Shown: in pieces, positions 1 to 64,000 of the stretch | Numbering within the stretch: position 1 is the first letter of the stretch | How the letters are laid out: every line of letters starts with the position of its first letter | DNA from: Candidatus Woykebacteria bacterium | GTDB taxonomy: Bacteria > Patescibacteriota > Microgenomatia > Woykebacterales > RBG-16-39-9b | Length of the DNA stretch: 64,000 bases | Reading direction: 5' to 3' | Assembly (NCBI GenBank): GCA_040876345.1 | Contig: JBBDPM010000001.1 | Coordinates: forward strand, 116,688 to 180,687 | Translations under genes and position numbers: made by a program | Notes under the pieces: generated by a model | Seen by the model: the letters and a program-made list of their open reading frames with translations, nothing else | What the model was told of the DNA's origin: nothing | The model's database searches: none

Positions 1-1337
1 GGTCGAACGTTGACATCTACGGCTGGGTAAATACCCGCAGAGACCACGGTAAGATAATTTTTCTTGATGTGCGAGACTCATCTGGTATAGTTCAAGTTGT
101 GGTAACTCCAAAAAGCGAAGAGGCTTATAAAGTTGCTAATGGTCTTGGCTCAGAAGATGTCGTCCACATCACTGGTAAAGTATCCGATAGACCAAAGGAA
201 AACGTGAATCCAGATCTTCCCACAGGTACAGTTGAAATCTCATCAGATAAAATCGAACTAGTCTCTAAATCTAAGGAACTACCAATACCAATCGATGGTG
301 AGGGGTACGATATTGAGGAACTTATTCGCTACAAATATCGCTATATGGATCTTCGCCGAGCCCGCCTTCAGAAAAACCTCAGGCTTCGTCATAAGATAGT
401 AAATCTAGTTCACGAGTTTTTAGATGAGAAAGATTTTGTTGAGATTGAGACGCCTTACCTATCAAAAACTACTCCGGAAGGATCAAGAGATTTTTTAGTT
501 CCAAGCCGGCTTCAAAAAGGCAAGTTTTACGCTTTGACACAGTCCCCGCAACAATATAAGCAACTTTTGCAAATTGCGGGCTTTGAGCGTTACTACCAAA
601 TCGCTAGGGCTTTCAGAGATGAGGATTTGCGAGCCGATAGACAGTTTGAACACACTCAAATTGATTTGGAAATGGCTTTTGTGGATAGAGAGGATGTAAT
701 GAAGCTTGTGGAAGAGATGATTGTTTTCGTGGCCAAAGGGGTCGGAAAGAAAATCGAAAGGACACCCTTCCCCAACCTTTCCTTTCAGGAGGCTAAAGAC
801 AAATATGATACAGATCGCCCTCATTTGGGCGGTGAGGAGGGGTCGTTATCTTTTCTTTGGGTGATCGACTTTCCACTCTTCGATAAAACCCCTGAGGGCA
901 AATACACTTTTGCCCACAATCCGTTCGCCTCGCCAAAATCAGAAGAGGTTGAAGATCTAATGAAAAATAAAAACCTAGACATCCTCAAATCTCTCCAATA
1001 CGATATTGTTTGTAATGGCGAAGAGGTGGGTGGTGGAAGTATCCGTATTAAGGACCCAGAGGTCCAGCGCCAGATTTTTCGGGTGATGGGCTATTCTGAC
1101 CCTCATATTGAGAAAGAGTTTGGTCACCTGCTTTCAGCTTACGAATACGGGGCCCCATTTCACGGTGGAATTGCAATTGGCCTGGATCGCTTGGCTGCTC
1201 TTTTTGCCGGTGAGGAAAATATACGTGAAGTAATTGCTTTTCCGGTTGCATCTTCTGGTCAGACCTCAGTGATGGATGCGCCAAGTGAGGCGGATGAAAA
1301 GCAATTGAAGGAAGTTGGCTTGAAGATTAAGGACTAG
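1..1337 (+). CDS. aspS: Aspartyl-tRNA synthetase (5' end outside the window)
   Basis: The reading frame is open from nucleotide 1 (..VDIYGWVNTRRDHGKIIFLDVRDSSGIVQVV), matching the AspRS anticodon-binding region. Class II core motifs are present (FRDEDLRADRQ, GGGSIRI, GLDRL). Confidence 0.9.
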   Translation, partial: SNVDIYGWVNTRRDHGKIIFLDVRDSSGIVQVVVTPKSEEAYKVANGLGSEDVVHITGKVSDRPKENVNPDLPTGTVEISSDKIELVSKSKELPIPIDGEGYDIEELIRYKYRYMDLRRARLQKNLRLRHKIVNLVHEFLDEKDFVEIETPYLSKTTPEGSRDFLVPSRLQKGKFYALTQSPQQYKQLLQIAGFERYYQIARAFRDEDLRADRQFEHTQIDLEMAFVDREDVMKLVEEMIVFVAKGVGKKIERTPFPNLSFQEAKDKYDTDRPHLGGEEGSLSFLWVIDFPLFDKTPEGKYTFAHNPFASPKSEEVEDLMKNKNLDILKSLQYDIVCNGEEVGGGSIRIKDPEVQRQIFRVMGYSDPHIEKEFGHLLSAYEYGAPFHGGIAIGLDRLAALFAGEENIREVIAFPVASSGQTSVMDAPSEADEKQLKEVGLKIKD

Positions 1338-2433
1338 ATGCTCTAGAGCTTATTGGCTTTTCTAAGTACTCGTCGGCAACAGCTGGTAGAAAGGCCACAA
1401 ATTCCACAGTGCTATTTTTATAACTTCCAGTCCCCTCAAGAACATAAATTGGTTCTAGATATGGTTGGTAGGCTTTAGTCTCAAAGTAGGCCAAAGAAAT
1501 ATCGGCTAGCGATATTTCTTCGAAAGAAGTTAACGCCCCTTTAATAAACGAAGCGTTGCTTTGTTGAAAGTCTCTCCAGGCATTTTCTACTCCCCGCAGA
1601 GGATAAGTTGAGGAACTGCCAAAATTTACATTCCAGTGAATAAACTCGGCTTCCAAAACGCCGCCCTCTTTAGAAAGATTTGCACCAAGAACGACTCTTA
1701 CTAATGATGTGTTAGGATTTGCTTGGAATATTTGGTATTTTTCGGCAATTGGTTTTCTAAAAAACAAAATCTCTACGGCGTTAGATTCTGAAAAACTGGT
1801 GACCTTTACCATTTTTTTACCGGTTATTTTATAAAAGTTTATTTTGGTTTTTTCTTGATCCAATTCTTCTGGTAAGGCCTTCACCCTTCTTAAAAAGGCC
1901 AAGGCTTCTCTTGTTGCGTCTTGTTCAGTAATCTTGAAAGGGCCCTTTAGTATAGAAGGGTCTTGTGATGGATCGTATTTATACAAAAACTCACCGGCAA
2001 CAATGTTTGATCGCAGCGATTTAGCCTTTAGTTTAGAGTCGGTCCATAAATAAGCTGTCTCACTAATCTTTTTTGGTGGGCTGGTAAAACCAAACAGTTT
2101 GGCTTTAGCGTTTGCTTCATCTAAAGATGTCAAAGTACCGCCTGGTCTTGGTATTTGGTAGACAGGAAGTTCGGCTGGTAAGCTGGGTAGTACCCCTTGA
2201 ATAGTATCGATTTTGAAAGAAGCTTTTTCTAAATTGGCTTTGACATTTGGAAGAGATGGGGGTGAGAGTTTTCCAAAGGCGGCTTTTGGGTTTACTTGAG
2301 GAGCGGGAAAAACGGCTCTGTACAAGCCTCTGAGACCTAGCCAAATAAGCCATAATACAAAAAGGACTACAATGGCAAGGCCAATCCAGCCTATACCCTT
2401 TCGAATTTGAGAAGAAAGTTCAAAAAGACCCAT
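1327..2433 (-). CDS. Hypothetical protein with an N-terminal membrane anchor and a large extracytoplasmic domain
   Basis: 368-aa ORF with an N-terminal TM helix (IGWIGLAIVVLFVLWLIWLGL). No motif recognised. Confidence 0.5.
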   Translation of the reverse strand: MGLFELSSQIRKGIGWIGLAIVVLFVLWLIWLGLRGLYRAVFPAPQVNPKAAFGKLSPPSLPNVKANLEKASFKIDTIQGVLPSLPAELPVYQIPRPGGTLTSLDEANAKAKLFGFTSPPKKISETAYLWTDSKLKAKSLRSNIVAGEFLYKYDPSQDPSILKGPFKITEQDATREALAFLRRVKALPEELDQEKTKINFYKITGKKMVKVTSFSESNAVEILFFRKPIAEKYQIFQANPNTSLVRVVLGANLSKEGGVLEAEFIHWNVNFGSSSTYPLRGVENAWRDFQQSNASFIKGALTSFEEISLADISLAYFETKAYQPYLEPIYVLEGTGSYKNSTVEFVAFLPAVADEYLEKPISSRASSP

Positions 2434-2487
2434 TAATGTGAGTATAGCTTCTCTCTATGATATAATTCAAGCAATCTTGGAGGTTTA

Positions 2488-3894
2488 ATGAGTGTAAGAG
2501 TTCGAATTGCTCCTTCGCCCACTGGGGAACCACATATCGGTACTGCCTATACCGCCCTTTTCAACTTCGCCTTTGCGAAGCAAGAAAAGGGTAAATTCAT
2601 TTTAAGAATTGAAGATACCGACCAAACTAGACTCGTGCAAGATGCTGAAAAAAAGATAATCGAGGCTCTGAAATGGTTGGGTTTATCTTGGGATGAAGGA
2701 CCAGATGTTGGTGGACCGCGGGGACCTTATAGACAGACTGAGAGGCTTGAAACTTACCAAGAGTATGCTAGGGAACTGGTAAATGCTGGTAAGGCATATT
2801 TTTGTGATTGCTCACCGGAGAGGTTAAAGAGGCTTCGGGATGAGCAGCAATCGAGAAAAGAAGTCCCACGCTATGATGGAAAGTGCCGCGCTCGTATTTT
2901 AAAAGAGGGGCCAAACATAGTGGCGCGGCTTTCGGTTCCAGAGGAAGGAGTGACAAGTTTTAGAGATCAGGTTCGGGGTGAAATTACGTTTCAAAATAAA
3001 GATATTGACGACACTATTATTTTAAAATCAGATAAGTTCCCTACTTACCACTTAGCTAGTGTTGTAGATGACCATATCATGGAAATTACTCACGTAATTC
3101 GAGCTGAGGAATGGCTTTCTAGCACGCCAAAACACGTTTTGCTCTATCAAGCGTTTGGTTGGGAGCTGCCTACTTTTGTCCACCTACCCCTTCTTCGCAA
3201 TCCAGATAGAAGTAAGATAAGTAAACGAAAAAATCCAATATCTCTCACCTGGTACAGGGAGCAAGGTTATTTACCAGAGGCACTACTTAATTATCTTGCA
3301 ACCATGGGTTGGTCGATGCCAGGCGATAAAGAAATATTCACTCTAGAGGAATTTATCAAGAATTTTGATTTTGGCAGAATTGATACAACCGGGCCAATTT
3401 TTGATACTCAGAAATTGGATTGGATGAACGGTGAGTACATCAGAAAAATGAGTTATGGAGAGTTAGTTCAAAGGCTCAAAGAATTCACAAAAGTTAAAAA
3501 AGAAGACATCGCTAGGGTTTTACCTTTAGTAAAAGAAAGAATGAAAAAACTCTCCGAGTTTGATGGTCTAACCAGCTTTATCTTTAAAGAAGAGATTAGT
3601 CCGGAGTTCAGTGAAATTGTTAAAAACTACGCTAATAAGGTGAAAGCAGAAGCTTTAGAGAGAGTCGTAGAAGCACTTCAAAAAACAGCGGATTGGAACA
3701 CTCATAGTATTGAAAAGGCCCTGGAATCTGCGAGAGAAAAATTAAAATGGTCAAAATCTGATCTCTATATGCTTACAAGAGTGGCCATTAGTGGGTCGAG
3801 TACCACACCACCCCTTTTTGAAACCATGGAAGCAGTTGGCAGAGACAAAGTTATTGATAGGTTAAGGGGCGGATCAAGAAGGCTTTTAAAGTGA
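2488..3894 (+). CDS. gltX: Glutamyl-tRNA synthetase
   Basis: Class I HIGH motif (PSPTGEPHIGTA) and KISKR (KMSK-type) motif. 468 aa. Confidence 0.9.
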   Translation: MSVRVRIAPSPTGEPHIGTAYTALFNFAFAKQEKGKFILRIEDTDQTRLVQDAEKKIIEALKWLGLSWDEGPDVGGPRGPYRQTERLETYQEYARELVNAGKAYFCDCSPERLKRLRDEQQSRKEVPRYDGKCRARILKEGPNIVARLSVPEEGVTSFRDQVRGEITFQNKDIDDTIILKSDKFPTYHLASVVDDHIMEITHVIRAEEWLSSTPKHVLLYQAFGWELPTFVHLPLLRNPDRSKISKRKNPISLTWYREQGYLPEALLNYLATMGWSMPGDKEIFTLEEFIKNFDFGRIDTTGPIFDTQKLDWMNGEYIRKMSYGELVQRLKEFTKVKKEDIARVLPLVKERMKKLSEFDGLTSFIFKEEISPEFSEIVKNYANKVKAEALERVVEALQKTADWNTHSIEKALESAREKLKWSKSDLYMLTRVAISGSSTTPPLFETMEAVGRDKVIDRLRGGSRRLLK

Positions 3895-4785
3895 TTTGAA
3901 ATTTTTACCAAGGAAGTCCCAGACCTCCCTTTTCCAAAGATTTGGGTGAAGTTTGTAGGTTTCGATGTGAAGACCATCCGGAAAAACTACAAATTTGCTG
4001 GTTGGGTGAGCCTCGGCTACTTTATTAGCATCGTCAATTAAAAAGAGAGGGTCGTTTTCTGCGTGAAGAAAAAGTATTGGCAGATCTGGAACTTCTTTTA
4101 CTCTCGCCAGGGGTTTTATCGGCTCAAGGTCTAGGCCATAAAGTTTTTCCGCAACGAAGAGTGCCGTTGGTGTGACAAATGTTGGTATATGCTTTTCCTG
4201 CCAAAGCCGGCGGATGAAAACAGGTTTAAATTCACTTGGCACAGAGTCAATTACTAAAGATCCTACATCCAGATCTTTTGCCGCCATCAAAGTTGAAATC
4301 GCCCCAAAAGAATTAGCAACGATTGCAATTTTTTCACTCTGAAAACCTTTAGTATTTACAAAATCCACGGCCGCTTTTACATCATTTGCCTCTTTCAAAC
4401 CATAAGTTGTTGCCCGACCGCTAGAGGATCCGTGGGCTCGAAAGTCAAATGTTAAGACAGAATATCCTTCGGAAAGTAGATCGCGAATAAGAGGAACGAA
4501 ATAATAGCCTCGGTCTTGACGGTTTTGAGTTATTCCGTGAGCAAGAATTAGCACCTTATCATTACCAGGGAAAAACCAGCCCTTTAGGGTGACGCCATCC
4601 TTAGTTTGAAAAGAAACGTCTTCATAATTTTCGGAAATTAAAGATGCCGATACGTTGTCCTTACTGGGAAAGTGTTGGTGGCTAATACCATAAGCTACGT
4701 AAAAAACTAAACCTATATAGATTAAAATTAATATTAAAATTAGAATAATAAACATCTTCTTAAGTTTTTTTAACAAACCCATCAA
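3886..4785 (-). CDS. Membrane-anchored alpha/beta hydrolase
   Basis: N-terminal TM helix (FIILILILILIYIGLVF), an HG dipeptide, and the nucleophile-elbow pentapeptide ANSFG. Confidence 0.7.
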   Translation of the reverse strand: MMGLLKKLKKMFIILILILILIYIGLVFYVAYGISHQHFPSKDNVSASLISENYEDVSFQTKDGVTLKGWFFPGNDKVLILAHGITQNRQDRGYYFVPLIRDLLSEGYSVLTFDFRAHGSSSGRATTYGLKEANDVKAAVDFVNTKGFQSEKIAIVANSFGAISTLMAAKDLDVGSLVIDSVPSEFKPVFIRRLWQEKHIPTFVTPTALFVAEKLYGLDLEPIKPLARVKEVPDLPILFLHAENDPLFLIDDANKVAEAHPTSKFVVFPDGLHIETYKLHPNLWKREVWDFLGKNFKSL

Positions 4786-4865
4786 CTTAATTATATCAGT
4801 TTTAACGTCAAACTAGTATTAACCACAATCTTGCTAGTTCGGCCAGGAACCTTTAATATGGATAT

Positions 4866-5474
4866 GTGATCAGGGCAATTATTTTTGATGCCGGGGGTGT
4901 ACTTTTTAATAGTGAGCAGTCTCTTTTTAAGAGCCCGTGTGAGTACATTTCCCAGATTACTGGTGAGAGTTTTGATAAAGTATATACAGCTTATAGACAA
5001 GCTATTGTTATTTGTGAGTCTAAGAGTGTTAGTAAAGAAGAGCTTTGGAATACAATAATGGAAAAACTTGACAGATCAATTCCATTTTCCGGTCAAGATC
5101 CAATCGCTCAAGGTTTTAAAGAATTTCAGCCTGATCAAGAAGTAGTTGATCATATTCGCAACTTGAGACCAAAGTACAAGACGGCCCTTGTCTCCAACGC
5201 CAATGCAGTTGAGTTTTCAACCCCTCAAGCGCAAGCTCTTTACAAGAGTTTTGATGTGGTGGTACTTTCGTACCAAGTTGGGGTCCGTAAGCCCCATGAG
5301 AAAATTTACGATGTGGCCTTTGAAAAATTAAGTGTTGAGCCGAAAGAAGCTGTATTTGTAGATAATGAAGCTGATAATGTCGAGGAAGCAACAAAATTGG
5401 GAATGGTCGGGATTTTATTTAAAGATGCAAAGCAGCTCGAAAAAGATCTTGAAAATGTTGGTGTTACTATTTAG
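4866..5474 (+). CDS. HAD-superfamily hydrolase
   Basis: N-terminal DxG HAD motif I (IIFDAGGVLF) and a C-terminal FVDN(E)xDN motif. Confidence 0.7.
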   Translation: MIRAIIFDAGGVLFNSEQSLFKSPCEYISQITGESFDKVYTAYRQAIVICESKSVSKEELWNTIMEKLDRSIPFSGQDPIAQGFKEFQPDQEVVDHIRNLRPKYKTALVSNANAVEFSTPQAQALYKSFDVVVLSYQVGVRKPHEKIYDVAFEKLSVEPKEAVFVDNEADNVEEATKLGMVGILFKDAKQLEKDLENVGVTI

Positions 5475-5525
5475 TTCTGTGGTAAGATTAAATTAAAGTT
5501 ATTTAATTGAAAGAAGAGGTAGTAG

Positions 5526-6485
5526 ATGGCAAAAGTTTATGTGACTAGACCAATCCCAGAGGTTGGTGTAAATACGCTGAAAGAAAAATTTGAAGTTGTG
5601 GTGAACCCAGAAAACAGAGTTTTGTCAAAAGATGAGCTAAAGCAAACGGTTGCTGGGGTGGATGCAATTCTATGTCTTTTAACCGACAAAATTGATGGGG
5701 AGGTGCTTGATGCAGCTGGCAGAGGGCTTAAAGTGGTCGCCAACTACGCCGTCGGGGTTGATAATATAGATCTTGAGGCAGCTAAACAGAGGAACGTAGT
5801 CGTGGCCAACACGCCGGGTGTTCTTACTGAGGCTGTGGCAGAACATGCAATTGCTCTACTTCTTGCTTGCGCCAAAAGCATTACGGAGGCAGATAAATTT
5901 ACCAGGGAGGGTCAATATAAACAGTGGGAGCCAAAGGGTTTTCTTGGACCGCAAGTTACCGGCAAGACTTTGGGTGTTGTTGGACTAGGACGGATTGGGT
6001 CTATGGTAGCCTCCTTTGGTCACAAAGGACTTGGCATGAACATTCTTTATTACGATGTTAAGCAAAATGCAGAGTTTGAGAATGAAGTAGACGCAAAATT
6101 TGCTTCTCTAGATGAAGTTTTGAAGCAATCTGATTTTGTCTCAATTCATGTTCCACTTTTACCGACAACAAAACACTTAATTAACGCTGAAAAATTTAGT
6201 CTGATGAAAAAAACAGCTGTCCTTGTCAATACTTCTCGGGGGCCGGTGATAGACGAGGCAGCTTTGGTGCAAGCTTTGAGAAGCAAGCAAATTTGGGCAG
6301 CGGGCCTTGATGTGTTTGAAAACGAGCCAACCCTGGCAGCCGGTCTAGCCGAGCTCTCAAACGTAATTCTCACACCTCATACTGCAAGCGCGACTTTTGA
6401 GGCAAGAGACGCCATGAGTAAAATGGCCGCCGAAAATATTATCGCTGTCTTGGAAGGTAAGACTCCCCCCAATATTGCCAAATAG
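5526..6485 (+). CDS. D-isomer-specific 2-hydroxyacid dehydrogenase (glycerate dehydrogenase / hydroxypyruvate reductase family)
   Basis: Rossmann GxGxxG motif (GVVGLGRIGSMVA) and the catalytic-domain architecture of the family. 319 aa. Confidence 0.8.
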   Translation: MAKVYVTRPIPEVGVNTLKEKFEVVVNPENRVLSKDELKQTVAGVDAILCLLTDKIDGEVLDAAGRGLKVVANYAVGVDNIDLEAAKQRNVVVANTPGVLTEAVAEHAIALLLACAKSITEADKFTREGQYKQWEPKGFLGPQVTGKTLGVVGLGRIGSMVASFGHKGLGMNILYYDVKQNAEFENEVDAKFASLDEVLKQSDFVSIHVPLLPTTKHLINAEKFSLMKKTAVLVNTSRGPVIDEAALVQALRSKQIWAAGLDVFENEPTLAAGLAELSNVILTPHTASATFEARDAMSKMAAENIIAVLEGKTPPNIAK

Positions 6486-6493
6486 TTGAGATT

Positions 6494-7312
6494 GTGAAAT
6501 GCCCGGTTTGTGGTGAAGATACAATCGAGAAAGACGGGAAAGCGTATTGCCCATCTTGTAATATTTTCCTTGGAGACGTTTCGAGTATACCGCAATTTGG
6601 TTCTAGGGCCAAGGAAGAAGAGGCCGGTAAAATTTTCCAAAAGCGGGCAAAGAAAAGCTTTCGGGCCGCTCTTTTAACAATCTTTTTAGTTCTTCTTATA
6701 GTATCCCCAATTGCAGCCTATCTTGGTCTTAATTTTACTTCTTTCGGATACAGAGAAAAAGTTTTTTATAAGTATGGATTTACGGCGGAAGCAAGTAGTT
6801 ATTTGAGAAGAAAAACAAGCATCTTCGTAGTTAATATTTCTGAAACAAGGCCTTTCGGCTTTACTCACAGCGGTTATTGGTCAAAATCGGCTGGTGGGAA
6901 TTCGATTAAATTAAACACCGCTAATGACGAAGTGGCAGTTCATGAACTGGCCCACGCTTGGTGGGACAAAATAAGTGTTGATAAAAGTTTGAAGCAAGGT
7001 TTAGTCAACGATACTATTCGGTTATCTAAGCTGAATGATAGCCGCTATAATCAAGCTGTTAAGAAAGCGGGCTTGATTGTAAGCAACTTTTGCAATTGCC
7101 TAAATCCAGCAACAGTAAATTACAAAGGAGTTGATGATCATCATTTCTATGCCTACATGGCCCAATTTACAATGGGTAACTTTAAAGACGGCCCTCACCA
7201 ATTACCAAGCTTTATGTGGAAATACTTTGATAGTATGTTTTTAGGCAAAACAAGAGTTGTTTCCTGTTACGAAACTAAAAGTTGTGGGTTTCCTGACGAC
7301 AACGATCTCTAA
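6494..7312 (+). CDS. Membrane protein with an N-terminal zinc ribbon and an HExxH motif
   Basis: GTG start. CxxC..CxxC (CPVCGEDTIEKDGKAYCPSC), one TM helix, then an extracytoplasmic domain containing HELAH. Confidence 0.5.
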   Translation: MKCPVCGEDTIEKDGKAYCPSCNIFLGDVSSIPQFGSRAKEEEAGKIFQKRAKKSFRAALLTIFLVLLIVSPIAAYLGLNFTSFGYREKVFYKYGFTAEASSYLRRKTSIFVVNISETRPFGFTHSGYWSKSAGGNSIKLNTANDEVAVHELAHAWWDKISVDKSLKQGLVNDTIRLSKLNDSRYNQAVKKAGLIVSNFCNCLNPATVNYKGVDDHHFYAYMAQFTMGNFKDGPHQLPSFMWKYFDSMFLGKTRVVSCYETKSCGFPDDNDL

Positions 7313-7329
7313 TCTTGGATTGAGACAGA

Positions 7330-7728
7330 TTAAAACACCTCAAGTGCGCTTATCGCTTCTTGGATGTGGGGTATAAACAACACTAGACCGACTATCACTG
7401 AGAAAATTGAAATGAGCAATACCGAGGCAGCCGAAACATCTTTTGCTATCTTAGCTTTAGGAAGAATTTTTTCCTGAGAAGCAAGATCCACCGCAAGTTC
7501 AATTACTGTATTCAAAAGCTCGGCTGTCAGAACCAAAGAAATAGTAAGAAAAAGTAAAACCCATTCAAATCGAGCAAAGTTAAAAATCCAAGCAAGAATG
7601 AGGACTAAAATTCCAAGTAGCGCTTGAATTCTGAAGTTTCGCCCTTCTCTTAGTGCATGAATTAGACCATCAAAAGCATATTTGAAGCTGTTAACTTGTT
7701 CTTTATCTGGGTCAACCCGCTGCTCCAT
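7330..7728 (-). CDS. dgkA: Diacylglycerol kinase / undecaprenol kinase family
   Basis: Prokaryotic DAGK signature (FKYAFDGLIHALREGRNFRIQ, ELLNTVIELAVD, AKDVSAASVL) and three TM helices. 132 aa. Confidence 0.8.
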   Translation of the reverse strand: MEQRVDPDKEQVNSFKYAFDGLIHALREGRNFRIQALLGILVLILAWIFNFARFEWVLLFLTISLVLTAELLNTVIELAVDLASQEKILPKAKIAKDVSAASVLLISIFSVIVGLVLFIPHIQEAISALEVF

Positions 7729-7785
7729 AAGTTTAAAACTAATAATATCAAATTTAATCTAGGAACGTTAGAGGATAAAGATATG

Positions 7786-8283
7786 TTATCTGGTTACACT
7801 GATGGAAGGTGCTCCACCACCAGGGTCTTCTGATAGGGGACCAGAGACAGTAACTCGATTGTTTGCAGATCTTCTAATAGTATATCCGGTATTATAATCC
7901 GTGCAGTCGGTGTATTGAAGTGTAGCATCATTTGGATCTGGATCCACGGGCATCTCGGCTAGATATCTTTGGGTTGCCCCAACTAAATCATCACAAATAT
8001 CAGCTCCAGCGTCGCTAATTACCGCAGAGGCTGTGCCGATGTTAGTGGGAATTCTGCCTTCCTCAGCGTAAAATTGGCCAACTGCATTCAATACCGCTAG
8101 GACGTCGGATCTTCTGGTGGTGTTCCTTGCCAAAATAAATTGCCTTGGCGGATTAACAGCGATCAAAACAATTGCAAGTAAGACGGCTAATATTCCGATG
8201 ACAACAAGAAGCTCGATTAGAGTGAAACCTCGCTCGCGGTTCTTTGAAGATTTATTTACTTTCTTGTGGAAGGGCAGATACAT
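7786..8283 (-). CDS. Type IV major pilin (prepilin with a class III signal peptide)
   Basis: Leader followed by G|FTLIELLVVIGILAVLLAI with Glu at +5. C-terminal Cys residues suggest a disulfide loop. It is the last gene of the pilus operon. Confidence 0.75.
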   Translation of the reverse strand: MYLPFHKKVNKSSKNRERGFTLIELLVVIGILAVLLAIVLIAVNPPRQFILARNTTRRSDVLAVLNAVGQFYAEEGRIPTNIGTASAVISDAGADICDDLVGATQRYLAEMPVDPDPNDATLQYTDCTDYNTGYTIRRSANNRVTVSGPLSEDPGGGAPSISVTR

Positions 8284-8284
8284 T

Positions 8285-9748
8285 TTACTGTTTACCTATA
8301 ATTACCTGTGCATCGGCCGAGCTGGACTCGGCAAGCGCTGCATCTATAACAACAGTATATCTAGTTGATAAATCCTTTGTCAAGAGAGGTAGATAATCTA
8401 GCTTCGATTTCTTAATTCTTATTTCAGTTTTAGTAAAGTTGTAGTTTGCAGCGTTTCCGGAAGAGATAACGTTGTAACCTTTTAGTTTTAGAAAATCAGC
8501 TGCCTCATTAGCCGACCCTGGAACACCGTTACCGTTGAGCGCTTCAACTTTCAACGATGATTTTTTTAGCACCGGTTTCGGCTCTTCCTCTTTCTTTGCA
8601 GATGAAGTTGCCTCTGGTACTTCTTTCGTGGCTGAGGCGGTAGCTGAAGGTGTTGCTGAAGGAATAGCTGAGGCAGTTGCCGGTTGGACGGATGGGGAAG
8701 CTAGAGTTTGCTTATCCCTTCCTTTTGGGGTCGAAAAAAGGCTGAAGATTTTTGGGGTGAGTAGAGCTAAGGTTATGATAATAACAACCAAAGCGGCCCA
8801 AGGCATCAAGCGGCGCAAGCTGGTTTTCGGTAGTATTGGGGTCTGAATTACTTTAGATTTGGTAGGCTCGTGCTCGTAGACTTCTCTTATGTGAAATCCG
8901 GGTATATACTTATTTAGCCCGGTTGCCAGGATCAGTCTTTTAAAGGCCGAGAAATCTCCAATTTGAGGGTTGACCTTCCCAAAAGCAACGGGGAGAAGGG
9001 AGCCAGTAAAACCTGTCTCCTTAACAATATTTAGTATTTCTTCTTCTCTTTCCCCGAATACAAAAATCTCAAAAGCACTGCCCTCTCTAAGTTTTTTAAT
9101 TTCTGCCTCTACCAGCTCCTTAATCCAGGAAGAGAGCCTCTCCTTATTAAAAACTCCGTCTTTGAAGTGTTTTGTTGTTGAAAAATAAATACCCCCATCA
9201 AATACTACCGAGAACAAAACCGAGGCTCCTTCAAGGGAAATAACAAGGGCGGGCTTGGTAGATTTCTCCAGGAAGGGAAGAAAAACGACTGGTTCTGGAA
9301 TTATTGAATTAATCTTCAATCCCAAATCCGCAAAAAGTTTTTGATAAAAACTAATTAGCTCCTGAGGAGAGGCGACAAGTTGAATGCTTTTGTTTTTTAA
9401 AAGCCGCAAGCTTGTGTAGCTTCCTTTCAGAGGATAAGGTACACTTTCCTGAACTTTTGGATCTTCAATTAAGTCCTTTTCTTTTTCGGCCTCAATAACT
9501 TTAAGGAAACTTCCCTCTTCTGCAAGTAGTATGTTGATATGATGAGATTTTGCCTCAGTCACGCTGCCGAGAAGTTGGCCAAGTTTTAACTTTACCTCAT
9601 CATAATTCTTTATCGCCCCCGACTGTATAGATCCATCATTGATTTCGACACTCCCAGAATTGATTAGATCAAATTTGCTGCCAGATTTCTCCACAATAGA
9701 GGCTTTAATCGATTTTTCATTGAAACTAAGAATTAATTCTTTAGCCAT
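8285..9748 (-). CDS. PilM-like pilus assembly protein fused to a TM segment, an Ala/Ser/Thr/Pro linker and a C-terminal LytR_C-like domain
   Basis: The N-terminus resembles actin-like PilM (LILSFNEKSIKASIVEK..). TM helix at about aa 315-335. The low-complexity linker is followed by LKVEALNGNGVPGSANEAADFLKLKGYNVISSGNA..TVVIDAAL, matching the LytR_C pattern. Confidence 0.55.
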   Translation of the reverse strand: MAKELILSFNEKSIKASIVEKSGSKFDLINSGSVEINDGSIQSGAIKNYDEVKLKLGQLLGSVTEAKSHHINILLAEEGSFLKVIEAEKEKDLIEDPKVQESVPYPLKGSYTSLRLLKNKSIQLVASPQELISFYQKLFADLGLKINSIIPEPVVFLPFLEKSTKPALVISLEGASVLFSVVFDGGIYFSTTKHFKDGVFNKERLSSWIKELVEAEIKKLREGSAFEIFVFGEREEEILNIVKETGFTGSLLPVAFGKVNPQIGDFSAFKRLILATGLNKYIPGFHIREVYEHEPTKSKVIQTPILPKTSLRRLMPWAALVVIIITLALLTPKIFSLFSTPKGRDKQTLASPSVQPATASAIPSATPSATASATKEVPEATSSAKKEEEPKPVLKKSSLKVEALNGNGVPGSANEAADFLKLKGYNVISSGNAANYNFTKTEIRIKKSKLDYLPLLTKDLSTRYTVVIDAALAESSSADAQVIIGKQ

Positions 9749-9751
9749 TTT

Positions 9752-10126
9752 TTAAGGAGTTTCCTTCCATGAGGTAGTAGTTAGAATATTATTAGAGATT
9801 GTCACGGAAACTTCAACCCTTCTCTTTAAATTGTTTTTTGTGGCGACGCTTGCAATCAACCTGGGATTAGGAGATAAGGGTACAGCGACTTGTACGGAGG
9901 CACCGTCTGGCGTAACAAAGGTTTCGCCGGTATAACTTGGGTCACGGAGAAGTTTTATTAGTGCTTGTTCGACGCCAGACTCAGCTGCATAATGAATAAT
10001 TTCCGTTTGGGTGGCTCGCCCGACGTTTTGAGCAAAACTAGTCGACACTAAAGCAATGCTTGTAGCCAAAGTGGTCATGGCAATTACAATTAATATTGTG
10101 ACAAGGGCTTGTCCTTTTTGATTCAT
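9752..10126 (-). CDS. PilX-like minor pilin (PilX_N-type N-terminus)
   Basis: QKGQALVTILIVIAMTTLA .. AAESGVEQAL fits the PilX N-terminal domain pattern. Its start overlaps the upstream gene's stop (ATGA). Confidence 0.5.
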   Translation of the reverse strand: MNQKGQALVTILIVIAMTTLATSIALVSTSFAQNVGRATQTEIIHYAAESGVEQALIKLLRDPSYTGETFVTPDGASVQVAVPLSPNPRLIASVATKNNLKRRVEVSVTISNNILTTTSWKETP

Positions 10127-10638
10127 GGTCTTTCTCTTAAGCTTATAACAGTACTAAAATTCTTGGATTGGAGGCTAGTCTTCGTCGGCTCGGTTGAAGA
10201 TAAAGTGAAGGTTAAAATGACAGTTGGGAATCCTCCTTGGTTACCAATATTTGTGAATTGCAGATTGTTTGCCTGTATAAAATCGCCGGTTATGGGTACG
10301 CTTGGCCCTGAAGTCTGCAAGTTTATAGTTGAGCCGGACAAAGTGTAGCGGTAGTCGCCCCCGTTTATCCGAAGCCAGAGTATTGAACTTGTATTCCCTG
10401 GGGCAGCGGGGTCACGCACTTCTTGGGCTCTTCTGATGTCATAAGTGAGCCTTTTTAATAAGTAACTACCTTCCGTTTCAAGTCGATTTCGAGCGGTTGA
10501 CTCAAGGTTGGACTCAGATATCCTGAATAAAAGGTCAAGGCCGATAACTAGAATTATAGATAATAAAGTAAAATAGATAAGTATTTCTATTAAAGTAAAT
10601 CCTTTATCGTTTCTCAAACCTTTCTTAAAAGTTTTCAT
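10123..10638 (-). CDS. Pseudopilin / minor pilin with a prepilin-type N-terminus
   Basis: KG|FTLIEILIYFTLLSIIL cleavage/methylation motif. 171 aa. Confidence 0.65.
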   Translation of the reverse strand: MKTFKKGLRNDKGFTLIEILIYFTLLSIILVIGLDLLFRISESNLESTARNRLETEGSYLLKRLTYDIRRAQEVRDPAAPGNTSSILWLRINGGDYRYTLSGSTINLQTSGPSVPITGDFIQANNLQFTNIGNQGGFPTVILTFTLSSTEPTKTSLQSKNFSTVISLRERP

Positions 10639-13214
10639 GGTGAATAATTTACAATAACGTCTTGTAATACAGGGGTGATAATGCCATTCCCAGAAAATTC
10701 AACTTTATACCGAAAGTGGCGTTTACTGACAAGCGCAAGTGGTATTGCTCCAGGACTGTCAAAGTAAGTGGCTGATGTGCCGTCTGGTCCAACAAAACTA
10801 CTACTTAACCACGGGCCGTCCGAATTCAGAGAAGCTATCTGGAATTTAATATTTGTTGTTAGTGGTGGCGCATTCTCCGACCAAGTAACTCGGTTGAAAC
10901 CGACGTTGCTTCCAGCATCAAATGTTCTTGATTCAAAAGTACCAAGCCCCGCAAAATCTGGCCCAATGCCAGGCCCAACAATCTGCAGTTCCCTGGAGTT
11001 GTGAACTGTAGCAAGAAAAGCAACGTTCGCTTCAAAAAATATTCCGTTCGCGTCTCCATCTAGATCTCGTGACCCAAGTTCGGCTATTGCCGAGGGTGTT
11101 TGGACATTAAGAAGCAAAAACTCTTTGTTACTAACCGTCGTTGCTAAGAAAGCTATGTTTCCCGCTATCCAAACACCATTGACGTTACTGCCCACGTTAT
11201 AAGTTGAAGGTGGTGAGTTACTTACCAAACTGATACTTGCTGGATTTGTGACGTTAAGGATATTAAATTCGGGGCCAGAGCCGTTATTTTGGGTTGCAAG
11301 ATAGGCTGTATTGCTGTTCACAAAAACTTCGGAACCATCTGAGTTTGAAGCAGCGTTGTAAGAGCCAATCTCGGTTGGCAGAGTTTTATTGGTAATGTCC
11401 ACCACCATGAGCTCTTTATCATCACGGGCAGTAGCTAAATAGGCTCGATTTCCAACAACGGTTACTCCATAAACTGCATTTGCGTTGACCGGTCCATTAC
11501 CTACCTCAAAACTTCCGATAACGTTTGGGTTGGGTGTGTGAGGACAGGTCAGACCAAAGCGGCTCGCCGCTAAATTTACATCGGTGATACTTACAATTTT
11601 GTCACCATTTATGTCTGAAGGCACATCACCTGTCATACCCACGTTAGACACTATTGTGCCGATATCAACGTTATCAACTCGGTTATCTCCGGTTACATCA
11701 AAACAAGTGTTAACACTTGCTATATAAAGTTCTCGGGCGGTCCCGCTGGAAGATTGTTTTGTTATATAAGCAAATTTGAGTCTGCCAGAGCCTTGTACTG
11801 TGATGTCCAATGCGTCTACAGCGTCTCCAAGATCAAGTGTAGCAACTTTGGCAGGGGCTGCCTTATTACTTATGTTAATTACGGTTAGCTCCTCAGTAGC
11901 ATGGCTCGTGGCCAGATAAGCAAATTGCCCGCTGGTTGCACTGTCTTCCACTGAGATTCCGTTGACGTCGGCCGTTAAATTAAGTGTTCCAGTAACCACG
12001 GGACTTGCCGGGTTAGAGACGTTGATAATCGCGAAATCTGGGGCGCTGCCAGCATCTTGTATACCCACGTAAGCATAATTATTCAACACGAATGTATCGA
12101 CCCCATTTCCATTGCCGGAGTTATCATAGTTTGCTAAAGATTGCGGATTTCCCCAGTTAATGTTTCTTTTCAGCTGTACTTCTCCACCAGAAACGCTTGT
12201 AGTTTCCGTGTTGGATAAGGTGCCGGAGTTAAAATCTGCTTGAGTAGTTTGCACCCAGGTAGTGTTTCCCAAAGTCCTTGTTAAATAGAATGTGTTTTGG
12301 ATGTTTCCACCGAAAAATGAGGTCCAAGAAACATTAGAGGTGATTTTTTTTGTGGAAGTGTCTATTGTGCCAGAGGGGCAGGTGACAAGGTTGTTACTAG
12401 AATCACGACAAGCATCTCCAATTTCTACTTGTCTAGTGAAATTTCCGACTGTTTCTGATCCAGTTTCAAGACGCCAAGTTTTAGCAGGATCAAGGCCGGA
12501 AAGAGTCATATTTTGAATATAGGTTGGAGAAAAACAGAGGAGGGGGTTTAAACTACAGTTTGTTTTTATCACCCAAATCTCAACTATAGTAGTTGGCGTA
12601 TAAGGCGGAAATGTGGCAGTCAGTTCTCCGGAAGACCCTGGTGTCCCAATATAATCGGCAATTGCGTTTGATGGGGTGCAGCCGCCTTGGGGGCAAATAG
12701 AAACCCGCTCCTCTATACCGGGGTTCAGACCAGTAAGTTTTAAACTTGAAATTGTGTTAAAAGCGAAACACGACAGGGGTTCTAAGGGCCCACCACAGTT
12801 TGAAGTTTTTAATACCCATACTTCAACAATGGCTTGAGGTGTTAGTGGTGTGTATTGAGGAAAATTAACATCAAGCTGACCGGGACCGAAGGAATAATCT
12901 GTATCCTGGGTAAAAACACCATTTTGACACCCAGAAGTTTGGCAAATTGATACTGAGTATTCTCTGCCAGACGGCTCAATATGATAAGTTCCGTTTGTTA
13001 GCTTAGACCAGCCCGACTCTCTTACAGAACGCATTGCTTCTCCTTGCAAAAGAGAGGAGGTTTCGGCGGCAAGAACGTTTGCAGCTCTCTCTCGAGACTC
13101 TCTTGTGCTAACCAAAAGAAGGCTGACGCTGGTCAAAACAATAGCGACAATACCAAAGCCGATGACGAGTTCAATTAAAGCTTGCCCATTTTTAGTTAAT
13201 CGTGACTCTTCCAT
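10635..13214 (-). CDS. Giant pilin-like protein (859 aa), a putative pilus-tip adhesin. Pilin-like N-terminus, tandem Cys-containing repeats, a dockerin-like Ca-binding module, and LVIVD-type beta-propeller repeats
   Basis: N-terminus NG|QALIELVIGFGIVAIVL has Glu at +5. Two roughly 85-aa tandem repeats each carry 4 Cys. DVTGDNRVDNVDIGTIVSNVG and DINGDKIVSITDVNLAASRFG resemble dockerin type I repeats. Repeated (A)Y(L/V)AT..(E)L.V(I/V)(N/D)(I/V)(S/T)N(P/K)..P units match LVIVD repeats. Confidence 0.65.
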   Translation of the reverse strand: MEESRLTKNGQALIELVIGFGIVAIVLTSVSLLLVSTRESRERAANVLAAETSSLLQGEAMRSVRESGWSKLTNGTYHIEPSGREYSVSICQTSGCQNGVFTQDTDYSFGPGQLDVNFPQYTPLTPQAIVEVWVLKTSNCGGPLEPLSCFAFNTISSLKLTGLNPGIEERVSICPQGGCTPSNAIADYIGTPGSSGELTATFPPYTPTTIVEIWVIKTNCSLNPLLCFSPTYIQNMTLSGLDPAKTWRLETGSETVGNFTRQVEIGDACRDSSNNLVTCPSGTIDTSTKKITSNVSWTSFFGGNIQNTFYLTRTLGNTTWVQTTQADFNSGTLSNTETTSVSGGEVQLKRNINWGNPQSLANYDNSGNGNGVDTFVLNNYAYVGIQDAGSAPDFAIINVSNPASPVVTGTLNLTADVNGISVEDSATSGQFAYLATSHATEELTVINISNKAAPAKVATLDLGDAVDALDITVQGSGRLKFAYITKQSSSGTARELYIASVNTCFDVTGDNRVDNVDIGTIVSNVGMTGDVPSDINGDKIVSITDVNLAASRFGLTCPHTPNPNVIGSFEVGNGPVNANAVYGVTVVGNRAYLATARDDKELMVVDITNKTLPTEIGSYNAASNSDGSEVFVNSNTAYLATQNNGSGPEFNILNVTNPASISLVSNSPPSTYNVGSNVNGVWIAGNIAFLATTVSNKEFLLLNVQTPSAIAELGSRDLDGDANGIFFEANVAFLATVHNSRELQIVGPGIGPDFAGLGTFESRTFDAGSNVGFNRVTWSENAPPLTTNIKFQIASLNSDGPWLSSSFVGPDGTSATYFDSPGAIPLALVSKRHFRYKVEFSGNGIITPVLQDVIVNYSP
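12449..12947 (-). repeat. In-frame tandem duplication (2 x ~85 aa) inside the giant pilin-like gene
   Basis: Protein repeats CQTSGCQNG..FPQYTPLTPQAIVEVWVLKTSNCGGPLEPLSCF and CPQGGCTPS..FPPYTPTTIVEIWVIKTNCSLNPLLCF. Coordinates are approximate. Confidence 0.5.
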
Positions 13215-13680
13215 ATTGATTTATGGTAAACGCTCTAGTTTGACCAGTATTAGATTCAGTTAACGCGAAGTTATTTTGGGCACCGCTGTAGTTTTGTACC
13301 TCCCCTGAAAGTTTAGAAAAGATAATGTTACTAGAGGGTAAATTTATTGGGCTTATGGATATGCTTGGCTCAAACGTAGTTTCTAGGTTGGCTGTATCAC
13401 TTAGGTTGTAAGAAGCTCCTTTGAAAATAACGATTTTGTTTTGTTCAAAATGCACACCGTGGCTTTCGGCTGAGGAAGATCCCCCCGTGCTTCCCACCAT
13501 AGCTAGGTTTTGAGCTTCTTTAAGTGCAAAATAGATTTGGTCTTCGGCCGCTCTTATGTCGGCTTGGGATTTTGGTCTAGTGATACTCACTAATATGAAT
13601 CCAAAAGCTAAAGAAAATAGGGCGATAACTAATATAATTTCTATTAGGGTAAAGCCAGAAGACTTTAGAGATTTTCTCAT
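13192..13680 (-). CDS. Pseudopilin / minor pilin with a prepilin-type N-terminus
   Basis: SG|FTLIEIILVIALFSLAFGF motif. 162 aa. Overlaps both neighbours. Confidence 0.65.
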   Translation of the reverse strand: MRKSLKSSGFTLIEIILVIALFSLAFGFILVSITRPKSQADIRAAEDQIYFALKEAQNLAMVGSTGGSSSAESHGVHFEQNKIVIFKGASYNLSDTANLETTFEPSISISPINLPSSNIIFSKLSGEVQNYSGAQNNFALTESNTGQTRAFTINQYGRVTIN

Positions 13681-14780
13681 CCTGGGCTTATTTGGCTAAT
13701 TAATTGGTAAATTGGAGAAATTACAGCTAGGATCACAGAGCCAACAATAATACCAATTACAATGATTAAAGCTGGCTCAATTACCGTGGACAGGGTTTTT
13801 ACTTCGCGGGAGAGTTTGTCGTGGTAGTGGAGGGCTACACCAGCCAGGACTTCGTCGAGTTGTCCAGTTTTCTCTCCGGTGGAGATTATTCGAGTCATTA
13901 GAGTAGGAAAAGTTTTAAATTCTCTCATCCCCTCGGCCAACCCCTTACCTTCAGTCAATTTATGAGTTACTTCTTCAAGTTCACGCTTGGTTCTCTTATT
14001 CAAAACCACAGTTGATGAAGCTTCGACCGCCTTAATTATGGGAATGCCAGCCGAAAGTAGTAAGGATAAGGTGGACGAAAGGCGTGATAAGTCAAGATAT
14101 CTCAAGACACTTCCGAAAACTGGGATGTGAAAAGAAGCGGTGAGTAGTTTTTTCCGTACTTCTTTATTTGATAGTAAAATTATTGTGCCAATAGCAGCGA
14201 TTAAGATGAATATACCGACAAAAATATAGTATTTGTTTACAAAAAGAGCAGTGGAAAGGAGGATTCTTGTTGGTAATGGTTTGGGAATAGTAAGCTTTTC
14301 AAATATTTCGGCAACTCTGGGAACAACAAATCCAAAAAGAACCGCCATTACGAAAAAAAGCACGCCCAAGACAATCGCTGGGTAAAAAGCGGCTTGTTTA
14401 ATATCGTTTTTTAACTCTTCCTCTTGTTTCATGTTGTCGGAGAGCTGTTTGAGTACTTTATCCAAGCCCCCGCTTTCCTCTCCGGCTTTGACAGTATTTA
14501 CAAATATATCGTCAAAAATATTGGGGAATTGAGAGAAGCTTTCAGCAAGGTTGTGCCCTTTTTGGATGGAGTCTCTAACCGAGCGGACCACACCTTTAGT
14601 CTTTAAGTTGTCGGAGTCGTTTTCAATGCTTTCAAAAGCATCTAAAATTGGGATTCCGGCCCCAAGCATGATCCCTAAAGACTCGACTAAGGTGAGTCTT
14701 TCAATAAAAGGAAGTTTTACCTTAAGGGGGATTATTTTCGGCTCTTTTTTAACTGTGAAATTAAACATTGGCAGTTTCAA
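13677..14780 (-). CDS. pilC: Type IV pilus inner-membrane platform protein PilC (GspF family)
   Basis: Two GspF-type repeats (..GEESGGLDKVL.. and ..GEKTGQLDEVL..) and three TM segments. 367 aa. Confidence 0.85.
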   Translation of the reverse strand: MKLPMFNFTVKKEPKIIPLKVKLPFIERLTLVESLGIMLGAGIPILDAFESIENDSDNLKTKGVVRSVRDSIQKGHNLAESFSQFPNIFDDIFVNTVKAGEESGGLDKVLKQLSDNMKQEEELKNDIKQAAFYPAIVLGVLFFVMAVLFGFVVPRVAEIFEKLTIPKPLPTRILLSTALFVNKYYIFVGIFILIAAIGTIILLSNKEVRKKLLTASFHIPVFGSVLRYLDLSRLSSTLSLLLSAGIPIIKAVEASSTVVLNKRTKRELEEVTHKLTEGKGLAEGMREFKTFPTLMTRIISTGEKTGQLDEVLAGVALHYHDKLSREVKTLSTVIEPALIIVIGIIVGSVILAVISPIYQLISQISPG

Positions 14781-15049
14781 CCAAAATTATACCACTTGTG
14801 GGTGTTAAAGTAGATTCCAAAGTTTGACCCCAAACCCATAGCTATGTTATGATCAGGTACGAAATTTGTTGAAACAGCTTCGGATGGGTATTTTGTCGAC
14901 TAAGATTTAATCGCCAGTGAGCCCAATCTGAGGCCGCCGTAGGAGGGATTTCGATCAGTTTCGGGACGGTGTTACCCATGCAGCCCCAACCACATTTCCT
15001 AGTGAAGCCGTTAGTGGATCTAGGTGGGGCACCGAAAAGGAGGAAAGTG

Positions 15050-15649
15050 ATGTGGCGTACAGTAGAAGGACGAAGAGTTCTAAGGCCAACCGATAGAGAT
15101 CTTAAGCCTCGGGCAAGCAAACTCCAAGATGTCGCGAGGGTTATCAAAGGGCTAGGGTCTCCAGAATCGGTGGATATCTACGTTTCGAAGTGGCGGTTTG
15201 GTGTTACGATGCTGGGTGTTAATAGCAACATCAAAGGCGCAGTTCCCATAGGCGAGGTGGTAGAAGCTCTCAACATAGAGTTTGGGCGTGGTGAGTACCA
15301 CCAAGTAGGTGTTCAGCATGTAGGTGAATGGATTCTCTCACTTGCGACCACCTGCCCTGTCTTTTGGGCCTACACCGAGGATCGCTCTTGCTACATCGGG
15401 CGGCACGATCCGGTTGTAGCGGGGGGCACAGTGCTGTACAAGCACAGCGATGAATGCCCTTGTAGGCATCATGGAGTCAGCTGCAGCGTCCGGCCTTGCG
15501 GGGATTGCAAGGGAAGTTGTCCAATGATTCGTAAATGCACGAACTGTGGGAGTCGTTGGGATCTGAACAGGAAGCCTCCACGGCCGCTGACGCTCATTTG
15601 GACTCCGGTCCACGTTTCTAACCCCTGGTCTAGGGAGCAAGAAACGTAA
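15050..15649 (+). CDS. Hypothetical Cys-rich protein in a GC-rich (55-60% GC) island, antisense to the pilus operon
   Basis: Consensus SD (AAGGAGG, 15037-15043) lies 6 nt upstream of the ATG. The 200-codon ORF stays open across sequence at about 58% GC (chance p ~1e-3). The C-terminus has Cys pairs (CPCRHHG..CGDCKGSCP..CTNCG). The track ORF 14969-15649 includes an unlikely 5' extension. Confidence 0.45.
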   Translation: MWRTVEGRRVLRPTDRDLKPRASKLQDVARVIKGLGSPESVDIYVSKWRFGVTMLGVNSNIKGAVPIGEVVEALNIEFGRGEYHQVGVQHVGEWILSLATTCPVFWAYTEDRSCYIGRHDPVVAGGTVLYKHSDECPCRHHGVSCSVRPCGDCKGSCPMIRKCTNCGSRWDLNRKPPRPLTLIWTPVHVSNPWSREQET

Positions 15650-15716
15650 CGATTGTCGATCGTACTGGGTGGCGGTGGCAGGCTTGCCCTTCACCGCTGC
15701 CCACAGTTCTTATGTG

Positions 15717-17405
15717 TTATTCGCTTACTGCGCGGATGACTTCGCCAAGGCTTGTTTGGCCTTCGGCCACTTTTTCTAAGCCATCTTCAATCATTAGTTT
15801 AAAGCCTTCAGATTTTGCCTGATCCATTAGTTTTTGAATTGACGACTTGTCAAAAATTAGCTTGCGTAGGTCCTCACTCACCCGCAGTACTTCGTAAATC
15901 CCAACTCTTCCTCGGAAACCGGTATTTGAGCATTCTGGGCAGCCTTTTCCACGCCTTGCTTCTACTTTACCGGCCAAAAAACCGGCTACTACTTCTTCGC
16001 CGTATTCTTTAGCAAGGTCTTTAAGAACGCTTTCTTTAATCTCCTCTTTTACAAGGCAAGATGGGCAATTTCTGGCTACAAGTCGCTGCGAAATCACTAA
16101 ATTAAGGGTGGATCCAATTAGATAAGGCTGGGCTCCAAGGTCGTAAAGCCTTGGAATTGTACTGACTGCATCGTTCGTATGTAAAGAGCTCAGTACTAAA
16201 TGACCAGTTAGAGCAGCGTGAATTGCAATTTCGGAAGTTTCTTCATCGCGGATTTCTCCGACTAAAATTACGTTTGGATCATGCCTCAGGATTGCCCGAA
16301 GCCCAGAGGCAAAAGTAAGGCCAGCTTTAGGATTTATTTGGGTTTGGTTTACTCGGGGGAGTCCATATTCAATTGGATCTTCAATAGTGCAGATATTGAC
16401 ACTAGAGGTGTTGAGAATTATTAGCAGGTTGTATAGGGTTGTCGTTTTACCACTTCCCGTGGGGCCAGTTGAAAGTACCATACCATGGGATTTTTGGATG
16501 CCTTCTTTAACTAGTTTTAAGTTATTACCAGAGAGTCCAAGATCCTCCAAAGTCTTTGGTCTTGCTGCCGATGAAAGAAGCCGCATTACGGCGTCCTCAC
16601 CGTGATAGGTAGATAATATCGAGACCCTTACTGATATTTCGTCCGAGCGGTGTTTGAAGCGAAATCTACCGTCTTGGGGGAGCCGGTGCTCATCGGTGCG
16701 CAGATCTGAAATTATTTTTATCCTGGTGATTAATCCAGCCTGAATTGTGGTTGGAAGCTCTAAAACATCTCTAAGCCTGCCGTCAACCCTGAAGCGGATT
16801 ATTACTCTATCACCTACATTTTCAATGTGAATATCACTGGCTCTCTCCGATGCCGCAAAGTCTAATATTGTATCCAGGATTTTTACAACTGGAAGATCCT
16901 CACCACCGACTGCTCCTTTCGCTTTTGCTTGGGAGACGTTTTCCTCAATAATTTCCTTAAAATCCTTCCTTATATCCTTATGATATTGATCGAGGACGTC
17001 ATCTATTATTGAAGGTAGAGTGAAGTATATTTCTACTGACCCACCAACCTTTTTCTTGATAAAATCTAGGGCTTCAGGGTCTTGAGGATTTTCAAGCGCA
17101 ATTTTTACACTGTTACCATCTTTGGCAAAAGTCACCGCCCTTTTTTCAGCGGCTATCTCCTCGGGGATAAGATCTAAGATTGATTTTTCGATTTTATGGT
17201 CTTTTAGATCGGCGTAAGGGTAACCAACGTATTCGGCGATCGCTTGCCCAAGAAACTTCTCTAATATTACACCACGTTCTATTAATACATCAGTTAAGGG
17301 TTTATTTAGGTCAGAAGCAGCTTTTTCTGCCTCTTGTAGTTCGGCAGGATCAACAAATCCAGATTTTAAGATAAGCTTTTTAAGCTCATTACCTTCAATG
17401 GTCAT
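15717..17405 (-). CDS. pilB: Type IV pilus assembly ATPase PilB (GspE family)
   Basis: Walker A (STGPTGSGKTTTLY), Asp and His boxes, and a C-terminal tetracysteine motif (CPSC..CPEC). 562 aa. Confidence 0.9.
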   Translation of the reverse strand: MTIEGNELKKLILKSGFVDPAELQEAEKAASDLNKPLTDVLIERGVILEKFLGQAIAEYVGYPYADLKDHKIEKSILDLIPEEIAAEKRAVTFAKDGNSVKIALENPQDPEALDFIKKKVGGSVEIYFTLPSIIDDVLDQYHKDIRKDFKEIIEENVSQAKAKGAVGGEDLPVVKILDTILDFAASERASDIHIENVGDRVIIRFRVDGRLRDVLELPTTIQAGLITRIKIISDLRTDEHRLPQDGRFRFKHRSDEISVRVSILSTYHGEDAVMRLLSSAARPKTLEDLGLSGNNLKLVKEGIQKSHGMVLSTGPTGSGKTTTLYNLLIILNTSSVNICTIEDPIEYGLPRVNQTQINPKAGLTFASGLRAILRHDPNVILVGEIRDEETSEIAIHAALTGHLVLSSLHTNDAVSTIPRLYDLGAQPYLIGSTLNLVISQRLVARNCPSCLVKEEIKESVLKDLAKEYGEEVVAGFLAGKVEARRGKGCPECSNTGFRGRVGIYEVLRVSEDLRKLIFDKSSIQKLMDQAKSEGFKLMIEDGLEKVAEGQTSLGEVIRAVSE

Positions 17406-17770
17406 TTGGAATACTCGCGGATTTTATCAACAATTTCTTGGGGGGTGACATCTGTCTTCATGAATATTTCTTTCGCGCCTAAGCTTTTGCATTTTTTTAC
17501 ATCTTCTTCGGAAACATTTAGGTTTGTTAAAACAATCACCGGTATGTCTTTTGTTTCCGAGTCTCCTTTGATTTTTTCCAAAACTTCTGTACCACTCATT
17601 TTCGGTAACATTATATCGAGTACTATTACATCTGGCTTGGTGTCCTTTACTTTTTGCAGACCTTCTTCACCGTCCAGAGCAGTTTCAACCTGAAATCCGT
17701 CATGAGTGAATTTCATGTTATACATCTTCACCATTAAAGAGTCGTCCTCAACAAGCAGTACCTTACTCAT
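17402..17770 (-). CDS. Single-domain response regulator (CheY-like receiver)
   Basis: Receiver domain with the acidic pocket (LLVEDD) and phospho-acceptor Asp (VIVLDIMLP). No output domain. Its stop overlaps the pilB start. Confidence 0.8.
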   Translation of the reverse strand: MSKVLLVEDDSLMVKMYNMKFTHDGFQVETALDGEEGLQKVKDTKPDVIVLDIMLPKMSGTEVLEKIKGDSETKDIPVIVLTNLNVSEEDVKKCKSLGAKEIFMKTDVTPQEIVDKIREYSK

Positions 17771-18567
17771 CAGTTTTTACCCTCCTCTTGTGTAAGATTT
17801 TCAGCTACTTCTCTTGCTTTTTTACTGCCAGTTGTGGGTAAAGAAAAACAGAATTTTGAGCCCTCTTGAGGCTTACTTTCTCCAAGCCAAATTTTTCCAC
17901 CAAGTTTCTCAATAATGACTTTAGAAATATAAAGGCCTAGGCCACTGCCGCCCGAAACTCTAGTTTCTTTAGTTGAGGCTTGGGAAAATTTTTCGAAAAG
18001 ATGCGATTGCTTTTCCACTGGTACTCCCGCTCCGGTGTCGGCAACACAAGTTATTACGTAGTCTTCCTTCTGTGAAAAGTTAACCGTAATAGAGCCTTTT
18101 TTCGTAAATTTCATAGCGTTACCGACAAGATTAATTAGTACTTGAACTAGCTTGTCGGTGTCAGCTTGGACCTTTGGTAAATTTTCTGAAGGCGCTTCAA
18201 GAATTAGAGAAAGCTTTTTTTCGGAAGCGGAACGAATCAAAGATTGTAATAGAAGCCTTGCTTGTTCAACCACATCAATGTCGTCTCGTAAAATAAATTG
18301 CATTCGGCCAGCCTCAAGCCTGCTTATATCCAGCATGCCGTTGACAAGCCTGATTTCCCGCTCAACCGCAAGGAGCATTTCAGTAAGAACGTCCCTGACT
18401 TGAGGTGAGACAGGTCCTGCATCTCCGGCAAGAAGCATGTTTAAGTAACCTTTAATAGTGGACATTGGGGTACGTAGCTCATGAGAAACAATTGAAATAA
18501 ACTCATCCTTAACGGATTCCAACTTTTCTGTCTGGACATTTTGTTTTTGGGAGGTAGTCTCTTGCAT
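17770..18567 (-). CDS. Cytoplasmic histidine kinase (HisKA + HATPase_c, no sensor or TM)
   Basis: H-box SHELRTPMSTIKGY, N-box NLVGNAMKFT, G-boxes DTGAGV and GGSGLGL. Its stop overlaps the response regulator start. Confidence 0.8.
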   Translation of the reverse strand: MQETTSQKQNVQTEKLESVKDEFISIVSHELRTPMSTIKGYLNMLLAGDAGPVSPQVRDVLTEMLLAVEREIRLVNGMLDISRLEAGRMQFILRDDIDVVEQARLLLQSLIRSASEKKLSLILEAPSENLPKVQADTDKLVQVLINLVGNAMKFTKKGSITVNFSQKEDYVITCVADTGAGVPVEKQSHLFEKFSQASTKETRVSGGSGLGLYISKVIIEKLGGKIWLGESKPQEGSKFCFSLPTTGSKKAREVAENLTQEEGKN

Positions 18568-18701
18568 ATTGAGAGTTTGCCTAAGTTATCTTTAGTTTAC
18601 TCTACGTTCAGCTAAGGGTCAACCGCACTTAGTTAAAGCTTCTTGTGAAGGGTGAAATCAAACCTTTCGTAAAATGCAAAAATAGGTTAAATTAGAGTGT
18701 C

Positions 18702-18995
18702 ATGGAAATTGGTTTGGCTTTTGAATATTTTTTGCTTACGCTCGCCGCCACTTTTGCTAGCCTTCAAATGGTTGCTATTCTAAAAAACAAAAGAGAAATC
18801 GCCGTTTTTAAAAATAGAAACCTTGCAGCTGTTCTTTATTCGGCCTTAATTGCACTTAGTTTCTATGGGTTTTTTTCAATAAGGGATCGGAATGTTCAAA
18901 CTTTTTTGGAGGGGGCTCAATTATCCGCTATATTCGGGATTGGGGCTTTTAGTTCTTTACTAGTCACTAAAATTTTGAAAAAATTATGGATCTAA
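18702..18995 (+). CDS. Small hypothetical membrane protein
   Basis: 97-aa ORF with 3 predicted TM helices. Confidence 0.4.
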   Translation: MEIGLAFEYFLLTLAATFASLQMVAILKNKREIAVFKNRNLAAVLYSALIALSFYGFFSIRDRNVQTFLEGAQLSAIFGIGAFSSLLVTKILKKLWI

Positions 18996-19582
18996 GTAGT
19001 GTTGATAGGGATTTATTTATTTTTATAAATAGTTTTGTTGGTAAAAGCTCTTCTTTCGATGCTCTGGCTAAACCTTTGGTTAATGAGTATTTTGTTCCGA
19101 CTGTTCTCTCCCTAATCATATTCTCGATGTGGTTTTATTGGGACAAAAAGGACAAAGATGTAAAACAAAAAGGGGTGTTGATTAGTGTTTTAGGTGTGGT
19201 AGTTGGTAGCCTTTTGCTGGTGACAATAATTAACATGTTATTTCAAAGGCCAAGACCGTTTGAAGATCTTGACGTTAATCTTTTGTTCTATAAACCAACT
19301 GACCCTTCTTTTCCAGCAAATTCAGCCGTTGTAGCTTTTGCTCTGTCAACCGCAGTTTTTTTGGTGGACAAAAAAGCTGGAGTAGCCGCTTTGTTACTAT
19401 CTGCTTTCTACGGATTTTTGAGAGTTTACGTAGGGGTTCATTTCCCTTCAGACGTTATTGCCGGAGCCTTAATTGGAGCAGGGTCTACAATTTTTGTTAG
19501 TCAATTTGATAAGCTTTTAATGGAGGTAGTGAAAATTCTTAGAACTTTGTTGGAGGCTTTAGGATTAGCCGAGTTTTCATAA
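18986..19582 (+). CDS. PAP2-family lipid phosphatase (undecaprenyl-diphosphatase-like)
   Basis: PAP2 motifs: K..RP (FQRPRPF), a PSGH-like motif (FPANSA) and SRxxxxxHxxxD (LRVYVGVHFPSDV). Multi-TM. Confidence 0.65.
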   Translation: MDLSSVDRDLFIFINSFVGKSSSFDALAKPLVNEYFVPTVLSLIIFSMWFYWDKKDKDVKQKGVLISVLGVVVGSLLLVTIINMLFQRPRPFEDLDVNLLFYKPTDPSFPANSAVVAFALSTAVFLVDKKAGVAALLLSAFYGFLRVYVGVHFPSDVIAGALIGAGSTIFVSQFDKLLMEVVKILRTLLEALGLAEFS

Positions 19583-19583
19583 A

Positions 19584-20711
19584 ATGAGTAAAAAAAAGAA
19601 AAAGATAGCTTTACAATCAGGCAATAAGTTAAGTGGCAGACGGGCTATTTACCTATTGTTCGCTGCTATCTTGATTGGGTTACTAGGGTTTTTAATAAAC
19701 GCAAGTTACCTTGGATTAAGCGTCCCGTTTATACCAAAAGGTTTGGCTCGTGCCACAGATGTTTCAATAACTTACCTACCATTTGTACCAAAAACTTCGA
19801 AACAGGTTGTCACCAGAGCGTTTTTTGAGATGGGGAGAATAAAATCTGGAGAACACGTATTTAATCTTGAGCTTGCAGAGGAAGATAATGGATCAAAGAA
19901 GACTGTCATAGCACCAAAAATTGTTGGCCAATTCAGGGAAGAAAATGGTGAACTTGACCTTGCTGGTGAAGCATCAGTTGACGGGCCAGGGGGGGATAAA
20001 TTGAAAATAAATTTTGTTGAGAAAGATAAGTTCCTTTATTTTAAGCTAAACAATGTACCAAATATTTTAGGTTTGGATTTTACCAAAGTTGGTGAAGACT
20101 GGAACAAAATTGATGTGGATAAAATTATTAATCAGGGAAATGCAAAAGTGCGAGGCGACTCTGATATAAAGAAAGATGTAAAGGGGAAAGAAGACATTTT
20201 ATACGACACTTTAGCAGCCGAGAAAATTTTTGAAAAGACTACCGTGTCATCGGAGGGGAGCAGTTTTAAATATCAGATAGACCTGGGTGAGAGCGAAATC
20301 GATAAAATAGCCAAAGTATTTTTCCCAAAAGGTTTGTCCCAACTAAAAAAGCTTAATTTAGCACTTTTTATAGACAAATCAAGCTACCGTATCCAAAAGC
20401 TTGAGGCAATTGGGGAAATATCCAGCCTTCCTGTAAGTCAAACTTCGGGTTTATCGATTAGCGCACCAGAAACAAACTTTAAGTTTTCTTATCAGCTTAA
20501 AGAAGCAAATGAAAAGTTGGAGATAAAAGCACCAGAAGCGAGGGAAATTGAATCACTTTTTAGCCTTTACCTTTTAGTTCAAGGTGGTAAGAAAGAGGAT
20601 CCGGCTAACCTAATTTTTGGTGCTACAAAATCTTTGCCGGAATTCGGGGCTAATTTCCTAACAATTGAACGCTTGATCCACGTACTATACCTAGCCCCAC
20701 TATCATTGTAA
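19584..20711 (+). CDS. Hypothetical membrane-anchored extracytoplasmic protein
   Basis: 375 aa. Lys-rich N-terminus, one TM helix, no recognisable catalytic motif. Confidence 0.5.
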   Translation: MSKKKKKIALQSGNKLSGRRAIYLLFAAILIGLLGFLINASYLGLSVPFIPKGLARATDVSITYLPFVPKTSKQVVTRAFFEMGRIKSGEHVFNLELAEEDNGSKKTVIAPKIVGQFREENGELDLAGEASVDGPGGDKLKINFVEKDKFLYFKLNNVPNILGLDFTKVGEDWNKIDVDKIINQGNAKVRGDSDIKKDVKGKEDILYDTLAAEKIFEKTTVSSEGSSFKYQIDLGESEIDKIAKVFFPKGLSQLKKLNLALFIDKSSYRIQKLEAIGEISSLPVSQTSGLSISAPETNFKFSYQLKEANEKLEIKAPEAREIESLFSLYLLVQGGKKEDPANLIFGATKSLPEFGANFLTIERLIHVLYLAPLSL

Positions 20712-20732
20712 AGATAAAAGGAGGTGATTTTT

Positions 20733-20927
20733 ATGGCAGTTGAGACAAGATATTTTTGTACCGGTACTTGTGGCGCCGTAATTACTGAGGAACAATATAA
20801 TAATGGTCTCACTCATTGTGGTACTAACACTTGCACTATGCATAAGGAGCCCTTTGAAAAAGGTTTATACTGTACTACTTGTCAGAAAAGAGTTAGTGAA
20901 GCTGAAAAAGATCAACATCAACACTGA
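20733..20927 (+). CDS. Small Cys-rich protein (putative metal-binding)
   Basis: SD AAAGGAGG upstream of the ATG at 20733. 64 aa with FCTGTCG, HCGTNTC and CTTC. The track start at 20724 is an alternative. Confidence 0.4.
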   Translation: MAVETRYFCTGTCGAVITEEQYNNGLTHCGTNTCTMHKEPFEKGLYCTTCQKRVSEAEKDQHQH

Positions 20928-20978
20928 TAAAGTACTGGGATTTCGATAGGTTTCTTTGAATTGATGGGGAGTAGGAGA

Positions 20979-21194
20979 CTATCTAGTTTTGGGTCTGCCG
21001 CGGCCTCTACTAAGGAAAAAAAGCCTTCTCTCTTCCTTTTCCGCAATTTGCTTATCCACTATTTTTTGACATTCTTTGTCTGGACACGTGTAGACAACCG
21101 TTTTTGTTTTAACGGAGTTTAACATAAAAGTGTCTTCCTTGCCCTTTATTCTTTCTTTTCCACACCTAACACACGGATTACTTTTAAGTTCCAT
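20979..21194 (-). CDS. Small zinc-ribbon protein with a C-terminal AT-hook-like RGRGRPK tail
   Basis: MELKSNPCVRCG..YTCPDKECQ (CxxC..CxxC) followed by GRGRPKTR. The track's upstream TTG start is rejected because it lies inside the terminator hairpin. Confidence 0.4.
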   Translation of the reverse strand: MELKSNPCVRCGKERIKGKEDTFMLNSVKTKTVVYTCPDKECQKIVDKQIAEKEERRLFFLSRGRGRPKTR

Positions 21195-21229
21195 AGATTT
21201 AATGTTTATCGAAACAGTGGCCAGAGAAA

Positions 21230-21255
21230 TTAAGCTCCCCAAAAGGGGAGCTTAA
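21230..21255 (-). terminator. Intrinsic terminator after the RRM-protein gene (perfect 11-bp stem, 4-nt loop)
   Basis: TTAAGCTCCCC-AAAA-GGGGAGCTTAA lies 6 nt past the stop codon. It is followed on the minus strand by UUUCUCU. Confidence 0.5.
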
Positions 21256-21261
21256 TCAAGT

Positions 21262-21567
21262 TTAATATCTTCGGTCTCTGCTAAAACCACTTCGTTTGAA
21301 GCCGCCTGATGGGCGTTCTTCACGAGGTCTAGCTTCGTTGACGACAATTGCTCTTCCAGAAAGCTCTTTACCAGTAAGCTCTTTTATTGCTTTTTCCGCT
21401 TCTTCATCGCTTCCCATTTCCACAAAACCAAAACCTTTTGAGTTGCCGCTGAACTTGTCAGTAACCAAAGTAGCTTCTTTCACGCTGCCAACAGTAGAAA
21501 AAAGTTCTTCTAGTTGACTTTGAGTGACATCGTAGGATAAAGATCCTACAAATAACCTTTTAGCCAT
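21262..21567 (-). CDS. RRM-type RNA-binding protein
   Basis: RNP-2 (LFVGSL) and RNP-1 (KGFGFVEM) motifs with a Gly/Arg-rich C-tail. Confidence 0.8.
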   Translation of the reverse strand: MAKRLFVGSLSYDVTQSQLEELFSTVGSVKEATLVTDKFSGNSKGFGFVEMGSDEEAEKAIKELTGKELSGRAIVVNEARPREERPSGGFKRSGFSRDRRY

Positions 21568-21907
21568 GTTTTCCTTTCCGGCAGATTTAACACTTCTGCC
21601 CTGCGCCTTATCTATTCTCTATCTGGGAAAACCTAAGAGGGAGAAATCTAAGGAAATTATAATGGAGATATTATAGCATAAAATCGACTGTAATTCAATT
21701 AGTATTTACTCTTCGTCTTCTTCGTCAGCTTCATCTCGGAGTTCTTGAGCATCAGCCTCCAGACGTCTTGCAGCATCTCCTAAATCATTTACCACGTACG
21801 GGCCATTCTTATTGTAGGCTTCACCTTGGCGCAGCTTTGCTGCTTCCTAATCCTTTTGTTGAGCTTCGTACAGTTCTCTTTGAATCGCCCATACGAGCCT
21901 TAGTAAT

Positions 21908-23074
21908 TTAGATAATAGAATCTTTTCTTGCAGAGCTGTAGGCGTCTTTCTTGGCTATTAACGAGGCTCCAAGACCAAATAGTAGTACTAAGAAGGTTAC
22001 TATTCCGCCAAGGATAGGTATTATTTGGACGACGTAGTATATTAGGACGCCCAAAATAAACGCCCAATAAGCATTTATTTTCCAACTTGTTTTTTCAGAA
22101 AGCAGTGTGCCTACCCAAAGCATGACAAAAATTCTCCCAATGTAAAGACTCATAAAATATATTGGTAAAATAATCAAAGCAAGCGGTATTCCTACCAAAG
22201 TAGCGGCCAGGATCAGGGCTATTATTGGAGTAGCTATCAGGGCAATAAAGCCAAGGCCAAGGGAGGGCCAGGGTTTGTTTTTAATATTATCAGCAGCGTT
22301 CTGAGAGAGGCTTGGGAAAAGTCGAATAATTAAAAGACCAAGTATCAAGGTTGATATAAAGCTAACAATTTTAAAGAACAATATTACACCAGTAGCGACA
22401 CCAAAGATTTCGTTGGGGGTGGGGGGTTTCTGGGTTGGAGTTTTTTTCGCAACCTCTCCGGCAACTTTTGCAGCAGAGTCGATTGATGCATCGTTGTCGC
22501 TCCAATAAGTAAGGTTTCCACCGACAGAAGCTTTAGAGGTAAGCCTTAAAGAGCCAACGGCTGCATCCACATTTCCTTTGATAGGGGACGAGATTGTTAA
22601 ACTACCAGTCCCCACTCTAATGTCTTTTCCCACTGGAGAGGCAATGTTTAAATTGCCGGCCCCGGCTAGGACACTCCCGCCAATTTTTGCAGAGTCGGTT
22701 ATGTCAACACTTCCACCGCCGATGCTTAAATTCTTGCCGATATCTCCGGTGATTGTTACTTGCCCACCGGCCACACGCGCATCTTGAGTAACTTTTCCGG
22801 AAATGTTTAGAGTACCACCCGCCGCCAAAAGATCTCCATTAATGGTTCCGTCAACAATTACGTTTCCGCCAGCTGCATAAACGTCGCCATTGACAGTGCC
22901 GGAAATCTCTACTCTTTCGCCAAAGGCAAAAAAGTCTCGATTTATCGTCTCGCCCTGTTTAAGAGTCACAACCTCATCGTTGCGAAAGTTCTCGGAAGAT
23001 TCTTGAGCAAAAACCGGAAAGGCAACAGCAAGAAGGAATAAGAGAGAGGTAAAAATAATGAAAAATCTTTTCAT
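21908..23074 (-). CDS. Secreted beta-helix-repeat (bactofilin-like) domain fused to a C-terminal multi-TM domain
   Basis: Signal peptide, then about 8 repeats of ..G(D/N)V..AGG.V.(I/V).G.I.G.. (polymer-forming cytoskeletal-type repeat), then 5-6 TM helices. Confidence 0.5.
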   Translation of the reverse strand: MKRFFIIFTSLLFLLAVAFPVFAQESSENFRNDEVVTLKQGETINRDFFAFGERVEISGTVNGDVYAAGGNVIVDGTINGDLLAAGGTLNISGKVTQDARVAGGQVTITGDIGKNLSIGGGSVDITDSAKIGGSVLAGAGNLNIASPVGKDIRVGTGSLTISSPIKGNVDAAVGSLRLTSKASVGGNLTYWSDNDASIDSAAKVAGEVAKKTPTQKPPTPNEIFGVATGVILFFKIVSFISTLILGLLIIRLFPSLSQNAADNIKNKPWPSLGLGFIALIATPIIALILAATLVGIPLALIILPIYFMSLYIGRIFVMLWVGTLLSEKTSWKINAYWAFILGVLIYYVVQIIPILGGIVTFLVLLFGLGASLIAKKDAYSSARKDSII

Positions 23075-23119
23075 GTGGGGATATTTTAAATCCCGTTTGT
23101 TAATCTGTCAACTAGTAAG

Positions 23120-23797
23120 CTAGCTTGAATCCAACTTATTGGCGTTTGTGCGGTAAGTGCAGTAGATACAACTATCGGAACTTTTGGGAATCGGGCCAGA
23201 AAGAATTTTCTTTGCTTCCTTTATTTTGCTTTCAACCCAGGAAGCGTCTCCCTCATAGGGCTGCACTTTAATGTTAAAATCAAGCTTTCCGTCTGCAAAG
23301 CCGTTGTCTTTGTTTACCCTGGCATAAACAAAGTACGCTCTATCTAGTACTTTGAATTTGTTTTTGCGAAGGAGCCACTGGTAAATTTCGACTTGGCGTT
23401 TGTAGCTTTCGTAAAGCTCGCCTTCCTTGGCTCCAGATGCTTTATAGTCAACCACGATCAAGTTGCCTTTTGAATCTACCCAGATATCATCTACCGCTCC
23501 AAAAACTAGGAAACCGTTTTCGTGGTCTTCATATTGGATGCCCGTGAAAGTATTCCTCCATTTATCTATATCATCATGAAGATAGGGAATAGCCTCTATT
23601 CCTTCACGCTCGATCAAGTAGTGGGCTGTTCCACCTTTTCTATGATCGTCAAATTCTTTCTTAAGAAGAAAATCAATTGCGTTGTTGATTGTGTATGGTG
23701 CACCGAAAGGCCGGGAAATATTCTTTCCGGCGTAGAGCCAAAAACATTTTGGACACTCGATTAATAACTCAAGTTTGCTCCGAGAGAGTTTTATCAT
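23120..23797 (-). CDS. Cas4/RecB-like PD-(D/E)xK nuclease (DUF83-type), solitary
   Basis: Motif II GAVDDIWV, motif III VVDYKAS, QxxxY (QVEIYQWLL). N-terminal CPKC plus C-terminal CIYC give 4 Cys for an Fe-S or Zn site. Confidence 0.6.
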   Translation of the reverse strand: MIKLSRSKLELLIECPKCFWLYAGKNISRPFGAPYTINNAIDFLLKKEFDDHRKGGTAHYLIEREGIEAIPYLHDDIDKWRNTFTGIQYEDHENGFLVFGAVDDIWVDSKGNLIVVDYKASGAKEGELYESYKRQVEIYQWLLRKNKFKVLDRAYFVYARVNKDNGFADGKLDFNIKVQPYEGDASWVESKIKEAKKILSGPIPKSSDSCIYCTYRTNANKLDSS

Positions 23798-23842
23798 AGA
23801 GCGAATTCTAACGTTTGTTATCCTGGGGTGTCAACGAGGTGA

Positions 23843-24100
23843 TTAATCAACCGAACGGTGTATTATTGAAGAGGCTAGTGTTTGGTAAGGAAGACCTTCT
23901 CTTGCAGCTTTGGATTTTAGCTTCAGCAGATCCTTTTGAGAAAGCCTAATATTTATATTTTTAGTTTTGGCTAAGGTAGTCTGAGCGTATTTTCTAAAAT
24001 TGCTCCTGACATTTTGGATATCACCAATGCTAATTAGCTTTTCCTCTTCAAAATCCTTTAATATTTTTCCTTCTTCTTTATCAAGTTCAAAATATTTCAT
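23843..24100 (-). CDS. brnA: BrnA-type antitoxin
   Basis: NINIRLSQKDLLKLKSKAAREGLPYQTLASSIIH matches the BrnA C-terminal signature. It lies immediately downstream of brnT. Confidence 0.6.
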   Translation of the reverse strand: MKYFELDKEEGKILKDFEEEKLISIGDIQNVRSNFRKYAQTTLAKTKNINIRLSQKDLLKLKSKAAREGLPYQTLASSIIHRSVD

Positions 24101-24104
24101 AATT

Positions 24105-24383
24105 TTATTTCCTGTTGATTATATACTTTTTAGTTGCTTTCCTGCTCGGAATAATAGTCTTCAAAAAAACTTTTTCCATATCTTCTACGAATGGGACTAA
24201 GTACGCGTAGTTTTCAATATTAACAACAAACAATTTTTGATTGGGATGACTTTTAGGGTTTGGGTGCTCCATTATATCTAAGATTGCCCCTTCAGAAATT
24301 GCCAGCACCACTTCTTCAAAAGAAATATCGCGTTGTCCCTTTAACTCTTGGTTTTTCTTCTCATCCCAATCGAGATGTTTCAC
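24105..24383 (-). CDS. brnT: BrnT-type ribonuclease toxin
   Basis: LDWDEKKNQELKGQRDISFEEV and the C-terminal IIPSRKATKKY match BrnT (COG2929) motifs. Confidence 0.6.
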   Translation of the reverse strand: MKHLDWDEKKNQELKGQRDISFEEVVLAISEGAILDIMEHPNPKSHPNQKLFVVNIENYAYLVPFVEDMEKVFLKTIIPSRKATKKYIINRK

Positions 24384-24745
24384 TTATGTATTCTATGACA
24401 AAAGATATTATATGTCAATAATGACAAGCGGTTAAGGAGATACAATCTGACACCTTGCGTATTTGAGTTTAAGGTGTACACTTATAAGGTGATACCAAAT
24501 ATAAGAGAATTCATCTCCTATCACAATGAGCATATCTTAGACATAGAATTAACCGCAAATTTTGAAACAATCTCGGCTTTTGCCTCCAAGAAAAATATTG
24601 CTCTTACTGACCTGTCTATAGAAAAACATCGTCTCCCCTTCATCAACTGGATCACCAGCCTTGCGAGTTCAAAAATCTAATCTTAAGTCTTAAGGAAATT
24701 TGAAGGATAGAATTACCGTTTAGGTTTAATATGATCCCGGAGGTG

Positions 24746-25156
24746 TCAAGGAAAAGGATTAAAAACTTTGATTGGAAATTTTTGAAAGTCCTTAACGTTG
24801 TCAGTAGCAATAGTATCAATATCATTGGTTAAAGCAGCCGCGTCTAGGTAGGCGTCAAAAATTCTGTTGCCGCCTAGAGAGTGTTTTTTTATCAACTCCA
24901 ATCCTATAAAGATTGTTCTAATATTTGGACTAATTATCCGTCCAATCTCTGCAATTTTCAAAACTGATTCTACTGCCTGTTCTGGTTCCATTGGGCTTGG
25001 AAATTTAGAATGAGTCAATATTCTGATAGATTCAAGTATGTTTTGATGGGTGATTTCCAAATTCTCTTTGTTCTCTTTTAAAAATTTTTGGGATAAGGTG
25101 TATTTAGGAGAGTCCGCATTAATTGCGTAAATCAAAATGTTGCTATCAATGAGCAT
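24746..25156 (-). CDS. vapC: PIN-domain toxin VapC
   Basis: MLIDSNILIYA (Asp5), the FDAYL and TDN acidic residues of the PIN fold. Its start overlaps the antitoxin. Confidence 0.75.
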   Translation of the reverse strand: MLIDSNILIYAINADSPKYTLSQKFLKENKENLEITHQNILESIRILTHSKFPSPMEPEQAVESVLKIAEIGRIISPNIRTIFIGLELIKKHSLGGNRIFDAYLDAAALTNDIDTIATDNVKDFQKFPIKVFNPFP

Positions 25157-25388
25157 TTGGGTTGGGGTTTGGGTAGAAATCGTCGCGAGTCAAATTATCC
25201 AGAGGCACACCAAGATTATGAGTTTTGAACACAATTTCCTTGGCTTTTTTCTTTTCAGATTTGAGTAGATATTCTTCCAAAGCTGTATTAACCACTTTCT
25301 GCAAGCTTATATCTTCTTCGAAGGCTTTTCTCTCAGCGGTTTTTTTTAGATCTTCTTTTATTCGCAGCGTGGTTCTTACAAATGCCAT
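25146..25388 (-). CDS. vapB: VapB-type antitoxin (RHH/CopG-like)
   Basis: 80 aa with an N-terminal TTLRIKEDLKK..AE ribbon-helix-helix-like segment. Directly upstream of vapC and overlapping it. Confidence 0.5.
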   Translation of the reverse strand: MAFVRTTLRIKEDLKKTAERKAFEEDISLQKVVNTALEEYLLKSEKKKAKEIVFKTHNLGVPLDNLTRDDFYPNPNPNAH

Positions 25389-25428
25389 AGAGTAATTTTG
25401 TCATATATATGACAATATGTCAAGGAAA

Positions 25429-27228
25429 TTAGTATTTGGAATTGAGATCAATCTTGCGGATGCGAATGTTTTTGGGAGTTACTTCTACCAATTCACGATC
25501 GTCAATATATTCAAGAGCTTCTTCCAGATCCATTGGTTTGGGAGCATTAAAGTGCTCGGCCACACCTTCACCCCGGCTCCTCATATTGGTTTGCTGTTTT
25601 TCTTTACAGACATTAACTTTGATGTCATCCTCCCGAGAGTTTTGGCCGATCACTTGACCTTTGTAAACCTTTATTCCCGGTCCGACAAAGAGCGTTCCGC
25701 GATCTTGGGCATTAGTTAAACCGTAGAGAGTTGTTGGACCATCTTCAAAGGCAACTAAGGAACCACGGGAGCGTTCAAAGCTGTTGCCAGTAGTTTCTCT
25801 AAATTCATGGAACATTGTATTGATGATACCGGTTCCCTTAGTGTCAGTAATAAATTCACTGCGATAACCAAACAGCTTCCGAGTTGGAATGATAAATTCA
25901 ACCAAAACAACCGCCTTTTCCGTGGTCATATCTTGCAAGACGGCCCCGCGCTCTCCCATTTTTTGCATTACCACCCCGGAATATTCTTCTGGAACTTCAA
26001 TAAAAACTTTTTCGTATGGCTCGAGTAACCTACCCTCAGTTTTTTTGGTAATCACTTGTGGTCGAGCCACTTGAAATTCGTAGTCTTCACGACGCAGCCT
26101 CTCAATTAATATTGCCAAGTGCAGCTCGCCTCGTCCGGAAACGATCCAATCTCCCTTTTCACCGTCAACAACTTTGAGAGCCATATCCGTCTCCAGTTCT
26201 TTAAAAAGACGCTCCCGGATTTGACGAGAAGTTTTGAACTGCCCTTCCTTTCCAGCAAAAGGTGAAGAATTGACTGAGAAAGTCATGTTTATTGTGGGCT
26301 CTTCAACGTCAAGTAGTGGTAGGGCGAGTGCTTCGTTGGGACCCGCTATTGTTTCGCCGATATTTACATCGGCTATTCCGGCTATAGCAACAATATCGCC
26401 GGCCTCTGCTTCTTGAATTTCGATTTTATCAAGGCCAGAGAAGCCAATCAGAAAGGTGAGTCGAAACTTTTTCATTTCCCCTAGACGATTGATCTGGGTA
26501 ACCTCTTGTCCAGTCTTAACCTGCCCGTTGTAGATTCGACAAGTAGCAATCCTGCCTTTGAAGTTGTCCCCGACAATGGTGGTTACGAGCATTTGAAGAG
26601 GTTTACTAGGGTCTCCAGCTGGAGCCGGAATATGCTCTAAAATAGCTTCAAAAACCGGTTCGATGTCTTTCATTTTGGAAATATCGCTTTCGGTGCCAGC
26701 CAAACCATTCTTGGCAGATGTATAGACAATTGGAAAAAACGCTGCGTCTTCGTCGGCACCCAGTTCCACAAAAAGATCAAAGGTCTTATTGAGAACATAA
26801 TCGATTCGAGCGTCAGAGCGATCGATCTTGTTGATCACCACAATCACTTTGTGCCCAAGCTCTAGAGCTCTTTTCAAGACAAAGCGGGTTTGGGGCATGG
26901 GGCCTTCCTTGGCATCAACCAAAAGCAGGCAACCGTCGGCCATTTTGAGAACCCGCTCAACTTCACCGCCAAAATCGGCGTGACCTGGTGTATCAATAAT
27001 GTTGATTTTAGTACCCTTCCACTCAACACTCGCATTTTTGGAAAAGATAGTGATGCCGCGCTCTTTTTCCAAATCGTTCGAGTCCATTATTAGGTTTGAT
27101 CCTTGCAGATCCTTATGGATTTTGGTATTACTTTGGCGCAGAAGAGCATCGACAAGTGTAGTCTTGCCATGATCCACGTGGGCGATGATTGCGACGTTCC
27201 GAAGTTTATTCATAAATATTTTTGACAC
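25429..27228 (-). CDS. typA: Translational GTPase TypA/BipA
   Basis: G1 [22 protein letters not shown]. 599 aa with EF-G-like domains. Confidence 0.9.
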
Positions 27229-27324
27229 AAGAGCAGCAACTCGGCAAGAATAAAAATATTCTTTTTTAGTTTTGGAAATTGTTGCCCGAAACTAATGCAG
27301 GCTAATTATAACACACTATGGGTT

Positions 27325-28314
27325 CTATGTGAACTTCAAATCAATAAAATAAACTTCTCCGCCAGTTTGCTCGTTGAAGTTCCCATAATAGAGACGGAAA
27401 TTTCCGTTTGGTAGGAAAATTCCATCAGCGTCAGCGCCGTTAATTCCTAAGGGACCAAGTTTAGTCCATTTTAGGCCGTCGGTTGACTGTGCAGCGTAAA
27501 TTTTGGAATGAGTATTGTAAAACATCAGGAAATTTCCATCTGGTTTTGTCACTACAAATGGGTGCAGAGCCTGAGGCCAATCTGCAGGAGCGTTTTCCAC
27601 ACCGTCTTCCGGTTCAATTGTTGGGGAGCGGTCGCGAGTCCAGGCTAGACCATCAGTAGAAGTTGCTCCCCAAATGACGCCTTTTCTTTTCATCGGATCG
27701 GCTGATTCTGGTTCTTCAAAATACATGCGCAACTTTCCGTTCTTCATTTTGAACACACTAGAGCCGCCAATAAAGTTGCCTTTTCGTGGAGTAATTCTTT
27801 TTCCAGAGTCTTTAGTAAAGGTCATTCCATCCTTTGAAAACGCGCTCAATAGTGAAGGCATCGGGCCACTCTCTCCTATCAAAGGCATCTGCTCTGGGTA
27901 ATAGAAACGGATACCCGTGTCTGTCTGGAAGGCCCGCGCGACTGAGATACCCGGGAAGATGATACCTGTCTTTTCAGTCCAGTTTTCAGCATCGGTGGAG
28001 GAAAGCACTAAGTAGCCACTTGGGCCCTTACCAAATTTGTTCAAATACATCAGGTAAGTACCATCGGCTTTTTTGATGATCGAAGGGTCAGCGTAGCCGC
28101 CGGTGAAAACTTTTTTAGCTTCGGTCACTTTAGTGATGGTAGTTTTCTCCGCCGGTTTAGCACTTTGAGTAGCGGTTTCTGTTGGTGCCTCAGCTGTCGG
28201 TTTTTGGTTATTGAGGAAAAAGTAACCAACAACCCCGACGCCAAGCAAAAGAATTACGATAGTCAGAATTATCAGCAAAGTCTTGGGGTTTTTCTTGGGC
28301 GGCTCTTCCGGCAT
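27325..28314 (-). CDS. Membrane-anchored beta-propeller glycoside-hydrolase-like protein (GH43/GH32 clan-like)
   Basis: N-terminal TM helix, then GGYADPSIIKKADGTYLMY (the ADPS motif typical of five-bladed propeller glycosidases) and repeated DG..W blades. Confidence 0.4.
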   Translation of the reverse strand: MPEEPPKKNPKTLLIILTIVILLLGVGVVGYFFLNNQKPTAEAPTETATQSAKPAEKTTITKVTEAKKVFTGGYADPSIIKKADGTYLMYLNKFGKGPSGYLVLSSTDAENWTEKTGIIFPGISVARAFQTDTGIRFYYPEQMPLIGESGPMPSLLSAFSKDGMTFTKDSGKRITPRKGNFIGGSSVFKMKNGKLRMYFEEPESADPMKRKGVIWGATSTDGLAWTRDRSPTIEPEDGVENAPADWPQALHPFVVTKPDGNFLMFYNTHSKIYAAQSTDGLKWTKLGPLGINGADADGIFLPNGNFRLYYGNFNEQTGGEVYFIDLKFT

Positions 28315-28363
28315 TGATACTATTATATAGAGGTTTTTCCGATTTTATAAGCCTGTTCTGTTA

Positions 28364-28828
28364 TCAGTTGCTGCCTAGATCCAGCAAAACCTCATCTGCG
28401 TGGATAGCTGGTTTAACCTTCTCGTAAATTTTCTCTATCTTGCCAGTCTTGTCAATCAAAAATGAGGTGCGCACTACTCCCAAAAATTCTTTCCCCAGGA
28501 ATTTCCTGGGTCGATAGACATCGTAGGCCCTGGCGACTTCTTTGTTTACGTCGGCAAGTATGGTGAAAGGAAGGCCATGTTTTTGGGCAAACTTTTTGTG
28601 GCTTTCAATGCTGTCAGTGCTAATTCCCAAAACTATCGCCTTAGCACTTCCAAATTTTGGAAAGCTATCGCGGATTTGGCAGGCTTCGACCGTACAACCA
28701 GCGGTGAAATCCCTTGGGTAAAAATAAATCAGGACTTTTTTGCCAAGGTAATCAGAAAGCTTGTGATTTTTGCCGTTTTGGTCCGCTAATTCAAAATCTG
28801 GGGCTTTGTCTCCAACTGCAAGTGGCAT
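28364..28828 (-). CDS. bcp: Peroxiredoxin Bcp (thiol peroxidase)
   Basis: FYPRDFTAGCTVEAC peroxidatic Cys motif. 154 aa. Confidence 0.85.
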   Translation of the reverse strand: MPLAVGDKAPDFELADQNGKNHKLSDYLGKKVLIYFYPRDFTAGCTVEACQIRDSFPKFGSAKAIVLGISTDSIESHKKFAQKHGLPFTILADVNKEVARAYDVYRPRKFLGKEFLGVVRTSFLIDKTGKIEKIYEKVKPAIHADEVLLDLGSN

Positions 28829-28838
28829 GGTGATTTAG

Positions 28839-29210
28839 TTAATAACCAGCAGCATCGGCTTCGGCTTTGGTTTTGTGGATTGTTCCGGGTGGGTGATGGG
28901 GTGGTGAGTAGGCAGTTACTACTTTTAGATCGCCCTGTCCGGTATTAATGAAATTATGCTTGGTCCCAGCGTTTACCAAAAAAACATCGTCTTTGCTTAT
29001 TGGCTTTTCCTCCCCATTCAATATTGCTTTGCCGCTTCCTTCGACAAAATAGAGGACTTGATCGTTGTCATTGTGGGTTTCTTCACCGATTTCGCCGCCA
29101 GCCGGCATACTCATAACGACTATTTGGGTATGTACACCGGTCTCCAATACTTGACGGAAATAAGTGTTTTCCCGGGCTTTGTCAGAAATATCGTGAATAT
29201 AGCCTTTCAT
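28839..29210 (-). CDS. Cupin-domain protein
   Basis: Cupin motifs G(X)5HxH-like (PAGGEIGEETHNDNDQVLYFVEGSG) and a second conserved motif (GTKHNFIN). Confidence 0.6.
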   Translation of the reverse strand: MKGYIHDISDKARENTYFRQVLETGVHTQIVVMSMPAGGEIGEETHNDNDQVLYFVEGSGKAILNGEEKPISKDDVFLVNAGTKHNFINTGQGDLKVVTAYSPPHHPPGTIHKTKAEADAAGY

Positions 29211-29283
29211 AGTCTCTCCATAATACCACTTTTGTCCATGTACAAATCAGAGTAATTTCGCTTGAAGTGCCTAGAAAAGTTTT

Positions 29284-29427
29284 TTTACTCTTCTTTACGT
29301 TCGGGGGAGGATTTACTAAAGCTGCGGTGACACATCTGGCATTTATATGCGGTAGCGGAAGTGCTGTCTCTAGATATTTTTGATAAATCTCTACTATTGC
29401 AGTAAGGACATTTTACATCATCGGCCA
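29284..29427 (-). CDS. Small zinc-ribbon protein (47 aa). It falls below the ORF-track cutoff
   Basis: Translated by hand: MADDVKCPYCNSRDLSKISRDSTSATAYKCQMCHRSFSKSSPERKEE (CxxC..CxxC). It has its own promoter (see next feature). Confidence 0.35.
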
Positions 29428-29547
29428 TATTACTTTTTTCTTTTCTGAAGCTTTAGTGAAGAAATGCAAAAAGTTATTTCTTTTTATTCTTTTTTGGTTT
29501 TTTAACTTCTCTTTTTTGTTTACCTTGAGAATGGGCCATAGAATGTA

Positions 29548-29576
29548 ATTATACGGTCTCTAGCACTAAAAGACAA
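29548..29576 (-). promoter_or_regulatory. Sigma70-like promoter (TTGTCT-N17-TATAAT) for the small zinc-ribbon gene
   Basis: On the minus strand, a -35 TTGTCT (plus 29571-29576) and a perfect -10 TATAAT (plus 29548-29553) are separated by 17 nt. This sits just downstream of the LigD-PE stop. Confidence 0.35.
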
Positions 29577-29579
29577 GAA

Positions 29580-30206
29580 TTAGGTTTGTTTGGGGGAATT
29601 TGATATATCCGCTAGGCTCTTGTTTGTTTTTGCGGAAAAATCCAAGTCTTTGGCGTCAAAGCCCTCTTGTGCATATTTATCTTTATGCTTGATCAAAAGC
29701 CAAGCATTTTTACCTGCAAAGCCTTTGGTTTTCACCAAGGCAAAGGAGCCTTTTAATTTTTTGCCGTTTAGAAAAAATTTTAACTCTCCTTTTTCCAAAC
29801 CCGTCTTTAAAACTTTTTCCGCTTCTTTTTTGGTTTTTACTTGCACTCTTTCTCCATCCTCTTCAATTTCCGGCCAATAGGTGCCAAAGTCCCAAATTAT
29901 TACAGTTCCAGCACCATATTGCCCCTCGGGTATCACTCCTTCAAAATGTCGATAGTCCAGGGGGTGATTCTCGGTTTGCATTGCTAGTCGCTTCACCGAT
30001 GGGTCTAATGTTGGCCCTTTGGGAACAGCCCACGAGGGCATGGCTCCACCTGCTTCCAGCCGGAAATCGTAATGGAGTGCTGTGGCTTGGTGTTTCTGGA
30101 CTACATAGACTAGTTTTTTGGGGTCAATATTTTCGGATGTAAAAGGCTCAGGAGTGATATTTGGGTCTCTTTTTTCGCGGTAGGTAGAAAGCGAATCATT
30201 TAGCAT
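29580..30206 (-). CDS. Standalone LigD 3'-phosphoesterase (PE) domain protein
   Basis: VVQKHQATALHYDFRLE..SWAVPKGPTLDPSVKRLAMQTENHPLDY..FEGVIPEGQYGAGTVIIWD matches the LigD-PE core almost motif-for-motif. Confidence 0.8.
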   Translation of the reverse strand: MLNDSLSTYREKRDPNITPEPFTSENIDPKKLVYVVQKHQATALHYDFRLEAGGAMPSWAVPKGPTLDPSVKRLAMQTENHPLDYRHFEGVIPEGQYGAGTVIIWDFGTYWPEIEEDGERVQVKTKKEAEKVLKTGLEKGELKFFLNGKKLKGSFALVKTKGFAGKNAWLLIKHKDKYAQEGFDAKDLDFSAKTNKSLADISNSPKQT

Positions 30207-30289
30207 TTCCCTGGAATTTTACTGTTTGACCAGAAAAGGTGTCAAGGGAATAATTTATATCGCTCTGGCGATACGAGAGTAGATGTAAT

Positions 30290-30559
30290 CTAGCGATTAT
30301 AAATTGCGTGGGTTCCTATATTGTCAAAAACAACCACGCTGCCTTCTTCAAAGTGAAAAACTATCCTCCATTGGTATGAAACGGAAAATGAGTAAAAATC
30401 GGCCAGTTTGCCCTTCAACTTGTGAGTTTTTAACCTTGGATCGAAAACGTCCTCCTTGAATATTTGTTCTTGCTTCTTGAGAGATTTGAGTTCTGAGCTG
30501 GGAAATCTTTTCAAACTTTTGAAAAAGGCAGATGAATATTTAATCTGCTTGGGCTTCAT
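30290..30559 (-). CDS. RelE/ParE-family toxin
   Basis: LKTHKLKGKLADFYSFSVSYQWRIVFHFEEGSVVVFDNIGTHAIY fits the RelE/ParE fold signature. It overlaps the upstream antitoxin. Confidence 0.65.
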   Translation of the reverse strand: MKPKQIKYSSAFFKSLKRFPSSELKSLKKQEQIFKEDVFDPRLKTHKLKGKLADFYSFSVSYQWRIVFHFEEGSVVVFDNIGTHAIYNR

Positions 30560-30797
30560 TCCAAAGTTCCTCTAACGAGCCTTTTAACACTTTTGCCTTG
30601 CCCTCTCTTGCTTCCTCACGGCTTTGTAATACAGATAAAACCGCTTCCATCTCTGCAAGTTCCGTAGCATCGATTATTGCAACCTGGGGCTTGTTATTCT
30701 TCATTACAAATATGGGCTCCTTGGTTTTCTTCGCCTGATCGAAGATTTTTTTGTAATTACGCTGTATTTCTCTGGCAGTAGTAGTTTTTGGAAACAT
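30540..30797 (-). CDS. Phd/YefM-family antitoxin
   Basis: The N-terminus T..EIQRNYKKIFDQAKKTKEPIFVMKNNKPQVAIID is typical of Phd/YefM. 85 aa. Confidence 0.65.
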   Translation of the reverse strand: MFPKTTTAREIQRNYKKIFDQAKKTKEPIFVMKNNKPQVAIIDATELAEMEAVLSVLQSREEAREGKAKVLKGSLEELWNEAQAD

Positions 30798-30806
30798 ATT
30801 ATGTAT

Positions 30807-30835
30807 ATAATACCGTATGTAATATTATATGTCAA
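30807..30835 (-). promoter_or_regulatory. Sigma70-like promoter (TTGACA-N17-TATTAT) immediately upstream of the yefM-like ATG, embedded in an AT-rich imperfect palindrome
   Basis: On the minus strand, the -35 TTGACA is at plus 30830-30835 and the -10 TATTAT at plus 30807-30812. The ATG at 30797 is about 10 nt downstream of the -10, implying a leaderless or near-leaderless transcript. The palindrome is a plausible autoregulatory operator. Confidence 0.4.
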
Positions 30836-30940
30836 TAAAGTTTGGGCGTTTTAAGCTTGTTCCTATCATAAATTGAGACTAAGAAGCGAGGGTAAAATTG
30901 GGTTCTCTCCTTTCCGCCAAAAGGTGACCCATATCCCTCT

Positions 30941-31258
30941 TCAGCCTGATACGTACTCCTTTGCTAGTTTCTTAACCTCCGCCATCACCTCCTTGTCTGT
31001 GATACGAAACGGATGTTTGTGAATCTCGCACCAGCCGTTTGGGCCGTAATTGTGCTCCGGATGGTGTTTCGCAAGCGGGTTTCCGTATGCCTCGAATCCG
31101 AGATCGGTTACGAGGCCGACTGCGAAATCCTGAAACACAAATGCCCCCTCATCCAAGGGAGAATCGCACGCTATCTCCAGGTGAAGGTAGAGCTCGCCGT
31201 CTTTACTGTAGAACCAGATATGCCTAATCTGGTTCTGCTCATCCTTTGCTGTCGCCAC
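30941..31258 (-). CDS. Hypothetical protein in a GC-enriched patch
   Basis: GTG start preceded by GGAGAGAGGAGG. 105 aa, about 50% GC against about 40% background. No recognised motif. Confidence 0.4.
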   Translation of the reverse strand: MATAKDEQNQIRHIWFYSKDGELYLHLEIACDSPLDEGAFVFQDFAVGLVTDLGFEAYGNPLAKHHPEHNYGPNGWCEIHKHPFRITDKEVMAEVKKLAKEYVSG

Positions 31259-31345
31259 GGGAAGCCTCCTCTCTCCAATTTGTTGATTGCTACAAGGCTG
31301 TGCTGGGAAGAGATCTTATCATATTTGAAGCTAAAAAGCGAGGTT

Positions 31346-31819
31346 TTATCTTTCCAAATTGAAATAACCGATTGTGAAGGGGAGACCGGGAATGATACGC
31401 AGATGGATTTTACCTAAATAAACTCCAGGTTCGGTTTCTACTATCTCATCCAGAAGAGTTCGCAGCCAAATGGGGTTTCCAGAAACATTGTAGTTTAATT
31501 TTAAAACTCCTATATTTTTATCTTGTAAACCTTTTCCCTCGGAAGTTTTAAATTTGTAGCGCTCTGAATCTTCTATTTTGTTAACCCCGCTGTTTTCCGC
31601 AGCATTAAAAATTTTCCCTTTCCAAGAAAGACTGTCCCGACCGTTAACAGAACCTTTGTAAAATCCGTCTAGTTTTGGAGAGGGAAGTTTTCCGGAAAGG
31701 AATATTTTTTGGTTATCACTGTGCTGAATTTTCCAAGTTCGGTAAAGGGCGAACAGAATAGATAGAATGACTATTATTAGAATAATGATTGGGATTAACT
31801 TAAAAAACTTAAATGTCAT
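31346..31819 (-). CDS. Hypothetical membrane-anchored protein
   Basis: 157 aa with an N-terminal TM helix (LIPIIILIIVILSILFALY). Confidence 0.4.
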   Translation of the reverse strand: MTFKFFKLIPIIILIIVILSILFALYRTWKIQHSDNQKIFLSGKLPSPKLDGFYKGSVNGRDSLSWKGKIFNAAENSGVNKIEDSERYKFKTSEGKGLQDKNIGVLKLNYNVSGNPIWLRTLLDEIVETEPGVYLGKIHLRIIPGLPFTIGYFNLER

Positions 31820-31959
31820 TGGATTTGTCTTGGCTCCTTAAAATTCTAAAGAATACTGTGACTATTTCATAGACTACAAATACTAATCTGAAAAGCGAGA
31901 GTGGGAGAGGGCAGGCTGGCAGCTCTGTGATCCCTCTACCAGTTGGTTTTCGCGTGAAT

Positions 31960-32709
31960 CTAGGCCTCGGTTGCCATGAGTGCCATGAGTATTTCTATGG
32001 CGGCCCGAGGTGGATTGAGGATGAGCCAGTCGTGACCAGTATCCTTGATGATCCGAGGCTCTACCCCAAGGGCTTCACAGATTGGCTCCCATGGGAAGTA
32101 CTCGTCGTTCTCTGCCCAGAGTACGGCAACTTCCGTTTGGAGGTTGGGTAGCACCTCAAGTAGGTTGCAGCGAACAGTCATCTGGAAAGTTCGCAGCATC
32201 CAAGTTGGGTGCTTGAGGTGGTTAGCCAGGAACGAAAGCACCACTTTCGCCGCTTGCCGCCGCTGACCCTTCCGGAAACTTCGCCAAGTTTTCTGGCGCC
32301 CCACGTTTAGCCAACCAAAGGTGGAACGCCGCACTCGACCGCCAGCGGTATCAACCAGGACAAGCTTGGCTACCCTTTCCGGGTAGTGCCTTGCAACTTC
32401 GGCTGCTACGGAACCACCCATGGAGTGACCAACAAGGCGGACTTTCGTAGCTCCGAGATGGTCGATTATTCCCACCACAATCTCGGCGAAGCGCCCAAGG
32501 TCAGCCAAGACCAAGGCGTCACTTTTTCCGTGGCCTGGTTGGTCTGGGATGATGACAAAGAAGGAGTTCGAAAGCAGCTCACCCACCAACTCAAATAGAG
32601 ACGCTTGGGCCGACCAGCCGTGGATGATCATTGCCGCTGGGTTTGTTGGGTCTCCTGCCGTCAGATAAGAGACCAAGCAGCCGTCGACGGAGACTTGACT
32701 CCTTTGCAT
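31960..32709 (-). CDS. Alpha/beta hydrolase in a GC-rich (about 57%) patch, probably horizontally acquired
   Basis: HGW oxyanion motif, GHSMGG nucleophile elbow, strong SD (AGGAGAGG) before the ATG. The 3' flank has a hairpin AGAGGG..CCCTCT. Confidence 0.75.
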   Translation of the reverse strand: MQRSQVSVDGCLVSYLTAGDPTNPAAMIIHGWSAQASLFELVGELLSNSFFVIIPDQPGHGKSDALVLADLGRFAEIVVGIIDHLGATKVRLVGHSMGGSVAAEVARHYPERVAKLVLVDTAGGRVRRSTFGWLNVGRQKTWRSFRKGQRRQAAKVVLSFLANHLKHPTWMLRTFQMTVRCNLLEVLPNLQTEVAVLWAENDEYFPWEPICEALGVEPRIIKDTGHDWLILNPPRAAIEILMALMATEA

Positions 32710-32799
32710 GACCTCTCCTATGCGAAGTTATCTCTCTGCCCGAGTATTCAGTTGTCAGGGGAATTATACCTTAGCTTGTAAAATAAGTAGAGGAAGAGC

Positions 32800-33201
32800 C
32801 TAAAGGGAAGGGTTTTTAGGCAGGTATTTAAGGGCAAATTGGTGGGCTTGGGCCTCTTGAATAGTTGTTTCTCTTTTAGTTTGCGGAGCAAGAATGGCGT
32901 TTTTGTGACCGAGCATCACGTGCCCAATTTCGTGGGCAACAGTGTAGTGTTGATCGTATTTATCCTGCTCAAAAAGCTCATCTCCCAGGAAAACTAGGTG
33001 TTTATTCCCAAGATCTTTACTATCCAACACAAAACCCCAAGCGTCATCAAAAGAAGATATGAACCAGACATTTGCGGAAATAAAGTTGATTATTTCTTTT
33101 GGGAAAAGGAGAAGTGTTTCGCAAACAAGAAGCTGCATCTTTGCGTTACCAACAAGCTTACCACTAAATCTCTTTTTTATCTTTTCAAGCTCTGGGCCCA
33201 T
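32800..33201 (-). CDS. Putative zinc metallopeptidase (HExxH, ImmA/IrrE- or DUF955-like)
   Basis: HEIGHVMLGH motif in a 133-aa protein. There is no adjacent HTH partner. Confidence 0.45.
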   Translation of the reverse strand: MGPELEKIKKRFSGKLVGNAKMQLLVCETLLLFPKEIINFISANVWFISSFDDAWGFVLDSKDLGNKHLVFLGDELFEQDKYDQHYTVAHEIGHVMLGHKNAILAPQTKRETTIQEAQAHQFALKYLPKNPSL

Positions 33202-33212
33202 TCAGATATGGT

Positions 33213-33551
33213 TTATATTGCAAAGATTATCAAAATCAACACCAAAATTATCAAAAATGAATATAGCAAGGTGTAGGAGAGGGTTGCAAGAGCCTCTTTT
33301 ATCTTGTTGTTTAGGGCTAAATATACTGGTAGTCCAAATACTAAGGAGCCGGTGATCGCGGCTGAGAAAACGAACAGCACCAGAATTAGGAAAACGCCAA
33401 TATATCCGGGCTCCATATTGCCTTTCTCGATGAAGAACATAAAAGCGCCAACCAAGGCGCAGTAGGCGGTTAATCCTAAAGCTTGACCAAGCCCCGCCAG
33501 AGCTGGATGCACCTCACCTTTTAAGAGTTTATCCATGTTTAAATTATACAA
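33213..33551 (-). CDS. Hypothetical membrane protein
   Basis: 112 aa with 3 TM helices. Confidence 0.4.
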   Translation of the reverse strand: MYNLNMDKLLKGEVHPALAGLGQALGLTAYCALVGAFMFFIEKGNMEPGYIGVFLILVLFVFSAAITGSLVFGLPVYLALNNKIKEALATLSYTLLYSFLIILVLILIIFAI

Positions 33552-33559
33552 GATTTTTG

Positions 33560-34282
33560 TTATTTTATTACAGACTTAAGATAATATTGTCTTTTTCCTT
33601 CAGGAAAATGTTCGATAGAGTAACGAAGGGCAGTGCGGGGCATGGTGGCGGCGTGTTTATCAAGAAAATTGGTCAAGTCCTTTTCACTGCAGCGTTTGCC
33701 AACTTCCCGCAGCATCCAACCAACTGCTTTTTGGATTAGATCATGCTTGTCGTCAATCAAAATCTCGGCTATCTTCAACGCATCTTTAGGGTCACCTTGG
33801 GCAATAAAATAAGAAGTCGCTACCATGGCAATTCTTCTTTCCCACAGGTTTTTAGACTTTGCCAGCTTGTATAAAATGTCTTTTGACCTGTTCTCTAGGT
33901 ACGGGCCGACAATATAACCAGCTGATGAATCAACCAAATCCCAGTTATTCACCCAGCCAGTATTTGCTAAATAAAATTCGTAAATTTCTTTCTGGATTTT
34001 GCTGTCGTTTTGTTTAACAGCTGCCTTGAATTGATTCACAAGGATTATCAACGCCACTAAGCGCTCTTCGTGAATTGGGGATTTGAAGAGTTGTTCGGCT
34101 TTGGTTAGCGGCAAATCTTTGTATTTTTTCGCGATCAATCGCTGCTCCGGCACGGTAACGCCGATAAATTTATCACCCTCGCCGTATTGCCCCTTATCTG
34201 TTTTAAAAAACCACTCTGACGCTTTTGCTTTTTGAGGGGTGGCTAATTCTTGAAGGTCTTTTTTTAACTGTTCGATCATCAC
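33560..34282 (-). CDS. AlkD-like DNA alkylation repair glycosylase (HEAT-like repeats)
   Basis: Pattern ..WNLWERRIAMVATSYF.. and ..KAVGWMLREVGK.. typical of the DNA_alkylation (AlkC/AlkD) family. 240 aa. Confidence 0.75.
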   Translation of the reverse strand: MMIEQLKKDLQELATPQKAKASEWFFKTDKGQYGEGDKFIGVTVPEQRLIAKKYKDLPLTKAEQLFKSPIHEERLVALIILVNQFKAAVKQNDSKIQKEIYEFYLANTGWVNNWDLVDSSAGYIVGPYLENRSKDILYKLAKSKNLWERRIAMVATSYFIAQGDPKDALKIAEILIDDKHDLIQKAVGWMLREVGKRCSEKDLTNFLDKHAATMPRTALRYSIEHFPEGKRQYYLKSVIK

Positions 34283-34353
34283 CCAGGTATTTTATATGAT
34301 TTTTTTGGGATCGTGAAGTGGTCTGAGTTGGATAGCGTCCTTGTCTACCCAAC

Positions 34354-34638
34354 TCAGCGGTACGGGTGTCGGCGGCAATAGTCGCAGAGCAGGCGGCTCG
34401 TTCTCCAGATCAAAAACCAGCTGCTGTGATTGCACGGTAGTTGGCTGCCGTACTCGGTATTCTTGCGCCCGCTTCCATAGCAGGGTGTGCATGTTTTGAC
34501 GCCCGTGGTCTTACCGCACTGCCCACATCTCGTCACTGGCCGTATCCGACCCCAGCGTACGATGGGCAAGAGGAGCAAGACCCCAACGAGTATCAGTACC
34601 GACAATTCGAGTGGCATCTCGATTGCGATTATTGGCAT
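34354..34638 (-). CDS. Small TM protein with CxxC pairs, in a GC-rich (about 57%) patch
   Basis: Strong SD GGAAGGAGG 6 nt before the ATG. TM helix, then CGQCGKTTG..CTPCYGSG (the second matches the DnaJ-type CxxCxGxG motif). The C-terminal third of the ORF may be read-through. Confidence 0.4.
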   Translation of the reverse strand: MPIIAIEMPLELSVLILVGVLLLLPIVRWGRIRPVTRCGQCGKTTGVKTCTPCYGSGRKNTEYGSQLPCNHSSWFLIWRTSRLLCDYCRRHPYR

Positions 34639-34695
34639 TTCCGACCTCCTTCCGACTATATTTTATAAAACCTGTAGTAAAATTATGGAGTTTAG

Positions 34696-35496
34696 TTAGA
34701 TTTTAAGGTCTCTTTTTTGGAAAGAGACGATGCTGATTAGGAGAAATACCAAGGTTACAGCAATAAACACGGCCATATGTTCCAACTTTAAGCCATTCTT
34801 CAGTGGGTTATTTTCACTGTAATAGTAGGAAAGCGAAAATTTTTGATAATCTTTGAGAAAATTTACTATTGGGGAGAGGCCATATAGAAAAAAGCTAATG
34901 ACTGCTAAAGAAGCGCTTATCCCGATACCTATCGAACGGCTTCCAGTGGCAGCACTTAAAGCTAAAGAAATTGATCCAAAAGCAAGGGCAAGTAGAGACA
35001 CACTAATCATAACATCGACTATCCGCATTGGGTTAACGTCCATGCCGATTGATTGGGTTCCGATTATTAAAGAAATTGCTGTAATAGATGACAATATTGC
35101 CGTAGTTAAAATCATTAAAATAAATTTTTCGACAACTACCTGAAAGCGAGGAATAGGATTGGCCAAAAGAAGGTCCAGAGTGCCTTTATCTTCCTCACCA
35201 GCGATTGCTCCGCTGCCGGCGGCCACAGTGAAAATTATCAAGAGGGTTGGCATAAAGAAAGTAAAAAGTTCGCTGTTCAAGTATCCGGCCGGGGTGGCGT
35301 AATCAGTCGCCTCTCCAACAAATGCTCTAAGCGCTTCTGGCAAGTTCTCAAAATATGAGGTTATATTCTGAGCGCTCTCTTTAACACTAGGGTAAAAAGC
35401 GATAAGAAGAGAAACAGTAAGAATTAGTCCAATACTCCAGAACAACAAGGATATCTTTTGGTCTTTTAGATTTCTGAATATTATATTGCCAATCAT
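34696..35496 (-). CDS. ABC-2 family transporter permease
   Basis: 266 aa with 6 TM helices. Overlaps the ATPase gene by 4 nt. Confidence 0.65.
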   Translation of the reverse strand: MIGNIIFRNLKDQKISLLFWSIGLILTVSLLIAFYPSVKESAQNITSYFENLPEALRAFVGEATDYATPAGYLNSELFTFFMPTLLIIFTVAAGSGAIAGEEDKGTLDLLLANPIPRFQVVVEKFILMILTTAILSSITAISLIIGTQSIGMDVNPMRIVDVMISVSLLALAFGSISLALSAATGSRSIGIGISASLAVISFFLYGLSPIVNFLKDYQKFSLSYYYSENNPLKNGLKLEHMAVFIAVTLVFLLISIVSFQKRDLKI

Positions 35497-36392
35497 GACT
35501 TTTCTTTATCCACGTAGTAGGTGAGAAATAGCTCCTCTAAGTTTGGTTCTTGACTTATAATATTTACCACTTCATATTTCGCGATTTCCTTTACAAAAGA
35601 ATCCAGAGTTCCGACAACGGTGCAACGCAGTAGATTGCCCTCTACCCTTACGTCTTGTACACCTTCAATTTTTGAAAACTCTTCTAGTTTTGGAGCTTTA
35701 GAAAAATGAACTTCCAGGGGACGGAGGGCTTTTTCTCTTAGAGTCTCAACCCTTTCAACAATTGCAAGCTCCCCTTCGCGAATTATACCCACCCGGTCAC
35801 AAATTTTTTCTACTTCGGGGAGATTATGCGATGAGATAAAAAAAGTAGTGCCCATCCCTTTAGTCTCACTGACTAAATGGTAAAACTCGTGCTGAATAAG
35901 GGGATCGAGACCAGAGGTTGGCTCGTCTAAAATTACAAGCTTTGGTTTGTGCATGAAAGCTTGAATAAGGCCGATTTTTTGCTTGTTGCCGTGGGACATT
36001 TTTTTAATTTTCTGGTGAAGATCTACTTTCAGGCGGCTGCGTAGTTTTTCAACGTATTTCCAATCTACGCCATCTCTAAATTTTGCTAAAAACTTCAAAA
36101 TTTCTGTGCCAGTTAGGTTTTCGTACAAGCTAAGGTCTCCTGGCAAGTAGCCAACAAGCCTTTTTATTTCAACGCTATTTTTGTGAGAATCTAGACCAAA
36201 GATTTCAGTCTGACCTTGGCTTGGCCTCATAAAGTCTAGAAGAACTCGGATAGTAGTTGTTTTACCGGCACCGTTAGGGCCAAGGTAACCAAAAACTTCT
36301 CCTTGAATCACACTGAAGTTTAGGTCAACGACACCTCTTTGTTTTCCGTAGGATTTTGTGAGGCCCTTTACTTTGATCGCGTCATCTGCCAT
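35493..36392 (-). CDS. ABC transporter ATP-binding protein
   Basis: Walker A GPNGAGKTT, a signature-like motif (SHGNKQK), Walker B LVILDEPTSGLD, and an H-loop. Confidence 0.85.
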   Translation of the reverse strand: MADDAIKVKGLTKSYGKQRGVVDLNFSVIQGEVFGYLGPNGAGKTTTIRVLLDFMRPSQGQTEIFGLDSHKNSVEIKRLVGYLPGDLSLYENLTGTEILKFLAKFRDGVDWKYVEKLRSRLKVDLHQKIKKMSHGNKQKIGLIQAFMHKPKLVILDEPTSGLDPLIQHEFYHLVSETKGMGTTFFISSHNLPEVEKICDRVGIIREGELAIVERVETLREKALRPLEVHFSKAPKLEEFSKIEGVQDVRVEGNLLRCTVVGTLDSFVKEIAKYEVVNIISQEPNLEELFLTYYVDKEKS

Positions 36393-36462
36393 CGAAAGCT
36401 AGTTTAACACTAAATTTTTTAAACGCCAATAAGTAGCAAATTTTGGAGAGAAGAGTTATATT

Positions 36463-36882
36463 GTGTTCATGGATAAGATGAAAATGGATGCGCAGGAATT
36501 GAAAAATAAGCTTTCACCAGAGCTTTATAATATTGCCGTTGAGAAGGGTACCGAGGCTCCTTTTTCGGGGAAATATGTTTTTTCCAAGGACGAAGGGGTG
36601 TATAAATGTGCTGTCTGCAGCAATCCTTTGTTTTCATCTGAGACAAAGTTTGACTCCAAAACTGGCTGGCCAAGTTTCACGGAGCCTGTGACGCCAGATG
36701 CTGTAGACTATAATGAAGACACAAGCTTTGGTACGTCTCGTACTGAGATTACCTGCGGAAAGTGTGGAGCTCACCTTGGTCACGTGTTTGATGATGGTCC
36801 AAAAACTCTCTCTGGTAAACCCTCTACGGGTAAGAGGTACTGCATAAACTGCGTTTCTCTTGATCTTAATAAAAACAAGTGA
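36463..36882 (+). CDS. msrB: Peptide-methionine (R)-S-oxide reductase MsrB
   Basis: CxxC..CxxC zinc site and the catalytic motif CGKCGAHLGHVFDDGP. The true start is probably the internal Met (MDKMKM..). Confidence 0.9.
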   Translation: MFMDKMKMDAQELKNKLSPELYNIAVEKGTEAPFSGKYVFSKDEGVYKCAVCSNPLFSSETKFDSKTGWPSFTEPVTPDAVDYNEDTSFGTSRTEITCGKCGAHLGHVFDDGPKTLSGKPSTGKRYCINCVSLDLNKNK

Positions 36883-36939
36883 TTATCCCATTGACAAATA
36901 TGGGCGGAAAAGATATAAACTTACTACTTTGGAAAGGCG

Positions 36940-37143
36940 GTGATTTTTGTGAAATATTCTTTTACTTGTAATCAAGGACATGAACCGGTGACTTTTACAG
37001 CTGAAGCAGACAGTGATGACGAAGCTCTGCAAAAAATTATGGAACAGGCCGGCCCTCACGCCGCTGAAGTCCACCCCGATATGGCTAACAAAAGCCCAGA
37101 GGAGATGAAGCAGATGATAACTGGCAGTTGGACAAAAGAGTAG
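36940..37143 (+). CDS. Small hypothetical protein
   Basis: 67-aa ORF (GTG start, alternative GTG at 36949) with a weak SD. Possible DUF1059-like pattern (a small Cys/His protein). Confidence 0.3.
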   Translation: MIFVKYSFTCNQGHEPVTFTAEADSDDEALQKIMEQAGPHAAEVHPDMANKSPEEMKQMITGSWTKE

Positions 37144-37353
37144 TATAGGCTACAGAAATTGCCCAAAAGAAGTGTTAAATTTTTTAAAAAGATGGAAAGT
37201 GTTCGTAAAACGTTAGTTGCGGTAATACTTGTTGTTGCAATTGTGCTTTTAGCCTTTATATTACTCAGCGCATTTTTCCGCCAGTATTAAATCTCCAAAA
37301 AATTCCGGTTGCTTTAAGAAATAATCTTCATTATATTATGGTAAGGGGGTAAT

Positions 37354-38370
37354 ATGCTTAAAGTTGCAATTAATGGATTTGGTAGGATTGGTAGAAGTGC
37401 TTTTAAAGTGGCCGTTGATGACCATAAAAACGAAGTTGATGTGGTTGCACTCAACGACCTTACAGATTCTAATACACTCGCCCATCTTTTGAAATATGAT
37501 ACTGCCTACGGTTCCTACGAGAGAGAGGTTTCCTCAAGCGGAAATAACATTATTGTTGATGGGAAAAAATACCCAGTTTATTCTGAGAAAGACCCTGTCA
37601 ATCTTCCGTGGCGCGAGCTTGGGGTTGATATTGTAATTGAGTCAACTGGTTTTTTCACGACTAAAGAGGGCAGCATGGGTCATATCAAAGCTGGCGCAAA
37701 AAGGGTGGTAATATCAGCCCCTGCCAAGGGTGACGGAGTCGGAACCTATTTAATTGGTGTCAATGCGGATAAGGATACAGGGGAGGAGCAGATTATCAAC
37801 AACGCTTCTTGTACTACTAACTGTATTGCTCCAGTCGCTGCCATCATGCATGCAGAGTTTGGCGTTGCAAAGGCCATGATGACCACAATTCACAGTTACA
37901 CCGCCGACCAAAACTTGCAGGATGGTCCGCACAAAGATTTACGAAGAGCCAGGGCCGCCGCTGAAAACATTGTGCCGACTTCTACTGGTGCAGCAATTGC
38001 GACCACCGAAGCAATCCCAGAGCTAAAAGGTTTGTTTGATGGGGTCGCCATCAGAGTTCCCACTCCAGTCGGGTCAATATCAGATTTTACCTTTCTTATC
38101 AAGAAAAAAGCTAGTGTCGAGGAAATTAACAGCGCTTTTAAAGAAGCAGTTAAGAATCCCCTGTACAAAGGAGTATTGGCTATAACCGATGAGCAAGTAG
38201 TCTCGTCCGATATTGTGGGCCGCACCGAAAGCTCTATTGTCGACCTTTCTCTTACCCAAGTTGTGGATGGGGATCTTGTGAAGGTGTTTGCTTGGTATGA
38301 TAATGAGATGGGATATTCTCACCGGTTGATTGAGCAAGTAGTTCACGCGGGTAAGAAAATCAAGAGCTAA
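37354..38370 (+). CDS. gap: Glyceraldehyde-3-phosphate dehydrogenase
   Basis: NGFGRIGR NAD-binding motif and the ASCTTNC active-site Cys. 338 aa. Confidence 0.95.
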   Translation: MLKVAINGFGRIGRSAFKVAVDDHKNEVDVVALNDLTDSNTLAHLLKYDTAYGSYEREVSSSGNNIIVDGKKYPVYSEKDPVNLPWRELGVDIVIESTGFFTTKEGSMGHIKAGAKRVVISAPAKGDGVGTYLIGVNADKDTGEEQIINNASCTTNCIAPVAAIMHAEFGVAKAMMTTIHSYTADQNLQDGPHKDLRRARAAAENIVPTSTGAAIATTEAIPELKGLFDGVAIRVPTPVGSISDFTFLIKKKASVEEINSAFKEAVKNPLYKGVLAITDEQVVSSDIVGRTESSIVDLSLTQVVDGDLVKVFAWYDNEMGYSHRLIEQVVHAGKKIKS

Positions 38371-38373
38371 AAT

Positions 38374-38697
38374 TTGATGAAAACAAGGTTTTTGAAAGTG
38401 CAAATAATCGTTTTGTTTATGTCGCTTATCTTGTCATTTGCTTCTTTTTTTATTTTCCAAAAGGACGGTTGTGGCCCACCTTATGATGGTGGTGGTACAA
38501 ATCGAGCTCCTATTGTAGATGTTACAGATGCTCCCTATTGTACGGAATGGGGGTTTCCAGTAGTTTTGAAATCCGGTGGATTTTCTGATACTCGACCGGC
38601 GGAGGGATTCCCAACCGCATTTATTGGGAACTCTGTTTTTTATTTTCTACTCTTAAATTTGCTTTATTTAGTAGTCAGTAAAGTTAAAAAAACATGA
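38374..38697 (+). CDS. Hypothetical membrane protein
   Basis: 107 aa with N- and C-terminal TM helices. Confidence 0.35.
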   Translation: MMKTRFLKVQIIVLFMSLILSFASFFIFQKDGCGPPYDGGGTNRAPIVDVTDAPYCTEWGFPVVLKSGGFSDTRPAEGFPTAFIGNSVFYFLLLNLLYLVVSKVKKT

Positions 38698-39200
38698 TCT
38701 ATCTCGCTTCTGATCACGCTGGATTTGAGTTAAAAGAAAAGGTTAAGAAGAGCCTTCAAGATTCTGGTTTTAATGTAGAAGACTGTGGCGCCTATAAATT
38801 TGATCCAAATGATGATTATCCAGATTTTGTAAGCAAAGCTGCTAAAAAAGTTTCTGAGGACCTGGAAAATTCAAAGGCGATAATTTTTGGCGGCTCAGGT
38901 CAGGCTGAAGCTATGGTCGCGAATAAGTTCCCGGGTGTACGCTGCGCCCTTTTTTATGCAGCTGTAGCTCCTGTTGAGGCAGCCGATATAACCGGCAGGA
39001 AAAGTGAGGACCCTTTTGAGATGATTCGTTTAACTCGTGAGCACAATGATGCTAATATTTTGTCGATCGGGGCAAGATTTGTTACCGAGGAGAATGCCCA
39101 GAAGGCAGCGAAATTTTGGCTTGAGCAGAAATTTTCTAAGGATGAGCGCCATGTAAGGCGACATAATAAAATTAGCAATATTGAGGCTTCAAATGGTTGA
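38694..39200 (+). CDS. rpiB: Ribose-5-phosphate isomerase B (RpiB/LacAB family)
   Basis: The N-terminus MIYLASDHAGFELKEKV is characteristic of RpiB. 168 aa. Confidence 0.85.
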   Translation: MIYLASDHAGFELKEKVKKSLQDSGFNVEDCGAYKFDPNDDYPDFVSKAAKKVSEDLENSKAIIFGGSGQAEAMVANKFPGVRCALFYAAVAPVEAADITGRKSEDPFEMIRLTREHNDANILSIGARFVTEENAQKAAKFWLEQKFSKDERHVRRHNKISNIEASNG

Positions 39201-39861
39201 TATCATTCCGGCAATTTTAAGCACAACTAGGAGCGACTTTCACCTTCGGTTTAAGGCAGTAGAGCCTTATACGGAGTGGATTCAAATTGATTTTGTCGAC
39301 GGTCGATTTGCCCCGAGCAAGACAGTTGGACCAGAAGTTATTGGGCAATTTAGAACCTCAAAAAAACTGGAAATCCAGCTCATGGTGAACTTTATTGAGG
39401 ATTGGATCGATCCTTTTGTAAAACTCAAGCCAGAGAGAATAATATTTCCAGTCGAGACTGCCCATGACCCGATTGGTATTGTTAATCATCTTCGTCGCCA
39501 CCGAATCCAAGTAGGGTTTTCTCTTAATACTCACACCGAAGTTGGGCGGATGCAGCACCTTGTTGATAAAATAGACTGCGCTGTGCTTCTGGCTGTAAAT
39601 CCGGGGTTCCAGGGACAGAAGTTTTACGAAGGTGTGTATCAAAAAATAAAAGATTTGCGGGCAATGAGAGAGGATCTTTACATCGAGGTTGATGGTGGAC
39701 AGCAGCCAGGGATTGCCCGGAAATGTGCGCAGGCTGGAGCAAAGGCACTTGCTGTCGGGTCATATATTTTAAAAAATGATAAAATAGAAGGAGCAACTTA
39801 CGGAGAAAAGATTAAAAATGCGATAGATGCCCTTAAAGAAGATGTAAAGGGGGTGAGCTAA
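39181..39861 (+). CDS. rpe: Ribulose-phosphate 3-epimerase
   Basis: TIM-barrel RPE pattern (IIPAILS..IQIDFVDG..AVNPGFQGQKF..VDGG). Overlaps rpiB. Confidence 0.8.
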   Translation: MRLQMVDIIPAILSTTRSDFHLRFKAVEPYTEWIQIDFVDGRFAPSKTVGPEVIGQFRTSKKLEIQLMVNFIEDWIDPFVKLKPERIIFPVETAHDPIGIVNHLRRHRIQVGFSLNTHTEVGRMQHLVDKIDCAVLLAVNPGFQGQKFYEGVYQKIKDLRAMREDLYIEVDGGQQPGIARKCAQAGAKALAVGSYILKNDKIEGATYGEKIKNAIDALKEDVKGVS

Positions 39862-39928
39862 AATAACGAAAGGTTTAGTCGCAATTGTCGCCATCGTAAT
39901 AATTGGTGCTCTGGGATACTTTTTCTTT

Positions 39929-40318
39929 ATGAAAGACCAAAGTACGACCGAGGAGCCAGCGGCAACCACAACACAACAAACTTCGGGTCAGGAAGCAACC
40001 TTGCCTGATAATGATACTGAGAACGTAGTGGAGCCTGAAAAGACAGAGACAGAAGCTACCATCACCTTTTCAGATTCTGGCTTTAGCCCGGCAAACACTA
40101 CTGTGAAAGCTGGTTCTAAAGTCACATTTGTTAACAATTCTTCTAAAGAAGTTCAGCCAGCAAGTGATCCCCACCCGATCCACACCGCAAACCCCGAGCT
40201 AAATGCCGGGTCGATAGCAGCCGGTAGTTCCAAAACTGTTACTCTGACAAAAACTGGATCATGGGGATACCATAACCATTTAAGTTCTGGCCAAAGAGGC
40301 ACAATAATGGTAGAGTAA
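39929..40318 (+). CDS. Cupredoxin-like domain protein (no Cys ligand)
   Basis: Pattern TVKAGSKVTFVNNS..HNH resembles the cupredoxin fold, but the canonical Cu-Cys is absent. An in-frame TM segment lies upstream of the ATG without a canonical start (see findings). Confidence 0.45.
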   Translation: MKDQSTTEEPAATTTQQTSGQEATLPDNDTENVVEPEKTETEATITFSDSGFSPANTTVKAGSKVTFVNNSSKEVQPASDPHPIHTANPELNAGSIAAGSSKTVTLTKTGSWGYHNHLSSGQRGTIMVE

Positions 40319-40336
40319 AGTCAGTAACCTGCCCAT

Positions 40337-41218
40337 ATGAAAGTTGGAGAGCCGAAAGAACACATCGAACACGCTCATCTCGAAGTCTTGGAAAAGACCG
40401 CCAATACTATTCGCCAAGACATAATCAAAATGCTCCTCGAGGCAGGTTCCGGTCACTCGGCTGGCCCTTTAGGAATGGCAGACGTTTTCACCGCTCTTTA
40501 TTTTGCCGTTTTAAATCACAATCCCAAAGATCCAGGCTGGAGTGAGCGGGATAAGGTTTTTCTTTCCAATGGCCACATTACCCCTGTTTGGTACGCCACT
40601 TTAGCCAACGCTGGCTATTTTTCCAGAGAAGAAGCAGTGGGAACACTGCGCAAATTAAATACCCGTATGCAAGGTCATCCTCATGTGGGAACTACCCCTG
40701 GGGTTGAAAATACGGGCGGGCCCTTAGGGCAAGGTCTGTCTCAGGCAGTGGGCGCAACACTAGCTACCAAAATGGACGGAAAGAAGAACTGGACTTACTG
40801 CTTAATGAGTGATGGGGAGCATGATGAAGGGCAGATTTGGGAAGCCATTATGTTTGCCGGTAAAAACAAACTTTTTCAACTCACTGGAATTATCGACCGT
40901 AATAATATCCAAATTGATGGTATGACGGAGGATATTATGCCGCTGGAGCCTTTGAAGGATAAATATGAAGCTTTTGGTTGGCACGTGCTGGAAGTCGACG
41001 GCCACAATATTCAAAGAATTATTGAGGCTTGCCAAGAAGCAAAGGCAATTTATGAAAAGCCAGTGATTATAATCGCTCACACGATTCCTGGCAAAGGCGT
41101 TGACTTTATGGAGTTTGAATATTCTTGGCACGGCAAACCGCCTAGGCCGGATGAAGCCAAAAAAGCTTTAGCGGAACTTCGAACTTTGAAAGGGAAAATT
41201 GTTAGTGAGCATGAATGA
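40337..41218 (+). CDS. tkt: Transketolase, N-terminal (TPP-binding) subunit
   Basis: Split-type transketolase N-subunit (GSGHSAGPLGMADV, GHPH, GPLGQG). 293 aa. Confidence 0.9.
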   Translation: MKVGEPKEHIEHAHLEVLEKTANTIRQDIIKMLLEAGSGHSAGPLGMADVFTALYFAVLNHNPKDPGWSERDKVFLSNGHITPVWYATLANAGYFSREEAVGTLRKLNTRMQGHPHVGTTPGVENTGGPLGQGLSQAVGATLATKMDGKKNWTYCLMSDGEHDEGQIWEAIMFAGKNKLFQLTGIIDRNNIQIDGMTEDIMPLEPLKDKYEAFGWHVLEVDGHNIQRIIEACQEAKAIYEKPVIIIAHTIPGKGVDFMEFEYSWHGKPPRPDEAKKALAELRTLKGKIVSEHE

Positions 41219-42191
41219 TGCAAGGTTGAATCCAAAACTTTACGACTCTGAAGTTGAGCAAGTACCGACAAGGGATGGTTATGGTGATGGGGTGGTTGCT
41301 TTGGGAGAAAAGAATCCAAATGTGGTTGTGTTGACTGGAGACCTTGCTGAGTCCACTCGCGCCAATAAATTTCAGGAAAAATTCCCAGATCGTTTTATTG
41401 AATGCGGGGTAGCCGAGCAGAATATGATGGGAATTGCAGCTGGTATGGCCCTCTCCGGAAAAATCCCTTTTGTCTCAAGCTACGCTGTCTTTGTTCCTGG
41501 ACGTTGTTGGGATCAACTCCGAGTATCAGTTTGCTACTCGAAAGCTAATGTAAAAGTCGCCGGTGCTCACGCTGGCATTTCCGTGGGTCCAGATGGAGCA
41601 ACCCACCAAGCGCTTGAAGACGTTGCCTCTGTCCGCGCACTGCCGAACTTAGTTGTACTGGTCCCTTGCGACGTGATTGAGAGTAAAAAAGTAACGATTG
41701 CAGCTGGTGAACACAAAGGACCAGCCTACTTTCGCTTTACCAGGGAAAAGACGCCAGTCATCACCACCGATGAGACACCGTTCAAAATTGGCAAGGCCGA
41801 GGTCTTCAAAGAAGGCAGCGACGTTACAATTGTCGCCTGCGGCCCTTTGGTTTATCAATCATTAGTCGCTGCTAAAGAGCTTGAAAAAGAAGGAATATCG
41901 GCTGAAGTTATCAATAACCACACTATCAAACCAATCGACAAGCTTACTCTTGCCAGCTCGGCTAAGAAAACTGGAGCTGTCATCACCGTCGAAGAACATC
42001 AAATAAACGGTGGCCTTGGTGGTGCTGTTGCCGAAGTTCTTGTTGAAAATTACCCTGTTCCCATGGAGCGAGTCGGCATGCCCGACACCTTTGGCGAAAG
42101 CGGCAAACCCGAGGAGCTTTTGGAAAAATACGGAATGAGTGTTAAGAAGATTAAAGAAGCAGTGAAAGGTGTGTTGAAAAGAAAAAACTGA
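41199..42191 (+). CDS. tkt: Transketolase, C-terminal (pyrimidine-binding / C-terminal domain) subunit
   Basis: Overlaps the N-subunit by 20 nt. Transketolase Pyr and C domains (GVAEQNMMGIAAGMA, GATHQALED). 330 aa. Confidence 0.9.
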   Translation: MLVSMNDARLNPKLYDSEVEQVPTRDGYGDGVVALGEKNPNVVVLTGDLAESTRANKFQEKFPDRFIECGVAEQNMMGIAAGMALSGKIPFVSSYAVFVPGRCWDQLRVSVCYSKANVKVAGAHAGISVGPDGATHQALEDVASVRALPNLVVLVPCDVIESKKVTIAAGEHKGPAYFRFTREKTPVITTDETPFKIGKAEVFKEGSDVTIVACGPLVYQSLVAAKELEKEGISAEVINNHTIKPIDKLTLASSAKKTGAVITVEEHQINGGLGGAVAEVLVENYPVPMERVGMPDTFGESGKPEELLEKYGMSVKKIKEAVKGVLKRKN

Positions 42192-42470
42192 ATGAAAATT
42201 GCGGTTTTGATTTTCGTAATTTTATCCTCACCAGTGATACTTTATTTTCCCTTTCTACTCCACGGCTTGGGTGGTGGGGGACCGGTGCCATTGGAGTTTA
42301 AAATCATTTATCTTGTAACTTTCACCTCATTAATAACATCGATAATTTCCTTTTTCTTTGTGAACAAAAACAAGTTTTTTCGATTTTTGCTTATGTCTTC
42401 GTTCGTAGCAATTTTAGTCGAATTAATGCTAATTATTTTCACAGTCGTTCTCGGAAATATTTTTTGGTAA
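42192..42470 (+). CDS. Hypothetical small membrane protein
   Basis: 92 aa with 3 TM helices. Confidence 0.3.
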   Translation: MKIAVLIFVILSSPVILYFPFLLHGLGGGGPVPLEFKIIYLVTFTSLITSIISFFFVNKNKFFRFLLMSSFVAILVELMLIIFTVVLGNIFW

Positions 42471-42522
42471 AAAAGTCTTTTTAACTTGTGAGTGGGTACG
42501 ACTGGATAGGAAAAGGTGAACA

Positions 42523-42954
42523 ATGAAAATATCATTTTTAATTTGGACACTTGTAATAATTTTCTTTTGGGGCTTGTGGGGATTATTCAGCAAAATTGCT
42601 GCCAACAAACTCGGTTTGCAATCGGCCCTTTGGGGTGCTTTCATAACTTTTCCTATAATAATGGTTGGTTACTTACTTGTGTCTAAGCAGATCTACCCGT
42701 TGAATCTAGATAAAGCTGGGATTTTTTACAGTTTAGCCGGGGGTGTAGTCGGGGCAATCGGCACAATAATTTTTATACCACTTCTCAAGCAGGAACAGGC
42801 GTCGATTTTGATACCAATTACCGCGCTGTACCCCGCGGTCACCGTTGTCTTAGCCATATTATTCTTGCACGAAAAACTAACTCTTCCTCAGATCGGCGGA
42901 ATAATACTGGCACTGGGCTCTATTTTTCTGGTAAGCTTATCTGGTAAATCATGA
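42523..42954 (+). CDS. EamA/DMT-superfamily half-size membrane transporter
   Basis: 143 aa with 4 TM helices and an EamA-like pattern. Confidence 0.5.
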   Translation: MKISFLIWTLVIIFFWGLWGLFSKIAANKLGLQSALWGAFITFPIIMVGYLLVSKQIYPLNLDKAGIFYSLAGGVVGAIGTIIFIPLLKQEQASILIPITALYPAVTVVLAILFLHEKLTLPQIGGIILALGSIFLVSLSGKS

Positions 42955-43043
42955 ATGCTTAAAATTGGCTCGAAAGAGCAAAAGGGGAAGTTTTGCGAGC
43001 CAGTTTTGACATAAATATGCGTTTATGATAATGTGAGTTTGCT

Positions 43044-43267
43044 ATGGAAAAAACTAGGACTACGGTGGAGCTTGATAAAGCGCTTCTGAAAAAGGCTAAA
43101 CAAAAGGCGATCGAGGAGGATAAGACTTTAAAGAAATTTTCGAAGAAGGACTTAAGGTGAGGTTGGAAAGGAAAAAGCATAAGGGAAGAAAAGTCCAGTT
43201 CAAAGCCTATCACTTAGGGGAGATAAAGGGTACGTTGAGCAGAGAAGAAATTTATGATCGGCTCTGA
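43044..43267 (+). pseudogene. vapB: vapB-type antitoxin gene disrupted by a 1-nt frameshift in an A-run (or recoded by slippage)
   Basis: Frame 0 gives MEKTRTTVELDKALLKKAKQKAIEEDKTLKKFSKKDLR* (stop at 43158). Frame 2 continues from about 43124: ..KEIFEEGLKVRLERKKHKGRKVQFKAYHLGEIKGTLSREEIYDRL*, ending at 43267 and overlapping the vapC start. Joining the frames at ttaaagaaatttt reconstructs a typical antitoxin. Confidence 0.5.
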
Positions 43268-43652
43268 TGAGACTGTACTTTTCGATTCAAATATTCTAAT
43301 CTTCGCTCATAACATCGACTCACCGTTTTATCAAGAAGCGAATAGACTACAAGAGCAGGTCAACAACGGTTTGTTAAAAGGAGTGATTGCTAACCAGAAT
43401 CTGCTGGAATTCTATTCGGAGATCACTAATCCGAACATTATCAAAACACCTTTGTCTCCAGAGCGCACTCTTGATGAGATTAAAAAGTACCTAGATTCCC
43501 CATTTGAAGTAGTTTTTCCTAGCGGAGAAGAACTTGGTGCTGTTGATCTTCTAATAAGGGATAAGAATTTAATGGGCAGGAAAGTTTTTGACGTCTATTT
43601 ATTGGCTACAATGCTTGCTAATGGGGTTTATACTATCTATAACGCAGAATGA
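43254..43652 (+). CDS. vapC: PIN-domain toxin VapC (paralog of the 24746-25156 gene)
   Basis: LFDSNILIFAH, then D..FDVYL and an acidic PIN tetrad. 132 aa. Confidence 0.75.
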   Translation: MIGSDETVLFDSNILIFAHNIDSPFYQEANRLQEQVNNGLLKGVIANQNLLEFYSEITNPNIIKTPLSPERTLDEIKKYLDSPFEVVFPSGEELGAVDLLIRDKNLMGRKVFDVYLLATMLANGVYTIYNAE

Positions 43653-43703
43653 AAAAGATTTTAAAATATTTAAAGAAATAAAAGTTATTAACCCATTCAA
43701 ATC

Positions 43704-44570
43704 ATGACTGCCCACGACTGGCTCGAAAAAGCAAAAAAAGAAGGCTTTGCAATACCAGCGTTAAATGTTGGGACGCTGGAAACTTTTAAGGGAATTGTTG
43801 AAGCTTGTGTGGAAGTTAAGTCACCCGTAATTATCGAATCCTCCACCGGTGAAACTAAGTGGATGGAAGGCGAGAATGTGGCAAGTATTTCAAGAAACCT
43901 CTCTAAGAAATACAATGTCCCGATTATCGTTAATCTTGATCACGCCTACACTTATGAAGATACTCGGCCCGGGTTTGCGGCAAAGTACGATCTTATTCAT
44001 TTTGACGGCTCCAAACTTCCTTATGAGGAAAATGTGGAAGTTTGCAAAAGAATTGTTCCCGAAGCCCACGAGATGGGAGCCCTTGTTGAGGGTGAAATTG
44101 ATAGAATCCAGGGGGAGGGGTCTGAAGTTCACGAGGGCCAAACAGTTGATCAAGCCGTAATTAACGCCGGAAAAAGTAATCCTGAGAAATCGGCTAAGTT
44201 TGTTGCTGAGACTGGGGTGGATATCTACGCTTCTTTCTTTGGCAATGTTCACGGTATTTTCCCAGGGTACACTCCTCAGCTCGATTTAGGTTTACTAAAA
44301 AGAATTCAGCAGGCTATCCCAAATACTTTCCTTTCCATGCACGGCTCTTCCGGTACCCCTAAGGATCAGGTGAAAGCAGCGGTTGCTGCCGAAATTGTCA
44401 AGGTCAACGTCAACACCGAGATTCGTTTAGCCTACAGACAGTCCCTAGAAAAATCCCTTGCTGAGCACAAAGAAATTGCGATGTATAAAGTTTTCCCGCC
44501 TGTGGTAGAAGCTGTTAAACAAGAAGCTCTTCAGTGGATTGATTGGTGCGGATCAGCTGGTAAATTGTAG
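43704..44570 (+). CDS. fba: Class II fructose/tagatose-bisphosphate aldolase
   Basis: Pattern ALNVGTLETFKGIVEA..NLDHAY..HGSSG typical of class II (metal-dependent) aldolases. 288 aa. Confidence 0.85.
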   Translation: MTAHDWLEKAKKEGFAIPALNVGTLETFKGIVEACVEVKSPVIIESSTGETKWMEGENVASISRNLSKKYNVPIIVNLDHAYTYEDTRPGFAAKYDLIHFDGSKLPYEENVEVCKRIVPEAHEMGALVEGEIDRIQGEGSEVHEGQTVDQAVINAGKSNPEKSAKFVAETGVDIYASFFGNVHGIFPGYTPQLDLGLLKRIQQAIPNTFLSMHGSSGTPKDQVKAAVAAEIVKVNVNTEIRLAYRQSLEKSLAEHKEIAMYKVFPPVVEAVKQEALQWIDWCGSAGKL

Positions 44571-44578
44571 CCTCTCCT

Positions 44579-45082
44579 ATGAAAAAGCCGGCCCTAATAA
44601 AAGCTTTAGGTTGGTTATATTTGGTAGTTTTTTTAAGTTTCGTTGGAATGGTTATTCTTCTTCACGCTATCCCCAAACCTTTCTTGGACATAATTCGTAT
44701 GCCGACATTTATCCGGGCCGCTGAGCCCTATTTAGGATTTAGCTACACTCCTTCGCTACACGTTTATCAGGCTACCCTTCTATTTTTTATTTTTTTAGTG
44801 TTGGTGGATAGCTTAAGTTTGTTTAATTTATCATCAAAGATCATGAAAAAAGCTTCCGCCCTCTCCTCCTTTGTTGGTTTTATTCTAATTGGCACAGTGT
44901 TCTTTTATTTCCTCTACGCTTTAGCTACAGTCGGTGTAGCAAGTTCTCTTACTAAAACGATATTAATTTATTTACTACTAACGAGCTTTCTAATGTCCTT
45001 GGATTTATTTACCTTTGTTATCGATGAAGAGCTAATCTATCATTTGCCTTTAGCTGGTAAAGGAAGGGATAGAAAAGATTAG
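44579..45082 (+). CDS. Hypothetical membrane protein
   Basis: 167 aa with 4-5 TM helices. Confidence 0.35.
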   Translation: MKKPALIKALGWLYLVVFLSFVGMVILLHAIPKPFLDIIRMPTFIRAAEPYLGFSYTPSLHVYQATLLFFIFLVLVDSLSLFNLSSKIMKKASALSSFVGFILIGTVFFYFLYALATVGVASSLTKTILIYLLLTSFLMSLDLFTFVIDEELIYHLPLAGKGRDRKD

Positions 45083-45104
45083 CTAAAAACGTTATATTGA
45101 ATTT

Positions 45105-46091
45105 ATGCACGATATTATTACCGTTGGGGACGCCACAATTGATACTTTCATAAAGATCCACGATGCTCATGTGCAGTGTAGTATAAATAAAGAAGACTGC
45201 CAGCTTTGCGTTAATTATGGAGATAAAATTGCGGTCGATGAAATCAAGCATTTGGTGGCGGGAAACGCTGCTAATAATGCAGTAGGAAGCGCTCGTCTTG
45301 GCCTGAAAGACGCTATCTACGTAAACGTGGGTGAGGACGATTCTGGGACAAGAATCAAGAATAAGCTAGAAGAAGAAGGGGTAGATTGCACCTACATCAC
45401 CACTAACAAAGGAATAGATTCCAATTATTCGGCAGTGATTAATTTTGAAGGGGAGCGAACTATCTTTGTTTACCATCAACCCTGGCAATACCGACTTCCA
45501 AAACTCTCTCCTGCTAAATGGGTTTACTACACGTCTGCTTCAGAAAGTTTTTCTAACAGCACCCTTAGTAAAGATCTTGCCGATTACGTAAAAGAGGCCG
45601 GAGCAAAAATGCTCTACAACCCAGGAACTTATCAAATAAGGACAGGGGTAAAAAAATATCCGGAAATACTGCAAGAGTGCACGGTGTTTAATGTGAATAA
45701 AGAGGAAGCAAAGAAGATTTTGGAAATAGCCTCGGAAAAAGAGATTGGTATGAAAGAACTCCTAAAAAAGACTCGGGACGATCTTGGGGTTGAGAGTGTT
45801 TTGATCACCGACGGCCGAGACGGATCGTATTCTTTCGACGGCAAGGATTATTATAAATTACCAGAGTTTCCTGGAGAGCGTGTAGAAGCTACTGGAGCAG
45901 GAGATTCTTTTGCTACAGCTCTGGTGGCGGCCCTTTTCTACGGGCTGCCTCTTTCTGAAGGAATGGTTTGGGGCTCTATTAACGGTGCTTACGTTGTCAA
46001 ACAAGTTGGTCCACAAGCCGGTCTCTTGCACAGACACGAGATGGAAAAAATTCGCGCCGAAAGTCCTGACTTCAAAGCTGAAAAGTTTTAA
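45105..46091 (+). CDS. PfkB-family (ribokinase-like) sugar kinase
   Basis: Gly-Gly pair (GNAANNAVG) and the anion-hole/ATP motif ATGAGDSFATALVAAL. 328 aa. Confidence 0.8.
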   Translation: MHDIITVGDATIDTFIKIHDAHVQCSINKEDCQLCVNYGDKIAVDEIKHLVAGNAANNAVGSARLGLKDAIYVNVGEDDSGTRIKNKLEEEGVDCTYITTNKGIDSNYSAVINFEGERTIFVYHQPWQYRLPKLSPAKWVYYTSASESFSNSTLSKDLADYVKEAGAKMLYNPGTYQIRTGVKKYPEILQECTVFNVNKEEAKKILEIASEKEIGMKELLKKTRDDLGVESVLITDGRDGSYSFDGKDYYKLPEFPGERVEATGAGDSFATALVAALFYGLPLSEGMVWGSINGAYVVKQVGPQAGLLHRHEMEKIRAESPDFKAEKF

Positions 46092-46133
46092 CTACTTCCA
46101 AAATTTCCCGACAATATCTATAATAAAGTTCAT

Positions 46134-46382
46134 ATGAAAGTTACTATTTACACAACTACCACGTGCCCGTACTGCAAGATGGAAAAAGATTACTTTGATG
46201 AGAAGGGCGTGAAGTACGAAAATGTCTTTGTTGATCAAGATGCGAAGAAGGCCCAAGAGATGATGGAGCTTTCCGGACAACTTGGGGTGCCCTTTACAGT
46301 GATTGAAAAAGATGACGGTTCCGAAGAAAAAATTCTTGGGTTCGACAAGGAAAAATTAAACTTAGCATTAAATTTATCGTAA
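46134..46382 (+). CDS. Glutaredoxin-like protein (NrdH/Grx fold)
   Basis: CPYC redox motif in an 82-aa thioredoxin-fold protein. Confidence 0.7.
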   Translation: MKVTIYTTTTCPYCKMEKDYFDEKGVKYENVFVDQDAKKAQEMMELSGQLGVPFTVIEKDDGSEEKILGFDKEKLNLALNLS

Positions 46383-46414
46383 TTTCCAAAAGTTTACACT
46401 AACCGAGTTGACGT

Positions 46415-47044
46415 ATGGGTAAAAAACCAGATGTTTCTGAGCTTTCTAAAAAAGAGAGAAAAGAATTTCTTAAAGACTTTAGGAAATCTGAAGAGCAAAG
46501 GGATAAAGTTAAATCAAACGTTACAAAAATAGTAATAGCAGTCGTGATGTTGGCAGTTTTAGGAGGGTTGGGTTACTTATTTTTGACAGCCGATCAAGGC
46601 TCAGCCGTTATGGGGGAAGAGATAACAATCCAGAGCAGAGACCATATTAATCCGGGAACGCCCCATCCAAGTTATAATTCAAATCCACCAACCTCCGGCC
46701 CACATTGGCCAACCCCTCAGACTTGTGATATATACAATGAGCCAGTGGCAGATGAATCTGCGATCCACAGCTTAGAGCACGGGGCCGTTTGGATAACTTA
46801 CAAAGACAAGGACGATACGGATCTCGCCGGAAAATTGAAAGCTATTGTCGAAAAAAACAAAGCTAAAGTGCTTCTTTCACCAAGGCCGGAAAATGATTCC
46901 AAGATTGCTCTTTCCTCTTGGGGAAGGCTTATGAAGCTCTCTGATTTTGATGAAAATCAAATCAGCCAATTTATAAAATCAAACCGGAACAATTCTCCAG
47001 AGCCTCTTGCTGCTTGCCAAGGCACCAACCAAACTCGACAATGA
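46415..47044 (+). CDS. DUF3105-domain membrane-anchored protein
   Basis: TM helix, then ..PPTSGPHWP..SLEHGAVWITY.. matching the DUF3105 conserved core. Confidence 0.5.
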   Translation: MGKKPDVSELSKKERKEFLKDFRKSEEQRDKVKSNVTKIVIAVVMLAVLGGLGYLFLTADQGSAVMGEEITIQSRDHINPGTPHPSYNSNPPTSGPHWPTPQTCDIYNEPVADESAIHSLEHGAVWITYKDKDDTDLAGKLKAIVEKNKAKVLLSPRPENDSKIALSSWGRLMKLSDFDENQISQFIKSNRNNSPEPLAACQGTNQTRQ

Positions 47045-48108
47045 TTTTAGATAATATCGAAGAAATAAAAAAACTAGATAAAAAACAAGTTGCTCTCTCA
47101 ATCGAGAGACTACCAGATCAGTTGGAGCAAGCATGGCTTGAGGCCTTAAGCGTAAGTTTCCCGGACTCCTACAAACAAGTAAAAAACATTTTGGTCGATG
47201 GAATGGGTGGGTCTGGGCTTGGCCCAGAGATCGTAAACACTGTTTTTAAAGACAAAATCAACGTGCCGATGACTTTGATTCACGATTATCACTTGCCTGC
47301 TTTTGTCGATGGAGACACGCTAGTTTTGATCTCCAGTTACTCAGGAAATACCGAGGAGCCCCTAAATGCTGGAGAAGAGGCACTAGCTAAAAACTACAAA
47401 GTTGCCGGTATAACGGAAGGCGGAAAACTAGCCGAGTTTCTAAAGGTCAACAAGCTCCCTGGATTTGTTTTTAATGCTCCGTATAACCCATCACATCAGC
47501 CGCGTCTTGGTCTTGGCTACCAAGTCGGTGGGATTTTAGGGATGTTTAGGTCACTGGGATTTATAAATATAAGTGATGAAGAAATGGACAGAGTTCTGTT
47601 TTGTAGTCGGGAGCTGAATCAAAAACTATCTCCGGGCTCCCCAACTTCAGAAAACTTCGCTAAGGAACTCGCCACAAAAATTCAGGGAAATATTGTCGTA
47701 GTAATAGCTGCCGAGCCCTTATCTGCTAACGCCCATGTTTTTGCAAATCACCTAAATGAAACTTCAAAGACTTTCTCAACCTACTTTATAATTCCGGAGC
47801 TTAACCATCATCTTTTGGAAGGGTTAAATAAGCCGGCTGGTTTAGGGGAAAGGCTCAAAGTGATTGTACTTGAATCCGATCTTTATTCAGACAAAATTAA
47901 AAAAAGAGTTCAAATCACTAAGGATATAATTGAAAAGCAAAAAATCGAGACTATCTCGGTTAAAATTGAGGGTGACACGGCTCTCATTCAAGCGTTTGAG
48001 GCCCTTTTAGTAAGTTCCTGGACGACGTTTTACTTAGCAATCTTGAATGGATTCGATCCGTCCGAAATTCCTTGGGTGGATTATTTCAAAGAACAACTAG
48101 CAAAATAA
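47014..48108 (+). CDS. Bifunctional phosphoglucose/phosphomannose isomerase (SIS-domain, archaeal-type PGI/PMI)
   Basis: SIS-domain pattern (GMGGSGLG, SYSGNTEE) with the C-terminal bact-PGI_C-like region. The start may be the internal Met at 47041. Confidence 0.7.
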   Translation: MPRHQPNSTMILDNIEEIKKLDKKQVALSIERLPDQLEQAWLEALSVSFPDSYKQVKNILVDGMGGSGLGPEIVNTVFKDKINVPMTLIHDYHLPAFVDGDTLVLISSYSGNTEEPLNAGEEALAKNYKVAGITEGGKLAEFLKVNKLPGFVFNAPYNPSHQPRLGLGYQVGGILGMFRSLGFINISDEEMDRVLFCSRELNQKLSPGSPTSENFAKELATKIQGNIVVVIAAEPLSANAHVFANHLNETSKTFSTYFIIPELNHHLLEGLNKPAGLGERLKVIVLESDLYSDKIKKRVQITKDIIEKQKIETISVKIEGDTALIQAFEALLVSSWTTFYLAILNGFDPSEIPWVDYFKEQLAK

Positions 48109-48148
48109 ATTTCCTCGGAAATAGTGACTTATCTGTTAAACTACAATT

Positions 48149-49108
48149 ATGGATAAAATCTACGATGTAATAATTGCGGGCTCAGGTCCTGCTGGTTTGA
48201 CAGCCGCAATTTATGCCTCCCGATCTAATCTTAAAACGCTGGTTATAACAGGAGTCGATGTTGGTGGCCAACTCATTTGGACTACGGATGTTGAGGACTA
48301 TCCTGGTTTCCCGGATGGAATTCAAGGTCCAGAACTCATGGAAAAGATGAAAAAACAGGCTGAGAGACTGGGGGCCGATTTTACAGGTGGCGATGTCAAA
48401 AAAGTCGATTTTGGTAAGAGGCCTTTTAAAGTTCAATCTGAGGAAGGAGAATTTTTAGCCAAAACTTTTATAGTAGCAACTGGTGCTAGTGCCCAGTGGC
48501 TCGGGATAGAGAGCGAGCAGCGTTTGCGGGGCCGGGGTGTTTCTGCCTGTGCTGTTTGTGATGGTGCTTTCTTCAAAGGTAAGAATCTTGCGGTTATTGG
48601 CGGTGGTGACACGGCTCTTCGGGAGGCTATTTTCTTAACAAAGTTTTCGCCAAAAGTTTACGTGGTTCACCGTAGAGAAGAACTGCGAGCGTTTAAAGCC
48701 TTGCAGGATAGAGCTTTTGCAAACAAAGCGATTGAGTTTGTTTGGAATAGTGAGGTAAAAGAAGTGCTGGGGGAGCCCAAAGTTGCGGGAGTCAAGATTT
48801 TTGATAACAAAACTAGAAAAGAAAGAGAGATGGATGTTGAAGGGGTGTTTGTGGCTATTGGGCATAAACCAAACACAGAGTTTTTAAGAGGTGAAATAGA
48901 GTTGGACAATAGAGGTTATGTGGTGTTGAAAGGAACAAGTCAGACTACTATTCCCGGAGTTTTTGCAGCCGGTGACGTACATGATTGGCATTATCAGCAA
49001 GCGGTAACTGCAGCCGGAGCCGGCTGTATGGCCGCCCTTGATGCAGAGGAATATCTTGAGGAAGAAAAAACAACGGAAAAAATCTCCTCAAAAGCCTCTC
49101 AACCTTGA
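48149..49108 (+). CDS. trxB: Thioredoxin reductase
   Basis: FAD motif GSGPAGLTAA, redox-active CAVCDG, NADPH motif GGGDTA. Confidence 0.9.
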   Translation: MDKIYDVIIAGSGPAGLTAAIYASRSNLKTLVITGVDVGGQLIWTTDVEDYPGFPDGIQGPELMEKMKKQAERLGADFTGGDVKKVDFGKRPFKVQSEEGEFLAKTFIVATGASAQWLGIESEQRLRGRGVSACAVCDGAFFKGKNLAVIGGGDTALREAIFLTKFSPKVYVVHRREELRAFKALQDRAFANKAIEFVWNSEVKEVLGEPKVAGVKIFDNKTRKEREMDVEGVFVAIGHKPNTEFLRGEIELDNRGYVVLKGTSQTTIPGVFAAGDVHDWHYQQAVTAAGAGCMAALDAEEYLEEEKTTEKISSKASQP

Positions 49109-49119
49109 AAAGTGAGGTA

Positions 49120-49156
49120 TTGACAGACCCTAGATGTTGGTATTAACATGGATATT
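49120..49156 (+). promoter_or_regulatory. Candidate sigma70 promoter of nrdR-nrdJ (-35 TTGACA, weak -10)
   Basis: Perfect TTGACA at 49120-49125. A TATTAA / TAACAT -10 candidate follows 15-18 nt downstream. Confidence 0.3.
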
Positions 49157-49159
49157 GTA

Positions 49160-49173
49160 CCCAATATCTAGTG
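49160..49173 (+). promoter_or_regulatory. Candidate NrdR box
   Basis: CCCAATATCTAGTG matches the NrdR-box palindrome core (CACwATATaTwGTG) at 12 of 14 positions. It sits just downstream of the putative -10. Confidence 0.35.
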
Positions 49174-49335
49174 CTTGTTAGGTTTCCACCCGTGGAAACT
49201 CTGAAAAGTAATAACACCCTTCTTTACCACAACAAGGGCAAGATAGATGGGTTCTTAGATCTTTAACCTCTTTAATTAAATCAGCACGAGGACAGCGTTT
49301 GGTATATTCTTGTGCCTTAAAAATCAGGAGAGTTT

Positions 49336-49818
49336 ATGAAGTGTCCGTATTGTTCAAATTTTGATACTGCCGTGATGGACTCGCGTGACAGCGAGGATCT
49401 TGGCTCCATTCGCCGCCGCCGGGAGTGCTTGAAATGCAGTAAGCGTTTCACCACCTATGAGCGGATTGAAATGATCGACTTAGCTATTTTGAAAAAAGAC
49501 GGTAGAAGAGAGAATTTTGATCGAAACAAGCTGCTTTTGGGTTTTAAAAAAGCCACGGAAAAGCGGCCCGTAAGCTTAGAAGATATTGATAATGCTGTGG
49601 ATGCGATTGAGAGGGAATTGCGAAGAAAAGATAGTACGGAGATTCCAAGTACCGTGGTTGGTGAGATTGTGATGAGAAAGCTCAAGGCCTTGGACAAAGT
49701 AGCTTACATCCGCTTCGCCAGTGTCTATCGAAGTTTTGAGGATGTTGCGTCTTTTGAAAAAGAAATCAAGAGCCTTTTAAATAAGACTGGTAGTAAGAAG
49801 GCCGTAACAACTAATTAA
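49336..49818 (+). CDS. nrdR: Transcriptional repressor NrdR
   Basis: N-terminal zinc ribbon (CPYC..CLKC) and an ATP-cone domain. 160 aa. Confidence 0.9.
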   Translation: MKCPYCSNFDTAVMDSRDSEDLGSIRRRRECLKCSKRFTTYERIEMIDLAILKKDGRRENFDRNKLLLGFKKATEKRPVSLEDIDNAVDAIERELRRKDSTEIPSTVVGEIVMRKLKALDKVAYIRFASVYRSFEDVASFEKEIKSLLNKTGSKKAVTTN

Positions 49819-49839
49819 AATAAAAGGAGGATTCTGCTC

Positions 49840-52347
49840 ATGGCTAAAGTAAAAACAACTCAGCGGATAGCGACAAAGGAAGGATTTCGATTTAATCCAA
49901 AACTTCAAGTTGAGCTCGAAAGTTTAGTTGGTGATAGCGCCCAAACTACTTTGGAAGGAGTCCGCCAAACAGTTTTTCGTGATCGCTATTCTTTGAAAGA
50001 CGCTGAGGGCGCTTCTATCGAAGAGCACCCTGAGCAGATGTGGAAAAGGGTTGCGGCTGGCATCGCTCAGGTAGAAAAGGCCTCTCCAAAACAAAAAGAA
50101 TGGACCGAGAAATTTTATGGAGCTCTCAAGGATTTCAAATTTGTCCCCGGTGGTAGAATCCTCTCGGGCGCCGGCACACCTTACGAAGTAACTTTCTATA
50201 ACTGTTTTGTAATTCCCTCGCCTCATGATTCCCGAGACGGAATAATTGATAACTTGAAAATAATGGTGGATATTATGTCAAGGAGCGGTGGAGTTGGAAT
50301 AAACCTCTCTTCCTTACGCCCTCGGGGCGCCCGGGTCAAAAAAGTAAACGGTACGAGCTCCGGGCCAGTAAATTGGGCCGAGCTTTACTCCACAGCCACT
50401 CACGATGTTATCCAGCAAGGTGGTACTCGTCGTGGAGCCTTGATGCTGATGATTAATGATTGGCATCCAGATGTTGAGGAGTTTATCGAGGTTAAGAAAG
50501 ACCTTTCCCGCATCAATGGTGCAAACCTTTCCGTCTGTGTTTCCGATGCTTTCATGGAAGCTGTTAAGAAAAATGGAGATTGGCAACTAGCCTTCCCGGA
50601 TATTTCAGATCCCGAGTACGATAAAGTTTGGGATGGAGACATCGATAAATGGAAGAGCCTTGGGAAGAAGGTTAATGTCTACCGAACAGTTAAGGCAGCT
50701 GAAGTCTGGGACAAGATTTGCCACGCTGCTTGGGCGTCAGCTGAGCCAGGCCTTCACTTTATCGACAGAAGCAATAACCGTAGCAATACTTGGTATTTTG
50801 AAAAACTAATCTCCACTAACCCTTGCGGCGAGCAACCACTTGGAGCCTGGGCGGTTTGCAATCTAGCATCCGTGAGCTTGCCCGCTTTCGTCGAAAATGG
50901 GGAAATGAATTACCAGAAGCTTTACGAGAATGTAAAAGTGGCCATCCGCTTTATGGATAACGTAATTGAGGCAACCGGTTACTATTACGATGAAAACAAA
51001 AAGCAGCAAGAAGGAATCCGCCGGGTCGGGCTCTCAGGGATGGGTTTAGGAGACGCTCTTATTCTCCTTAAGCAAAGATACGGATCAAAAGAAGCGGAGC
51101 CGACAGTTGAGAAAATTTACAAAACTATAAGAGACGCTGCTTATGAGTCATCGGCTGAGCTTGCGGCCGAAAAAGGGGCTTTCCCCAATTTTGACAAAGA
51201 AAAATATCTGCAAGGGCATTTCATCAAAAAACTTCCGGAGAGAATCAAAGAGAAAATTCGCAAAAACGGTATTCGTAACGCAGTGCTGTTGACGCAAGCA
51301 CCAACTGGTACTACTTCCCTTGTTTCGGGAGTCTCCTCTGGAATTGAGCCAGTTTATGATTTTGCCATGACCCGAAGGGACCGCACTGGAGAACACATGA
51401 TTTACCACCCGCTTTATCAAAAATGGCTGGAGGATAATCCTGGGAAAGAACCACCGGAATATTTTGTTTCGGCCAATGATTTGACTCCTGAGGAGCACGT
51501 GCGGATGCAAGCAATTGTTCAGGAATACACGGATTCTTCAATCTCCAAGACAGTCAATGCTCCGGAGACCCACAGTGTGGAAGATGTCAAACAGCTCTAT
51601 ACACTAGCGTATGAGCTTGGTTGTAAAGGAATTACTTACATGAGGGATGGATCTCGTGAAGGAGTACTCTCGCACGGTACTGAGACCAAGAAAGAAACAG
51701 CCGAGGCTGGTAACGGCCATAGCGCTGAGCAGGTGCCCGTTCACCTTCGCAAGAGACCAAATTATCTAAATGGAATTACAAGAAGAATTCAAACTCCAGT
51801 GGGGCACGCTTTTGTTACCATCAATGAAGATGAGAATAGGAATCCGTTTGAAGTATTCGTTAATGTCGGCAAGGCCGGAAGTGATATAACCGCCGATGCT
51901 GAGGCTATTGGTCGTTTGATATCTTTGGCCCTTCGCATTCCAACCGGCTACTCGTCCAAAGAAGTCGCCCAACAAGTGGTCAATCAACTCACCGGAATTG
52001 GTGGTAGCCGCCAGCAGGGGTTTGGGCCCAACCGTGTCCACTCTTTGGGAGATGCCATATCTAAAGTTCTCGCCGAGTACTTGGGGTCCGAGAGCACCTA
52101 TCCAGAAGTTGAGCTTAATGGAAATGGCCATGCAAAGCCAAATGGAAACGGCAAGACAGTTAGCGTAGAACAGCCCGAAGTCAAAGAAACTCCCCAAGTA
52201 ATTGACCCGCCTCAGGATGTTTCGCAGTCGACTGCCCTACATCTTGATACCGCCAGGCGCGACATGTGCCCAAAATGCGGAGTCGCCAGTTTCGTCTACG
52301 AAGAGGGCTGCAAGAAGTGTTACAGTTGTGGACACTCGGAGTGCTAA
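49840..52347 (+). CDS. nrdJ: Class II (adenosylcobalamin-dependent) ribonucleotide reductase
   Basis: 835 aa. RNR barrel motifs (NCFV, GGTRRGALM, NPCGEQPL), no adjacent NrdB or NrdD/G, and a C-terminal zinc ribbon (CPKCG..CKKCYSCG) as in monomeric/dimeric NrdJ. Confidence 0.8.
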   Translation: MAKVKTTQRIATKEGFRFNPKLQVELESLVGDSAQTTLEGVRQTVFRDRYSLKDAEGASIEEHPEQMWKRVAAGIAQVEKASPKQKEWTEKFYGALKDFKFVPGGRILSGAGTPYEVTFYNCFVIPSPHDSRDGIIDNLKIMVDIMSRSGGVGINLSSLRPRGARVKKVNGTSSGPVNWAELYSTATHDVIQQGGTRRGALMLMINDWHPDVEEFIEVKKDLSRINGANLSVCVSDAFMEAVKKNGDWQLAFPDISDPEYDKVWDGDIDKWKSLGKKVNVYRTVKAAEVWDKICHAAWASAEPGLHFIDRSNNRSNTWYFEKLISTNPCGEQPLGAWAVCNLASVSLPAFVENGEMNYQKLYENVKVAIRFMDNVIEATGYYYDENKKQQEGIRRVGLSGMGLGDALILLKQRYGSKEAEPTVEKIYKTIRDAAYESSAELAAEKGAFPNFDKEKYLQGHFIKKLPERIKEKIRKNGIRNAVLLTQAPTGTTSLVSGVSSGIEPVYDFAMTRRDRTGEHMIYHPLYQKWLEDNPGKEPPEYFVSANDLTPEEHVRMQAIVQEYTDSSISKTVNAPETHSVEDVKQLYTLAYELGCKGITYMRDGSREGVLSHGTETKKETAEAGNGHSAEQVPVHLRKRPNYLNGITRRIQTPVGHAFVTINEDENRNPFEVFVNVGKAGSDITADAEAIGRLISLALRIPTGYSSKEVAQQVVNQLTGIGGSRQQGFGPNRVHSLGDAISKVLAEYLGSESTYPEVELNGNGHAKPNGNGKTVSVEQPEVKETPQVIDPPQDVSQSTALHLDTARRDMCPKCGVASFVYEEGCKKCYSCGHSEC

Positions 52348-52348
52348 A

Positions 52349-52732
52349 ATGAAGATCAAGATACTTAGTGTAGAAGAGTTTGAGATTTTTGATAAACTTG
52401 GAACCACGGAAAGGTTCGAACTCAGTTCACCTTTTAAATCTGTAACCAAGCCGCCATCAGCAATTACAATTGGTTTGAGATCGGCTGTTTCAGGAACCGC
52501 TACCTATGCAGAAGCTAAATTTTATCGGATTGGAGATGAAAGAGATTTAAAACAGGGTGTCTTGATAAACGTGGATACGTATAGAGCTTGGCCGCACAGT
52601 AGATTAATTGAAGGTCCTATAAAAGACGTTGATCACCACATGTATACTTATAAGAATTTTGAAGAATTCCTAGATAAATTAAGGTTGTTGGAAGAGCAAA
52701 GACAAAGGAAGATGCTTGACAACAAGCTTTAG
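52349..52732 (+). CDS. Hypothetical protein
   Basis: ATG overlaps the nrdJ stop. 127 aa. The track's 5' extension into nrdJ is rejected. Confidence 0.4.
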   Translation: MKIKILSVEEFEIFDKLGTTERFELSSPFKSVTKPPSAITIGLRSAVSGTATYAEAKFYRIGDERDLKQGVLINVDTYRAWPHSRLIEGPIKDVDHHMYTYKNFEEFLDKLRLLEEQRQRKMLDNKL

Positions 52733-52773
52733 GAAATTGTAGAGTAGTCATACTTTAAAAATTTATCCGACGT

Positions 52774-52865
52774 CCGCCAGCTGGCGGAGCGGAGTCAGAA
52801 GCTCCGAAGTCTGTGAAACTCAGACACTGTGCCGCAACCGTTAAAGTCGGGTCGAAGGCTTCTGA
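52774..52865 (+). promoter_or_regulatory. Structured 5' leader, candidate cobalamin-riboswitch-like aptamer
   Basis: Perfect palindrome CCGCCAGCTGGCGG. Hairpins GGAGC..GCTCC and GTCTG-UGAAACU-CAGAC. A long-range 8-bp pairing UCAGAAGC/GCUUCUGA. The segment GCCGCAACCGUUAAAGUCGGG resembles the conserved CCGCcACUGUAAG core. No canonical B12 box was seen. Confidence 0.3.
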
Positions 52866-52898
52866 TTTAACATGCTTCGAGCAAAGTTAAGTTTTTGA

Positions 52899-52927
52899 AA
52901 CCTTCTTTTAGCTCGAGAAGGTTTTTT
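52899..52927 (+). terminator. Intrinsic terminator / attenuator (8-bp stem plus a 6-U tract) inside the leader
   Basis: AACCTTCT-tttagctcg-AGAAGGTT followed by TTTTTT. Confidence 0.55.
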
Positions 52928-52931
52928 GGTG

Positions 52932-52959
52932 GCCTTCTTTGCTTGCAAGTAAAGAAGGC
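52932..52959 (+). promoter_or_regulatory. RBS-sequestering hairpin immediately upstream of the DUF4430 gene
   Basis: GCCTTCTTT-gcttgcaagt-AAAGAAGGC. The right arm contains the SD AAAGAAGG, 5 nt before the ATG at 52963. Confidence 0.45.
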
Positions 52960-52962
52960 TTT

Positions 52963-53598
52963 ATGTTTTTAAAACTAAAAAATCTTCTGCAGAAAAAATT
53001 CATTTTGATTTTTGCGCTCGTGTTTGCCACTGCTCTTTTGGTGGCACCAAAGTTTTTAGCAGATAAACAGGAATCTAATCCCCAATCATCAAAGACTGAG
53101 GTTAGTGACCAAACTGATTTCGAAGAGGCTCTTACTAATCAAACCGATATTACATCAGTTGATCACGAAAATCCTAAGGAGCAAGTAGGTGGTTCTAAAA
53201 AGATCCAAGGGACCACTACCCAACAAACAACAAAGTCGAACAATACACCAACCACAAAAAAACCCACCTCATCTTCGCAGGCATCTGTCATACAAGAAAT
53301 TGCCCTGAATATTAATACTGGCAGCGCAAATTATTCTTATTCAGTTGCTCGGGCAAAGAGTATGACTGTATATGATGTTTTAGTTAAAGCAAGCAACGAA
53401 AATAAATTCTCGCTTGTTTCCAGTTGGTACGGAGCACCTTTGAATAGCCAATACATTATCGAAATCCACGGTTTCAATTGCGGGTGTTGGACATACACCC
53501 TCAAAGATAAATACGGTGTAAAAGTTCCTGGCTCAGGGGAAGGTGCGTCTTTAGACACCGTGAAACCTGGAAATATTATTATTTGGAAAACAACCTAA
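52963..53598 (+). CDS. Secreted DUF4430-domain protein (transcobalamin / intrinsic-factor beta-domain-like), putative corrinoid-binding
   Basis: ATG start with SD (the track's TTG 52939 start is rejected). Signal peptide/TM, Thr/Gln-rich linker, then ..YSVARAKSMTVYDVLVKAS..GAPLNSQYIIEIHG..CGCWTY.. fitting DUF4430. Confidence 0.5.
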   Translation: MFLKLKNLLQKKFILIFALVFATALLVAPKFLADKQESNPQSSKTEVSDQTDFEEALTNQTDITSVDHENPKEQVGGSKKIQGTTTQQTTKSNNTPTTKKPTSSSQASVIQEIALNINTGSANYSYSVARAKSMTVYDVLVKASNENKFSLVSSWYGAPLNSQYIIEIHGFNCGCWTYTLKDKYGVKVPGSGEGASLDTVKPGNIIIWKTT

Positions 53599-53609
53599 AG
53601 GAGGTAAAC

Positions 53610-54878
53610 ATGTCTAAAAAATTTAAAATATTATCTGCACTTACAACAAGTAGTTTGGTCGCAGGGTCGTTGCTGCCAATGACTATCTTTGCAGTTACCC
53701 CAGATATGAGTAGCAATATAAATTCTGCCGTAGATTATTTAAAATCGCAGCAGGAAACATCAGGAAAGATTTCGGGCTTTGGGACGGAAACCTCGTGGGC
53801 GATTATGGGTTTTGCTGCGGCAGGAATTGACCCTGAAACAATTGAAACAAATGGAAACTCCTTAGTTGACTATATTAGAGCAAATCCCCCAGCAAGCTCC
53901 ACCCCAACTGCCTGGGAGCGAGATATATTGGCAATAACAGCTGCTGGTGAAAATCCTTACAATTTTGGTGGGACAAACTACATAAAGACACTTGAGTCTT
54001 TTGCAGCTGGCGGGCAACTTGGAGGTAATACACTTCTCAATGATGATACTTTCGGAGTACTCGCCTTGATTTCGGCCGGACCATCTGCTGATCAACAGAT
54101 AATTTCAGATTCGGTTAACTTTATTATCGCCAATCAAAACGCTGATGGAGGATTGAGTTGGTCCACCTCAGGTGATAGTGATACGAACGATACCGCCATT
54201 GCAATCATGGCCCTGAACGCTGCCAAAAGCGCCGGTTTTACAAATGTTGGGTTAGGTACAAGCTTGGATGAGGCTAAAAATTATATGCTCACATCCCAAA
54301 ATCCCGATGGTGGTTGGTCCTTTACACCAGGGGACACATCAGACGCCTCCTCCACCGCTTGGGGCATTCAAGCAATGCTTGGAGATGATATGGTAGTTAG
54401 TAATGCTTTAAATTTTCTTGTCAGCCTTCAGAATCTGGACGGTTCTGTTAGCTGGATGAGTGGGTTTGGTGGGGACACTTTTACAAGTGCCTATGCGCTC
54501 TCTGCTTTTGCCCAGAGAGCTTTTCCGGTTGGAGCCTTTACCCAAGAGTTTCCGGGTGATCCGGGTCAAGTGCCGGGTAACCAGGACCCTCAAGACGGTG
54601 AAGAAGAGAACCCAAGAGACTCAGATGATGACGGTGATGTTCTTTCAGCAACCGATACTAACGATGATGGAAAAGTGTTGGCAGCTACTTTACCAGACAC
54701 TGGTATCGCTTATGAGCCGAAGTCTATGGTAAGAGCTCTTGATCAACCTTTCGGGAGTCAAAAAGATTCTAGATTGCGCTTCTTTGGATTATTTCTTGCT
54801 TTGGGCAGCAGTTCTGCTCTGGCTGGAGTCTCTCTTCGATGTGTCTATAAGAAGCTAGTTGAATATGATATAAACTAA
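53610..54878 (+). CDS. Surface protein with alpha/alpha-toroid prenyltransferase/squalene-oxidase (QxxDGGW) repeats and a C-terminal LPxTG-like sorting signal
   Basis: SD AAAGGAGG before the ATG at 53610. Signal peptide. Repeats QNADGGLSWS, QNPDGGWSF, QNLDGSVSW. An acidic linker, then LPDTG, a hydrophobic segment, and RCVYKK. Confidence 0.6.
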   Translation: MSKKFKILSALTTSSLVAGSLLPMTIFAVTPDMSSNINSAVDYLKSQQETSGKISGFGTETSWAIMGFAAAGIDPETIETNGNSLVDYIRANPPASSTPTAWERDILAITAAGENPYNFGGTNYIKTLESFAAGGQLGGNTLLNDDTFGVLALISAGPSADQQIISDSVNFIIANQNADGGLSWSTSGDSDTNDTAIAIMALNAAKSAGFTNVGLGTSLDEAKNYMLTSQNPDGGWSFTPGDTSDASSTAWGIQAMLGDDMVVSNALNFLVSLQNLDGSVSWMSGFGGDTFTSAYALSAFAQRAFPVGAFTQEFPGDPGQVPGNQDPQDGEEENPRDSDDDGDVLSATDTNDDGKVLAATLPDTGIAYEPKSMVRALDQPFGSQKDSRLRFFGLFLALGSSSALAGVSLRCVYKKLVEYDIN

Positions 54879-54882
54879 CAAA

Positions 54883-55482
54883 ATGAGAAAATTTATTGAG
54901 TTAGCAGCAAGTTCAGCATTAATAATTGGGTCTGCAGTCGGTCTTAGACTTATACCGCATATGCCAAACTTTGCTCCAGTTGGGGCAATGGCTCTTTTTG
55001 GCGGTGCTTATCTGCCTAGAAAATACGCTCTATTGGCTCTATTTGCAGTGATGCTGGTCTCCGATTATCTACTTCTCTACTTTCACCCCTTCTCGGCGGA
55101 TCTAGTTGATTTTTCTAGGTTCTATGGACCATCCAGCCTTATTCATTCGACGACAGTTTTTGTCTACGTAAGTTTCTTCATTAATTTCCTAATCGGCCGT
55201 TGGATTGCTCGGAAAAGATCAGTTGAAAGAGTGGCAGCTGGGGCATTGGCAGCGTCAATTCAATTTTTCATTGTTACAAACTTTGGTGTCTGGGTTGCTG
55301 GTGGCTACTCTAGATATCTCTACGGGCTTTTGCAAAGCTACATTATGGCCTTGCCATTTTTCCGGGGGACACTTTTTGGAGACCTTTTTTACACAGGGCT
55401 TTTCTTTGGCAGTTATGAGGTGGTAAAATCTCTAATTGTTAGAAGAAGTTTGGCTCATAAGGAGGCTAAAGTTTATGGCTAA
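54883..55482 (+). CDS. ECF-transporter S-component-like membrane protein (solitary)
   Basis: The N-terminal ALIIGSAVGLRLIPHMPNFAPVGAMALFGGAYL matches the ECF S-component (PF12822-like) start. 5-6 TM helices, 199 aa. Confidence 0.45.
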   Translation: MRKFIELAASSALIIGSAVGLRLIPHMPNFAPVGAMALFGGAYLPRKYALLALFAVMLVSDYLLLYFHPFSADLVDFSRFYGPSSLIHSTTVFVYVSFFINFLIGRWIARKRSVERVAAGALAASIQFFIVTNFGVWVAGGYSRYLYGLLQSYIMALPFFRGTLFGDLFYTGLFFGSYEVVKSLIVRRSLAHKEAKVYG

Positions 55483-55717
55483 ATCAGAGGAGACCTTTAA
55501 AGTTCGTGGGGAAGACGTAATTAAGAAAGTTAAAGAACTTATTAAAGAAGGCAACGTCCGAAAGATTACTATAAAAGACAAAGCTGGCAAAACCATTGCT
55601 GAGTTTCCCCTGACTATCGGAGTTCTTGGCACTTTGATCGCCCCAATCTTGGCAGCAGTTGGGGCAATTGCTGCTCTAGTGGCTGAATGCACGATTGCAG
55701 TTGAGCGTAGAGAATGA
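55475..55717 (+). CDS. DUF4342-domain protein
   Basis: SD AAGGAGG before the ATG at 55475. Pattern VRGEDVIKKVKELIKEGNVRKITIKDKAGKTIAEFPLTIGVLG..AAVGAIAALV typical of DUF4342. Confidence 0.55.
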   Translation: MAKSEETFKVRGEDVIKKVKELIKEGNVRKITIKDKAGKTIAEFPLTIGVLGTLIAPILAAVGAIAALVAECTIAVERRE

Positions 55718-56643
55718 GGATTGTTTCCACTCTTCCGACTGCCACCGAAATCATTTATCAGCTAGGATTAGGATCTAGCTTGGTTGGTGTTTCCCACGAA
55801 TGCAACTACCCTAAAGAAGCTTCTAAAAAACCCAGAGTTTCCAAGGTTGATTTTGATTACGGCACTGCTGCATCTTCCGAAATTGACGACTATGTTGGTG
55901 AAAAGATGCACAATCACCATAGTCTTTATCAGCTAAAGGACGAATTGGTTACCGCTCTTGCCCCAACCCATTTAATTACTCAAAAACTTTGTGATGTGTG
56001 TGCTGTTACACCAAACGATGTTCAGAGAGTTATTAAGTCACTAACAGAAAAACCAGAACTAATAACTTTAAATCCAACAAACCTCGAAGAAATCCTTAAA
56101 GATATTCTAATGGTCGGCTCTTCCTTGGGTCGGGGCAAGGAAGCTATCGAACTGGTAGAGAAATTGCGGTCAAAGATTGAACAAATAAAACTTAAAACTC
56201 ATAAGCTTCAGCGTAAAACTATCTTTTGCGTTGAATGGATCGATCCGCCGTATGCATCAGGACATTGGATACCGGAAATGGTTGATATTGCTGGCGGATC
56301 CGAAGTTCTCGGTTGGAAGGGGAAGCCCTCCCGAAAGGTTAGCTGGGAGGATGTGCTAAAAGCCGATCCAGAAATTTTGGTTTTTATGCCCTGTGGCTTT
56401 TCACTAGAGAAAACAATATTGGAAATTCGAAACTGCTTGTCTAAAGATTCAGCGTTCAGGAGTCTTAGGGCTATTAGAAATATTCAGGTTTGGGTCGTGG
56501 ATGGACCAAGTTACTTTAATCAATCAGGACCTCGAGTGCTTGCCAAAGGAGTTGAGATCCTTGCCAAAATAATCCACCCTGAGGTTTTTGAATCTCCAAC
56601 AAAAGCTGAAGCAACAAAACTTTCCTCAACTTACTTTCTCTAA
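55714..56643 (+). CDS. BtuF-like cobalamin / class III periplasmic-binding-protein fold protein, with no signal peptide
   Basis: RIVSTLPTATEIIYQLGLGSSLVGVSHECNYP aligns with the BtuF N-terminus ([30 protein letters not shown]). The C-terminal ..GPRVLAKGVEILAKII matches ..SPRIILAAQQL. It starts directly at MRIV with no leader peptide. Confidence 0.55.
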   Translation: MRIVSTLPTATEIIYQLGLGSSLVGVSHECNYPKEASKKPRVSKVDFDYGTAASSEIDDYVGEKMHNHHSLYQLKDELVTALAPTHLITQKLCDVCAVTPNDVQRVIKSLTEKPELITLNPTNLEEILKDILMVGSSLGRGKEAIELVEKLRSKIEQIKLKTHKLQRKTIFCVEWIDPPYASGHWIPEMVDIAGGSEVLGWKGKPSRKVSWEDVLKADPEILVFMPCGFSLEKTILEIRNCLSKDSAFRSLRAIRNIQVWVVDGPSYFNQSGPRVLAKGVEILAKIIHPEVFESPTKAEATKLSSTYFL

Positions 56644-56676
56644 AGCTGATTTTCAGGTATAATCTAAAAGTCTCCT

Positions 56677-57441
56677 ATGGAAGAATTTAAAAAAGTTGCG
56701 CTTGAGGCTGTAAAAAAAGCTGAGGAAAGAATCCTTTTTTACTACAAGAAACAAATTGAGATAGAAATGAAGGAAAATCTTTCCCCGGTTACCAAAGCGG
56801 ATAAAGAGGCAGAAGAAGTCATTATCGATACTATCCGTAAAAAATTCCCAAGCCATGGTTTTTTTGGTGAAGAGTTTGGTAAAGATAATGAAGATGCAGA
56901 ATTTGTTTGGATAATAGACCCAGTTGACGGAACAAAATGTTTTATTCATGGAATAGATCTTTTCGGAACGGTGCTTGGCCTGCAACACGAGGGGAAAATA
57001 GTTCTTGGAGTTTCCAACATGCCAGCTATTGGTGAGCTTATTTTTGCATCAACGCTAGAAAAAACTACTTTAAATGGTAAGCCCGCTCAAGTCTCAAAAA
57101 ATGATAATTTAAAGGATGCTTTCGTAACTTTTAGTTCTAGCAATTTTAAAGAAGAATGGTACCTAAGAGCGGTTCAAGAAATAGATAAAAGAGCCTACCA
57201 AATGAGAGGCTATGGCGATACTTATGGTTATCATTTAGTGGCAACGGGCCGAGCCGATGTTATGTATGAAAATGGTCCAAAGCCCTGGGATATATCGGCC
57301 TACCAGATTATAATTAAGCAGGCAGGTGGTAGACATACTAACTTTTTTGGAGAGGAAACTATTGAAGGACCAACCTCATTAGCCACAAATGGTATTTTGC
57401 ATGACGAAATGCTAGGAATTTTTAAGGGGGCACATGACTAA
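56677..57441 (+). CDS. Inositol-monophosphatase-family protein (possible IMPase/FBPase)
   Basis: Metal-binding motifs E(E)..WIIDPVDGT and the second Asp motif. 254 aa. Confidence 0.8.
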   Translation: MEEFKKVALEAVKKAEERILFYYKKQIEIEMKENLSPVTKADKEAEEVIIDTIRKKFPSHGFFGEEFGKDNEDAEFVWIIDPVDGTKCFIHGIDLFGTVLGLQHEGKIVLGVSNMPAIGELIFASTLEKTTLNGKPAQVSKNDNLKDAFVTFSSSNFKEEWYLRAVQEIDKRAYQMRGYGDTYGYHLVATGRADVMYENGPKPWDISAYQIIIKQAGGRHTNFFGEETIEGPTSLATNGILHDEMLGIFKGAHD

Positions 57442-58822
57442 ACTCAATAAATACATGTTCCGTGAATATGATATTCGTGGAAAAGAAAGTAAAGATGAGT
57501 TAAACAGGGGCACAGTAAGTTTAATCGCTAAAGCATACGGCACTTTTTTGATAAAAAGAGGTATTAATGATGCTGTAGTTGGGCATGATAATAGAGAGAC
57601 TTCTAAGGAGTTTTACGAAGCATCAATCGAGGGTCTAAAGAGCTGCGGGGTTAATGTTATCGGTATTGGTATGGGCTTAACCCCAATGATGTATTGGTCT
57701 CAATATCACTTTAAGGTTAAAGGTGGGATTATGATAACAGCGAGCCATAATCCGGCTGGGTGGAATGGTCTTAAACTTGCTTACGGGTATTCTTACACTC
57801 TGATTGGTGATGAACTTTCCGAAATACTAAAAACAACTGAGTCAGAGGATTTTGCGACAGGAGTGGGGAAGTTTCGAGCGGAAAATATATCTGATAAGTA
57901 TGCTTATGATATTTTGGGAAAGGCAGAGCTTAGTAAAAAACTAAAAATTGTAGTCAACACTGCAAATGCTACAAGTAGTTTCTTCTCCCCTGGATTATTT
58001 AAAAAATTTGGGTGCGAAGTGGTCGAACACAACACTAATCCAGACCCAAACTACCCAAACTATGTACCAAACCCGGCAAATGTGGAAATGATGGAAGACA
58101 CTGGTAAGCAGGTGGTTAAAAATAAAGCAGATGTTGGTATAGCGATTGATGCAGATGGAGATAGATTGGGAGTTACGGATGAAAAAGGCCAGACTATTTG
58201 GCCAGACAGATGGTTAATTCTACTTTCCCGATTAGTTTTGGAAAAACACCCAGGAGCAAAAATTATTTTTGATGTTAAGGTCTCAGAGTCACTACCGGAG
58301 GATATTAAGGCTCATGGTGGAGTGCCGATAATGTGGAAAACCGGGCACTCTTATATTAAAGAAAAACTTCATGAGGAGAAAGCAAGTTTGGCGGGTGAGC
58401 AATCTGGTCACGTGTTCTTTGTAGATGATTTTTATGGATTTGACGATGCCAATTTCGCAGCTCTAAAGCTTTTGGAATACATATCTACACAAGCTGAGCC
58501 CCTTTCCAAAATTGTTGCAGAAACTCCTTATTATGTTTCCACACCGGCTTACCACGCGAAAGTAGCCGATGAAGTAAAATATAAGATAGTTGATAGATTA
58601 ACAGATGAATTTAAATCAGAAGGATATAGAGTTGTGGATATAAACGGAGCCAGGGTTTATCTTAAGGGTGGTTGGGGTTTAGTACGTGCCTCATCGAATC
58701 TTCCCGCATTAGTCCTTCGTTTTGAAGCAAAAAACGAAGACAGTCTGAAAGAAATCGAAAACCTTTTTAAAGAGAAATTAGAAAAATTTAGTGACGTTTC
58801 TAAAGAATGGGAGTCGGCTTAA
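57434..58822 (+). CDS. Phosphomannomutase / phosphoglucomutase
   Basis: Active-site phosphoserine loop TASHNPAGWNG and Mg site DADGDR. 462 aa. Confidence 0.85.
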   Translation: MTKLNKYMFREYDIRGKESKDELNRGTVSLIAKAYGTFLIKRGINDAVVGHDNRETSKEFYEASIEGLKSCGVNVIGIGMGLTPMMYWSQYHFKVKGGIMITASHNPAGWNGLKLAYGYSYTLIGDELSEILKTTESEDFATGVGKFRAENISDKYAYDILGKAELSKKLKIVVNTANATSSFFSPGLFKKFGCEVVEHNTNPDPNYPNYVPNPANVEMMEDTGKQVVKNKADVGIAIDADGDRLGVTDEKGQTIWPDRWLILLSRLVLEKHPGAKIIFDVKVSESLPEDIKAHGGVPIMWKTGHSYIKEKLHEEKASLAGEQSGHVFFVDDFYGFDDANFAALKLLEYISTQAEPLSKIVAETPYYVSTPAYHAKVADEVKYKIVDRLTDEFKSEGYRVVDINGARVYLKGGWGLVRASSNLPALVLRFEAKNEDSLKEIENLFKEKLEKFSDVSKEWESA

Positions 58823-59593
58823 ATGACTAAAGAACTAGAAGTCGCGATAAAAGCAGCAAAAATAGCCGGTGAGACTCTTGAATACCATTTCGAAACTCTT
58901 CTGGAACGCAAGCAAAAAGAGGATAAGTCACTGGTTACCAAGGCAGACTTGGAAGCTGACGATATAATCATCAAAGAAATTAAAGAAAATTTCCCCACCC
59001 ACGCGATTCTAAGCGAAGAAAAGGGTTTAATAGATGGCGACGAAAAGTATCTGTGGGTTATTGACCCGCTTGATGGAACCACGAATTTTGCCAGGGGTAT
59101 ACCAGTGTTCTCCACGTCAATTGCTTTTCTTGAGGAAGGAGAAGCAAAAATCTCAGTGGTTTATAATCCGGTAACAAATTCACTGTTTACCGCTGAGAAG
59201 GATAACAGTGCTTATTGGAATGGTGAGAAACTTCAGGTTTCGGAAATTTCTGATCTTTCTAAATCTCTGGTATCTATCGGTAGAGCTCGTGACGTCGAAA
59301 ACAAAGAGAAGATGTCCGGAATATTTAACAAATTATATTTTAAGATTTCTAGCCAGAGAATTCTTGGTAGTGCTGCCCTGGAACTAGCCTGGGTTGCTTC
59401 TGGCAGACTCGAAGGTTTTATCTCAGTTGGATTGCAAAATTGGGACGTGGCTGGGGGACTGCTTTTGGTATCTGAAGCTGGCGGTAAAATCACAAACTTT
59501 AATGGAGATAGTCTTGGGAAAGATGATAAACACTTTGTGGCGTCGAACGGCAGAATCCATAACGAGCTTCTTGAGACTCTAAAGTCAGATTAA
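58823..59593 (+). CDS. Inositol-monophosphatase-family protein (second paralog)
   Basis: LWVIDPLDGTTNF motif. 256 aa. Confidence 0.8.
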   Translation: MTKELEVAIKAAKIAGETLEYHFETLLERKQKEDKSLVTKADLEADDIIIKEIKENFPTHAILSEEKGLIDGDEKYLWVIDPLDGTTNFARGIPVFSTSIAFLEEGEAKISVVYNPVTNSLFTAEKDNSAYWNGEKLQVSEISDLSKSLVSIGRARDVENKEKMSGIFNKLYFKISSQRILGSAALELAWVASGRLEGFISVGLQNWDVAGGLLLVSEAGGKITNFNGDSLGKDDKHFVASNGRIHNELLETLKSD

Positions 59594-59762
59594 TCCACTT
59601 TTGTCTGAATTTGTCCGTTGACAAAGAAATTGCTATTTAGGTAAACTAAAAACAGACCCATTTTACTGACCGCAACCGGAAGTAAAGGTAATTTTCTAAC
59701 TGCCTAAGTCATAAGTAATTTAAAATCTTAAGTGTATATCTGCTGCCCACAGAAACTGCACC

Positions 59763-61046
59763 GTGAGATCAAACACAACTCTAGAAAATAACTTTACTAA
59801 TTCAGCCTATACTAATATTCTTTCAAAAATTAAAAATCGTAAAGTCAGAGTCGGTGTTGTCGGTGTAGGTTACGTAGGCCAAGCTTTGGTCGAAGCACTT
59901 CTGGCGGAGAGATTTGAGACGGTCGGGTTTGATTTAAATGAATCAAAGCTGGCTAGTATTAACCACCCTCTTTTTTCACCAACGACGAGTGTAACTAATT
60001 TGTCAAAGTGCGAAGTTATTTGTATTTGCGTGCCTACGCCAGTTGATGAAGATCGTCGCCCCGATATTTCGGACTTAGAAAAAGCTTCTTTTGACATTGC
60101 TAGATTAGAAAAAAAGGAAAGATTGGTAGTTGTCGAAAGCACTGTTTCTCCGGGGACACTACGAAAAAAAGTCTTGCCAATTTTTGAAAAAGCCCTTTGG
60201 AAAGGGGGTAATAACTTGTTCCTGGCTATATCTCCAGAACGCATTGATCCAGGAAATAAAAGTTTTACCTTAAAAAACACTCCGAAGATTGTTGGGGGAA
60301 TTGATGAGCGCTCAACTCGGCTTGCAGTCGAGCTCTACTCTGCCATCGTCGAAAAAGTAGTCCCGACTACAACCCCCGAAATAGCTGAATTTTCAAAGAT
60401 GTTGGAAAATACTTACCGGCTTGTGAACATAAGTTTAATCAACCAAATTAAAGGGTATGCTGATGCTGCCGGTATTGATATTTGGGAAGCGATTGAGGCA
60501 GCTTCCACAAAGCCATTTGCCTTTATGGCGCACTACCCCGGTCCCGGAGTTGGAGGACACTGCATACCAGTTGACCCTGTTTATCTTTTGGAAGAAGCAA
60601 AAAATTACGGAATAAATCTTGGCATGGTTGAAGAAGCCGTCAGGATAAATGAAGAGCAGCCTAAAAAAGTGATAAGTGAAGCAAAGAAAAAGTTGAATGG
60701 GCATACAGCCGGTAGAGCCCCAAAAATGTTGCTGCTTGGTATTGCCTATAAACCCGGAACTGCGGATACTAGAGAGTCTCCGGCGATAAAAATTATTCAT
60801 GAAGCCGAAAAAGAGGGCTTTGAAGTTTCTTACTTTGACCCCTACGTTCCAAAACTTAATGGTTATAACTCGCGCTTTTTAACTCGGGAGCTTTTGGAGG
60901 AACAGGATGTTGTAGTGATAGCGACTCATCACGCCAACATTCCGTATGAGCTTATTGTAAATCTAGACAAGCCGGTTATTGACACTAGAAACATTCTAAG
61001 AAGTTATCACCAGAGCGTTTTAAACCCGAATGGAGAGTATACGTGA
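59763..61046 (+). CDS. Nucleotide-sugar dehydrogenase (UDP-glucose 6-dehydrogenase family)
   Basis: N-terminal Rossmann GVVGVGYVGQ and the catalytic Cys region (GPGVGGHCIPVDP). The true start is probably internal. Confidence 0.85.
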   Translation: MRSNTTLENNFTNSAYTNILSKIKNRKVRVGVVGVGYVGQALVEALLAERFETVGFDLNESKLASINHPLFSPTTSVTNLSKCEVICICVPTPVDEDRRPDISDLEKASFDIARLEKKERLVVVESTVSPGTLRKKVLPIFEKALWKGGNNLFLAISPERIDPGNKSFTLKNTPKIVGGIDERSTRLAVELYSAIVEKVVPTTTPEIAEFSKMLENTYRLVNISLINQIKGYADAAGIDIWEAIEAASTKPFAFMAHYPGPGVGGHCIPVDPVYLLEEAKNYGINLGMVEEAVRINEEQPKKVISEAKKKLNGHTAGRAPKMLLLGIAYKPGTADTRESPAIKIIHEAEKEGFEVSYFDPYVPKLNGYNSRFLTRELLEEQDVVVIATHHANIPYELIVNLDKPVIDTRNILRSYHQSVLNPNGEYT

Positions 61047-61993
61047 AAATATTAGTTACTGGGGCAGCCGGATTTATCGGCACAAACCTAGGCGAGCGCC
61101 TTTTAGAAGAGGAAAACGAGGTTGTCGGTATCGATAATTTTATCACTGGTTCGAGAAAAAATGCTCAAAGACTTTCCCGGCATCCTAGTTTTACTTTTTT
61201 AGAAGCAGATATTTCAAAGCTTGACCCTGTCAAGCTGCAAAACCTTAAGGGTCATAATTTTGATGAAATCTACCATTTGGCCTGCCCAACTGGTGTACCG
61301 AATTTAGGGCCACTGGCGGAAGAGATGCTTCTTGCAAGCTCGGCCGGCACAAAAAATATTTTAGACGTTTCTAAAGAAAGTAAATCAAGATTTTTATTCA
61401 CTAGTTCTTCAGAAATCTATGGCGATCCAGAAGTTTTTCCACAAACCGAGGGCTACACTGGTAATGTAGACCCAGTTGGGCTAAGGAGCCCTTATGAAGA
61501 GGGAAAACGCTTTGCCGAAAGTTTGGCAGCCGCCTACGCTCGAAAATATGATCTGGACTTAAAAATCACTCGGGTCTTCAATACTTACGGCCCCTTTATG
61601 TCTGAAAAAGATCTGCGTGTAATACCGATGTTTGCCAAGCAAATTGAGGAAGGCTCACCGCTTTCCGTGCATGGCGATGGCCAGCAAAAGAGAACCTTTT
61701 GCTACATAAATGATCTAGTTGATGGGTTAGTTTTGGTCCTGAGAAAGGGGAAAAAGGGAGAAGTCTATAACATTGGCAGTGACGAAGAAATTAATATACT
61801 TGACCTTGCTAAACTTGTAGCTAAGATTTCTGGATCAGGTATAAAGATTGAATTTCGAGACCGTCCTGAACACGATCATGAAGCAAGGCTTCCTGATCTT
61901 TCTAAGATCAAATCTCTTGGTTGGTCCCCAAAGATCAATCTTGACGAAGGACTTTCCCTCACCCTAAAAAGCCTCGAATCTGCTAAAATGTAA
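61043..61993 (+). CDS. UDP-glucuronate decarboxylase (UDP-xylose synthase)-like NAD-dependent epimerase/dehydratase
   Basis: GAAGFIG, YHLACP, RVFNTYGP and DGQQKRTFCYINDLVDG parallel the UXS motifs. Confidence 0.7.
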   Translation: MKILVTGAAGFIGTNLGERLLEEENEVVGIDNFITGSRKNAQRLSRHPSFTFLEADISKLDPVKLQNLKGHNFDEIYHLACPTGVPNLGPLAEEMLLASSAGTKNILDVSKESKSRFLFTSSSEIYGDPEVFPQTEGYTGNVDPVGLRSPYEEGKRFAESLAAAYARKYDLDLKITRVFNTYGPFMSEKDLRVIPMFAKQIEEGSPLSVHGDGQQKRTFCYINDLVDGLVLVLRKGKKGEVYNIGSDEEINILDLAKLVAKISGSGIKIEFRDRPEHDHEARLPDLSKIKSLGWSPKINLDEGLSLTLKSLESAKM

Positions 61994-61998
61994 ACTTT

Positions 61999-63282
61999 AT
62001 GAAACCAATTTCACCCTTTGGACTGCCAATCGGGATAAGTATCGCATTTTGGTCACTTGTTGGAATTGCTAGATTTTTCTACGAAAAGTTTATCGCAATA
62101 CCAAAAAAAACCTCGTTCACCCGTTACAAAATTTCCGATATCGCCGCAATCTTGCCGGCTCATAACGAAGAGCTAGTAATAAAAGATTGTATTCAGGCTC
62201 TGAAAGATTCTGGGCTTATGCAAAATCAAATATATGTTGCTTCCGATGGGTCTATCGATAAAACAACAAAATTGGCAAAGAAGGAAAGAGTAAACGTAGT
62301 GGATATTAATCCAGGAAAAGGCAAGGCGAAGGCTTTAGTTTATCTCATTGAACACTTTAATCTATACGAGAGATACAAGTTAATATTTATAATCGACGCC
62401 GACACGAGGGTGGATAAAGAGTTTGTTAAAAGAGCCTTGCCCTTCTTTAACAATCCCGAGATTGGAGTAGTTTTTGCAGCATCAAGGATAGTCTGGCCAC
62501 CACACATTATTCCACGTCTTAAGCTGTATTTTGTTGCTTACCGGGAACGTTTAAACCGCATGCTTCAATATTTATTAATTTATGGACAGACTTGGAAGTT
62601 TGCTAGTGTAAATTACGTAATCCCAGGCTTTTGTACAATTTACCGATCAAATGTTTTGAGTCAACTAGAAATAGATACTCCCGGACTTTTAATTGAAGAT
62701 TTCAACCTAGCATTTCAGTTTCACAAGAAAAAAGTAGGTAAGCTTGGATTTAATCACCAACTTATTGGTTGGGATCAATATCCAGATAATTTGATGGATT
62801 ATGTAAAACAAGTAAGGCGGTGGAACATAGGTTTTTTCCAGACGGTTCGTAAAAATGGAGTCTGGCCATCATTTTTTTGGCTTACGCTTTTTGTATTTTC
62901 AACTGAAGTCTTGCTTAATTCAGTTTTTGTGCTCTTTCTACCGCTCCTTCTACTTTATCTCACCTCACCCTGGATACCCTTTTCTAGTGACGTGCTTAAT
63001 TCGTTTTCAAATTTGTATAGTAATTTTGGACCGTATAGAAATTTAACTTTGGGTGATATCTGGCTGGGAACTTTTCTGATAGATTACTTATTTACAGTTG
63101 CGATCGGCTTGATTACCCGCAAGCCTCAGTTTATAATTTACGGACTGTTCTTTTTTATTATGCACTTTATTGTGTCCGCAGTTTTACTAAGCTCAATAAT
63201 ACCCGGTTTTTTTGGGAAATCGGCTGGTCGTTGGGTACCGCCGACAAGAAGCGCTGAACAGCTTGGAGGAGCCGGTGGATAA
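61999..63282 (+). CDS. Family 2 glycosyltransferase with a C-terminal multi-TM domain
   Basis: GT2 DxD region (IFIIDADTRVD) and a Q/RxxRW-like (VRRWNIG) motif, followed by 4-5 TM helices. Confidence 0.7.
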   Translation: MKPISPFGLPIGISIAFWSLVGIARFFYEKFIAIPKKTSFTRYKISDIAAILPAHNEELVIKDCIQALKDSGLMQNQIYVASDGSIDKTTKLAKKERVNVVDINPGKGKAKALVYLIEHFNLYERYKLIFIIDADTRVDKEFVKRALPFFNNPEIGVVFAASRIVWPPHIIPRLKLYFVAYRERLNRMLQYLLIYGQTWKFASVNYVIPGFCTIYRSNVLSQLEIDTPGLLIEDFNLAFQFHKKKVGKLGFNHQLIGWDQYPDNLMDYVKQVRRWNIGFFQTVRKNGVWPSFFWLTLFVFSTEVLLNSVFVLFLPLLLLYLTSPWIPFSSDVLNSFSNLYSNFGPYRNLTLGDIWLGTFLIDYLFTVAIGLITRKPQFIIYGLFFFIMHFIVSAVLLSSIIPGFFGKSAGRWVPPTRSAEQLGGAGG

Positions 63283-64000
63283 GAAAAAGGTTTTAGCAGT
63301 CGGTGCTCATCCTGATGACATGGAACAGTTTGCCGGAGGTACGTTGGCTCTGCTTACTAAAGAAGGCCATGAAGTCTTAATCGCTGCTATGACCGCTGGG
63401 GAATGTGGATCACGAGAGTTGCTAGATAGCGAAGTTGTCGAGGTTCGCAGAAAAGAATCTGAGGAAGGGGCGAAAATAATTGGAGCAAAATTTACTAACC
63501 TTGGTATTAGAGACGGGAGTTTAAGTTATGATTTGGAAACCAGCAAAAAAATGGTGAAATTAATCCGCGAATTTGCCCCAGACATAATTATCACCCATCC
63601 AGTGATTGACTACATGGCCGATCACGCTCACACGGGCCGCTTAGTTTTGTGGGCGGTTCCAGAAGCAACTCACAAGAATTTCCCGGCCGATACAAAAGCT
63701 TCTTCACTAACCACTATGTCTCATATTTATCATACTGATCCGCAAGGTTTGATTGGGCCAGATGGGCAGATTGTCCGGGTGAACACGATCGTTGATATTT
63801 CTGAGACTATAGAACAAAAACTCAAAGCTTTCGCTGCTCACAACAGCCAAATGGGGTTTTTGGAAAAAGGAAAGATAAATGCGGTTGAGAAAACTCGCCG
63901 ATGGGCGATTGCCCGAGGGCAACAGGTGCGGGTTGAGTATGGCGAAGGTTTCTACCAAGAACTTCTTGAAGAATACCCCCGCAAAAATATCCTTGTTGAA
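63275..64000 (+). CDS. PIG-L / LmbE-family N-acetylglucosaminyl deacetylase (3' end outside the window)
   Basis: GTG start overlapping the GT2 stop. AHPDDME zinc-binding motif. The ORF is open to the end of the window. Confidence 0.7.
   Translation, partial: MDKKKVLAVGAHPDDMEQFAGGTLALLTKEGHEVLIAAMTAGECGSRELLDSEVVEVRRKESEEGAKIIGAKFTNLGIRDGSLSYDLETSKKMVKLIREFAPDIIITHPVIDYMADHAHTGRLVLWAVPEATHKNFPADTKASSLTTMSHIYHTDPQGLIGPDGQIVRVNTIVDISETIEQKLKAFAAHNSQMGFLEKGKINAVEKTRRWAIARGQQVRVEYGEGFYQELLEEYPRKNILVE

Follow-up and report, generated by a model that had tools for sequence, protein, structure and literature searches.

How might a soluble histidine kinase and a CheY-like protein, whose genes open a type IV pilus operon, act on the pilus, and what is a GC-rich island doing between two of the core pilus genes? 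Both questions arise from a minus-strand gene row at 7330-18567 in a 64,000-nucleotide stretch of Candidatus Woykebacteria DNA (the window). ORF and domain calls place a histidine kinase (HK) first, followed by a response regulator (RR) with a receiver domain only, PilB, a 936-nt GC-rich spacer and PilC, and then by four prepilin-like proteins, a PilM-TM-LytR_C fusion and the major pilin, in agreement with the pilus operon and gene order proposed in the initial annotation. The co-directional block ends with a diacylglycerol/undecaprenol kinase-family (DAG kinase) gene (7330-7728; DAGK_prokar), which also lies 3' of the pilin gene in the related loci L093, L094 and L095. HK, RR, PilB and PilC are 100% identical to proteins from NCBI Candidatus Woykebacteria MAGs. 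The region is a type IV pilus assembly operon that this ultrasmall CPR bacterium inherited vertically, and the pilus genes themselves are ordinary for the CPR group.

PilB (15717-17405, 562 residues) is a PilB-type extension ATPase with T2SSE (1.4e-121) and MshEN (1.1e-13) domains, a match to the PilB model TIGR02538 (2.4e-149), a Walker A motif at residue 314 and a CPSC plus CPEC zinc motif. The platform protein PilC (13677-14768) has 363 residues counted from its ATG and matches T2SSF in two stretches (8.4e-55); an alternative TTG start at 14780 would yield 367 residues. Its native N-terminus MFNFTVKK aligns with the MPxFxYTAK of relatives, about 45 residues of the N-domain are missing, and PilC orthologues in Woykebacteria have 354-363 residues. 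Two minor prepilins carry the predicted cleavage motif G/FTLIE, one GspH-like at 13192-13680 (N_methyl 5.8e-5; its GspH match of 1.9e-8 is under the curated cut-off) and one at 10123-10638 (N_methyl 2.7e-7). The GspK/PilX-like minor pilin (9752-10126; weak GspK match, 0.0017) reads KG/QALVT at its N-terminus, without Glu+5. The 487-residue protein at 8285-9748 consists of a PilM-like ATPase fold, a TM segment, a low-complexity linker and LytR_C (6.8e-8); its residues 1-305 reached PilM proteins of CPR loci by jackhmmer, including the PilM of L002 (PilM_2 1.5e-19). The major pilin (7786-8283, 165 residues, RG/FTLIE, N_methyl 7.8e-10) is 61-64% identical to its orthologues. Peptidase_A24 (PilD), a second T2SSE protein (PilT), PilN, PilO and a secretin, none of which the initial annotation had seen, were likewise not found in the Pfam families of the genes called at about 19.5-62.3 kb or in six scanned ORFs of 0-7.3 kb and 19.6-20.7 kb.

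The largest prepilin (10635-13214, 859 residues, N-terminus KNG/QALIE) is fused to a beta-propeller of LVIVD repeats (2.3e-18) and contains D-x-N-x-D repeats that resemble those of dockerins (residues 506 and 534); its orthologue in L095 gives a faint Dockerin_1 match. It is the fastest-evolving protein of the operon, with identities of 49/31/24% and lengths of 859/837/624/609 residues. This protein is probably a tip adhesin and would sit at the pilus tip to engage a host or surface. A parallel is TM7x PilX2, a beta-propeller pilin in host binding from the T4P-2 locus, which lacks PilT (PMC12206443), although the propeller is of the LVIVD type here and not RCC1. The arrangement also recalls the PilY1/minor-pilin priming complex, where genes for a large beta-propeller with Ca-binding-like repeats and for a GspK/PilX-like pilin without Glu5 likewise lie in the minor-pilin cluster; PilY1 itself is not a pilin, whereas here, as in PilX2, the propeller is joined to the N-terminus of a prepilin (G/QALIE). 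The row as a whole resembles described CPR/Patescibacteria T4P loci (Meheust et al. 2019, PMC6744442; TM7x T4P-1/T4P-2, PMC12206443) in its co-localised pilB, pilC, pilM, major and several minor pilin genes and in the absence of a secretin, and it resembles the second TM7x locus in the absence of a retraction ATPase. Unlike those loci, it has no recognisable PilN or PilO, its PilM is fused to TM and LytR_C, and its PilC has the shortened N-domain.

The same parts list could describe a ComG- or T2SS-like competence or secretion pseudopilus that serves mainly DNA uptake rather than an adhesive, host-binding pilus. DNA uptake has been proposed for CPR pili (PMC6744442), the window lacks a retraction ATPase, PilC is short like ComGB and matches NF041012 over nearly its full length, the minor pilins weakly match GspH, GspK and ComG models, and in L093/L094 the operon has a TfoX_N gene some 3.5 kb upstream. 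We nevertheless consider this reading rather unlikely: PilB scores highest with the type IV-A PilB model, the row includes a PilM homologue and a T4a-like major pilin, rapid evolution of a propeller/dockerin-like prepilin is typical of an adhesin, and the host-binding PilX2 comes from a locus that also lacks PilT. DNA-uptake and adhesive roles are compatible with each other.

The initial annotation held that most junctions overlap by a 4-nt ATGA and that translational coupling is nearly universal. The first statement was too strong, as ATGA overlaps occur at four of nine junctions (RR/pilB, pilC/first minor prepilin, large prepilin/second minor prepilin, and second minor prepilin/pilX). HK and RR overlap by 1 nt and the first minor and large prepilin genes by 23 nt, and gaps of 3 nt and 1 nt separate pilX from pilM and pilM from the pilin gene. 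Tight junctions, with gaps of no more than 3 nt, thus number 8/9; the exception is that of pilB and pilC, which are split by 936 nt. A consensus scan of the region returned 23 promoter-like matches, compared with 19.9 expected by chance. One of them, TTGACC-17-TAAACT (18594-18622, minus strand), lies 5' of the kinase gene, and its TTGAC...TA(A/C)ACT core is kept in four relatives in which the remaining intergenic DNA has diverged; judged by its sequence, this site is likely to be the operon promoter. Another, TTGACA-18-TATACT (8354-8383, minus strand), lies within pilM, at its 3' end and some 70 nt upstream of the start codon of the pilin gene, and has the top score in the region (11/12). It is near-invariant in L093 and L095, third codon positions included, while flanking codons vary, and since it lies in coding sequence, protein constraint may account for part of this conservation. 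The pilin gene would have a strong promoter of its own.

The break between pilB and pilC coincides with a GC island of about 0.93 kb (14781-15716) with 50-57% GC, compared with ~40% in the flanking genes and 42% in the whole window. The corresponding spacers of relatives are only 6-14 nt long, which identifies the island as a real insertion, as initially proposed. AACTGCCA is retained in the window just 5' of the pilC ATG, and an independent NCBI assembly carries an island of identical sequence. These data show that in this strain lineage a foreign cassette entered in antisense orientation at precisely the short spacer between pilB and pilC.

The island is a self-contained antisense cassette with a promoter-like site, a structured leader, a Cys-rich ORF and a hairpin. 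The ORF (ORF199; 15050-15649, plus strand) encodes an orphan Cys-rich protein of 199 residues and has AAGGAGG 6 nt before its ATG. A search among 1.84 billion representatives returned a single cluster of homologues (P0002, E 2.9e-23); nine Cys and also His are invariant between ORF199 and its homologue, and indels in the coding sequence are mostly multiples of 3. No match was found in Pfam, NCBIfam, PHROGs, PADLOC or PDB, and the AF2 model (pLDDT 41) was unusable. Upstream lies a TG-extended promoter-like site, TTGACC-18-TATGAT (14824-14853, plus strand), and the homologous locus L085 has TTGACT-17-TATAAT at the equivalent position. Between this site and the ORF, RNAalifold outlines a leader of ~155 nt with three stem regions (14877-15032, plus strand), which had no Rfam match at E<=10 and is 66% identical to the L085 leader, compared with 52% for the coding sequence. 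Its 39 pairs, 7 of them changed on both sides, are 100% paired compared with 33-53% in slid controls, figures that come from two distinct sequences only and from the same pairwise alignment from which the structure was derived. Between the convergent ORF199 and pilB stops, the plus strand folds into a GC-rich hairpin (15667-15704), a candidate ORF199 terminator; GC-rich hairpins likewise follow the stop codon in L085.

That the island might instead be a non-coding RNA gene or foreign junk, with ORF199 spurious, is suggested by the NCBI annotation, which has no CDS between PilC and PilB (their accession numbers are consecutive) and calls no gene there in L101, by the plus-strand fold z-score of -2.6 and by a leader better conserved than the ORF. 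We consider this extremely unlikely in view of an open frame of 226 codons in 53% GC DNA with AAGGAGG 6 nt before its ATG, a homologue detected at the protein level with the conservation pattern described above, the lack of an Rfam family and a minus-strand z-score (-0.66) that is not significant. A functional role in pilus regulation, whether by braking pilB/pilC through antisense or convergent transcription or through a pilus regulator protein, would fit the exact placement between the two genes, the orientation toward pilB, the presence of a promoter-like site in the cassette and the potential of its leader to sense a signal. Such a role is very unlikely, however, as the island is missing from all five related operons, the sole homologue adjoins an IS element and hypothetical genes rather than pilus genes, and a related Woykebacteria pilus operon from the homologue's own metagenome has no insert. 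The cassette would be better described as an independent gene acquired horizontally. It resembles orphan "moron"-like cassettes with riboswitch-type leaders in being a promoter-leader-ORF-terminator unit of atypical GC placed between host genes, with a long leader more conserved than the ORF; it differs in having no transposase, clear terminal repeats or phage context, in a leader outside the Rfam families and in a protein family of two known clusters. By placing 936 nt between pilB and pilC, the antisense cassette breaks the translational coupling seen in relatives. Uncoupling pilC and the downstream genes from pilB would be its sole demonstrable effect on the pilus, possibly compensated by a putative outward-facing extended -10 element (TGGTATAAT; 14786-14794, minus strand) at the edge of the insert, 17 nt before the start codon (ATG) of pilC. 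The literature searched contained no description of a backward cassette between core pilus genes, and this feature is of modest novelty.

At the head of the row, the 265-residue kinase (17770-18567; HisKA 1.6e-15, HATPase_c 6.6e-28) has its H-box SHELRTP at about residue 28-29 and N, G1 and G2 boxes, and no hydrophobic or TM segment was found in its sequence; its Woykebacteria orthologues (261-339 residues) also have no TM segments. The CheY-like RR (17402-17770, 122 residues) matches Response_reg over residues 4-117 (5.7e-23) and has D9, D10, D52, T82 and K105, so that by sequence motifs the catalytic residues of both proteins are intact. Domain searches of the 122 residues found no output, DNA-binding, HTH or AAA+ domain, and every cassette RR examined at CPR PilB loci is likewise a receiver of 122-126 residues.

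Six HK orthologues (52-100% identity) were looked up, and each of them stands first in the same HK-RR-PilB-PilC row. The full order through two minor prepilins flanking the large one, PilX, PilM/LytR_C and pilin, with or without the DAG kinase, recurs in L093/L094, L095, L096/L097 and L098, in which HKs are 52-75% identical. Among 69 PilB loci with upstream sequence from other CPR lineages (Moranii-/Paceibacterota, Wildermuthbacteria and others), HK, RR and PilB are adjacent in 16, and RR and PilB in 19; the count from the locus map includes 15/26 loci with pilC after pilB. About 40% of CPR pilB-pilC loci have no HK-RR pair, and the module is not universal: Chisholmbacteria L002, the closest GTDB relative outside Woykebacteria, keeps RR-PilB with no adjacent HK, and L003 has neither beside pilB. 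The six orthologues and the 16 other loci show that Woykebacteria conserve the kinase/CheY pair within the pilus operon and that the pair adjoins pilB in many other CPR lineages, which bears out its initial assignment to the operon.

A pair that regulates some non-pilus target and stays beside pilB by chance or shared expression would explain why certain CPR pilB-pilC loci are without it, and the pair's pilus role is read from sequence context. We think this very unlikely. The adjacency survives in lineages whose PilB is merely 42-49% identical to that of the window, and the RR stop and pilB start codons overlap by 4 nt. No other proteins of the row are as conserved as RR (80/74/57% identity) and PilB (78/77/61%). 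The six orthologues looked up all lie in the pilus operon; the closest non-orthologous kinase, a PAS-HK of 46% identity, is not beside pilus genes.

In other bacteria, the PilS-PilR two-component pair controls pilin transcription; the regulator, PilR, is of the NtrC type and has AAA+ and HTH domains, and the sensor, PilS, has multiple TM segments. By analogy, HK and RR could set the level of one 11-kb transcript, with a transcription factor, a sigma factor or RNA polymerase as the binding partner of RR. Their place as the first genes of a compact co-directional row and the conserved promoter-like site 5' of HK agree with this, and PilS-PilR is similarly a dedicated pair associated with type IV pilus genes. 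The analogy is limited by a soluble HK and a bare receiver in place of the PilS and PilR architectures, the pilin gene is preceded by its own conserved promoter-like site, and in this strain pilB and pilC lie 936 nt apart, with a strong hairpin in the convergently oriented DNA between them. These points make a transcriptional switch unlikely, and the initial proposal of one two-component switch over the whole machinery, if taken to mean one transcription unit, is not supported as it was phrased. The lack of an RR output domain and the promoter-like site before the pilin gene favour post-translational gating of PilB.

There are precedents for such gating. Single receivers control pilus extension without DNA binding in Pseudomonas (Pil-Chp PilG/PilH) and Synechocystis (PixG/PixE), and direct contact of the PATAN-CheY regulators PixG/PixE with PilB1 has been reported (PMC11656802). 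Those receivers are fed by CheA-type kinases in chemotaxis-like arrays with receptor, CheW and Hpt, whereas the Woykebacteria system would use a minimal HisKA/HATPase kinase without a receptor, has genes translationally coupled to pilB and has an RR without a PATAN domain. It is from synteny, conservation and analogy that an RR-PilB interaction is proposed, and a sensor-less kinase gives no account of the input signal, which counts against gating.

Taken together, a vertical pilus operon in which HK-RR gates PilB post-translationally, with a foreign cassette between pilB and pilC, is the best explanation overall and, in our estimate, a reasonably probable one. The terms "two-component", "histidine kinase" and "response regulator" are absent from the text of PMC6744442 and PMC12206443, and no description of a kinase/CheY pair linked to the CPR pilus row was found in the literature searched; a pilus row that travels with its own kinase and CheY-like protein is of modest novelty. 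In this model, the kinase would phosphorylate the CheY-like protein, which would act directly on the PilB motor or the PilB-PilC interface and would not serve as a transcription factor, and pilus extension would be switched on and off after translation.

Open reading frames, together with Pfam and NCBIfam searches, resolve positions 7330-18567 of the minus strand into a single closely packed gene row. It starts with a histidine kinase (HK; HisKA and HATPase_c, 265 aa, 17770-18567) and a receiver-only response regulator (RR; 122 aa, 17402-17770), followed by PilB (15717-17405; T2SSE at 1.4e-121 plus MshEN) and PilC (13677-14768; two T2SSF stretches, 8.4e-55). Downstream are a prepilin (pp1, 13192-13680), a giant 859-aa prepilin with LVIVD repeats (10635-13214), a further prepilin (pp2, 10123-10638), a GspK/PilX-like protein (9752-10126), a 487-aa protein with a C-terminal LytR_C domain (8285-9748), a pilin (7786-8283) and a DAGK_prokar gene (7330-7728). 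The gene order of the initial annotation is correct; its statement that most junctions overlap by ATGA has to be revised to four of nine (RR/pilB, pilC/pp1, giant/pp2 and pp2/pilX). HK and RR overlap by 1 nt and pp1 and the giant prepilin gene by 23 nt, and gaps of 3, 1 and 936 nt separate pilX from the gene of the 487-aa protein (pilM), pilM from the pilin gene and pilB from pilC, respectively. HK, RR, PilB and PilC are 100% identical to proteins in three NCBI Candidatus Woykebacteria bacterium MAGs, and, of the GTDB species representatives, Chisholmbacteria has the closest PilB (49%). In Logan assemblies, the window is part of a 237-kb contig from run SRR27977661. Outside the row, a plus-strand ORF of 272 aa (6494-7312), in which a zinc ribbon (CPVC...CPSC) at the N-terminus is combined with a HELAH (HExxH) motif and a TM segment, looks like a membrane-anchored metalloprotease; it sits between the DAGK and 2-Hacid_dh genes and is missing at that position in the related Woykebacteria locus L093. 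The minus-strand gene at 21262-21567 encodes a 101-aa protein whose RNA-recognition motif (RRM_1) is of eukaryote type, and toxin-antitoxin genes occupy ~24105-25156 and ~30290-30797 (a PIN-domain protein with an 80-aa ORF upstream, a weak BrnT-like toxin match, and a PhdYeFM antitoxin with a YafQ/HigB-like toxin).

PilB matched TIGR02538 at 2.4e-149, but its 498 bits fall short of the equivalog cut-off (675); it carries a Walker A motif (GPTGSGKT) as well as a tetracysteine motif (CPSC and CPEC). Four proteins have a class III prepilin signal (G|FTLIE or G|QALIE), and the GspK/PilX-like protein is a fifth without Glu5. Residues 1-305 of the 487-aa protein gave no direct Pfam match; an iterative search of the ORFs of the fetched loci assigned them to the CPR PilM family, which includes a Pfam-positive PilM. 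Between this PilM part and LytR_C lie a TM segment and a low-complexity linker rich in Ser, Ala, Thr and Pro (residues ~340-395). In L002, a Chisholmbacteria locus from the nearest GTDB relative outside Woykebacteria, PilM is fused to PilN and one ORF may be PilO-like, the latter assigned by position only; downstream of these, judged by eye, the LytR_C-like part forms a protein of its own (184 aa). PilD (Peptidase_A24), PilT, PilN/PilO and a secretin were all missing from the window genes that were called or scanned, as the initial annotation had stated for pilT, pilD and pilN/O/Q. The N-terminal subdomain of PilC is ~45 aa shorter: Woykebacteria PilC proteins (window, L093, L095, L096 and L098) measure 354-363 aa, other CPR PilC proteins ~405 aa, and the ~45 aa in question belong to the N-terminal cytoplasmic subdomain. 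Truncation of pilC by the insert that precedes it was excluded, since PilC aligns with its relatives from residue 1, the missing ~45 aa are internal and PilC is equally short in all Woykebacteria orthologues. The pilus machinery is an ordinary member of the already described CPR type IV pilus loci.

The kinase possesses a HisKA H-box and the N, G1 and G2 boxes of HATPase, RR has the D-D-D-T-K quintet, and the catalytic residues of both proteins are intact. The H-box of HK lies at residue 29 and the protein has no hydrophobic segment; Pfam and hydrophobicity analyses revealed no sensor or input domain (TM, PAS or HAMP). Because its Woykebacteria orthologues (261-339 aa) are also devoid of TM segments, differing only by a low-complexity or coiled-coil N-terminal extension, the absence of a sensor is, on this comparison, characteristic of the lineage rather than an artefact of truncation. 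Parcubacteria kinases from the HK-RR-pilB units of other CPR loci are 311-371 aa long and have two N-terminal TM helices after a conserved LNxKKQAxELGxSxWQxPSFLF stretch. Kinases bearing this stretch are found directly upstream of RR-pilB at L006, L011, L013, L014, L023, L033, L037, L043, L050, L078 and other loci. The stretch and the two TM helices may serve as an input for intramembrane sensing, which the Woykebacteria kinases would have lost. Pfam and NCBIfam detected no output domain in RR, and the RRs of the other CPR units are receivers only as well. The PilS-PilR system combines a multi-TM PilS with an NtrC-type RR (AAA+ sigma-54 activator plus HTH), whereas the window RR is a receiver only and HK is soluble. 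Pil-Chp uses a CheA-type kinase (Hpt, P5), an MCP and CheW, whereas the window kinase is of the HisKA class and no CheA, CheW or MCP is present among the called and scanned window genes. With no NtrC-type RR and no CheA, MCP or CheW, the system is, by its domain content, neither PilS-PilR nor Pil-Chp; the closest likeness in working principle would be to CheY-type motor regulators.

Genomic context was examined for six HK orthologues, comprising homologues of 75, 70, 56 and 52% identity and the window's own HK in Logan and NCBI assemblies. All six head the row HK-RR-PilB-PilC-prepilin-large prepilin-prepilin-PilX-PilM/LytR_C(-pilin-DAGK), and the next-best kinase, a PAS-HK at 46%, is surrounded by unrelated genes. 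The assignment of the HK/RR pair to the pilus system is thereby upheld, as in none of the six does the pair stand beside unrelated genes. Window proteins were also mapped onto 80 PilB loci of GTDB genomes, 69 of which had upstream sequence. A receiver-only RR is located directly upstream of pilB at 19 of these 69 loci and an HK-RR at 16; such loci, from Moranii-/Paceibacterota, Wildermuthbacteria and others, take in 15 of the 26 where pilC follows pilB (counted from the map). The remaining loci are PilB copies without recognised pilus neighbours or pilus loci without an HK-RR pair. Conservation among the Woykebacteria operons is highest for RR (80/74/57%) and PilB (78/77/61%). Because of the synteny of the orthologues, the adjacency in CPR and the conservation of RR and PilB, we consider the link between the pair and pilB conserved and not accidental. 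The literature searched, in which coverage was incomplete and absence no proof of novelty, does not mention a kinase/response-regulator pair at CPR pilus loci.

The RR stop codon overlaps the pilB start codon. Once phosphorylated, the receiver would act on the PilB motor or on the PilB-PilC interface and thus gate extension. Such an action would be akin to that of the cyanobacterial (Synechocystis) PATAN-CheY proteins, which are reported to bind PilB1 (review PMC11656802), and more loosely to that of PilG/PilH. The region's highest-scoring promoter match, TTGACA-18-TATACT, lies ~70 nt ahead of the pilin ATG and is almost unchanged in two relatives, even at synonymous sites; TTGACC-17-TAAACT upstream of HK is likewise conserved, in four relatives. 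Both are consensus matches and putative promoters. Of the proposal that one two-component switch controls the whole machinery, the tie of the pair to the pilus stands, whereas a purely transcriptional single switch is disfavoured because the pilin and HK are each preceded by a conserved promoter-like site of their own. The MshEN motif that binds c-di-GMP reportedly has conserved Arg, Gly and Gln residues (as described by Wang and colleagues in 2016). The MshEN Pfam domain is present in PilB, and the MshEN layout of two 24-aa motifs 5 aa apart (PMC11656802) fits residues 7-30 and 36-59; on visual inspection, other residues stand at the Arg and Gln positions, and NF053729 scored 19 bits against a cut-off of 38. 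If Arg and Gln are really lost, the domain might conceivably be free for another ligand.

The 936-nt GC island between pilB and pilC (14781-15716) proved to be an insertion, as first described: the spacer is 6-14 nt in the empty sites of relatives, and the end of the native spacer (AACTGCCA) is retained immediately before the pilC ATG. A 100% identical island occurs in an independent NCBI assembly (GCA_040903525.1, JBBDVF010000004.1), which excludes an assembly chimera. NCBI lists no gene in the 936 nt, the accession numbers of PilC, PilB and RR being consecutive, so that ORF199, the Cys-rich ORF of the island, and its leader are unannotated in GenBank. A presence/absence polymorphism, with ORF199 in three contigs and PilB in six, was also excluded, since an identical island is present in the NCBI MAG, where the gene was simply uncalled. 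The island contains no transposase and no convincing terminal repeats; a GAACTG/GAAACTG pair of 6-7 nt at its two ends may be a target-site duplication. A known RNA or intron was rejected in view of no matches at the Rfam gathering score (whole window) or with ARAGORN; Rfam at E<=10 over 14600-15900 returned two snoRNA chance matches only, and the minus-strand fold is no better than shuffles (z = -0.66). The pilC gene has no Shine-Dalgarno sequence; in relatives it is coupled to the pilB stop, from which it is here 936 nt off. The effect of the island on the pilus operon is thus structural, in that pilC is distanced from the pilB stop. At the end of the insert, pilC transcription could be supplied by TGGTATAAT (14786-14794, minus strand), which was read from the sequence and faces outward.

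On the plus strand, and so in antisense orientation to the operon, the island carries a promoter-like site with a TG extension from a consensus scan (14824-14853), a ~155-nt leader (14877-15032), ORF199 (199 codons, 15050-15649), whose ATG at 15050 follows an AAGGAGG Shine-Dalgarno sequence at a distance of 6 nt, and a 38-nt GC-rich hairpin (15667-15704). Against a 5.8-billion-sequence index ORF199 matched itself alone, and against 1.84 billion representatives it matched one other cluster, P0002 (183 aa, 37-39% identity, E 2.9e-23). The two share nine invariant Cys and three invariant His, in ECPCxxHG...PCGDCxG(x)CP...CxxCxSxW. ORF199 had no significant Pfam, NCBIfam, PHROGs, PADLOC or PDB-profile match, and its AF2 model (pLDDT 41) was unusable. 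P0002 adjoins but lies outside a small rve IS, away from pilus genes, and its metagenome also holds a related Woykebacteria pilus operon without the insert. The IS, directly beside P0002 at locus L085 (8797-9768), is compact (~970 bp) with a 294-aa rve transposase and 27-nt imperfect inverted repeats; these repeats end before the P0002 promoter, which excludes the rve integrase as part of the cassette. Our reading of the island is an independent, horizontally acquired cassette. Between the window and L085, identity is 66% in the leader versus 52% in the ORF. The leader has three stem regions in which 7 of 39 pairs are changed on both sides with all pairs kept, and slid controls gave 0-2 such changes and 33-53% pairing; with two distinct sequences and a fold derived from the same alignment, this is only suggestive of a conserved structure. 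The leader matched no Rfam family, and a viral scan produced no further copies of leader or cassette. A metagenome pattern scan recovered L085 only, plus four chance matches, and a covariance model made of the leader found nothing new in 0.55 Mb of CPR DNA. The ORF199 protein may bind Zn or Fe-S and be controlled by a cis-regulatory RNA, and there is a small chance that the cassette hides a new regulatory RNA. The cassette represents a rare pair of orphan protein and leader RNA missed by public annotation, and a foreign antisense gene tolerated even within a core operon of a reduced genome.

Among the organelles of CPR bacteria, type IV pili have the best support for roles in host attachment and DNA uptake. 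The 859-aa prepilin combines a G|QALIE signal and LVIVD propeller repeats with dockerin-like Ca-binding D-x-N-x-D repeats at residues 506 and 534. By eye, two tandem Cys-containing repeats of ~75-90 aa (residues ~88-165 and ~172-245; SICQTSGC...LTGLNP and SICPQGGC...LSGLDP) precede the propeller. It is the least conserved protein of the row among the Woykebacteria operons (49/31/24%; lengths 859/837/624/609 aa). TM7x PilX2 is a propeller pilin that mediates host binding and whose locus is likewise without PilT (PMC12206443). By analogy, the 859-aa prepilin is the obvious candidate tip adhesin, and this rapidly evolving propeller pilin is also a candidate for determining host specificity. As an overall reading, which we offer tentatively and with limited confidence, HK and a receiver-only CheY translationally coupled to PilB would form a phospho-switch, shared across the CPR and hitherto undescribed, by which extension is gated at the motor and host attachment thereby controlled, in a two-TM form in Parcubacteria and a soluble sensor-less form in Woykebacteria; separately, the inserted cassette would be a new cis-regulatory RNA class before a new metal-binding protein family. 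The three-gene kinase-CheY-PilB module is a concrete, testable candidate for the control of when the reduced CPR cells deploy their pili, and its small size suits it to phosphotransfer and binding assays in vitro as well as to prediction of the complex's structure.

Follow-up and report, generated by a model that had tools for sequence, protein, structure and literature searches.

A large modular minor pilin in a type IV pilus operon of Candidatus Woykebacteria, probably displaying binding modules on the pilus

The window, i.e., the whole stretch of 64,000 nucleotides of Candidatus Woykebacteria DNA which was analysed, contains an operon for a type IV pilus; all coordinates given here refer to the window and all features lie on its minus strand. 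Genes for a PilB extension ATPase (15717..17405; T2SSE 406 bits, MshEN 51 bits) and a PilC platform protein (13677..14780; T2SSF 184.5 bits) are followed by a block of four minor pilins, of which the second is an unusually large protein of 859 aa (10635-13214). The other members of the block are a GspH-like pilin of 162 aa upstream (13192..13680; N_methyl 22.9 bits; GspH E 1.9e-8, below cutoff), a GspJ/ComGF-like pilin of 171 aa downstream (10123..10638; N_methyl 30.3 bits; PRK10557/ComGF below cutoff), and a GspK/PilX-like pilin of 124 aa (9752..10126), which begins with KG/QALVT and has Thr at position +5 in place of Glu; its matches to GspK (E 0.0017) and PilX_N (E 0.048) are both below cutoff. 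On the side away from pilB and pilC the block is flanked by a gene for a PilM-like protein with a C-terminal LytR_C domain (8285..9748; LytR_C 33.8 bits, PilM match weak) and by a putative major pilin of 165 aa with a GspG-like N-terminus (7786..8283; N_methyl 38.4 bits). The location among minor pilins, which had been proposed in an initial annotation of this DNA, is thus borne out by PilB, PilC, four other pilins and the PilM-like gene on the same strand. Five proteins with class III signals were counted in the window, all of them within this single operon. No PilT retraction ATPase was found when all ORFs of the window were checked, and no prepilin peptidase among the subset of window ORFs scanned against Pfam. 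The spacer between pilB and pilC gave no identification by Rfam, Pfam, PHROGs, PDB sequences or phage tblastn.

The gene order of the operon was matched in two other Patescibacteria-type metagenome contigs. The order RR-pilB-pilC-pilin-859-aa family-pilin-pilin-pilM/LytR_C-major pilin is complete in locus L001, where the PilM-like/LytR_C gene has the equivalent position; in L002 and L003 this order is kept as far as the contigs extend. The 859-aa family occupied a fixed slot in the minor-pilin block at all loci examined.

The reading frame 10635-13214 is a real ORF with an ATG start, and it was recovered together with each feature that the initial annotation had listed. Its NCBI counterpart (100% identity) is a protein from a metagenome-assembled genome, hypothetical protein WD231_00845 of Candidatus Woykebacteria bacterium. 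The N-terminus reads MEESRLTKNG/QALIELVIGFGIVAIVLTSVSLLLV; Gly occupies position -1 and Glu position +5, and a stretch of roughly 20 hydrophobic residues is present. A leader peptide of residues 1-10 (MEESRLTKNG; 13185..13214), of which Gly-1 is the last, was delimited by sequence and by the conservation of G10. It precedes a pilin alpha-1 helix of residues 11-67 (QALIE..., Glu at +5; 13014..13184), for which model, conservation and profile agree; in the AlphaFold2 model the helix comprises the 65 residues 3-67. In an alignment of 31 family sequences, conservation of G10 and E15 reaches at least 90%; an N-terminal alignment of 25 sequences shows Glu+5 in all of them and Gly-1 in 24, with Ala in the remaining one. 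The class III signal-like N-terminus proposed previously is therefore upheld by conservation in homologs, but not by the N_methyl model (PF07963), which scored 12.4 bits with the full-length protein and 16.7 bits with the isolated segment, versus a cutoff of 21.2. The residue at +1 is Gln, whereas Phe is usual. Precomputed N_methyl matches exist for homologs P0008, P0016, P0017, P0029 and P0033; some homologs possess the canonical GFSLIE or GFTLIE, and these pass N_methyl. Among solved structures, the family profile also matched type IV pilins, geopilin (E 5.5e-5) and PilA among them. Processing by a prepilin peptidase would occur at Gly10.

The pilin head is small and consists of two separated parts. 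Residues 68-84 (12963..13013) contain its first strand (75-82 in the model) and align with the head of every homolog; the remainder, residues 246-318 (12261..12479), includes Cys269 and Cys279 and strands between 246 and 312 in the model. W247, D285 and W297 do not vary across the 31-sequence family alignment. One loop of the head is interrupted by two Cys-rich repeats, namely residues 85-168 (12711..12962; Cys 91/96/140/149) and residues 169-245 (12480..12710; Cys 174/179/220/227), which were delimited by self-alignment. Their BLOSUM62 local score was 137, compared with 27 +/- 5 (maximum 46) in 500 shuffles, so that the two tandem tetracysteine repeats which had been noted are confirmed. Since most homologs have a loop of four residues at this place, the repeats represent a nested insertion. 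No family was matched by them in a Pfam scan; they are weakly similar to FN3 repeats and they are rare, with only 7 clusters among 1.84 billion representatives. Their modelling by AlphaFold2 was of low confidence (pLDDT 44-70). The two repeats are beta-sandwich modules in the head loop.

Linker strands (residues 319-349, WVQTTQADFNSGT...GGEVQLK; 12168..12260), a motif common to minimal relatives, lead to a beta-propeller of LVIVD repeats (residues 350-754; 10953..12167). With 65.7 bits versus a cutoff of 20.2, the LVIVD family (PF08309) passes Pfam, and tandem repeats as expected for a propeller were present. The prediction of such a propeller thus held, with the correction that its blades number seven, where "at least six" had been given. 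We know of no function for LVIVD propellers in general. Blade 3 contains a dockerin-like insert (residues 504-557; 11544..11705) with two motifs for Ca loops, DVTGDNRVDNVD at 506-517 and DINGDKIVSITD at 534-545. These duplicated predicted loops of 12 residues (D506-D517 and D534-D545) are each followed by a helix in the model (515-523 and 543-552), and a putative disulfide, Cys504-Cys557, brackets the insert. Both loops proposed in the initial annotation are consequently present, but the Dockerin_1 model (PF00404) gave nothing at E<=1 with the full 859-aa protein and 18.7 bits with the isolated segment, under the cutoff of 22.9; only in two orthologs does the homologous insert exceed it, with 29.6 bits in P0002 and 28.9 bits in P0004. 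The insert is restricted to the query and P0002-P0004, and most homologs have a loop of one residue there, which indicates a nested insertion also in this case. Identification as a true cellulosomal dockerin was not adopted, since the segment scores under the cutoff and lies as an insert within the protein, and since no cohesin is known from this DNA, of which a subset of the ORFs was scanned against Pfam. Judging from the sequence of the paired Ca-loop motifs, Ca2+ may be required for binding or for stability.

The C-terminal domain appears to be a galactose-binding-like jelly roll of 105 residues (755-859, FVGPDGT ... NYSP; 10638..10952), which was overlooked in the initial annotation. It resembles carbohydrate- and protein-binding modules; a PDB sequence search with its profile yielded no useful match. 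Loci bearing this domain were sought with a degenerate DNA pattern for WN[YF]VGPDGT, and it was found also in giant surface proteins which are not pilins (L014, L033). In the minimal relatives L016 and L088, with ORFs of about 320 aa, the linker motif is directly followed by "SGxxESSTFDAG". Because these relatives lack the propeller, the latter is regarded as an insertion ahead of the jelly roll. Four modules are hence nested on the pilin: the Cys repeats, the jelly roll, the propeller before it, and the dockerin-like segment in blade 3.

The 12 cysteines of the protein would form six pairs, each within a module, which fits an extracellular location. In the AlphaFold2 model of the full protein the pTM was 0.55, and the mutual placement of the domains is uncertain. 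A Foldseek comparison of the whole model with the PDB returned generic propellers only (DDB1, Fbw7) and was uninformative for the other parts; a PDB sequence search with the full protein gave no useful match.

Relatives retain the scaffold of pilin and jelly roll, and their middle module is exchanged (DUF4082/lectin-like and others). P0028 has DUF4082/Lectin_like domains in place of the propeller, P0056 combines the same Cys repeats with a middle part which is not LVIVD, and in P0005 the scaffold is 58-67% identical, the propeller only 32-34%. Homologs of the LVIVD type exist also in cultivated Saccharibacteria, for instance in L066 and L097. Matches of the 25 family members to minor-pilin models were obtained with ComGE (17/25), PilV (8) and GspI/XpsI (7-8); none reached the curated cutoffs, and most covered the helix. 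Together with the gene order, these sub-threshold matches would assign the slot to the GspI/PilV type.

It appears probable from these data that the 859-aa protein is a modular type IV minor pilin which displays binding modules on the pilus. Most likely it is a pilus-displayed adhesin, the binding itself being presumed. A binding module presented by a pilus had been suggested before, and this notion gains support from the conserved prepilin N-terminus, the fixed minor-pilin slot, the swapping of modules and the precedent of PilX2 (see below). Following the presumed cut at Gly10 by prepilin peptidase, the alpha-1 helix would pack with three neighbouring minor pilins; the complex of four could prime assembly of the pilus and end up at its tip, where the bulky modules would be displayed distally and might attach to a ligand on a surface, with a host-cell glycan or protein as the likeliest candidate. 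A host-cell ligand is favoured because cultivated Patescibacteria have an episymbiotic lifestyle.

The closest known counterpart is PilX2, a minor pilin of the saccharibacterium Nanosynbacter lyticus TM7x which carries a seven-bladed propeller at its C-terminus; its deletion roughly halved host binding and did not abolish filaments, and PilX2 was proposed to be a tip adhesin (PMC11623550). Like PilX2, the 859-aa protein is a type IV minor pilin of Patescibacteria and the largest in its locus; in both, the signal region is non-canonical and the propeller has seven blades. The propeller repeats are RCC1 by description in PilX2 and LVIVD here. Beyond PilX2, the 859-aa protein possesses the jelly roll, a module type reported for PilX1 of TM7x (PMC11623550), as well as the dockerin-like insert and the two Cys-rich repeats.

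The architecture of pilin plus LVIVD has already been catalogued since 2021, and the 859-aa protein adds nested modules to it. Among the entries of the corresponding Dataset S1, IPR002105 is presumably dockerin. The dataset lists 30 proteins with IPR012902 and IPR013211 (LVIVD), one of them a Falkowbacteria protein of 860 residues, and pairs IPR002105 with pilin as well (PMC8179133). The LVIVD pilins are only listed there, with a "motif of unknown function"; the survey would have missed the 859-aa protein itself, since the N_methyl score of the latter does not reach the threshold. Other modular type IV pilins are PilB (vWA) and PilC (lectin) of Streptococcus sanguinis, and modular pilins such as PilB are shown adhesins (PMC8179133). 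The 859-aa protein shares with this group a pilin module which carries domains not specific to pilus biology; the modules of that group are a single C-terminal graft, whereas nested insertions are present here.

A propeller displayed at the tip together with minor pilins, as proposed for the 859-aa protein, is found in PilY1/PilC of Pseudomonas and Neisseria; the propeller of PilY1 contains an EF-hand-like Ca site. PilY1 itself, however, does not belong to the pilins and attaches to the complex of minor pilins, whereas the propeller of the 859-aa protein is covalently within a pilin. The PilY1-type propeller family gave no Pfam match at E<=1 in the 859-aa protein. Membership in the PilY1/PilC type was rejected, since the matching domain is absent and the protein is itself a pilin; any likeness would be functional only. 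The 859-aa protein retains Glu5, unlike GspK, which lacks it, and the GspK-like subunit of the operon is the neighbour of 124 aa. According to the Discussion of PMC8179133, GspK has a domain inserted in the sheet of the pilin head, comparable to the Cys repeats, and CofB has beta-rich C-terminal domains after the pilin module, as is the case here; the inserted domains of GspK and CofB are unrelated to those of the 859-aa protein.

Two other explanations appear improbable to about the same degree. The helix could be an uncleaved or unpolymerised signal anchor, by which propeller and jelly roll would be held on the cell surface. The N_methyl score below the Pfam cutoff, the atypical Gln at +1 and the jelly roll of the giant surface proteins would agree with an anchor, as would the large pilins PilX1 and PilX2 of TM7x, for which no PilD signal was predicted (PMC11623550). 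A plain anchor, however, needs neither the invariant Glu+5 nor the nearly invariant Gly-1, and both the homologs with GFSLIE or GFTLIE, which pass N_methyl, and the fixed place in the minor-pilin block of every locus examined argue for a pilin. Alternatively, the protein might act mainly in assembly or dynamics, as a bulky subunit which primes or caps the filament and whose Ca insert tunes extension and retraction. The gene is part of the core minor-pilin block, the propeller contains two EF-hand-like predicted Ca loops, and the propeller of PilY1 has a Ca site which was proposed to tune pilus dynamics; P. aeruginosa PilY1 is described as a calcium-dependent regulator of motility in the title of reference 77 of PMC11623550. 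Nevertheless, most members lack the dockerin-like insert and the minimal ones the propeller, so that these modules are dispensable for assembly; TM7x without PilX2 still forms filaments (PMC11623550), and a PilT paralog is absent from the window. Such a role would, moreover, be compatible with adhesion and not exclusive of it.

That the protein is the receptor of a DNA-uptake (competence-type) pilus, its modules capturing DNA or holding the pilus at its source as in ComZ of Thermus, is less probable still: the N-termini of the family do match ComGE/ComGF-type competence pilin models, although below cutoff, and the Discussion of PMC8179133 cites ComZ as a large subunit of the tip which bears a beta-solenoid module and has a role with DNA, but a DNA-binding domain was not detected in the 859-aa protein, its jelly roll resembles carbohydrate- and protein-binding modules, related scaffolds carry lectin-like cargo, and competence was normal in TM7x T4P-2 mutants (PMC11623550).

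The reading as a pilus-displayed minor pilin could perhaps be extended, although rather tentatively, to a host-recognition pilin occurring throughout the Patescibacteria, with modules exchanged as cassettes at fixed hot spots of the scaffold and a cargo which predicts host range. The constant scaffold would comprise the PilV-slot pilin head and the jelly roll; LVIVD propellers, DUF4082/lectin-like domains, Cys-rich FN3-like repeats and the dockerin-like Ca module would be exchanged between lineages, much as in receptor-binding proteins of phages. The dockerin-like insert of the Woykebacteria protein might then contribute either a switch responsive to Ca2+ or a site at which a cohesin-like partner docks. 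To our knowledge, host recognition and attachment by ultrasmall Patescibacteria are poorly understood except in a few cultivated members of the Saccharibacteria, and the 859-aa protein and its relatives offer a concrete candidate for the subunit responsible for recognition, in Woykebacteria as well as in several other lineages. A constant scaffold with variable modules directed outward could guide predictions of host range and help to select constructs for binding studies. Also, a jelly-roll domain which lacks a Pfam model and is widespread in genomes of Patescibacteria has now been defined.

The 859-residue protein encoded at 10635–13214 on the minus strand, with an ATG start, is identical to a protein of an NCBI metagenome-assembled genome that is annotated merely as hypothetical; the match assigns the window to a member of the Patescibacteria (Candidate Phyla Radiation). 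It combines a pilin module, a fixed place in a minor-pilin block and nested modules of binding-type folds, and it is likely to be a minor pilin which displays these modules at the pilus tip for a predicted ligand binding. The open reading frame claimed in the initial annotation was real and all features listed for it were present; its C-terminal domain had been overlooked. The N-terminus reads MEESRLTKNG|QALIELVIGFGIVAIVLTSVSLLLV. With the Pfam model N_methyl, 12.4 bits (full protein) and 16.7 bits (isolated segment) were obtained, below the gathering cutoff of 21.2. Despite these scores, homologs settle the matter in favour of a pilin, as had been claimed: Gly10 and Glu15 were at least 90% conserved in an alignment of 31 homologs, and when the N-terminal modules of 25 sequences were aligned, Glu+5 was invariant and Gly-1 occurred in 24, with Ala in the remaining one. 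Several homologs contained the canonical GFSLIE. The profile of the module matched solved type IV pilins over leader and alpha-1 helix (geopilin, E 5.5e-5, and PilA), and the AlphaFold2 model (mean pLDDT 82.1, pTM 0.55) had a single unbroken helix (residues 3–67), followed by a small beta-sheet head. An uncleaved surface anchor appears unlikely. In two operon pilins the +1 residue is Gln instead of Phe (KG|QALVT, 9752–10126; NG|QALIE, 13185–13214), and Gln is the commonest +1 residue across the LVIVD-pilin family.

The location among minor pilins was confirmed. All genes of the operon are on the minus strand: a histidine kinase and a single-domain response regulator (17402–18567) directly upstream of pilB, then PilB (T2SSE, 406 bits), PilC (T2SSF, 184 bits), a GspH-like pilin of 162 residues directly before the 859-residue protein, a GspJ/ComGF-like pilin of 171 residues directly after it, a GspK/PilX-like pilin of 124 residues (9752–10126) in which Thr occupies +5 in place of Glu, a PilM-like protein ending in a LytR_C domain (8285–9748), and a putative major pilin of 165 residues. 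The window has no class III signal peptide outside these five pilins and no PilB paralog, and thus no PilT. The order from response regulator to major pilin is complete in a metagenome locus (L001), and L002 and L003, two contigs encoding the more distantly related homolog P0029, showed it from pilB to the contig limit. Members of the protein family gave sub-threshold matches to the models ComGE (17 of 25 members), PilV (8) and GspI/XpsI (7–8); judging from these and from its position, the family would occupy the GspI/PilV/ComGE slot. A response regulator precedes pilB in L001 as well, and dedicated regulation of the pilus is suggested. The PilM-LytR_C fusion, with a Ser/Ala/Thr/Pro-rich linker, is conserved in L001 (8786–9880), where it takes the corresponding place in the operon.

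Two tandem tetracysteine repeats had been proposed, and residues 85–168 and 169–245 indeed form a duplication with four cysteines per copy (local self-alignment score 137, against 27 ± 5 for shuffled sequences). In nearly all homologs, the pilin head has just a 4-residue loop in place of this 161-residue segment; among those compared, the insert was restricted to this protein, its ortholog P0002 and the homolog P0056. No Pfam family matched the repeats, and only 7 clusters were found among 1.84 billion representative proteins. One of these was a tenascin, aligned across its FN3 repeats; an FN3-like or Ig-like sandwich with disulfides is therefore the probable fold, although AlphaFold2 confidence was low (pLDDT 44–84). 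A second insert of 54 residues (504–557), bracketed by Cys504 and Cys557, lies in propeller blade 3. The two dockerin-like calcium loops described earlier are present: DVTGDNRVDNVD and DINGDKIVSITD are EF-hand-like, and a helix comes after each of them. Dockerin_1 scored 18.7 bits, below its cutoff of 22.9, but the orthologous inserts of P0002 (29.6 bits) and P0004 (28.9 bits) passed. The insert was seen solely in this protein and in the orthologs P0002–P0004.

On comparison of family members, the propeller is itself an insertion at the linker-to-jelly-roll junction (349/755), because in minimal members of about 320 residues (L016, L050, L088) the linker motif "WxQTTxxDFNxGT...GGEVQL" (319–349) runs directly into the C-terminal domain, "SGxxESSTFDAG...NYSP" (755–859). 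At the same site, the homolog P0028 carries DUF4082/Lectin_like domains, and P0056, L042 and L062 contain unrelated middles; in P0017 and L066 an additional segment precedes the propeller. The homolog P0005 is a mosaic, with identities of 58–67% in helix, head and C-terminal domain versus 32–34% in the propeller (10953–12167), which suggests that the propeller is exchanged as a module, or is fast-evolving. In the family the pilin and jelly-roll scaffold is constant and the outward-facing modules are variable. Among the reading frames in the listed loci with the jelly-roll domain, nine encoded full proteins with pilin, LVIVD and C-terminal domain; six bore Patescibacteria names (Woykebacteria, Beckwithbacteria, Nomurabacteria, Parcubacteria, Saccharimonadales, Saccharibacteria) and three a doubtful "Gammaproteobacteria" label. 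Another 70 encoded pilins of about 600 residues with a different middle. The pattern of scaffold and swappable cargo across Patescibacteria is a useful lead, which could make host recognition testable.

Modular pilins were defined by Raynaud et al., and PilB of S. sanguinis was shown to be an adhesin (PMC8179133). Dataset S1 of that work contains 30 proteins, one of them an 860-residue Falkowbacteria protein, with IPR012902 and IPR013211; the latter is the LVIVD repeat (PMC10210494), and thus the architecture has been catalogued before, though it is uncharacterised. In Nanosynbacter lyticus TM7x the minor pilin PilX2, with a seven-bladed RCC1-type propeller, is required for efficient host binding and dispensable for filament formation; PilX1 bears a jelly-roll domain, and both structurally resemble lectins (PMC11623550). 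In contrast to TM7x, both folds are united here in one subunit, which has two additional lineage-specific inserts. PilY1 is a functional analogue only, being no pilin.

The prepilin would be cleaved at Gly10 and co-assemble with its three minor-pilin neighbours to form a priming complex, which would come to lie at the pilus tip. A role mainly in assembly or dynamics, although compatible with adhesion, is as improbable as the surface anchor, and a DNA-uptake receptor is more doubtful still; all three are less likely than display at the tip. There, propeller, jelly roll and cysteine repeats would be exposed and bind a ligand, which is probably a glycan or a protein of the host cell. With its 12 cysteines the protein could form six pairs, each within one module, consistent with an extracellular site, and the calcium-loop motifs suggest that binding or stability may be Ca2+-dependent. 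The earlier proposal of a pilus-presented binding module is supported to the extent that computation allows; binding itself we infer.

The jelly-roll domain (WN[YF]VGPDGT ... NYSP; 10638–10952) is widespread, yet without a Pfam model. A degenerate DNA pattern for WN[YF]VGPDGT (chance expectation about 1 in 596 Gb) yielded at least 120 loci, and the domain was confirmed by HMM in 120 of the 120 matches listed; it occurs in at least 120 GTDB species genomes, for the most part Patescibacteria. Names on the listed loci were Patescibacteria (76), "uncultured Gammaproteobacteria" (14), unclassified (16) and other (14). Tandem arrays of 4–6 copies were present in giant non-pilin proteins (L014, Nitrospirae; L033, Azambacteria). 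The pilins of about 600 residues (loci L005–L123, e.g., L018, 989–2797) are commoner than LVIVD pilins. They start with the canonical GFTxIE, contain CarboxypepD_reg domains as well as this jelly-roll domain, and have a tail of about 50 residues; in every case a pilin of about 210 residues comes next. The family may be the counterpart of the jelly-roll pilin PilX1 of TM7x. The 14 "uncultured Gammaproteobacteria bacterium" records (L005, L007, L011, L025, L055, L068, L080, L081, L100, L110, L112, L114, L115, L121) encode the kinds of pilin seen in the Patescibacteria loci, and this points to wrong taxonomic labels.

In the operon, pilB and pilC are separated by 936 nt (14781–15716; G+C 0.46 versus about 0.42), whereas they abut in L001. 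The spacer contains an antisense reading frame of 226 residues (14969–15649, plus strand) with a Cys-rich C-terminus. Searches of Pfam, PDB sequences, Rfam and phage gave no match other than a weak one to PHROG 35049 (E 6e-4); the spacer looks like an inserted element.

Follow-up and report, generated by a model that had tools for sequence, protein, structure and literature searches.

A GC-rich single-gene block between pilB and pilC of a Candidatus Woykebacteria bacterium, a putative acquired expression cassette with a structured leader RNA

Patescibacteria (CPR) can hardly be studied in the laboratory, and to our knowledge almost nothing is known about their regulatory RNAs and small mobile elements. 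Their type IV pilus machinery is thought to serve DNA uptake and host attachment. In the DNA of a Candidatus Woykebacteria bacterium analysed here (the window, a stretch of 64,000 nt), the pilus genes pilB and pilC are separated by a spacer of 936 bp (14781-15716, measured from the TTG start of pilC), and this spacer carries a gene on the plus strand, antisense to both neighbours. What is this block, where did it come from, and what does it produce? A sequence-only reading had taken it for a recently acquired gene, possibly encoding a nuclease-like zinc-finger protein, and had set aside a structured RNA as the weaker alternative.

The two flanking genes encode a PilB-type ATPase (PF00437) and a PilC-type platform protein (PF00482) and thus belong to a type IV pilus / T2SS operon (Table 1). 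The identical PilB is named 'GspE/PulE family protein [Candidatus Woykebacteria bacterium]' at NCBI, and its identity to the nearest species representatives is only 49%. The pilC product can be aligned nearly full length to PilC of relatives, and neither gene is truncated where it meets the block. Directly upstream of pilB, a histidine kinase gene and a response regulator gene (17402-18567, minus strand) were found; their 4-nt overlap with pilB suggests two-component control of the pilus operon.

The GC content of the block is 0.52 overall (0.47-0.575 in 200-nt windows) against a window mean of 0.42 (sd 0.041, 400-nt windows), and the jump is abrupt at both edges. The value of 55-60% GC originally given for the whole block holds for its 3' half (about 55-57%), where 0.56-0.575 is reached only from ~15300 onward, and is too high for the block overall. 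GC3 of the open reading frame is 0.536; the window's 51 long ORFs have 0.391 +/- 0.056, and the deviation of +2.6 sd is approached by only one other ORF. pilB and pilC had been assumed to be normally adjacent, and they are indeed neighbours without the block in all 35 distant Patescibacteria loci where both genes were located; the raw hit-to-hit gaps there are 161-458 nt, consist partly of the unaligned PilC N-terminus and have host-like GC. No transposase had been apparent from the sequence, and none was found, nor did the edges of the block show terminal inverted repeats or a target-site duplication, so the block does not qualify as an insertion sequence or transposon. A 13-nt direct repeat with copies 936 bp apart (14609 and 15545) was considered as a target duplication and rejected as chance, the copies lying within pilC and the ORF. 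Since the ORF is a GC3 outlier, pilB and pilC adjoin each other elsewhere, the flanking genes are full length, and neither transposase nor repeats are present, the block is best read as foreign DNA, in agreement with its acquired look.

Table 1. Positions of the features discussed, in window coordinates unless a contig is named
Feature	Position	Strand	Remark
pilC, T2SSF platform protein	13677..14768	-	left flank, outside the cassette; PF00482, 8.4e-55
Putative extended -10 box TGgTATAAT	14786..14794	-	read from sequence
Cassette promoter TTGACC-18 nt-TG-n-TATGAT	14824..14853	+	10/12 consensus matches plus TG extension
Conserved structured leader RNA (predicted), ~175 nt	14875..15049	+	4-leader alignment, RNAalifold, covariance model R1
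Leader helix P1	14877-14889/14922-14934	+	
Leader helix P1a	14891-14902/14909-14918	+	
Leader helix P2	14935-14940/14966-14971	+	
Inner hairpin within P2	14951-14955/14959-14965	+	
Leader pseudoknot	14943-14948/14974-14979	+	weak in the window copy
Leader helix P3	14984-14988/15025-15029	+	
Leader helix P4	15020-15024/14998-15002	+	
Shine-Dalgarno AAGGAGG	15037..15043	+	6 nt before ATG; 7 nt past the 3' strand of P3
CDS of 199-aa protein P0001	15050..15649	+	ATG 15050, TAA 15647-15649; homologues P0002-P0007
Cys/His-rich C-terminal segment, residues 114-170	15389-15559	+	long forms only
3' hairpin, 13 + 3 bp	15666..15703	+	-28.9 kcal/mol, z -2.4
Moderately U-rich tail after the 3' hairpin	15704-15716	+	hairpin end 13 nt from the pilB stop codon
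pilB, T2SSE ATPase	15717..17405	-	right flank, outside the cassette; PF00437, 1.4e-121; PF05157 too
Tandem array of ~1-kb single-gene units beside tRNA-His	L082:5100-10700		
Insertion sequence, rve transposase 294 aa	L082:8797-9768		27-nt terminal inverted repeats

The ORF of about 200 codons and its AAGGAGG-N6-ATG start region were correctly recognized from the sequence: the frame has 199 codons, and the Cys motifs quoted for its product, P0001, are present. In-frame GTG and ATG codons further upstream (14969 or 14978) are not conserved in homologues and were rejected as starts in favour of 15050. A word-indexed search of 5.8 billion clusters returned only P0001 itself. A full HMMER scan of 1.84 billion cluster representatives gave one relative, P0002 (39% identity, E 2.9e-23), and profile searches then added P0003 and four short forms of 135 aa (P0004-P0007). 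The family therefore numbers seven variants in all, six besides P0001 among ~15 billion proteins. Its members share an N-terminal alpha/beta domain (~residues 1-120 of P0001), which the AF2 model renders with pLDDT 57-81 (<40 in the C-terminal part). The long forms (183-199 aa) continue into a Cys/His-rich segment with the pattern C-x4-H ... H-x3-C-x-C-x2-H ... C-x4-C-x2-C-x2/3-C-P ... C-x2-C, in which C114, H119, H132, C136, C138, H141, C145, C150, C153, C157, C163 and C166 are invariant; 8 Cys and 3 His are counted as unvarying, and the segment probably binds metal. The short forms are devoid of it and have only the N-terminal ~85 residues in common with the long forms (hhalign probability 89.6, E 1.9e-6).

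Several observations bear on whether this frame is translated. The homologues keep it, together with the Cys/His columns; dN/dS is 0.37 between loci L082 and L084 and 0.36 between L127 and L133, third codon positions change most, and in the one pair checked for length (L082, 552 nt; L084, 555 nt) the difference is a multiple of three. Among near-identical copies of the family genes, dN/dS is ~1. The comparison shows that the ORF is a real gene, fast-evolving under moderate constraint, as had been argued from the long frame and the Shine-Dalgarno sequence. No homology had been recognized in the product, and nothing usable came from Pfam (E up to 1), PHROGs, PADLOC, PDB sequence profiles or folds, so that P0001 appears to represent a new protein family outside every Pfam family. 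The idea of a zinc-finger nuclease found no support, as P0001 contains no recognisable nuclease or zinc-ribbon domain; no recombinase motif was seen either. No match to the cassette turned up in IMG/VR or in the GenBank records of phages with the protein, the DNA or three motif patterns as query, which leaves a phage origin without support.

The segment between promoter and start codon turned out to be a second component of the block. Four distinct full-length leader sequences from three lineages (window, L082, L084 and L127) were aligned, and the RNAalifold consensus comprises a long hairpin domain (P1/P1a), a helix P2 with an inner stem, and a helix P3 enclosing P4, with 9 compensatory pairs. 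A pseudoknot, found by eye and in register in all four leaders, joins the P2 loop with the strand 3' of P2. With the pseudoknot included, 90.3% of the alignment cells fall in standard pairs, compared with 37-55% in slid controls, in which the pairing partners were shifted by 1-3 columns. Fifteen pairs are changed on both sides, a number matched by none of 500 shuffles, and these statistics reflect few independent events because the alignment holds four distinct sequences from three lineages only. Five of the six pseudoknot pairs covary across the alignment, and the window's own copy forms four of the six. Folded alone, the window leader has no unusual stability (z -0.64). Nucleotide identity is higher in the leader than in the CDS, both for window and L082 (0.58 vs 0.44) and for L082 and L127 (0.68 vs 0.31). 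Taken together, the comparison shows that the leader is a genuine structured RNA and the best conserved part of the unit.

The distribution of this RNA follows that of the protein. A covariance model built for it, R1, scores 142.8 bits at the window leader and, in ~343 kb of window and loci, matches solely upstream of the P0001 family, with no second copy in the window or in L082. A leader-pattern scan of metagenomes gave 46 matches, of which L123 and L127 are true; the other 44 are chance and carry no R1 match. The leader was found before every family member whose upstream sequence is available, the short forms included. The N-terminal domain is coinherited with the leader, and the C-terminal domain is exchangeable. 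Rfam 15 had no match at gathering score in the whole 64 kb, and with E up to 10 the region 14600-15900 returned only two chance snoRNA matches (E 3.6 and 8). ARAGORN found nothing in the block, in keeping with the earlier statement that RNase P, tmRNA and group II intron signatures are absent, and the Rfam 15 search likewise excludes a match to group I introns, riboswitches, ribozymes, OLE, GOLLD, ROOL and HEARO. By these comparisons the leader is a new RNA motif outside every Rfam family. The structured RNA that had been dismissed as an alternative to a protein gene is present beside it, as a covarying, pseudoknotted 5' leader.

The leader directly precedes the Shine-Dalgarno sequence, which is kept along with the ATG in all four aligned leaders. 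Contact between the Shine-Dalgarno sequence and the consensus fold is limited to one 3-bp helix; anti-Shine-Dalgarno pairings of 4-5 bp were spotted by eye, and their form is not conserved among the leaders. No tandem or direct repeats were found within the leader, and no terminator or processing signal between leader and ORF. Three of the four leaders contain, within the 5' strand of P1, a short AUG reading frame of 7-9 codons (14884-14910 on the plus strand of the window; L084 has AUA); the sequence of the helix probably accounts for it.

Signals for transcription lie at both ends of the unit. The promoter scan identified a strong promoter of sigma-70 type ~190 nt upstream of the ATG, and homologous cassettes have TTGACT...TATAAT at the same position. 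In the homologues, too, a long hairpin follows directly after the stop codon; the 3' hairpin of the window copy probably terminates or stabilises the cassette transcript. Cassette and pilB point towards each other, and no U-tract follows the hairpin on the strand of pilB, whose transcripts probably continue antisense across the cassette. On the other side, the extended -10 box could drive pilC independently of pilB; it is absent from the promoter scan because no -35 element fits. An imperfect inverted repeat of 23 nt (74% complementary, 14771-14793 / 14856-14878) flanks the divergent pilC/cassette promoter region, and could be an operator or chance.

We propose that the block was acquired horizontally as an autonomous expression cassette, the leader of which acts in cis or together with its own protein, and we assign this reading a probability of roughly 0.55. 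The unit would be made up of a sigma-70 promoter, the pseudoknotted leader of ~175 nt, a consensus ribosome-binding site, the 199-aa protein and a closing hairpin. The leader would cooperate with the N-terminal domain shared by the family: it may be an operator to which the cassette's own protein binds through that domain, and the protein-bound leader would then block entry of the 30S subunit at the Shine-Dalgarno sequence, resulting in translational feedback control. A protein-bound operator is the simplest mechanism because the 3' strand of P3 ends just before the Shine-Dalgarno sequence and no terminator lies between them. How the leader regulates is a guess, since no conserved helix that would mask the Shine-Dalgarno sequence turned up; we infer that the operator mode is the most likely one and that a role of the leader as RNA partner of a small ribonucleoprotein is less likely.

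The strict co-occurrence of the RNA with its gene and its position abutting the ribosome-binding site are what is expected of autoregulatory leaders. Like the ribosomal-protein leaders, the E. coli thrS operator and the phage T4 gene 32 and regA operators, the leader is a structured RNA placed before the ribosome-binding site of one gene, and it travels with that gene. Unlike them, it has no relation in sequence or structure to the described leaders (Rfam negative), P0001 is no known RNA binder, and the unit is not a housekeeping operon but a rare, foreign-looking cassette.

Four other explanations were weighed. The abrupt change of composition at both edges might raise the suspicion of a chimeric assembly, in which GC-rich foreign DNA was wrongly joined into the pilus operon, and we give this almost no credence: a 237-kb Logan contig and a 376-kb NCBI MAG contig of GCA_040903525.1 show the pilB/block junction with every base the same, six contigs carry the identical PilB and three carry P0001, and both flanking genes are complete up to the edges. 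Misassembly is thus unlikely. The difference between six and three contigs was considered as a presence/absence polymorphism of the block and rejected, because the NCBI contig carries the identical block with the gene uncalled. The record concerned (L137; JBBDVF010000004.1) has the identical block sequence and no gene for the 199-codon ORF, so public annotation contains only a long intergenic gap there. It is very improbable, too, that a single large structured non-coding RNA spans all 0.9 kb of the block and that the ORF is incidental. The plus strand of the block does fold better than shuffles (z -2.6; minus strand, z -0.66), and the block is GC-rich on an AT-rich background. However, seven variants preserve the frame together with its start codon and Shine-Dalgarno sequence, third-position changes are in excess and dN/dS stays under 1, amino acids are conserved at a nucleotide identity of only 0.44, and no Rfam family matches.

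The other two accept both RNA and protein and differ from our reading in what the RNA does. The leader could be a riboswitch, whose aptamer would sense a small molecule or a metal ion and control how the Cys/His-rich, perhaps metal- or redox-related, protein downstream is translated. A conserved, covarying, pseudoknotted 5' UTR element directly before a ribosome-binding site is what a riboswitch aptamer looks like, the long proteins have 11 conserved Cys/His, and their C-x4-C-x2-C-x3-C-P stretch is reminiscent of metal or Fe-S sites. Riboswitches are also reported to be enriched in long GC-rich intergenic regions (PMC8723152, PMC6429828), and the block resembles the GC-IGR or DIMPL-type cases in being a GC-rich island of an AT-rich genome with such an element; it differs from them in that the element was found with a single orphan protein family, has no recognisable expression platform and lies in a gene context that gives no hint of a ligand. 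The riboswitch reading is weakened because short forms without the Cys-rich domain carry the same leader and because the leader is tied, in the R1 search, to one protein family and not to several pathway genes. Neither a terminator nor a conserved anti-Shine-Dalgarno helix was found, and no Rfam riboswitch matched even at E up to 10. We consider it unlikely. Quite unlikely, in our estimate, is a module of two parts, with an RNA that is cut from the 5' end of the mRNA and works as part of a ribonucleoprotein, or as an RNA antitoxin against a protein toxin, in conflict or mobility. The order of the unit, with a non-coding RNA 5' of a protein gene, recalls IS110 bridge RNAs and type III toxin-antitoxin loci. 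RNA and N-terminal domain always occur together, the RNA being the more conserved partner; the protein evolves fast (dN/dS 0.37 to ~1) and exchanges its C-terminal domain in the manner of conflict genes; and the cassette is found in islands or arrays that have toxin-antitoxin genes and an insertion sequence in their neighbourhood. On the other hand, tandem repeats are absent from the upstream RNA, searches of PADLOC, Pfam and PHROGs came back empty, RNA and ORF are not separated by a terminator or a processing signal, and no recombinase or nuclease motif was seen. Type III toxin-antitoxin systems of the ToxIN kind consist of tandem RNA repeats and an endoribonuclease, neither of which was found by repeat search, PADLOC and Pfam. 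The IS110 elements also have a ~1-kb unit in which a promoter is followed by a structured RNA of ~180 nt and a protein gene. Their recombinases, however, are ~300-450 aa long with DEDD/RuvC and Tnp domains, and P0001, about half that size at 199 aa, has neither domain; no element ends and no guide-like loops were identified here.

How an acquired expression cassette of this kind might move is suggested by one of the relatives. On L082, an 80-kb contig (the same DNA as L123), the homologue lies within a GC-rich island (0.49-0.57 vs 0.36-0.40) that starts at the 3' end of a tRNA-His gene. The island contains five copies of a 35-nt repeat, ACTGGGTTCGAACTTTGTCTATCCAAGGACCCCAT, which resembles the 3' end of the adjacent tRNA-His. 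The copies are spaced by 924-1138 bp, except that the fifth follows only 191 bp after the fourth, and each inter-repeat interval holds one unit with the common promoter CCTATAGTAcTTGACtttt...TATAAT and a leader of its own. Three units have one ORF each (185-201 aa, no Pfam match); no ORF is convincing in the unit nearest the tRNA (~5520-5100, minus strand), which may be a non-coding RNA. The units end in a common 3' module of a long hairpin, a CCTAAG...CTTAGG hairpin and a terminator. The homologue of the P0001 gene is the last unit of the array, in opposite orientation. The other array proteins are unrelated to the P0001 family, and because the leaders of the other units are unrelated as well, the ~175-nt RNA belongs to the P0001 family and not to the cassette backbone. 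Sequence resembling the tRNA-like repeat also lies directly upstream of the cassette promoter in L084 and L127. Rfam matched only tRNAs in the L082 island. An insertion sequence, just upstream of the homologue's promoter, separates it from the last tRNA-like repeat; the rve gene of this element was considered as a transposase link to the cassette and rejected, the element being an independent insertion sequence with its own inverted repeats.

Judging from the L082 array only, the unit may have arrived in the window as mobile cargo, with a recombinase supplied in trans that acts at tRNA-like repeats. The window cassette has just the leader, the ORF and the post-stop hairpin in common with its relatives; it has no tRNA-like repeat, not the common promoter sequence, and lacks two of the three 3' modules. 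Because of this, cassette mobility is derived from distant homologues (36% identity). The array resembles tRNA-linked arrays such as tycheposon-type islands and integron cassette arrays in its GC-rich ~1-kb units beside tRNA-His and its 35-nt repeats. It differs in that no integrase was found in it, the unrelated rve insertion sequence being the only element of that kind, and the window copy has none of the repeats. Integron cassettes, moreover, are promoterless and have attC sites; each unit here has its own promoter and terminator, no attC site was found, the 3' hairpin has no R''/R' core sites, and intI was not seen near the window block or in the L082 array.

A more far-reaching version can be drawn up, in which the leader and the N-terminal domain form an undescribed RNA-protein module that is carried on self-expressing mini-cassettes of ~1 kb, which Patescibacteria would collect in tandem at tRNA-like repeats with the help of a recombinase in trans. 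We regard this as a doubtful, speculative extension. If true, it would mean both a new cassette mobility and a new class of functional RNA, be it a ribonucleoprotein, a riboswitch or a ribozyme. Our literature search found no description of such cassettes or of the ~175-nt RNA. The cassette offers a testable pair of a covarying, pseudoknotted RNA and an orphan protein of metal-binding type, small enough for work in vitro or in E. coli, and the L082 tandem array at a tRNA gene may show how reduced genomes acquire cargo. In the host, the cassette splits the pilB-pilC pair and may affect pilus expression via convergent transcription.

A few further genes of the window deserve mention. The strongest compositional outlier of the window is a gene for a 249-aa alpha/beta hydrolase (31960-32709, minus strand; PF00561, 4e-23) with GC 0.56 and GC3 0.616, which forms a second foreign-looking single-gene island with its own promoter. 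Another Cys-rich ORF, of 94 aa with an N-terminal hydrophobic segment and a weak zf-C4 match, lies in a patch of GC 0.51-0.52 (34354-34638, minus strand). An M78 peptidase-like gene (IrrE-type) is located at 32800-33201, and a type II toxin-antitoxin pair, composed of a YafQ/RelE-like toxin and a Phd/YefM antitoxin, at 30290-30797 on the minus strand.
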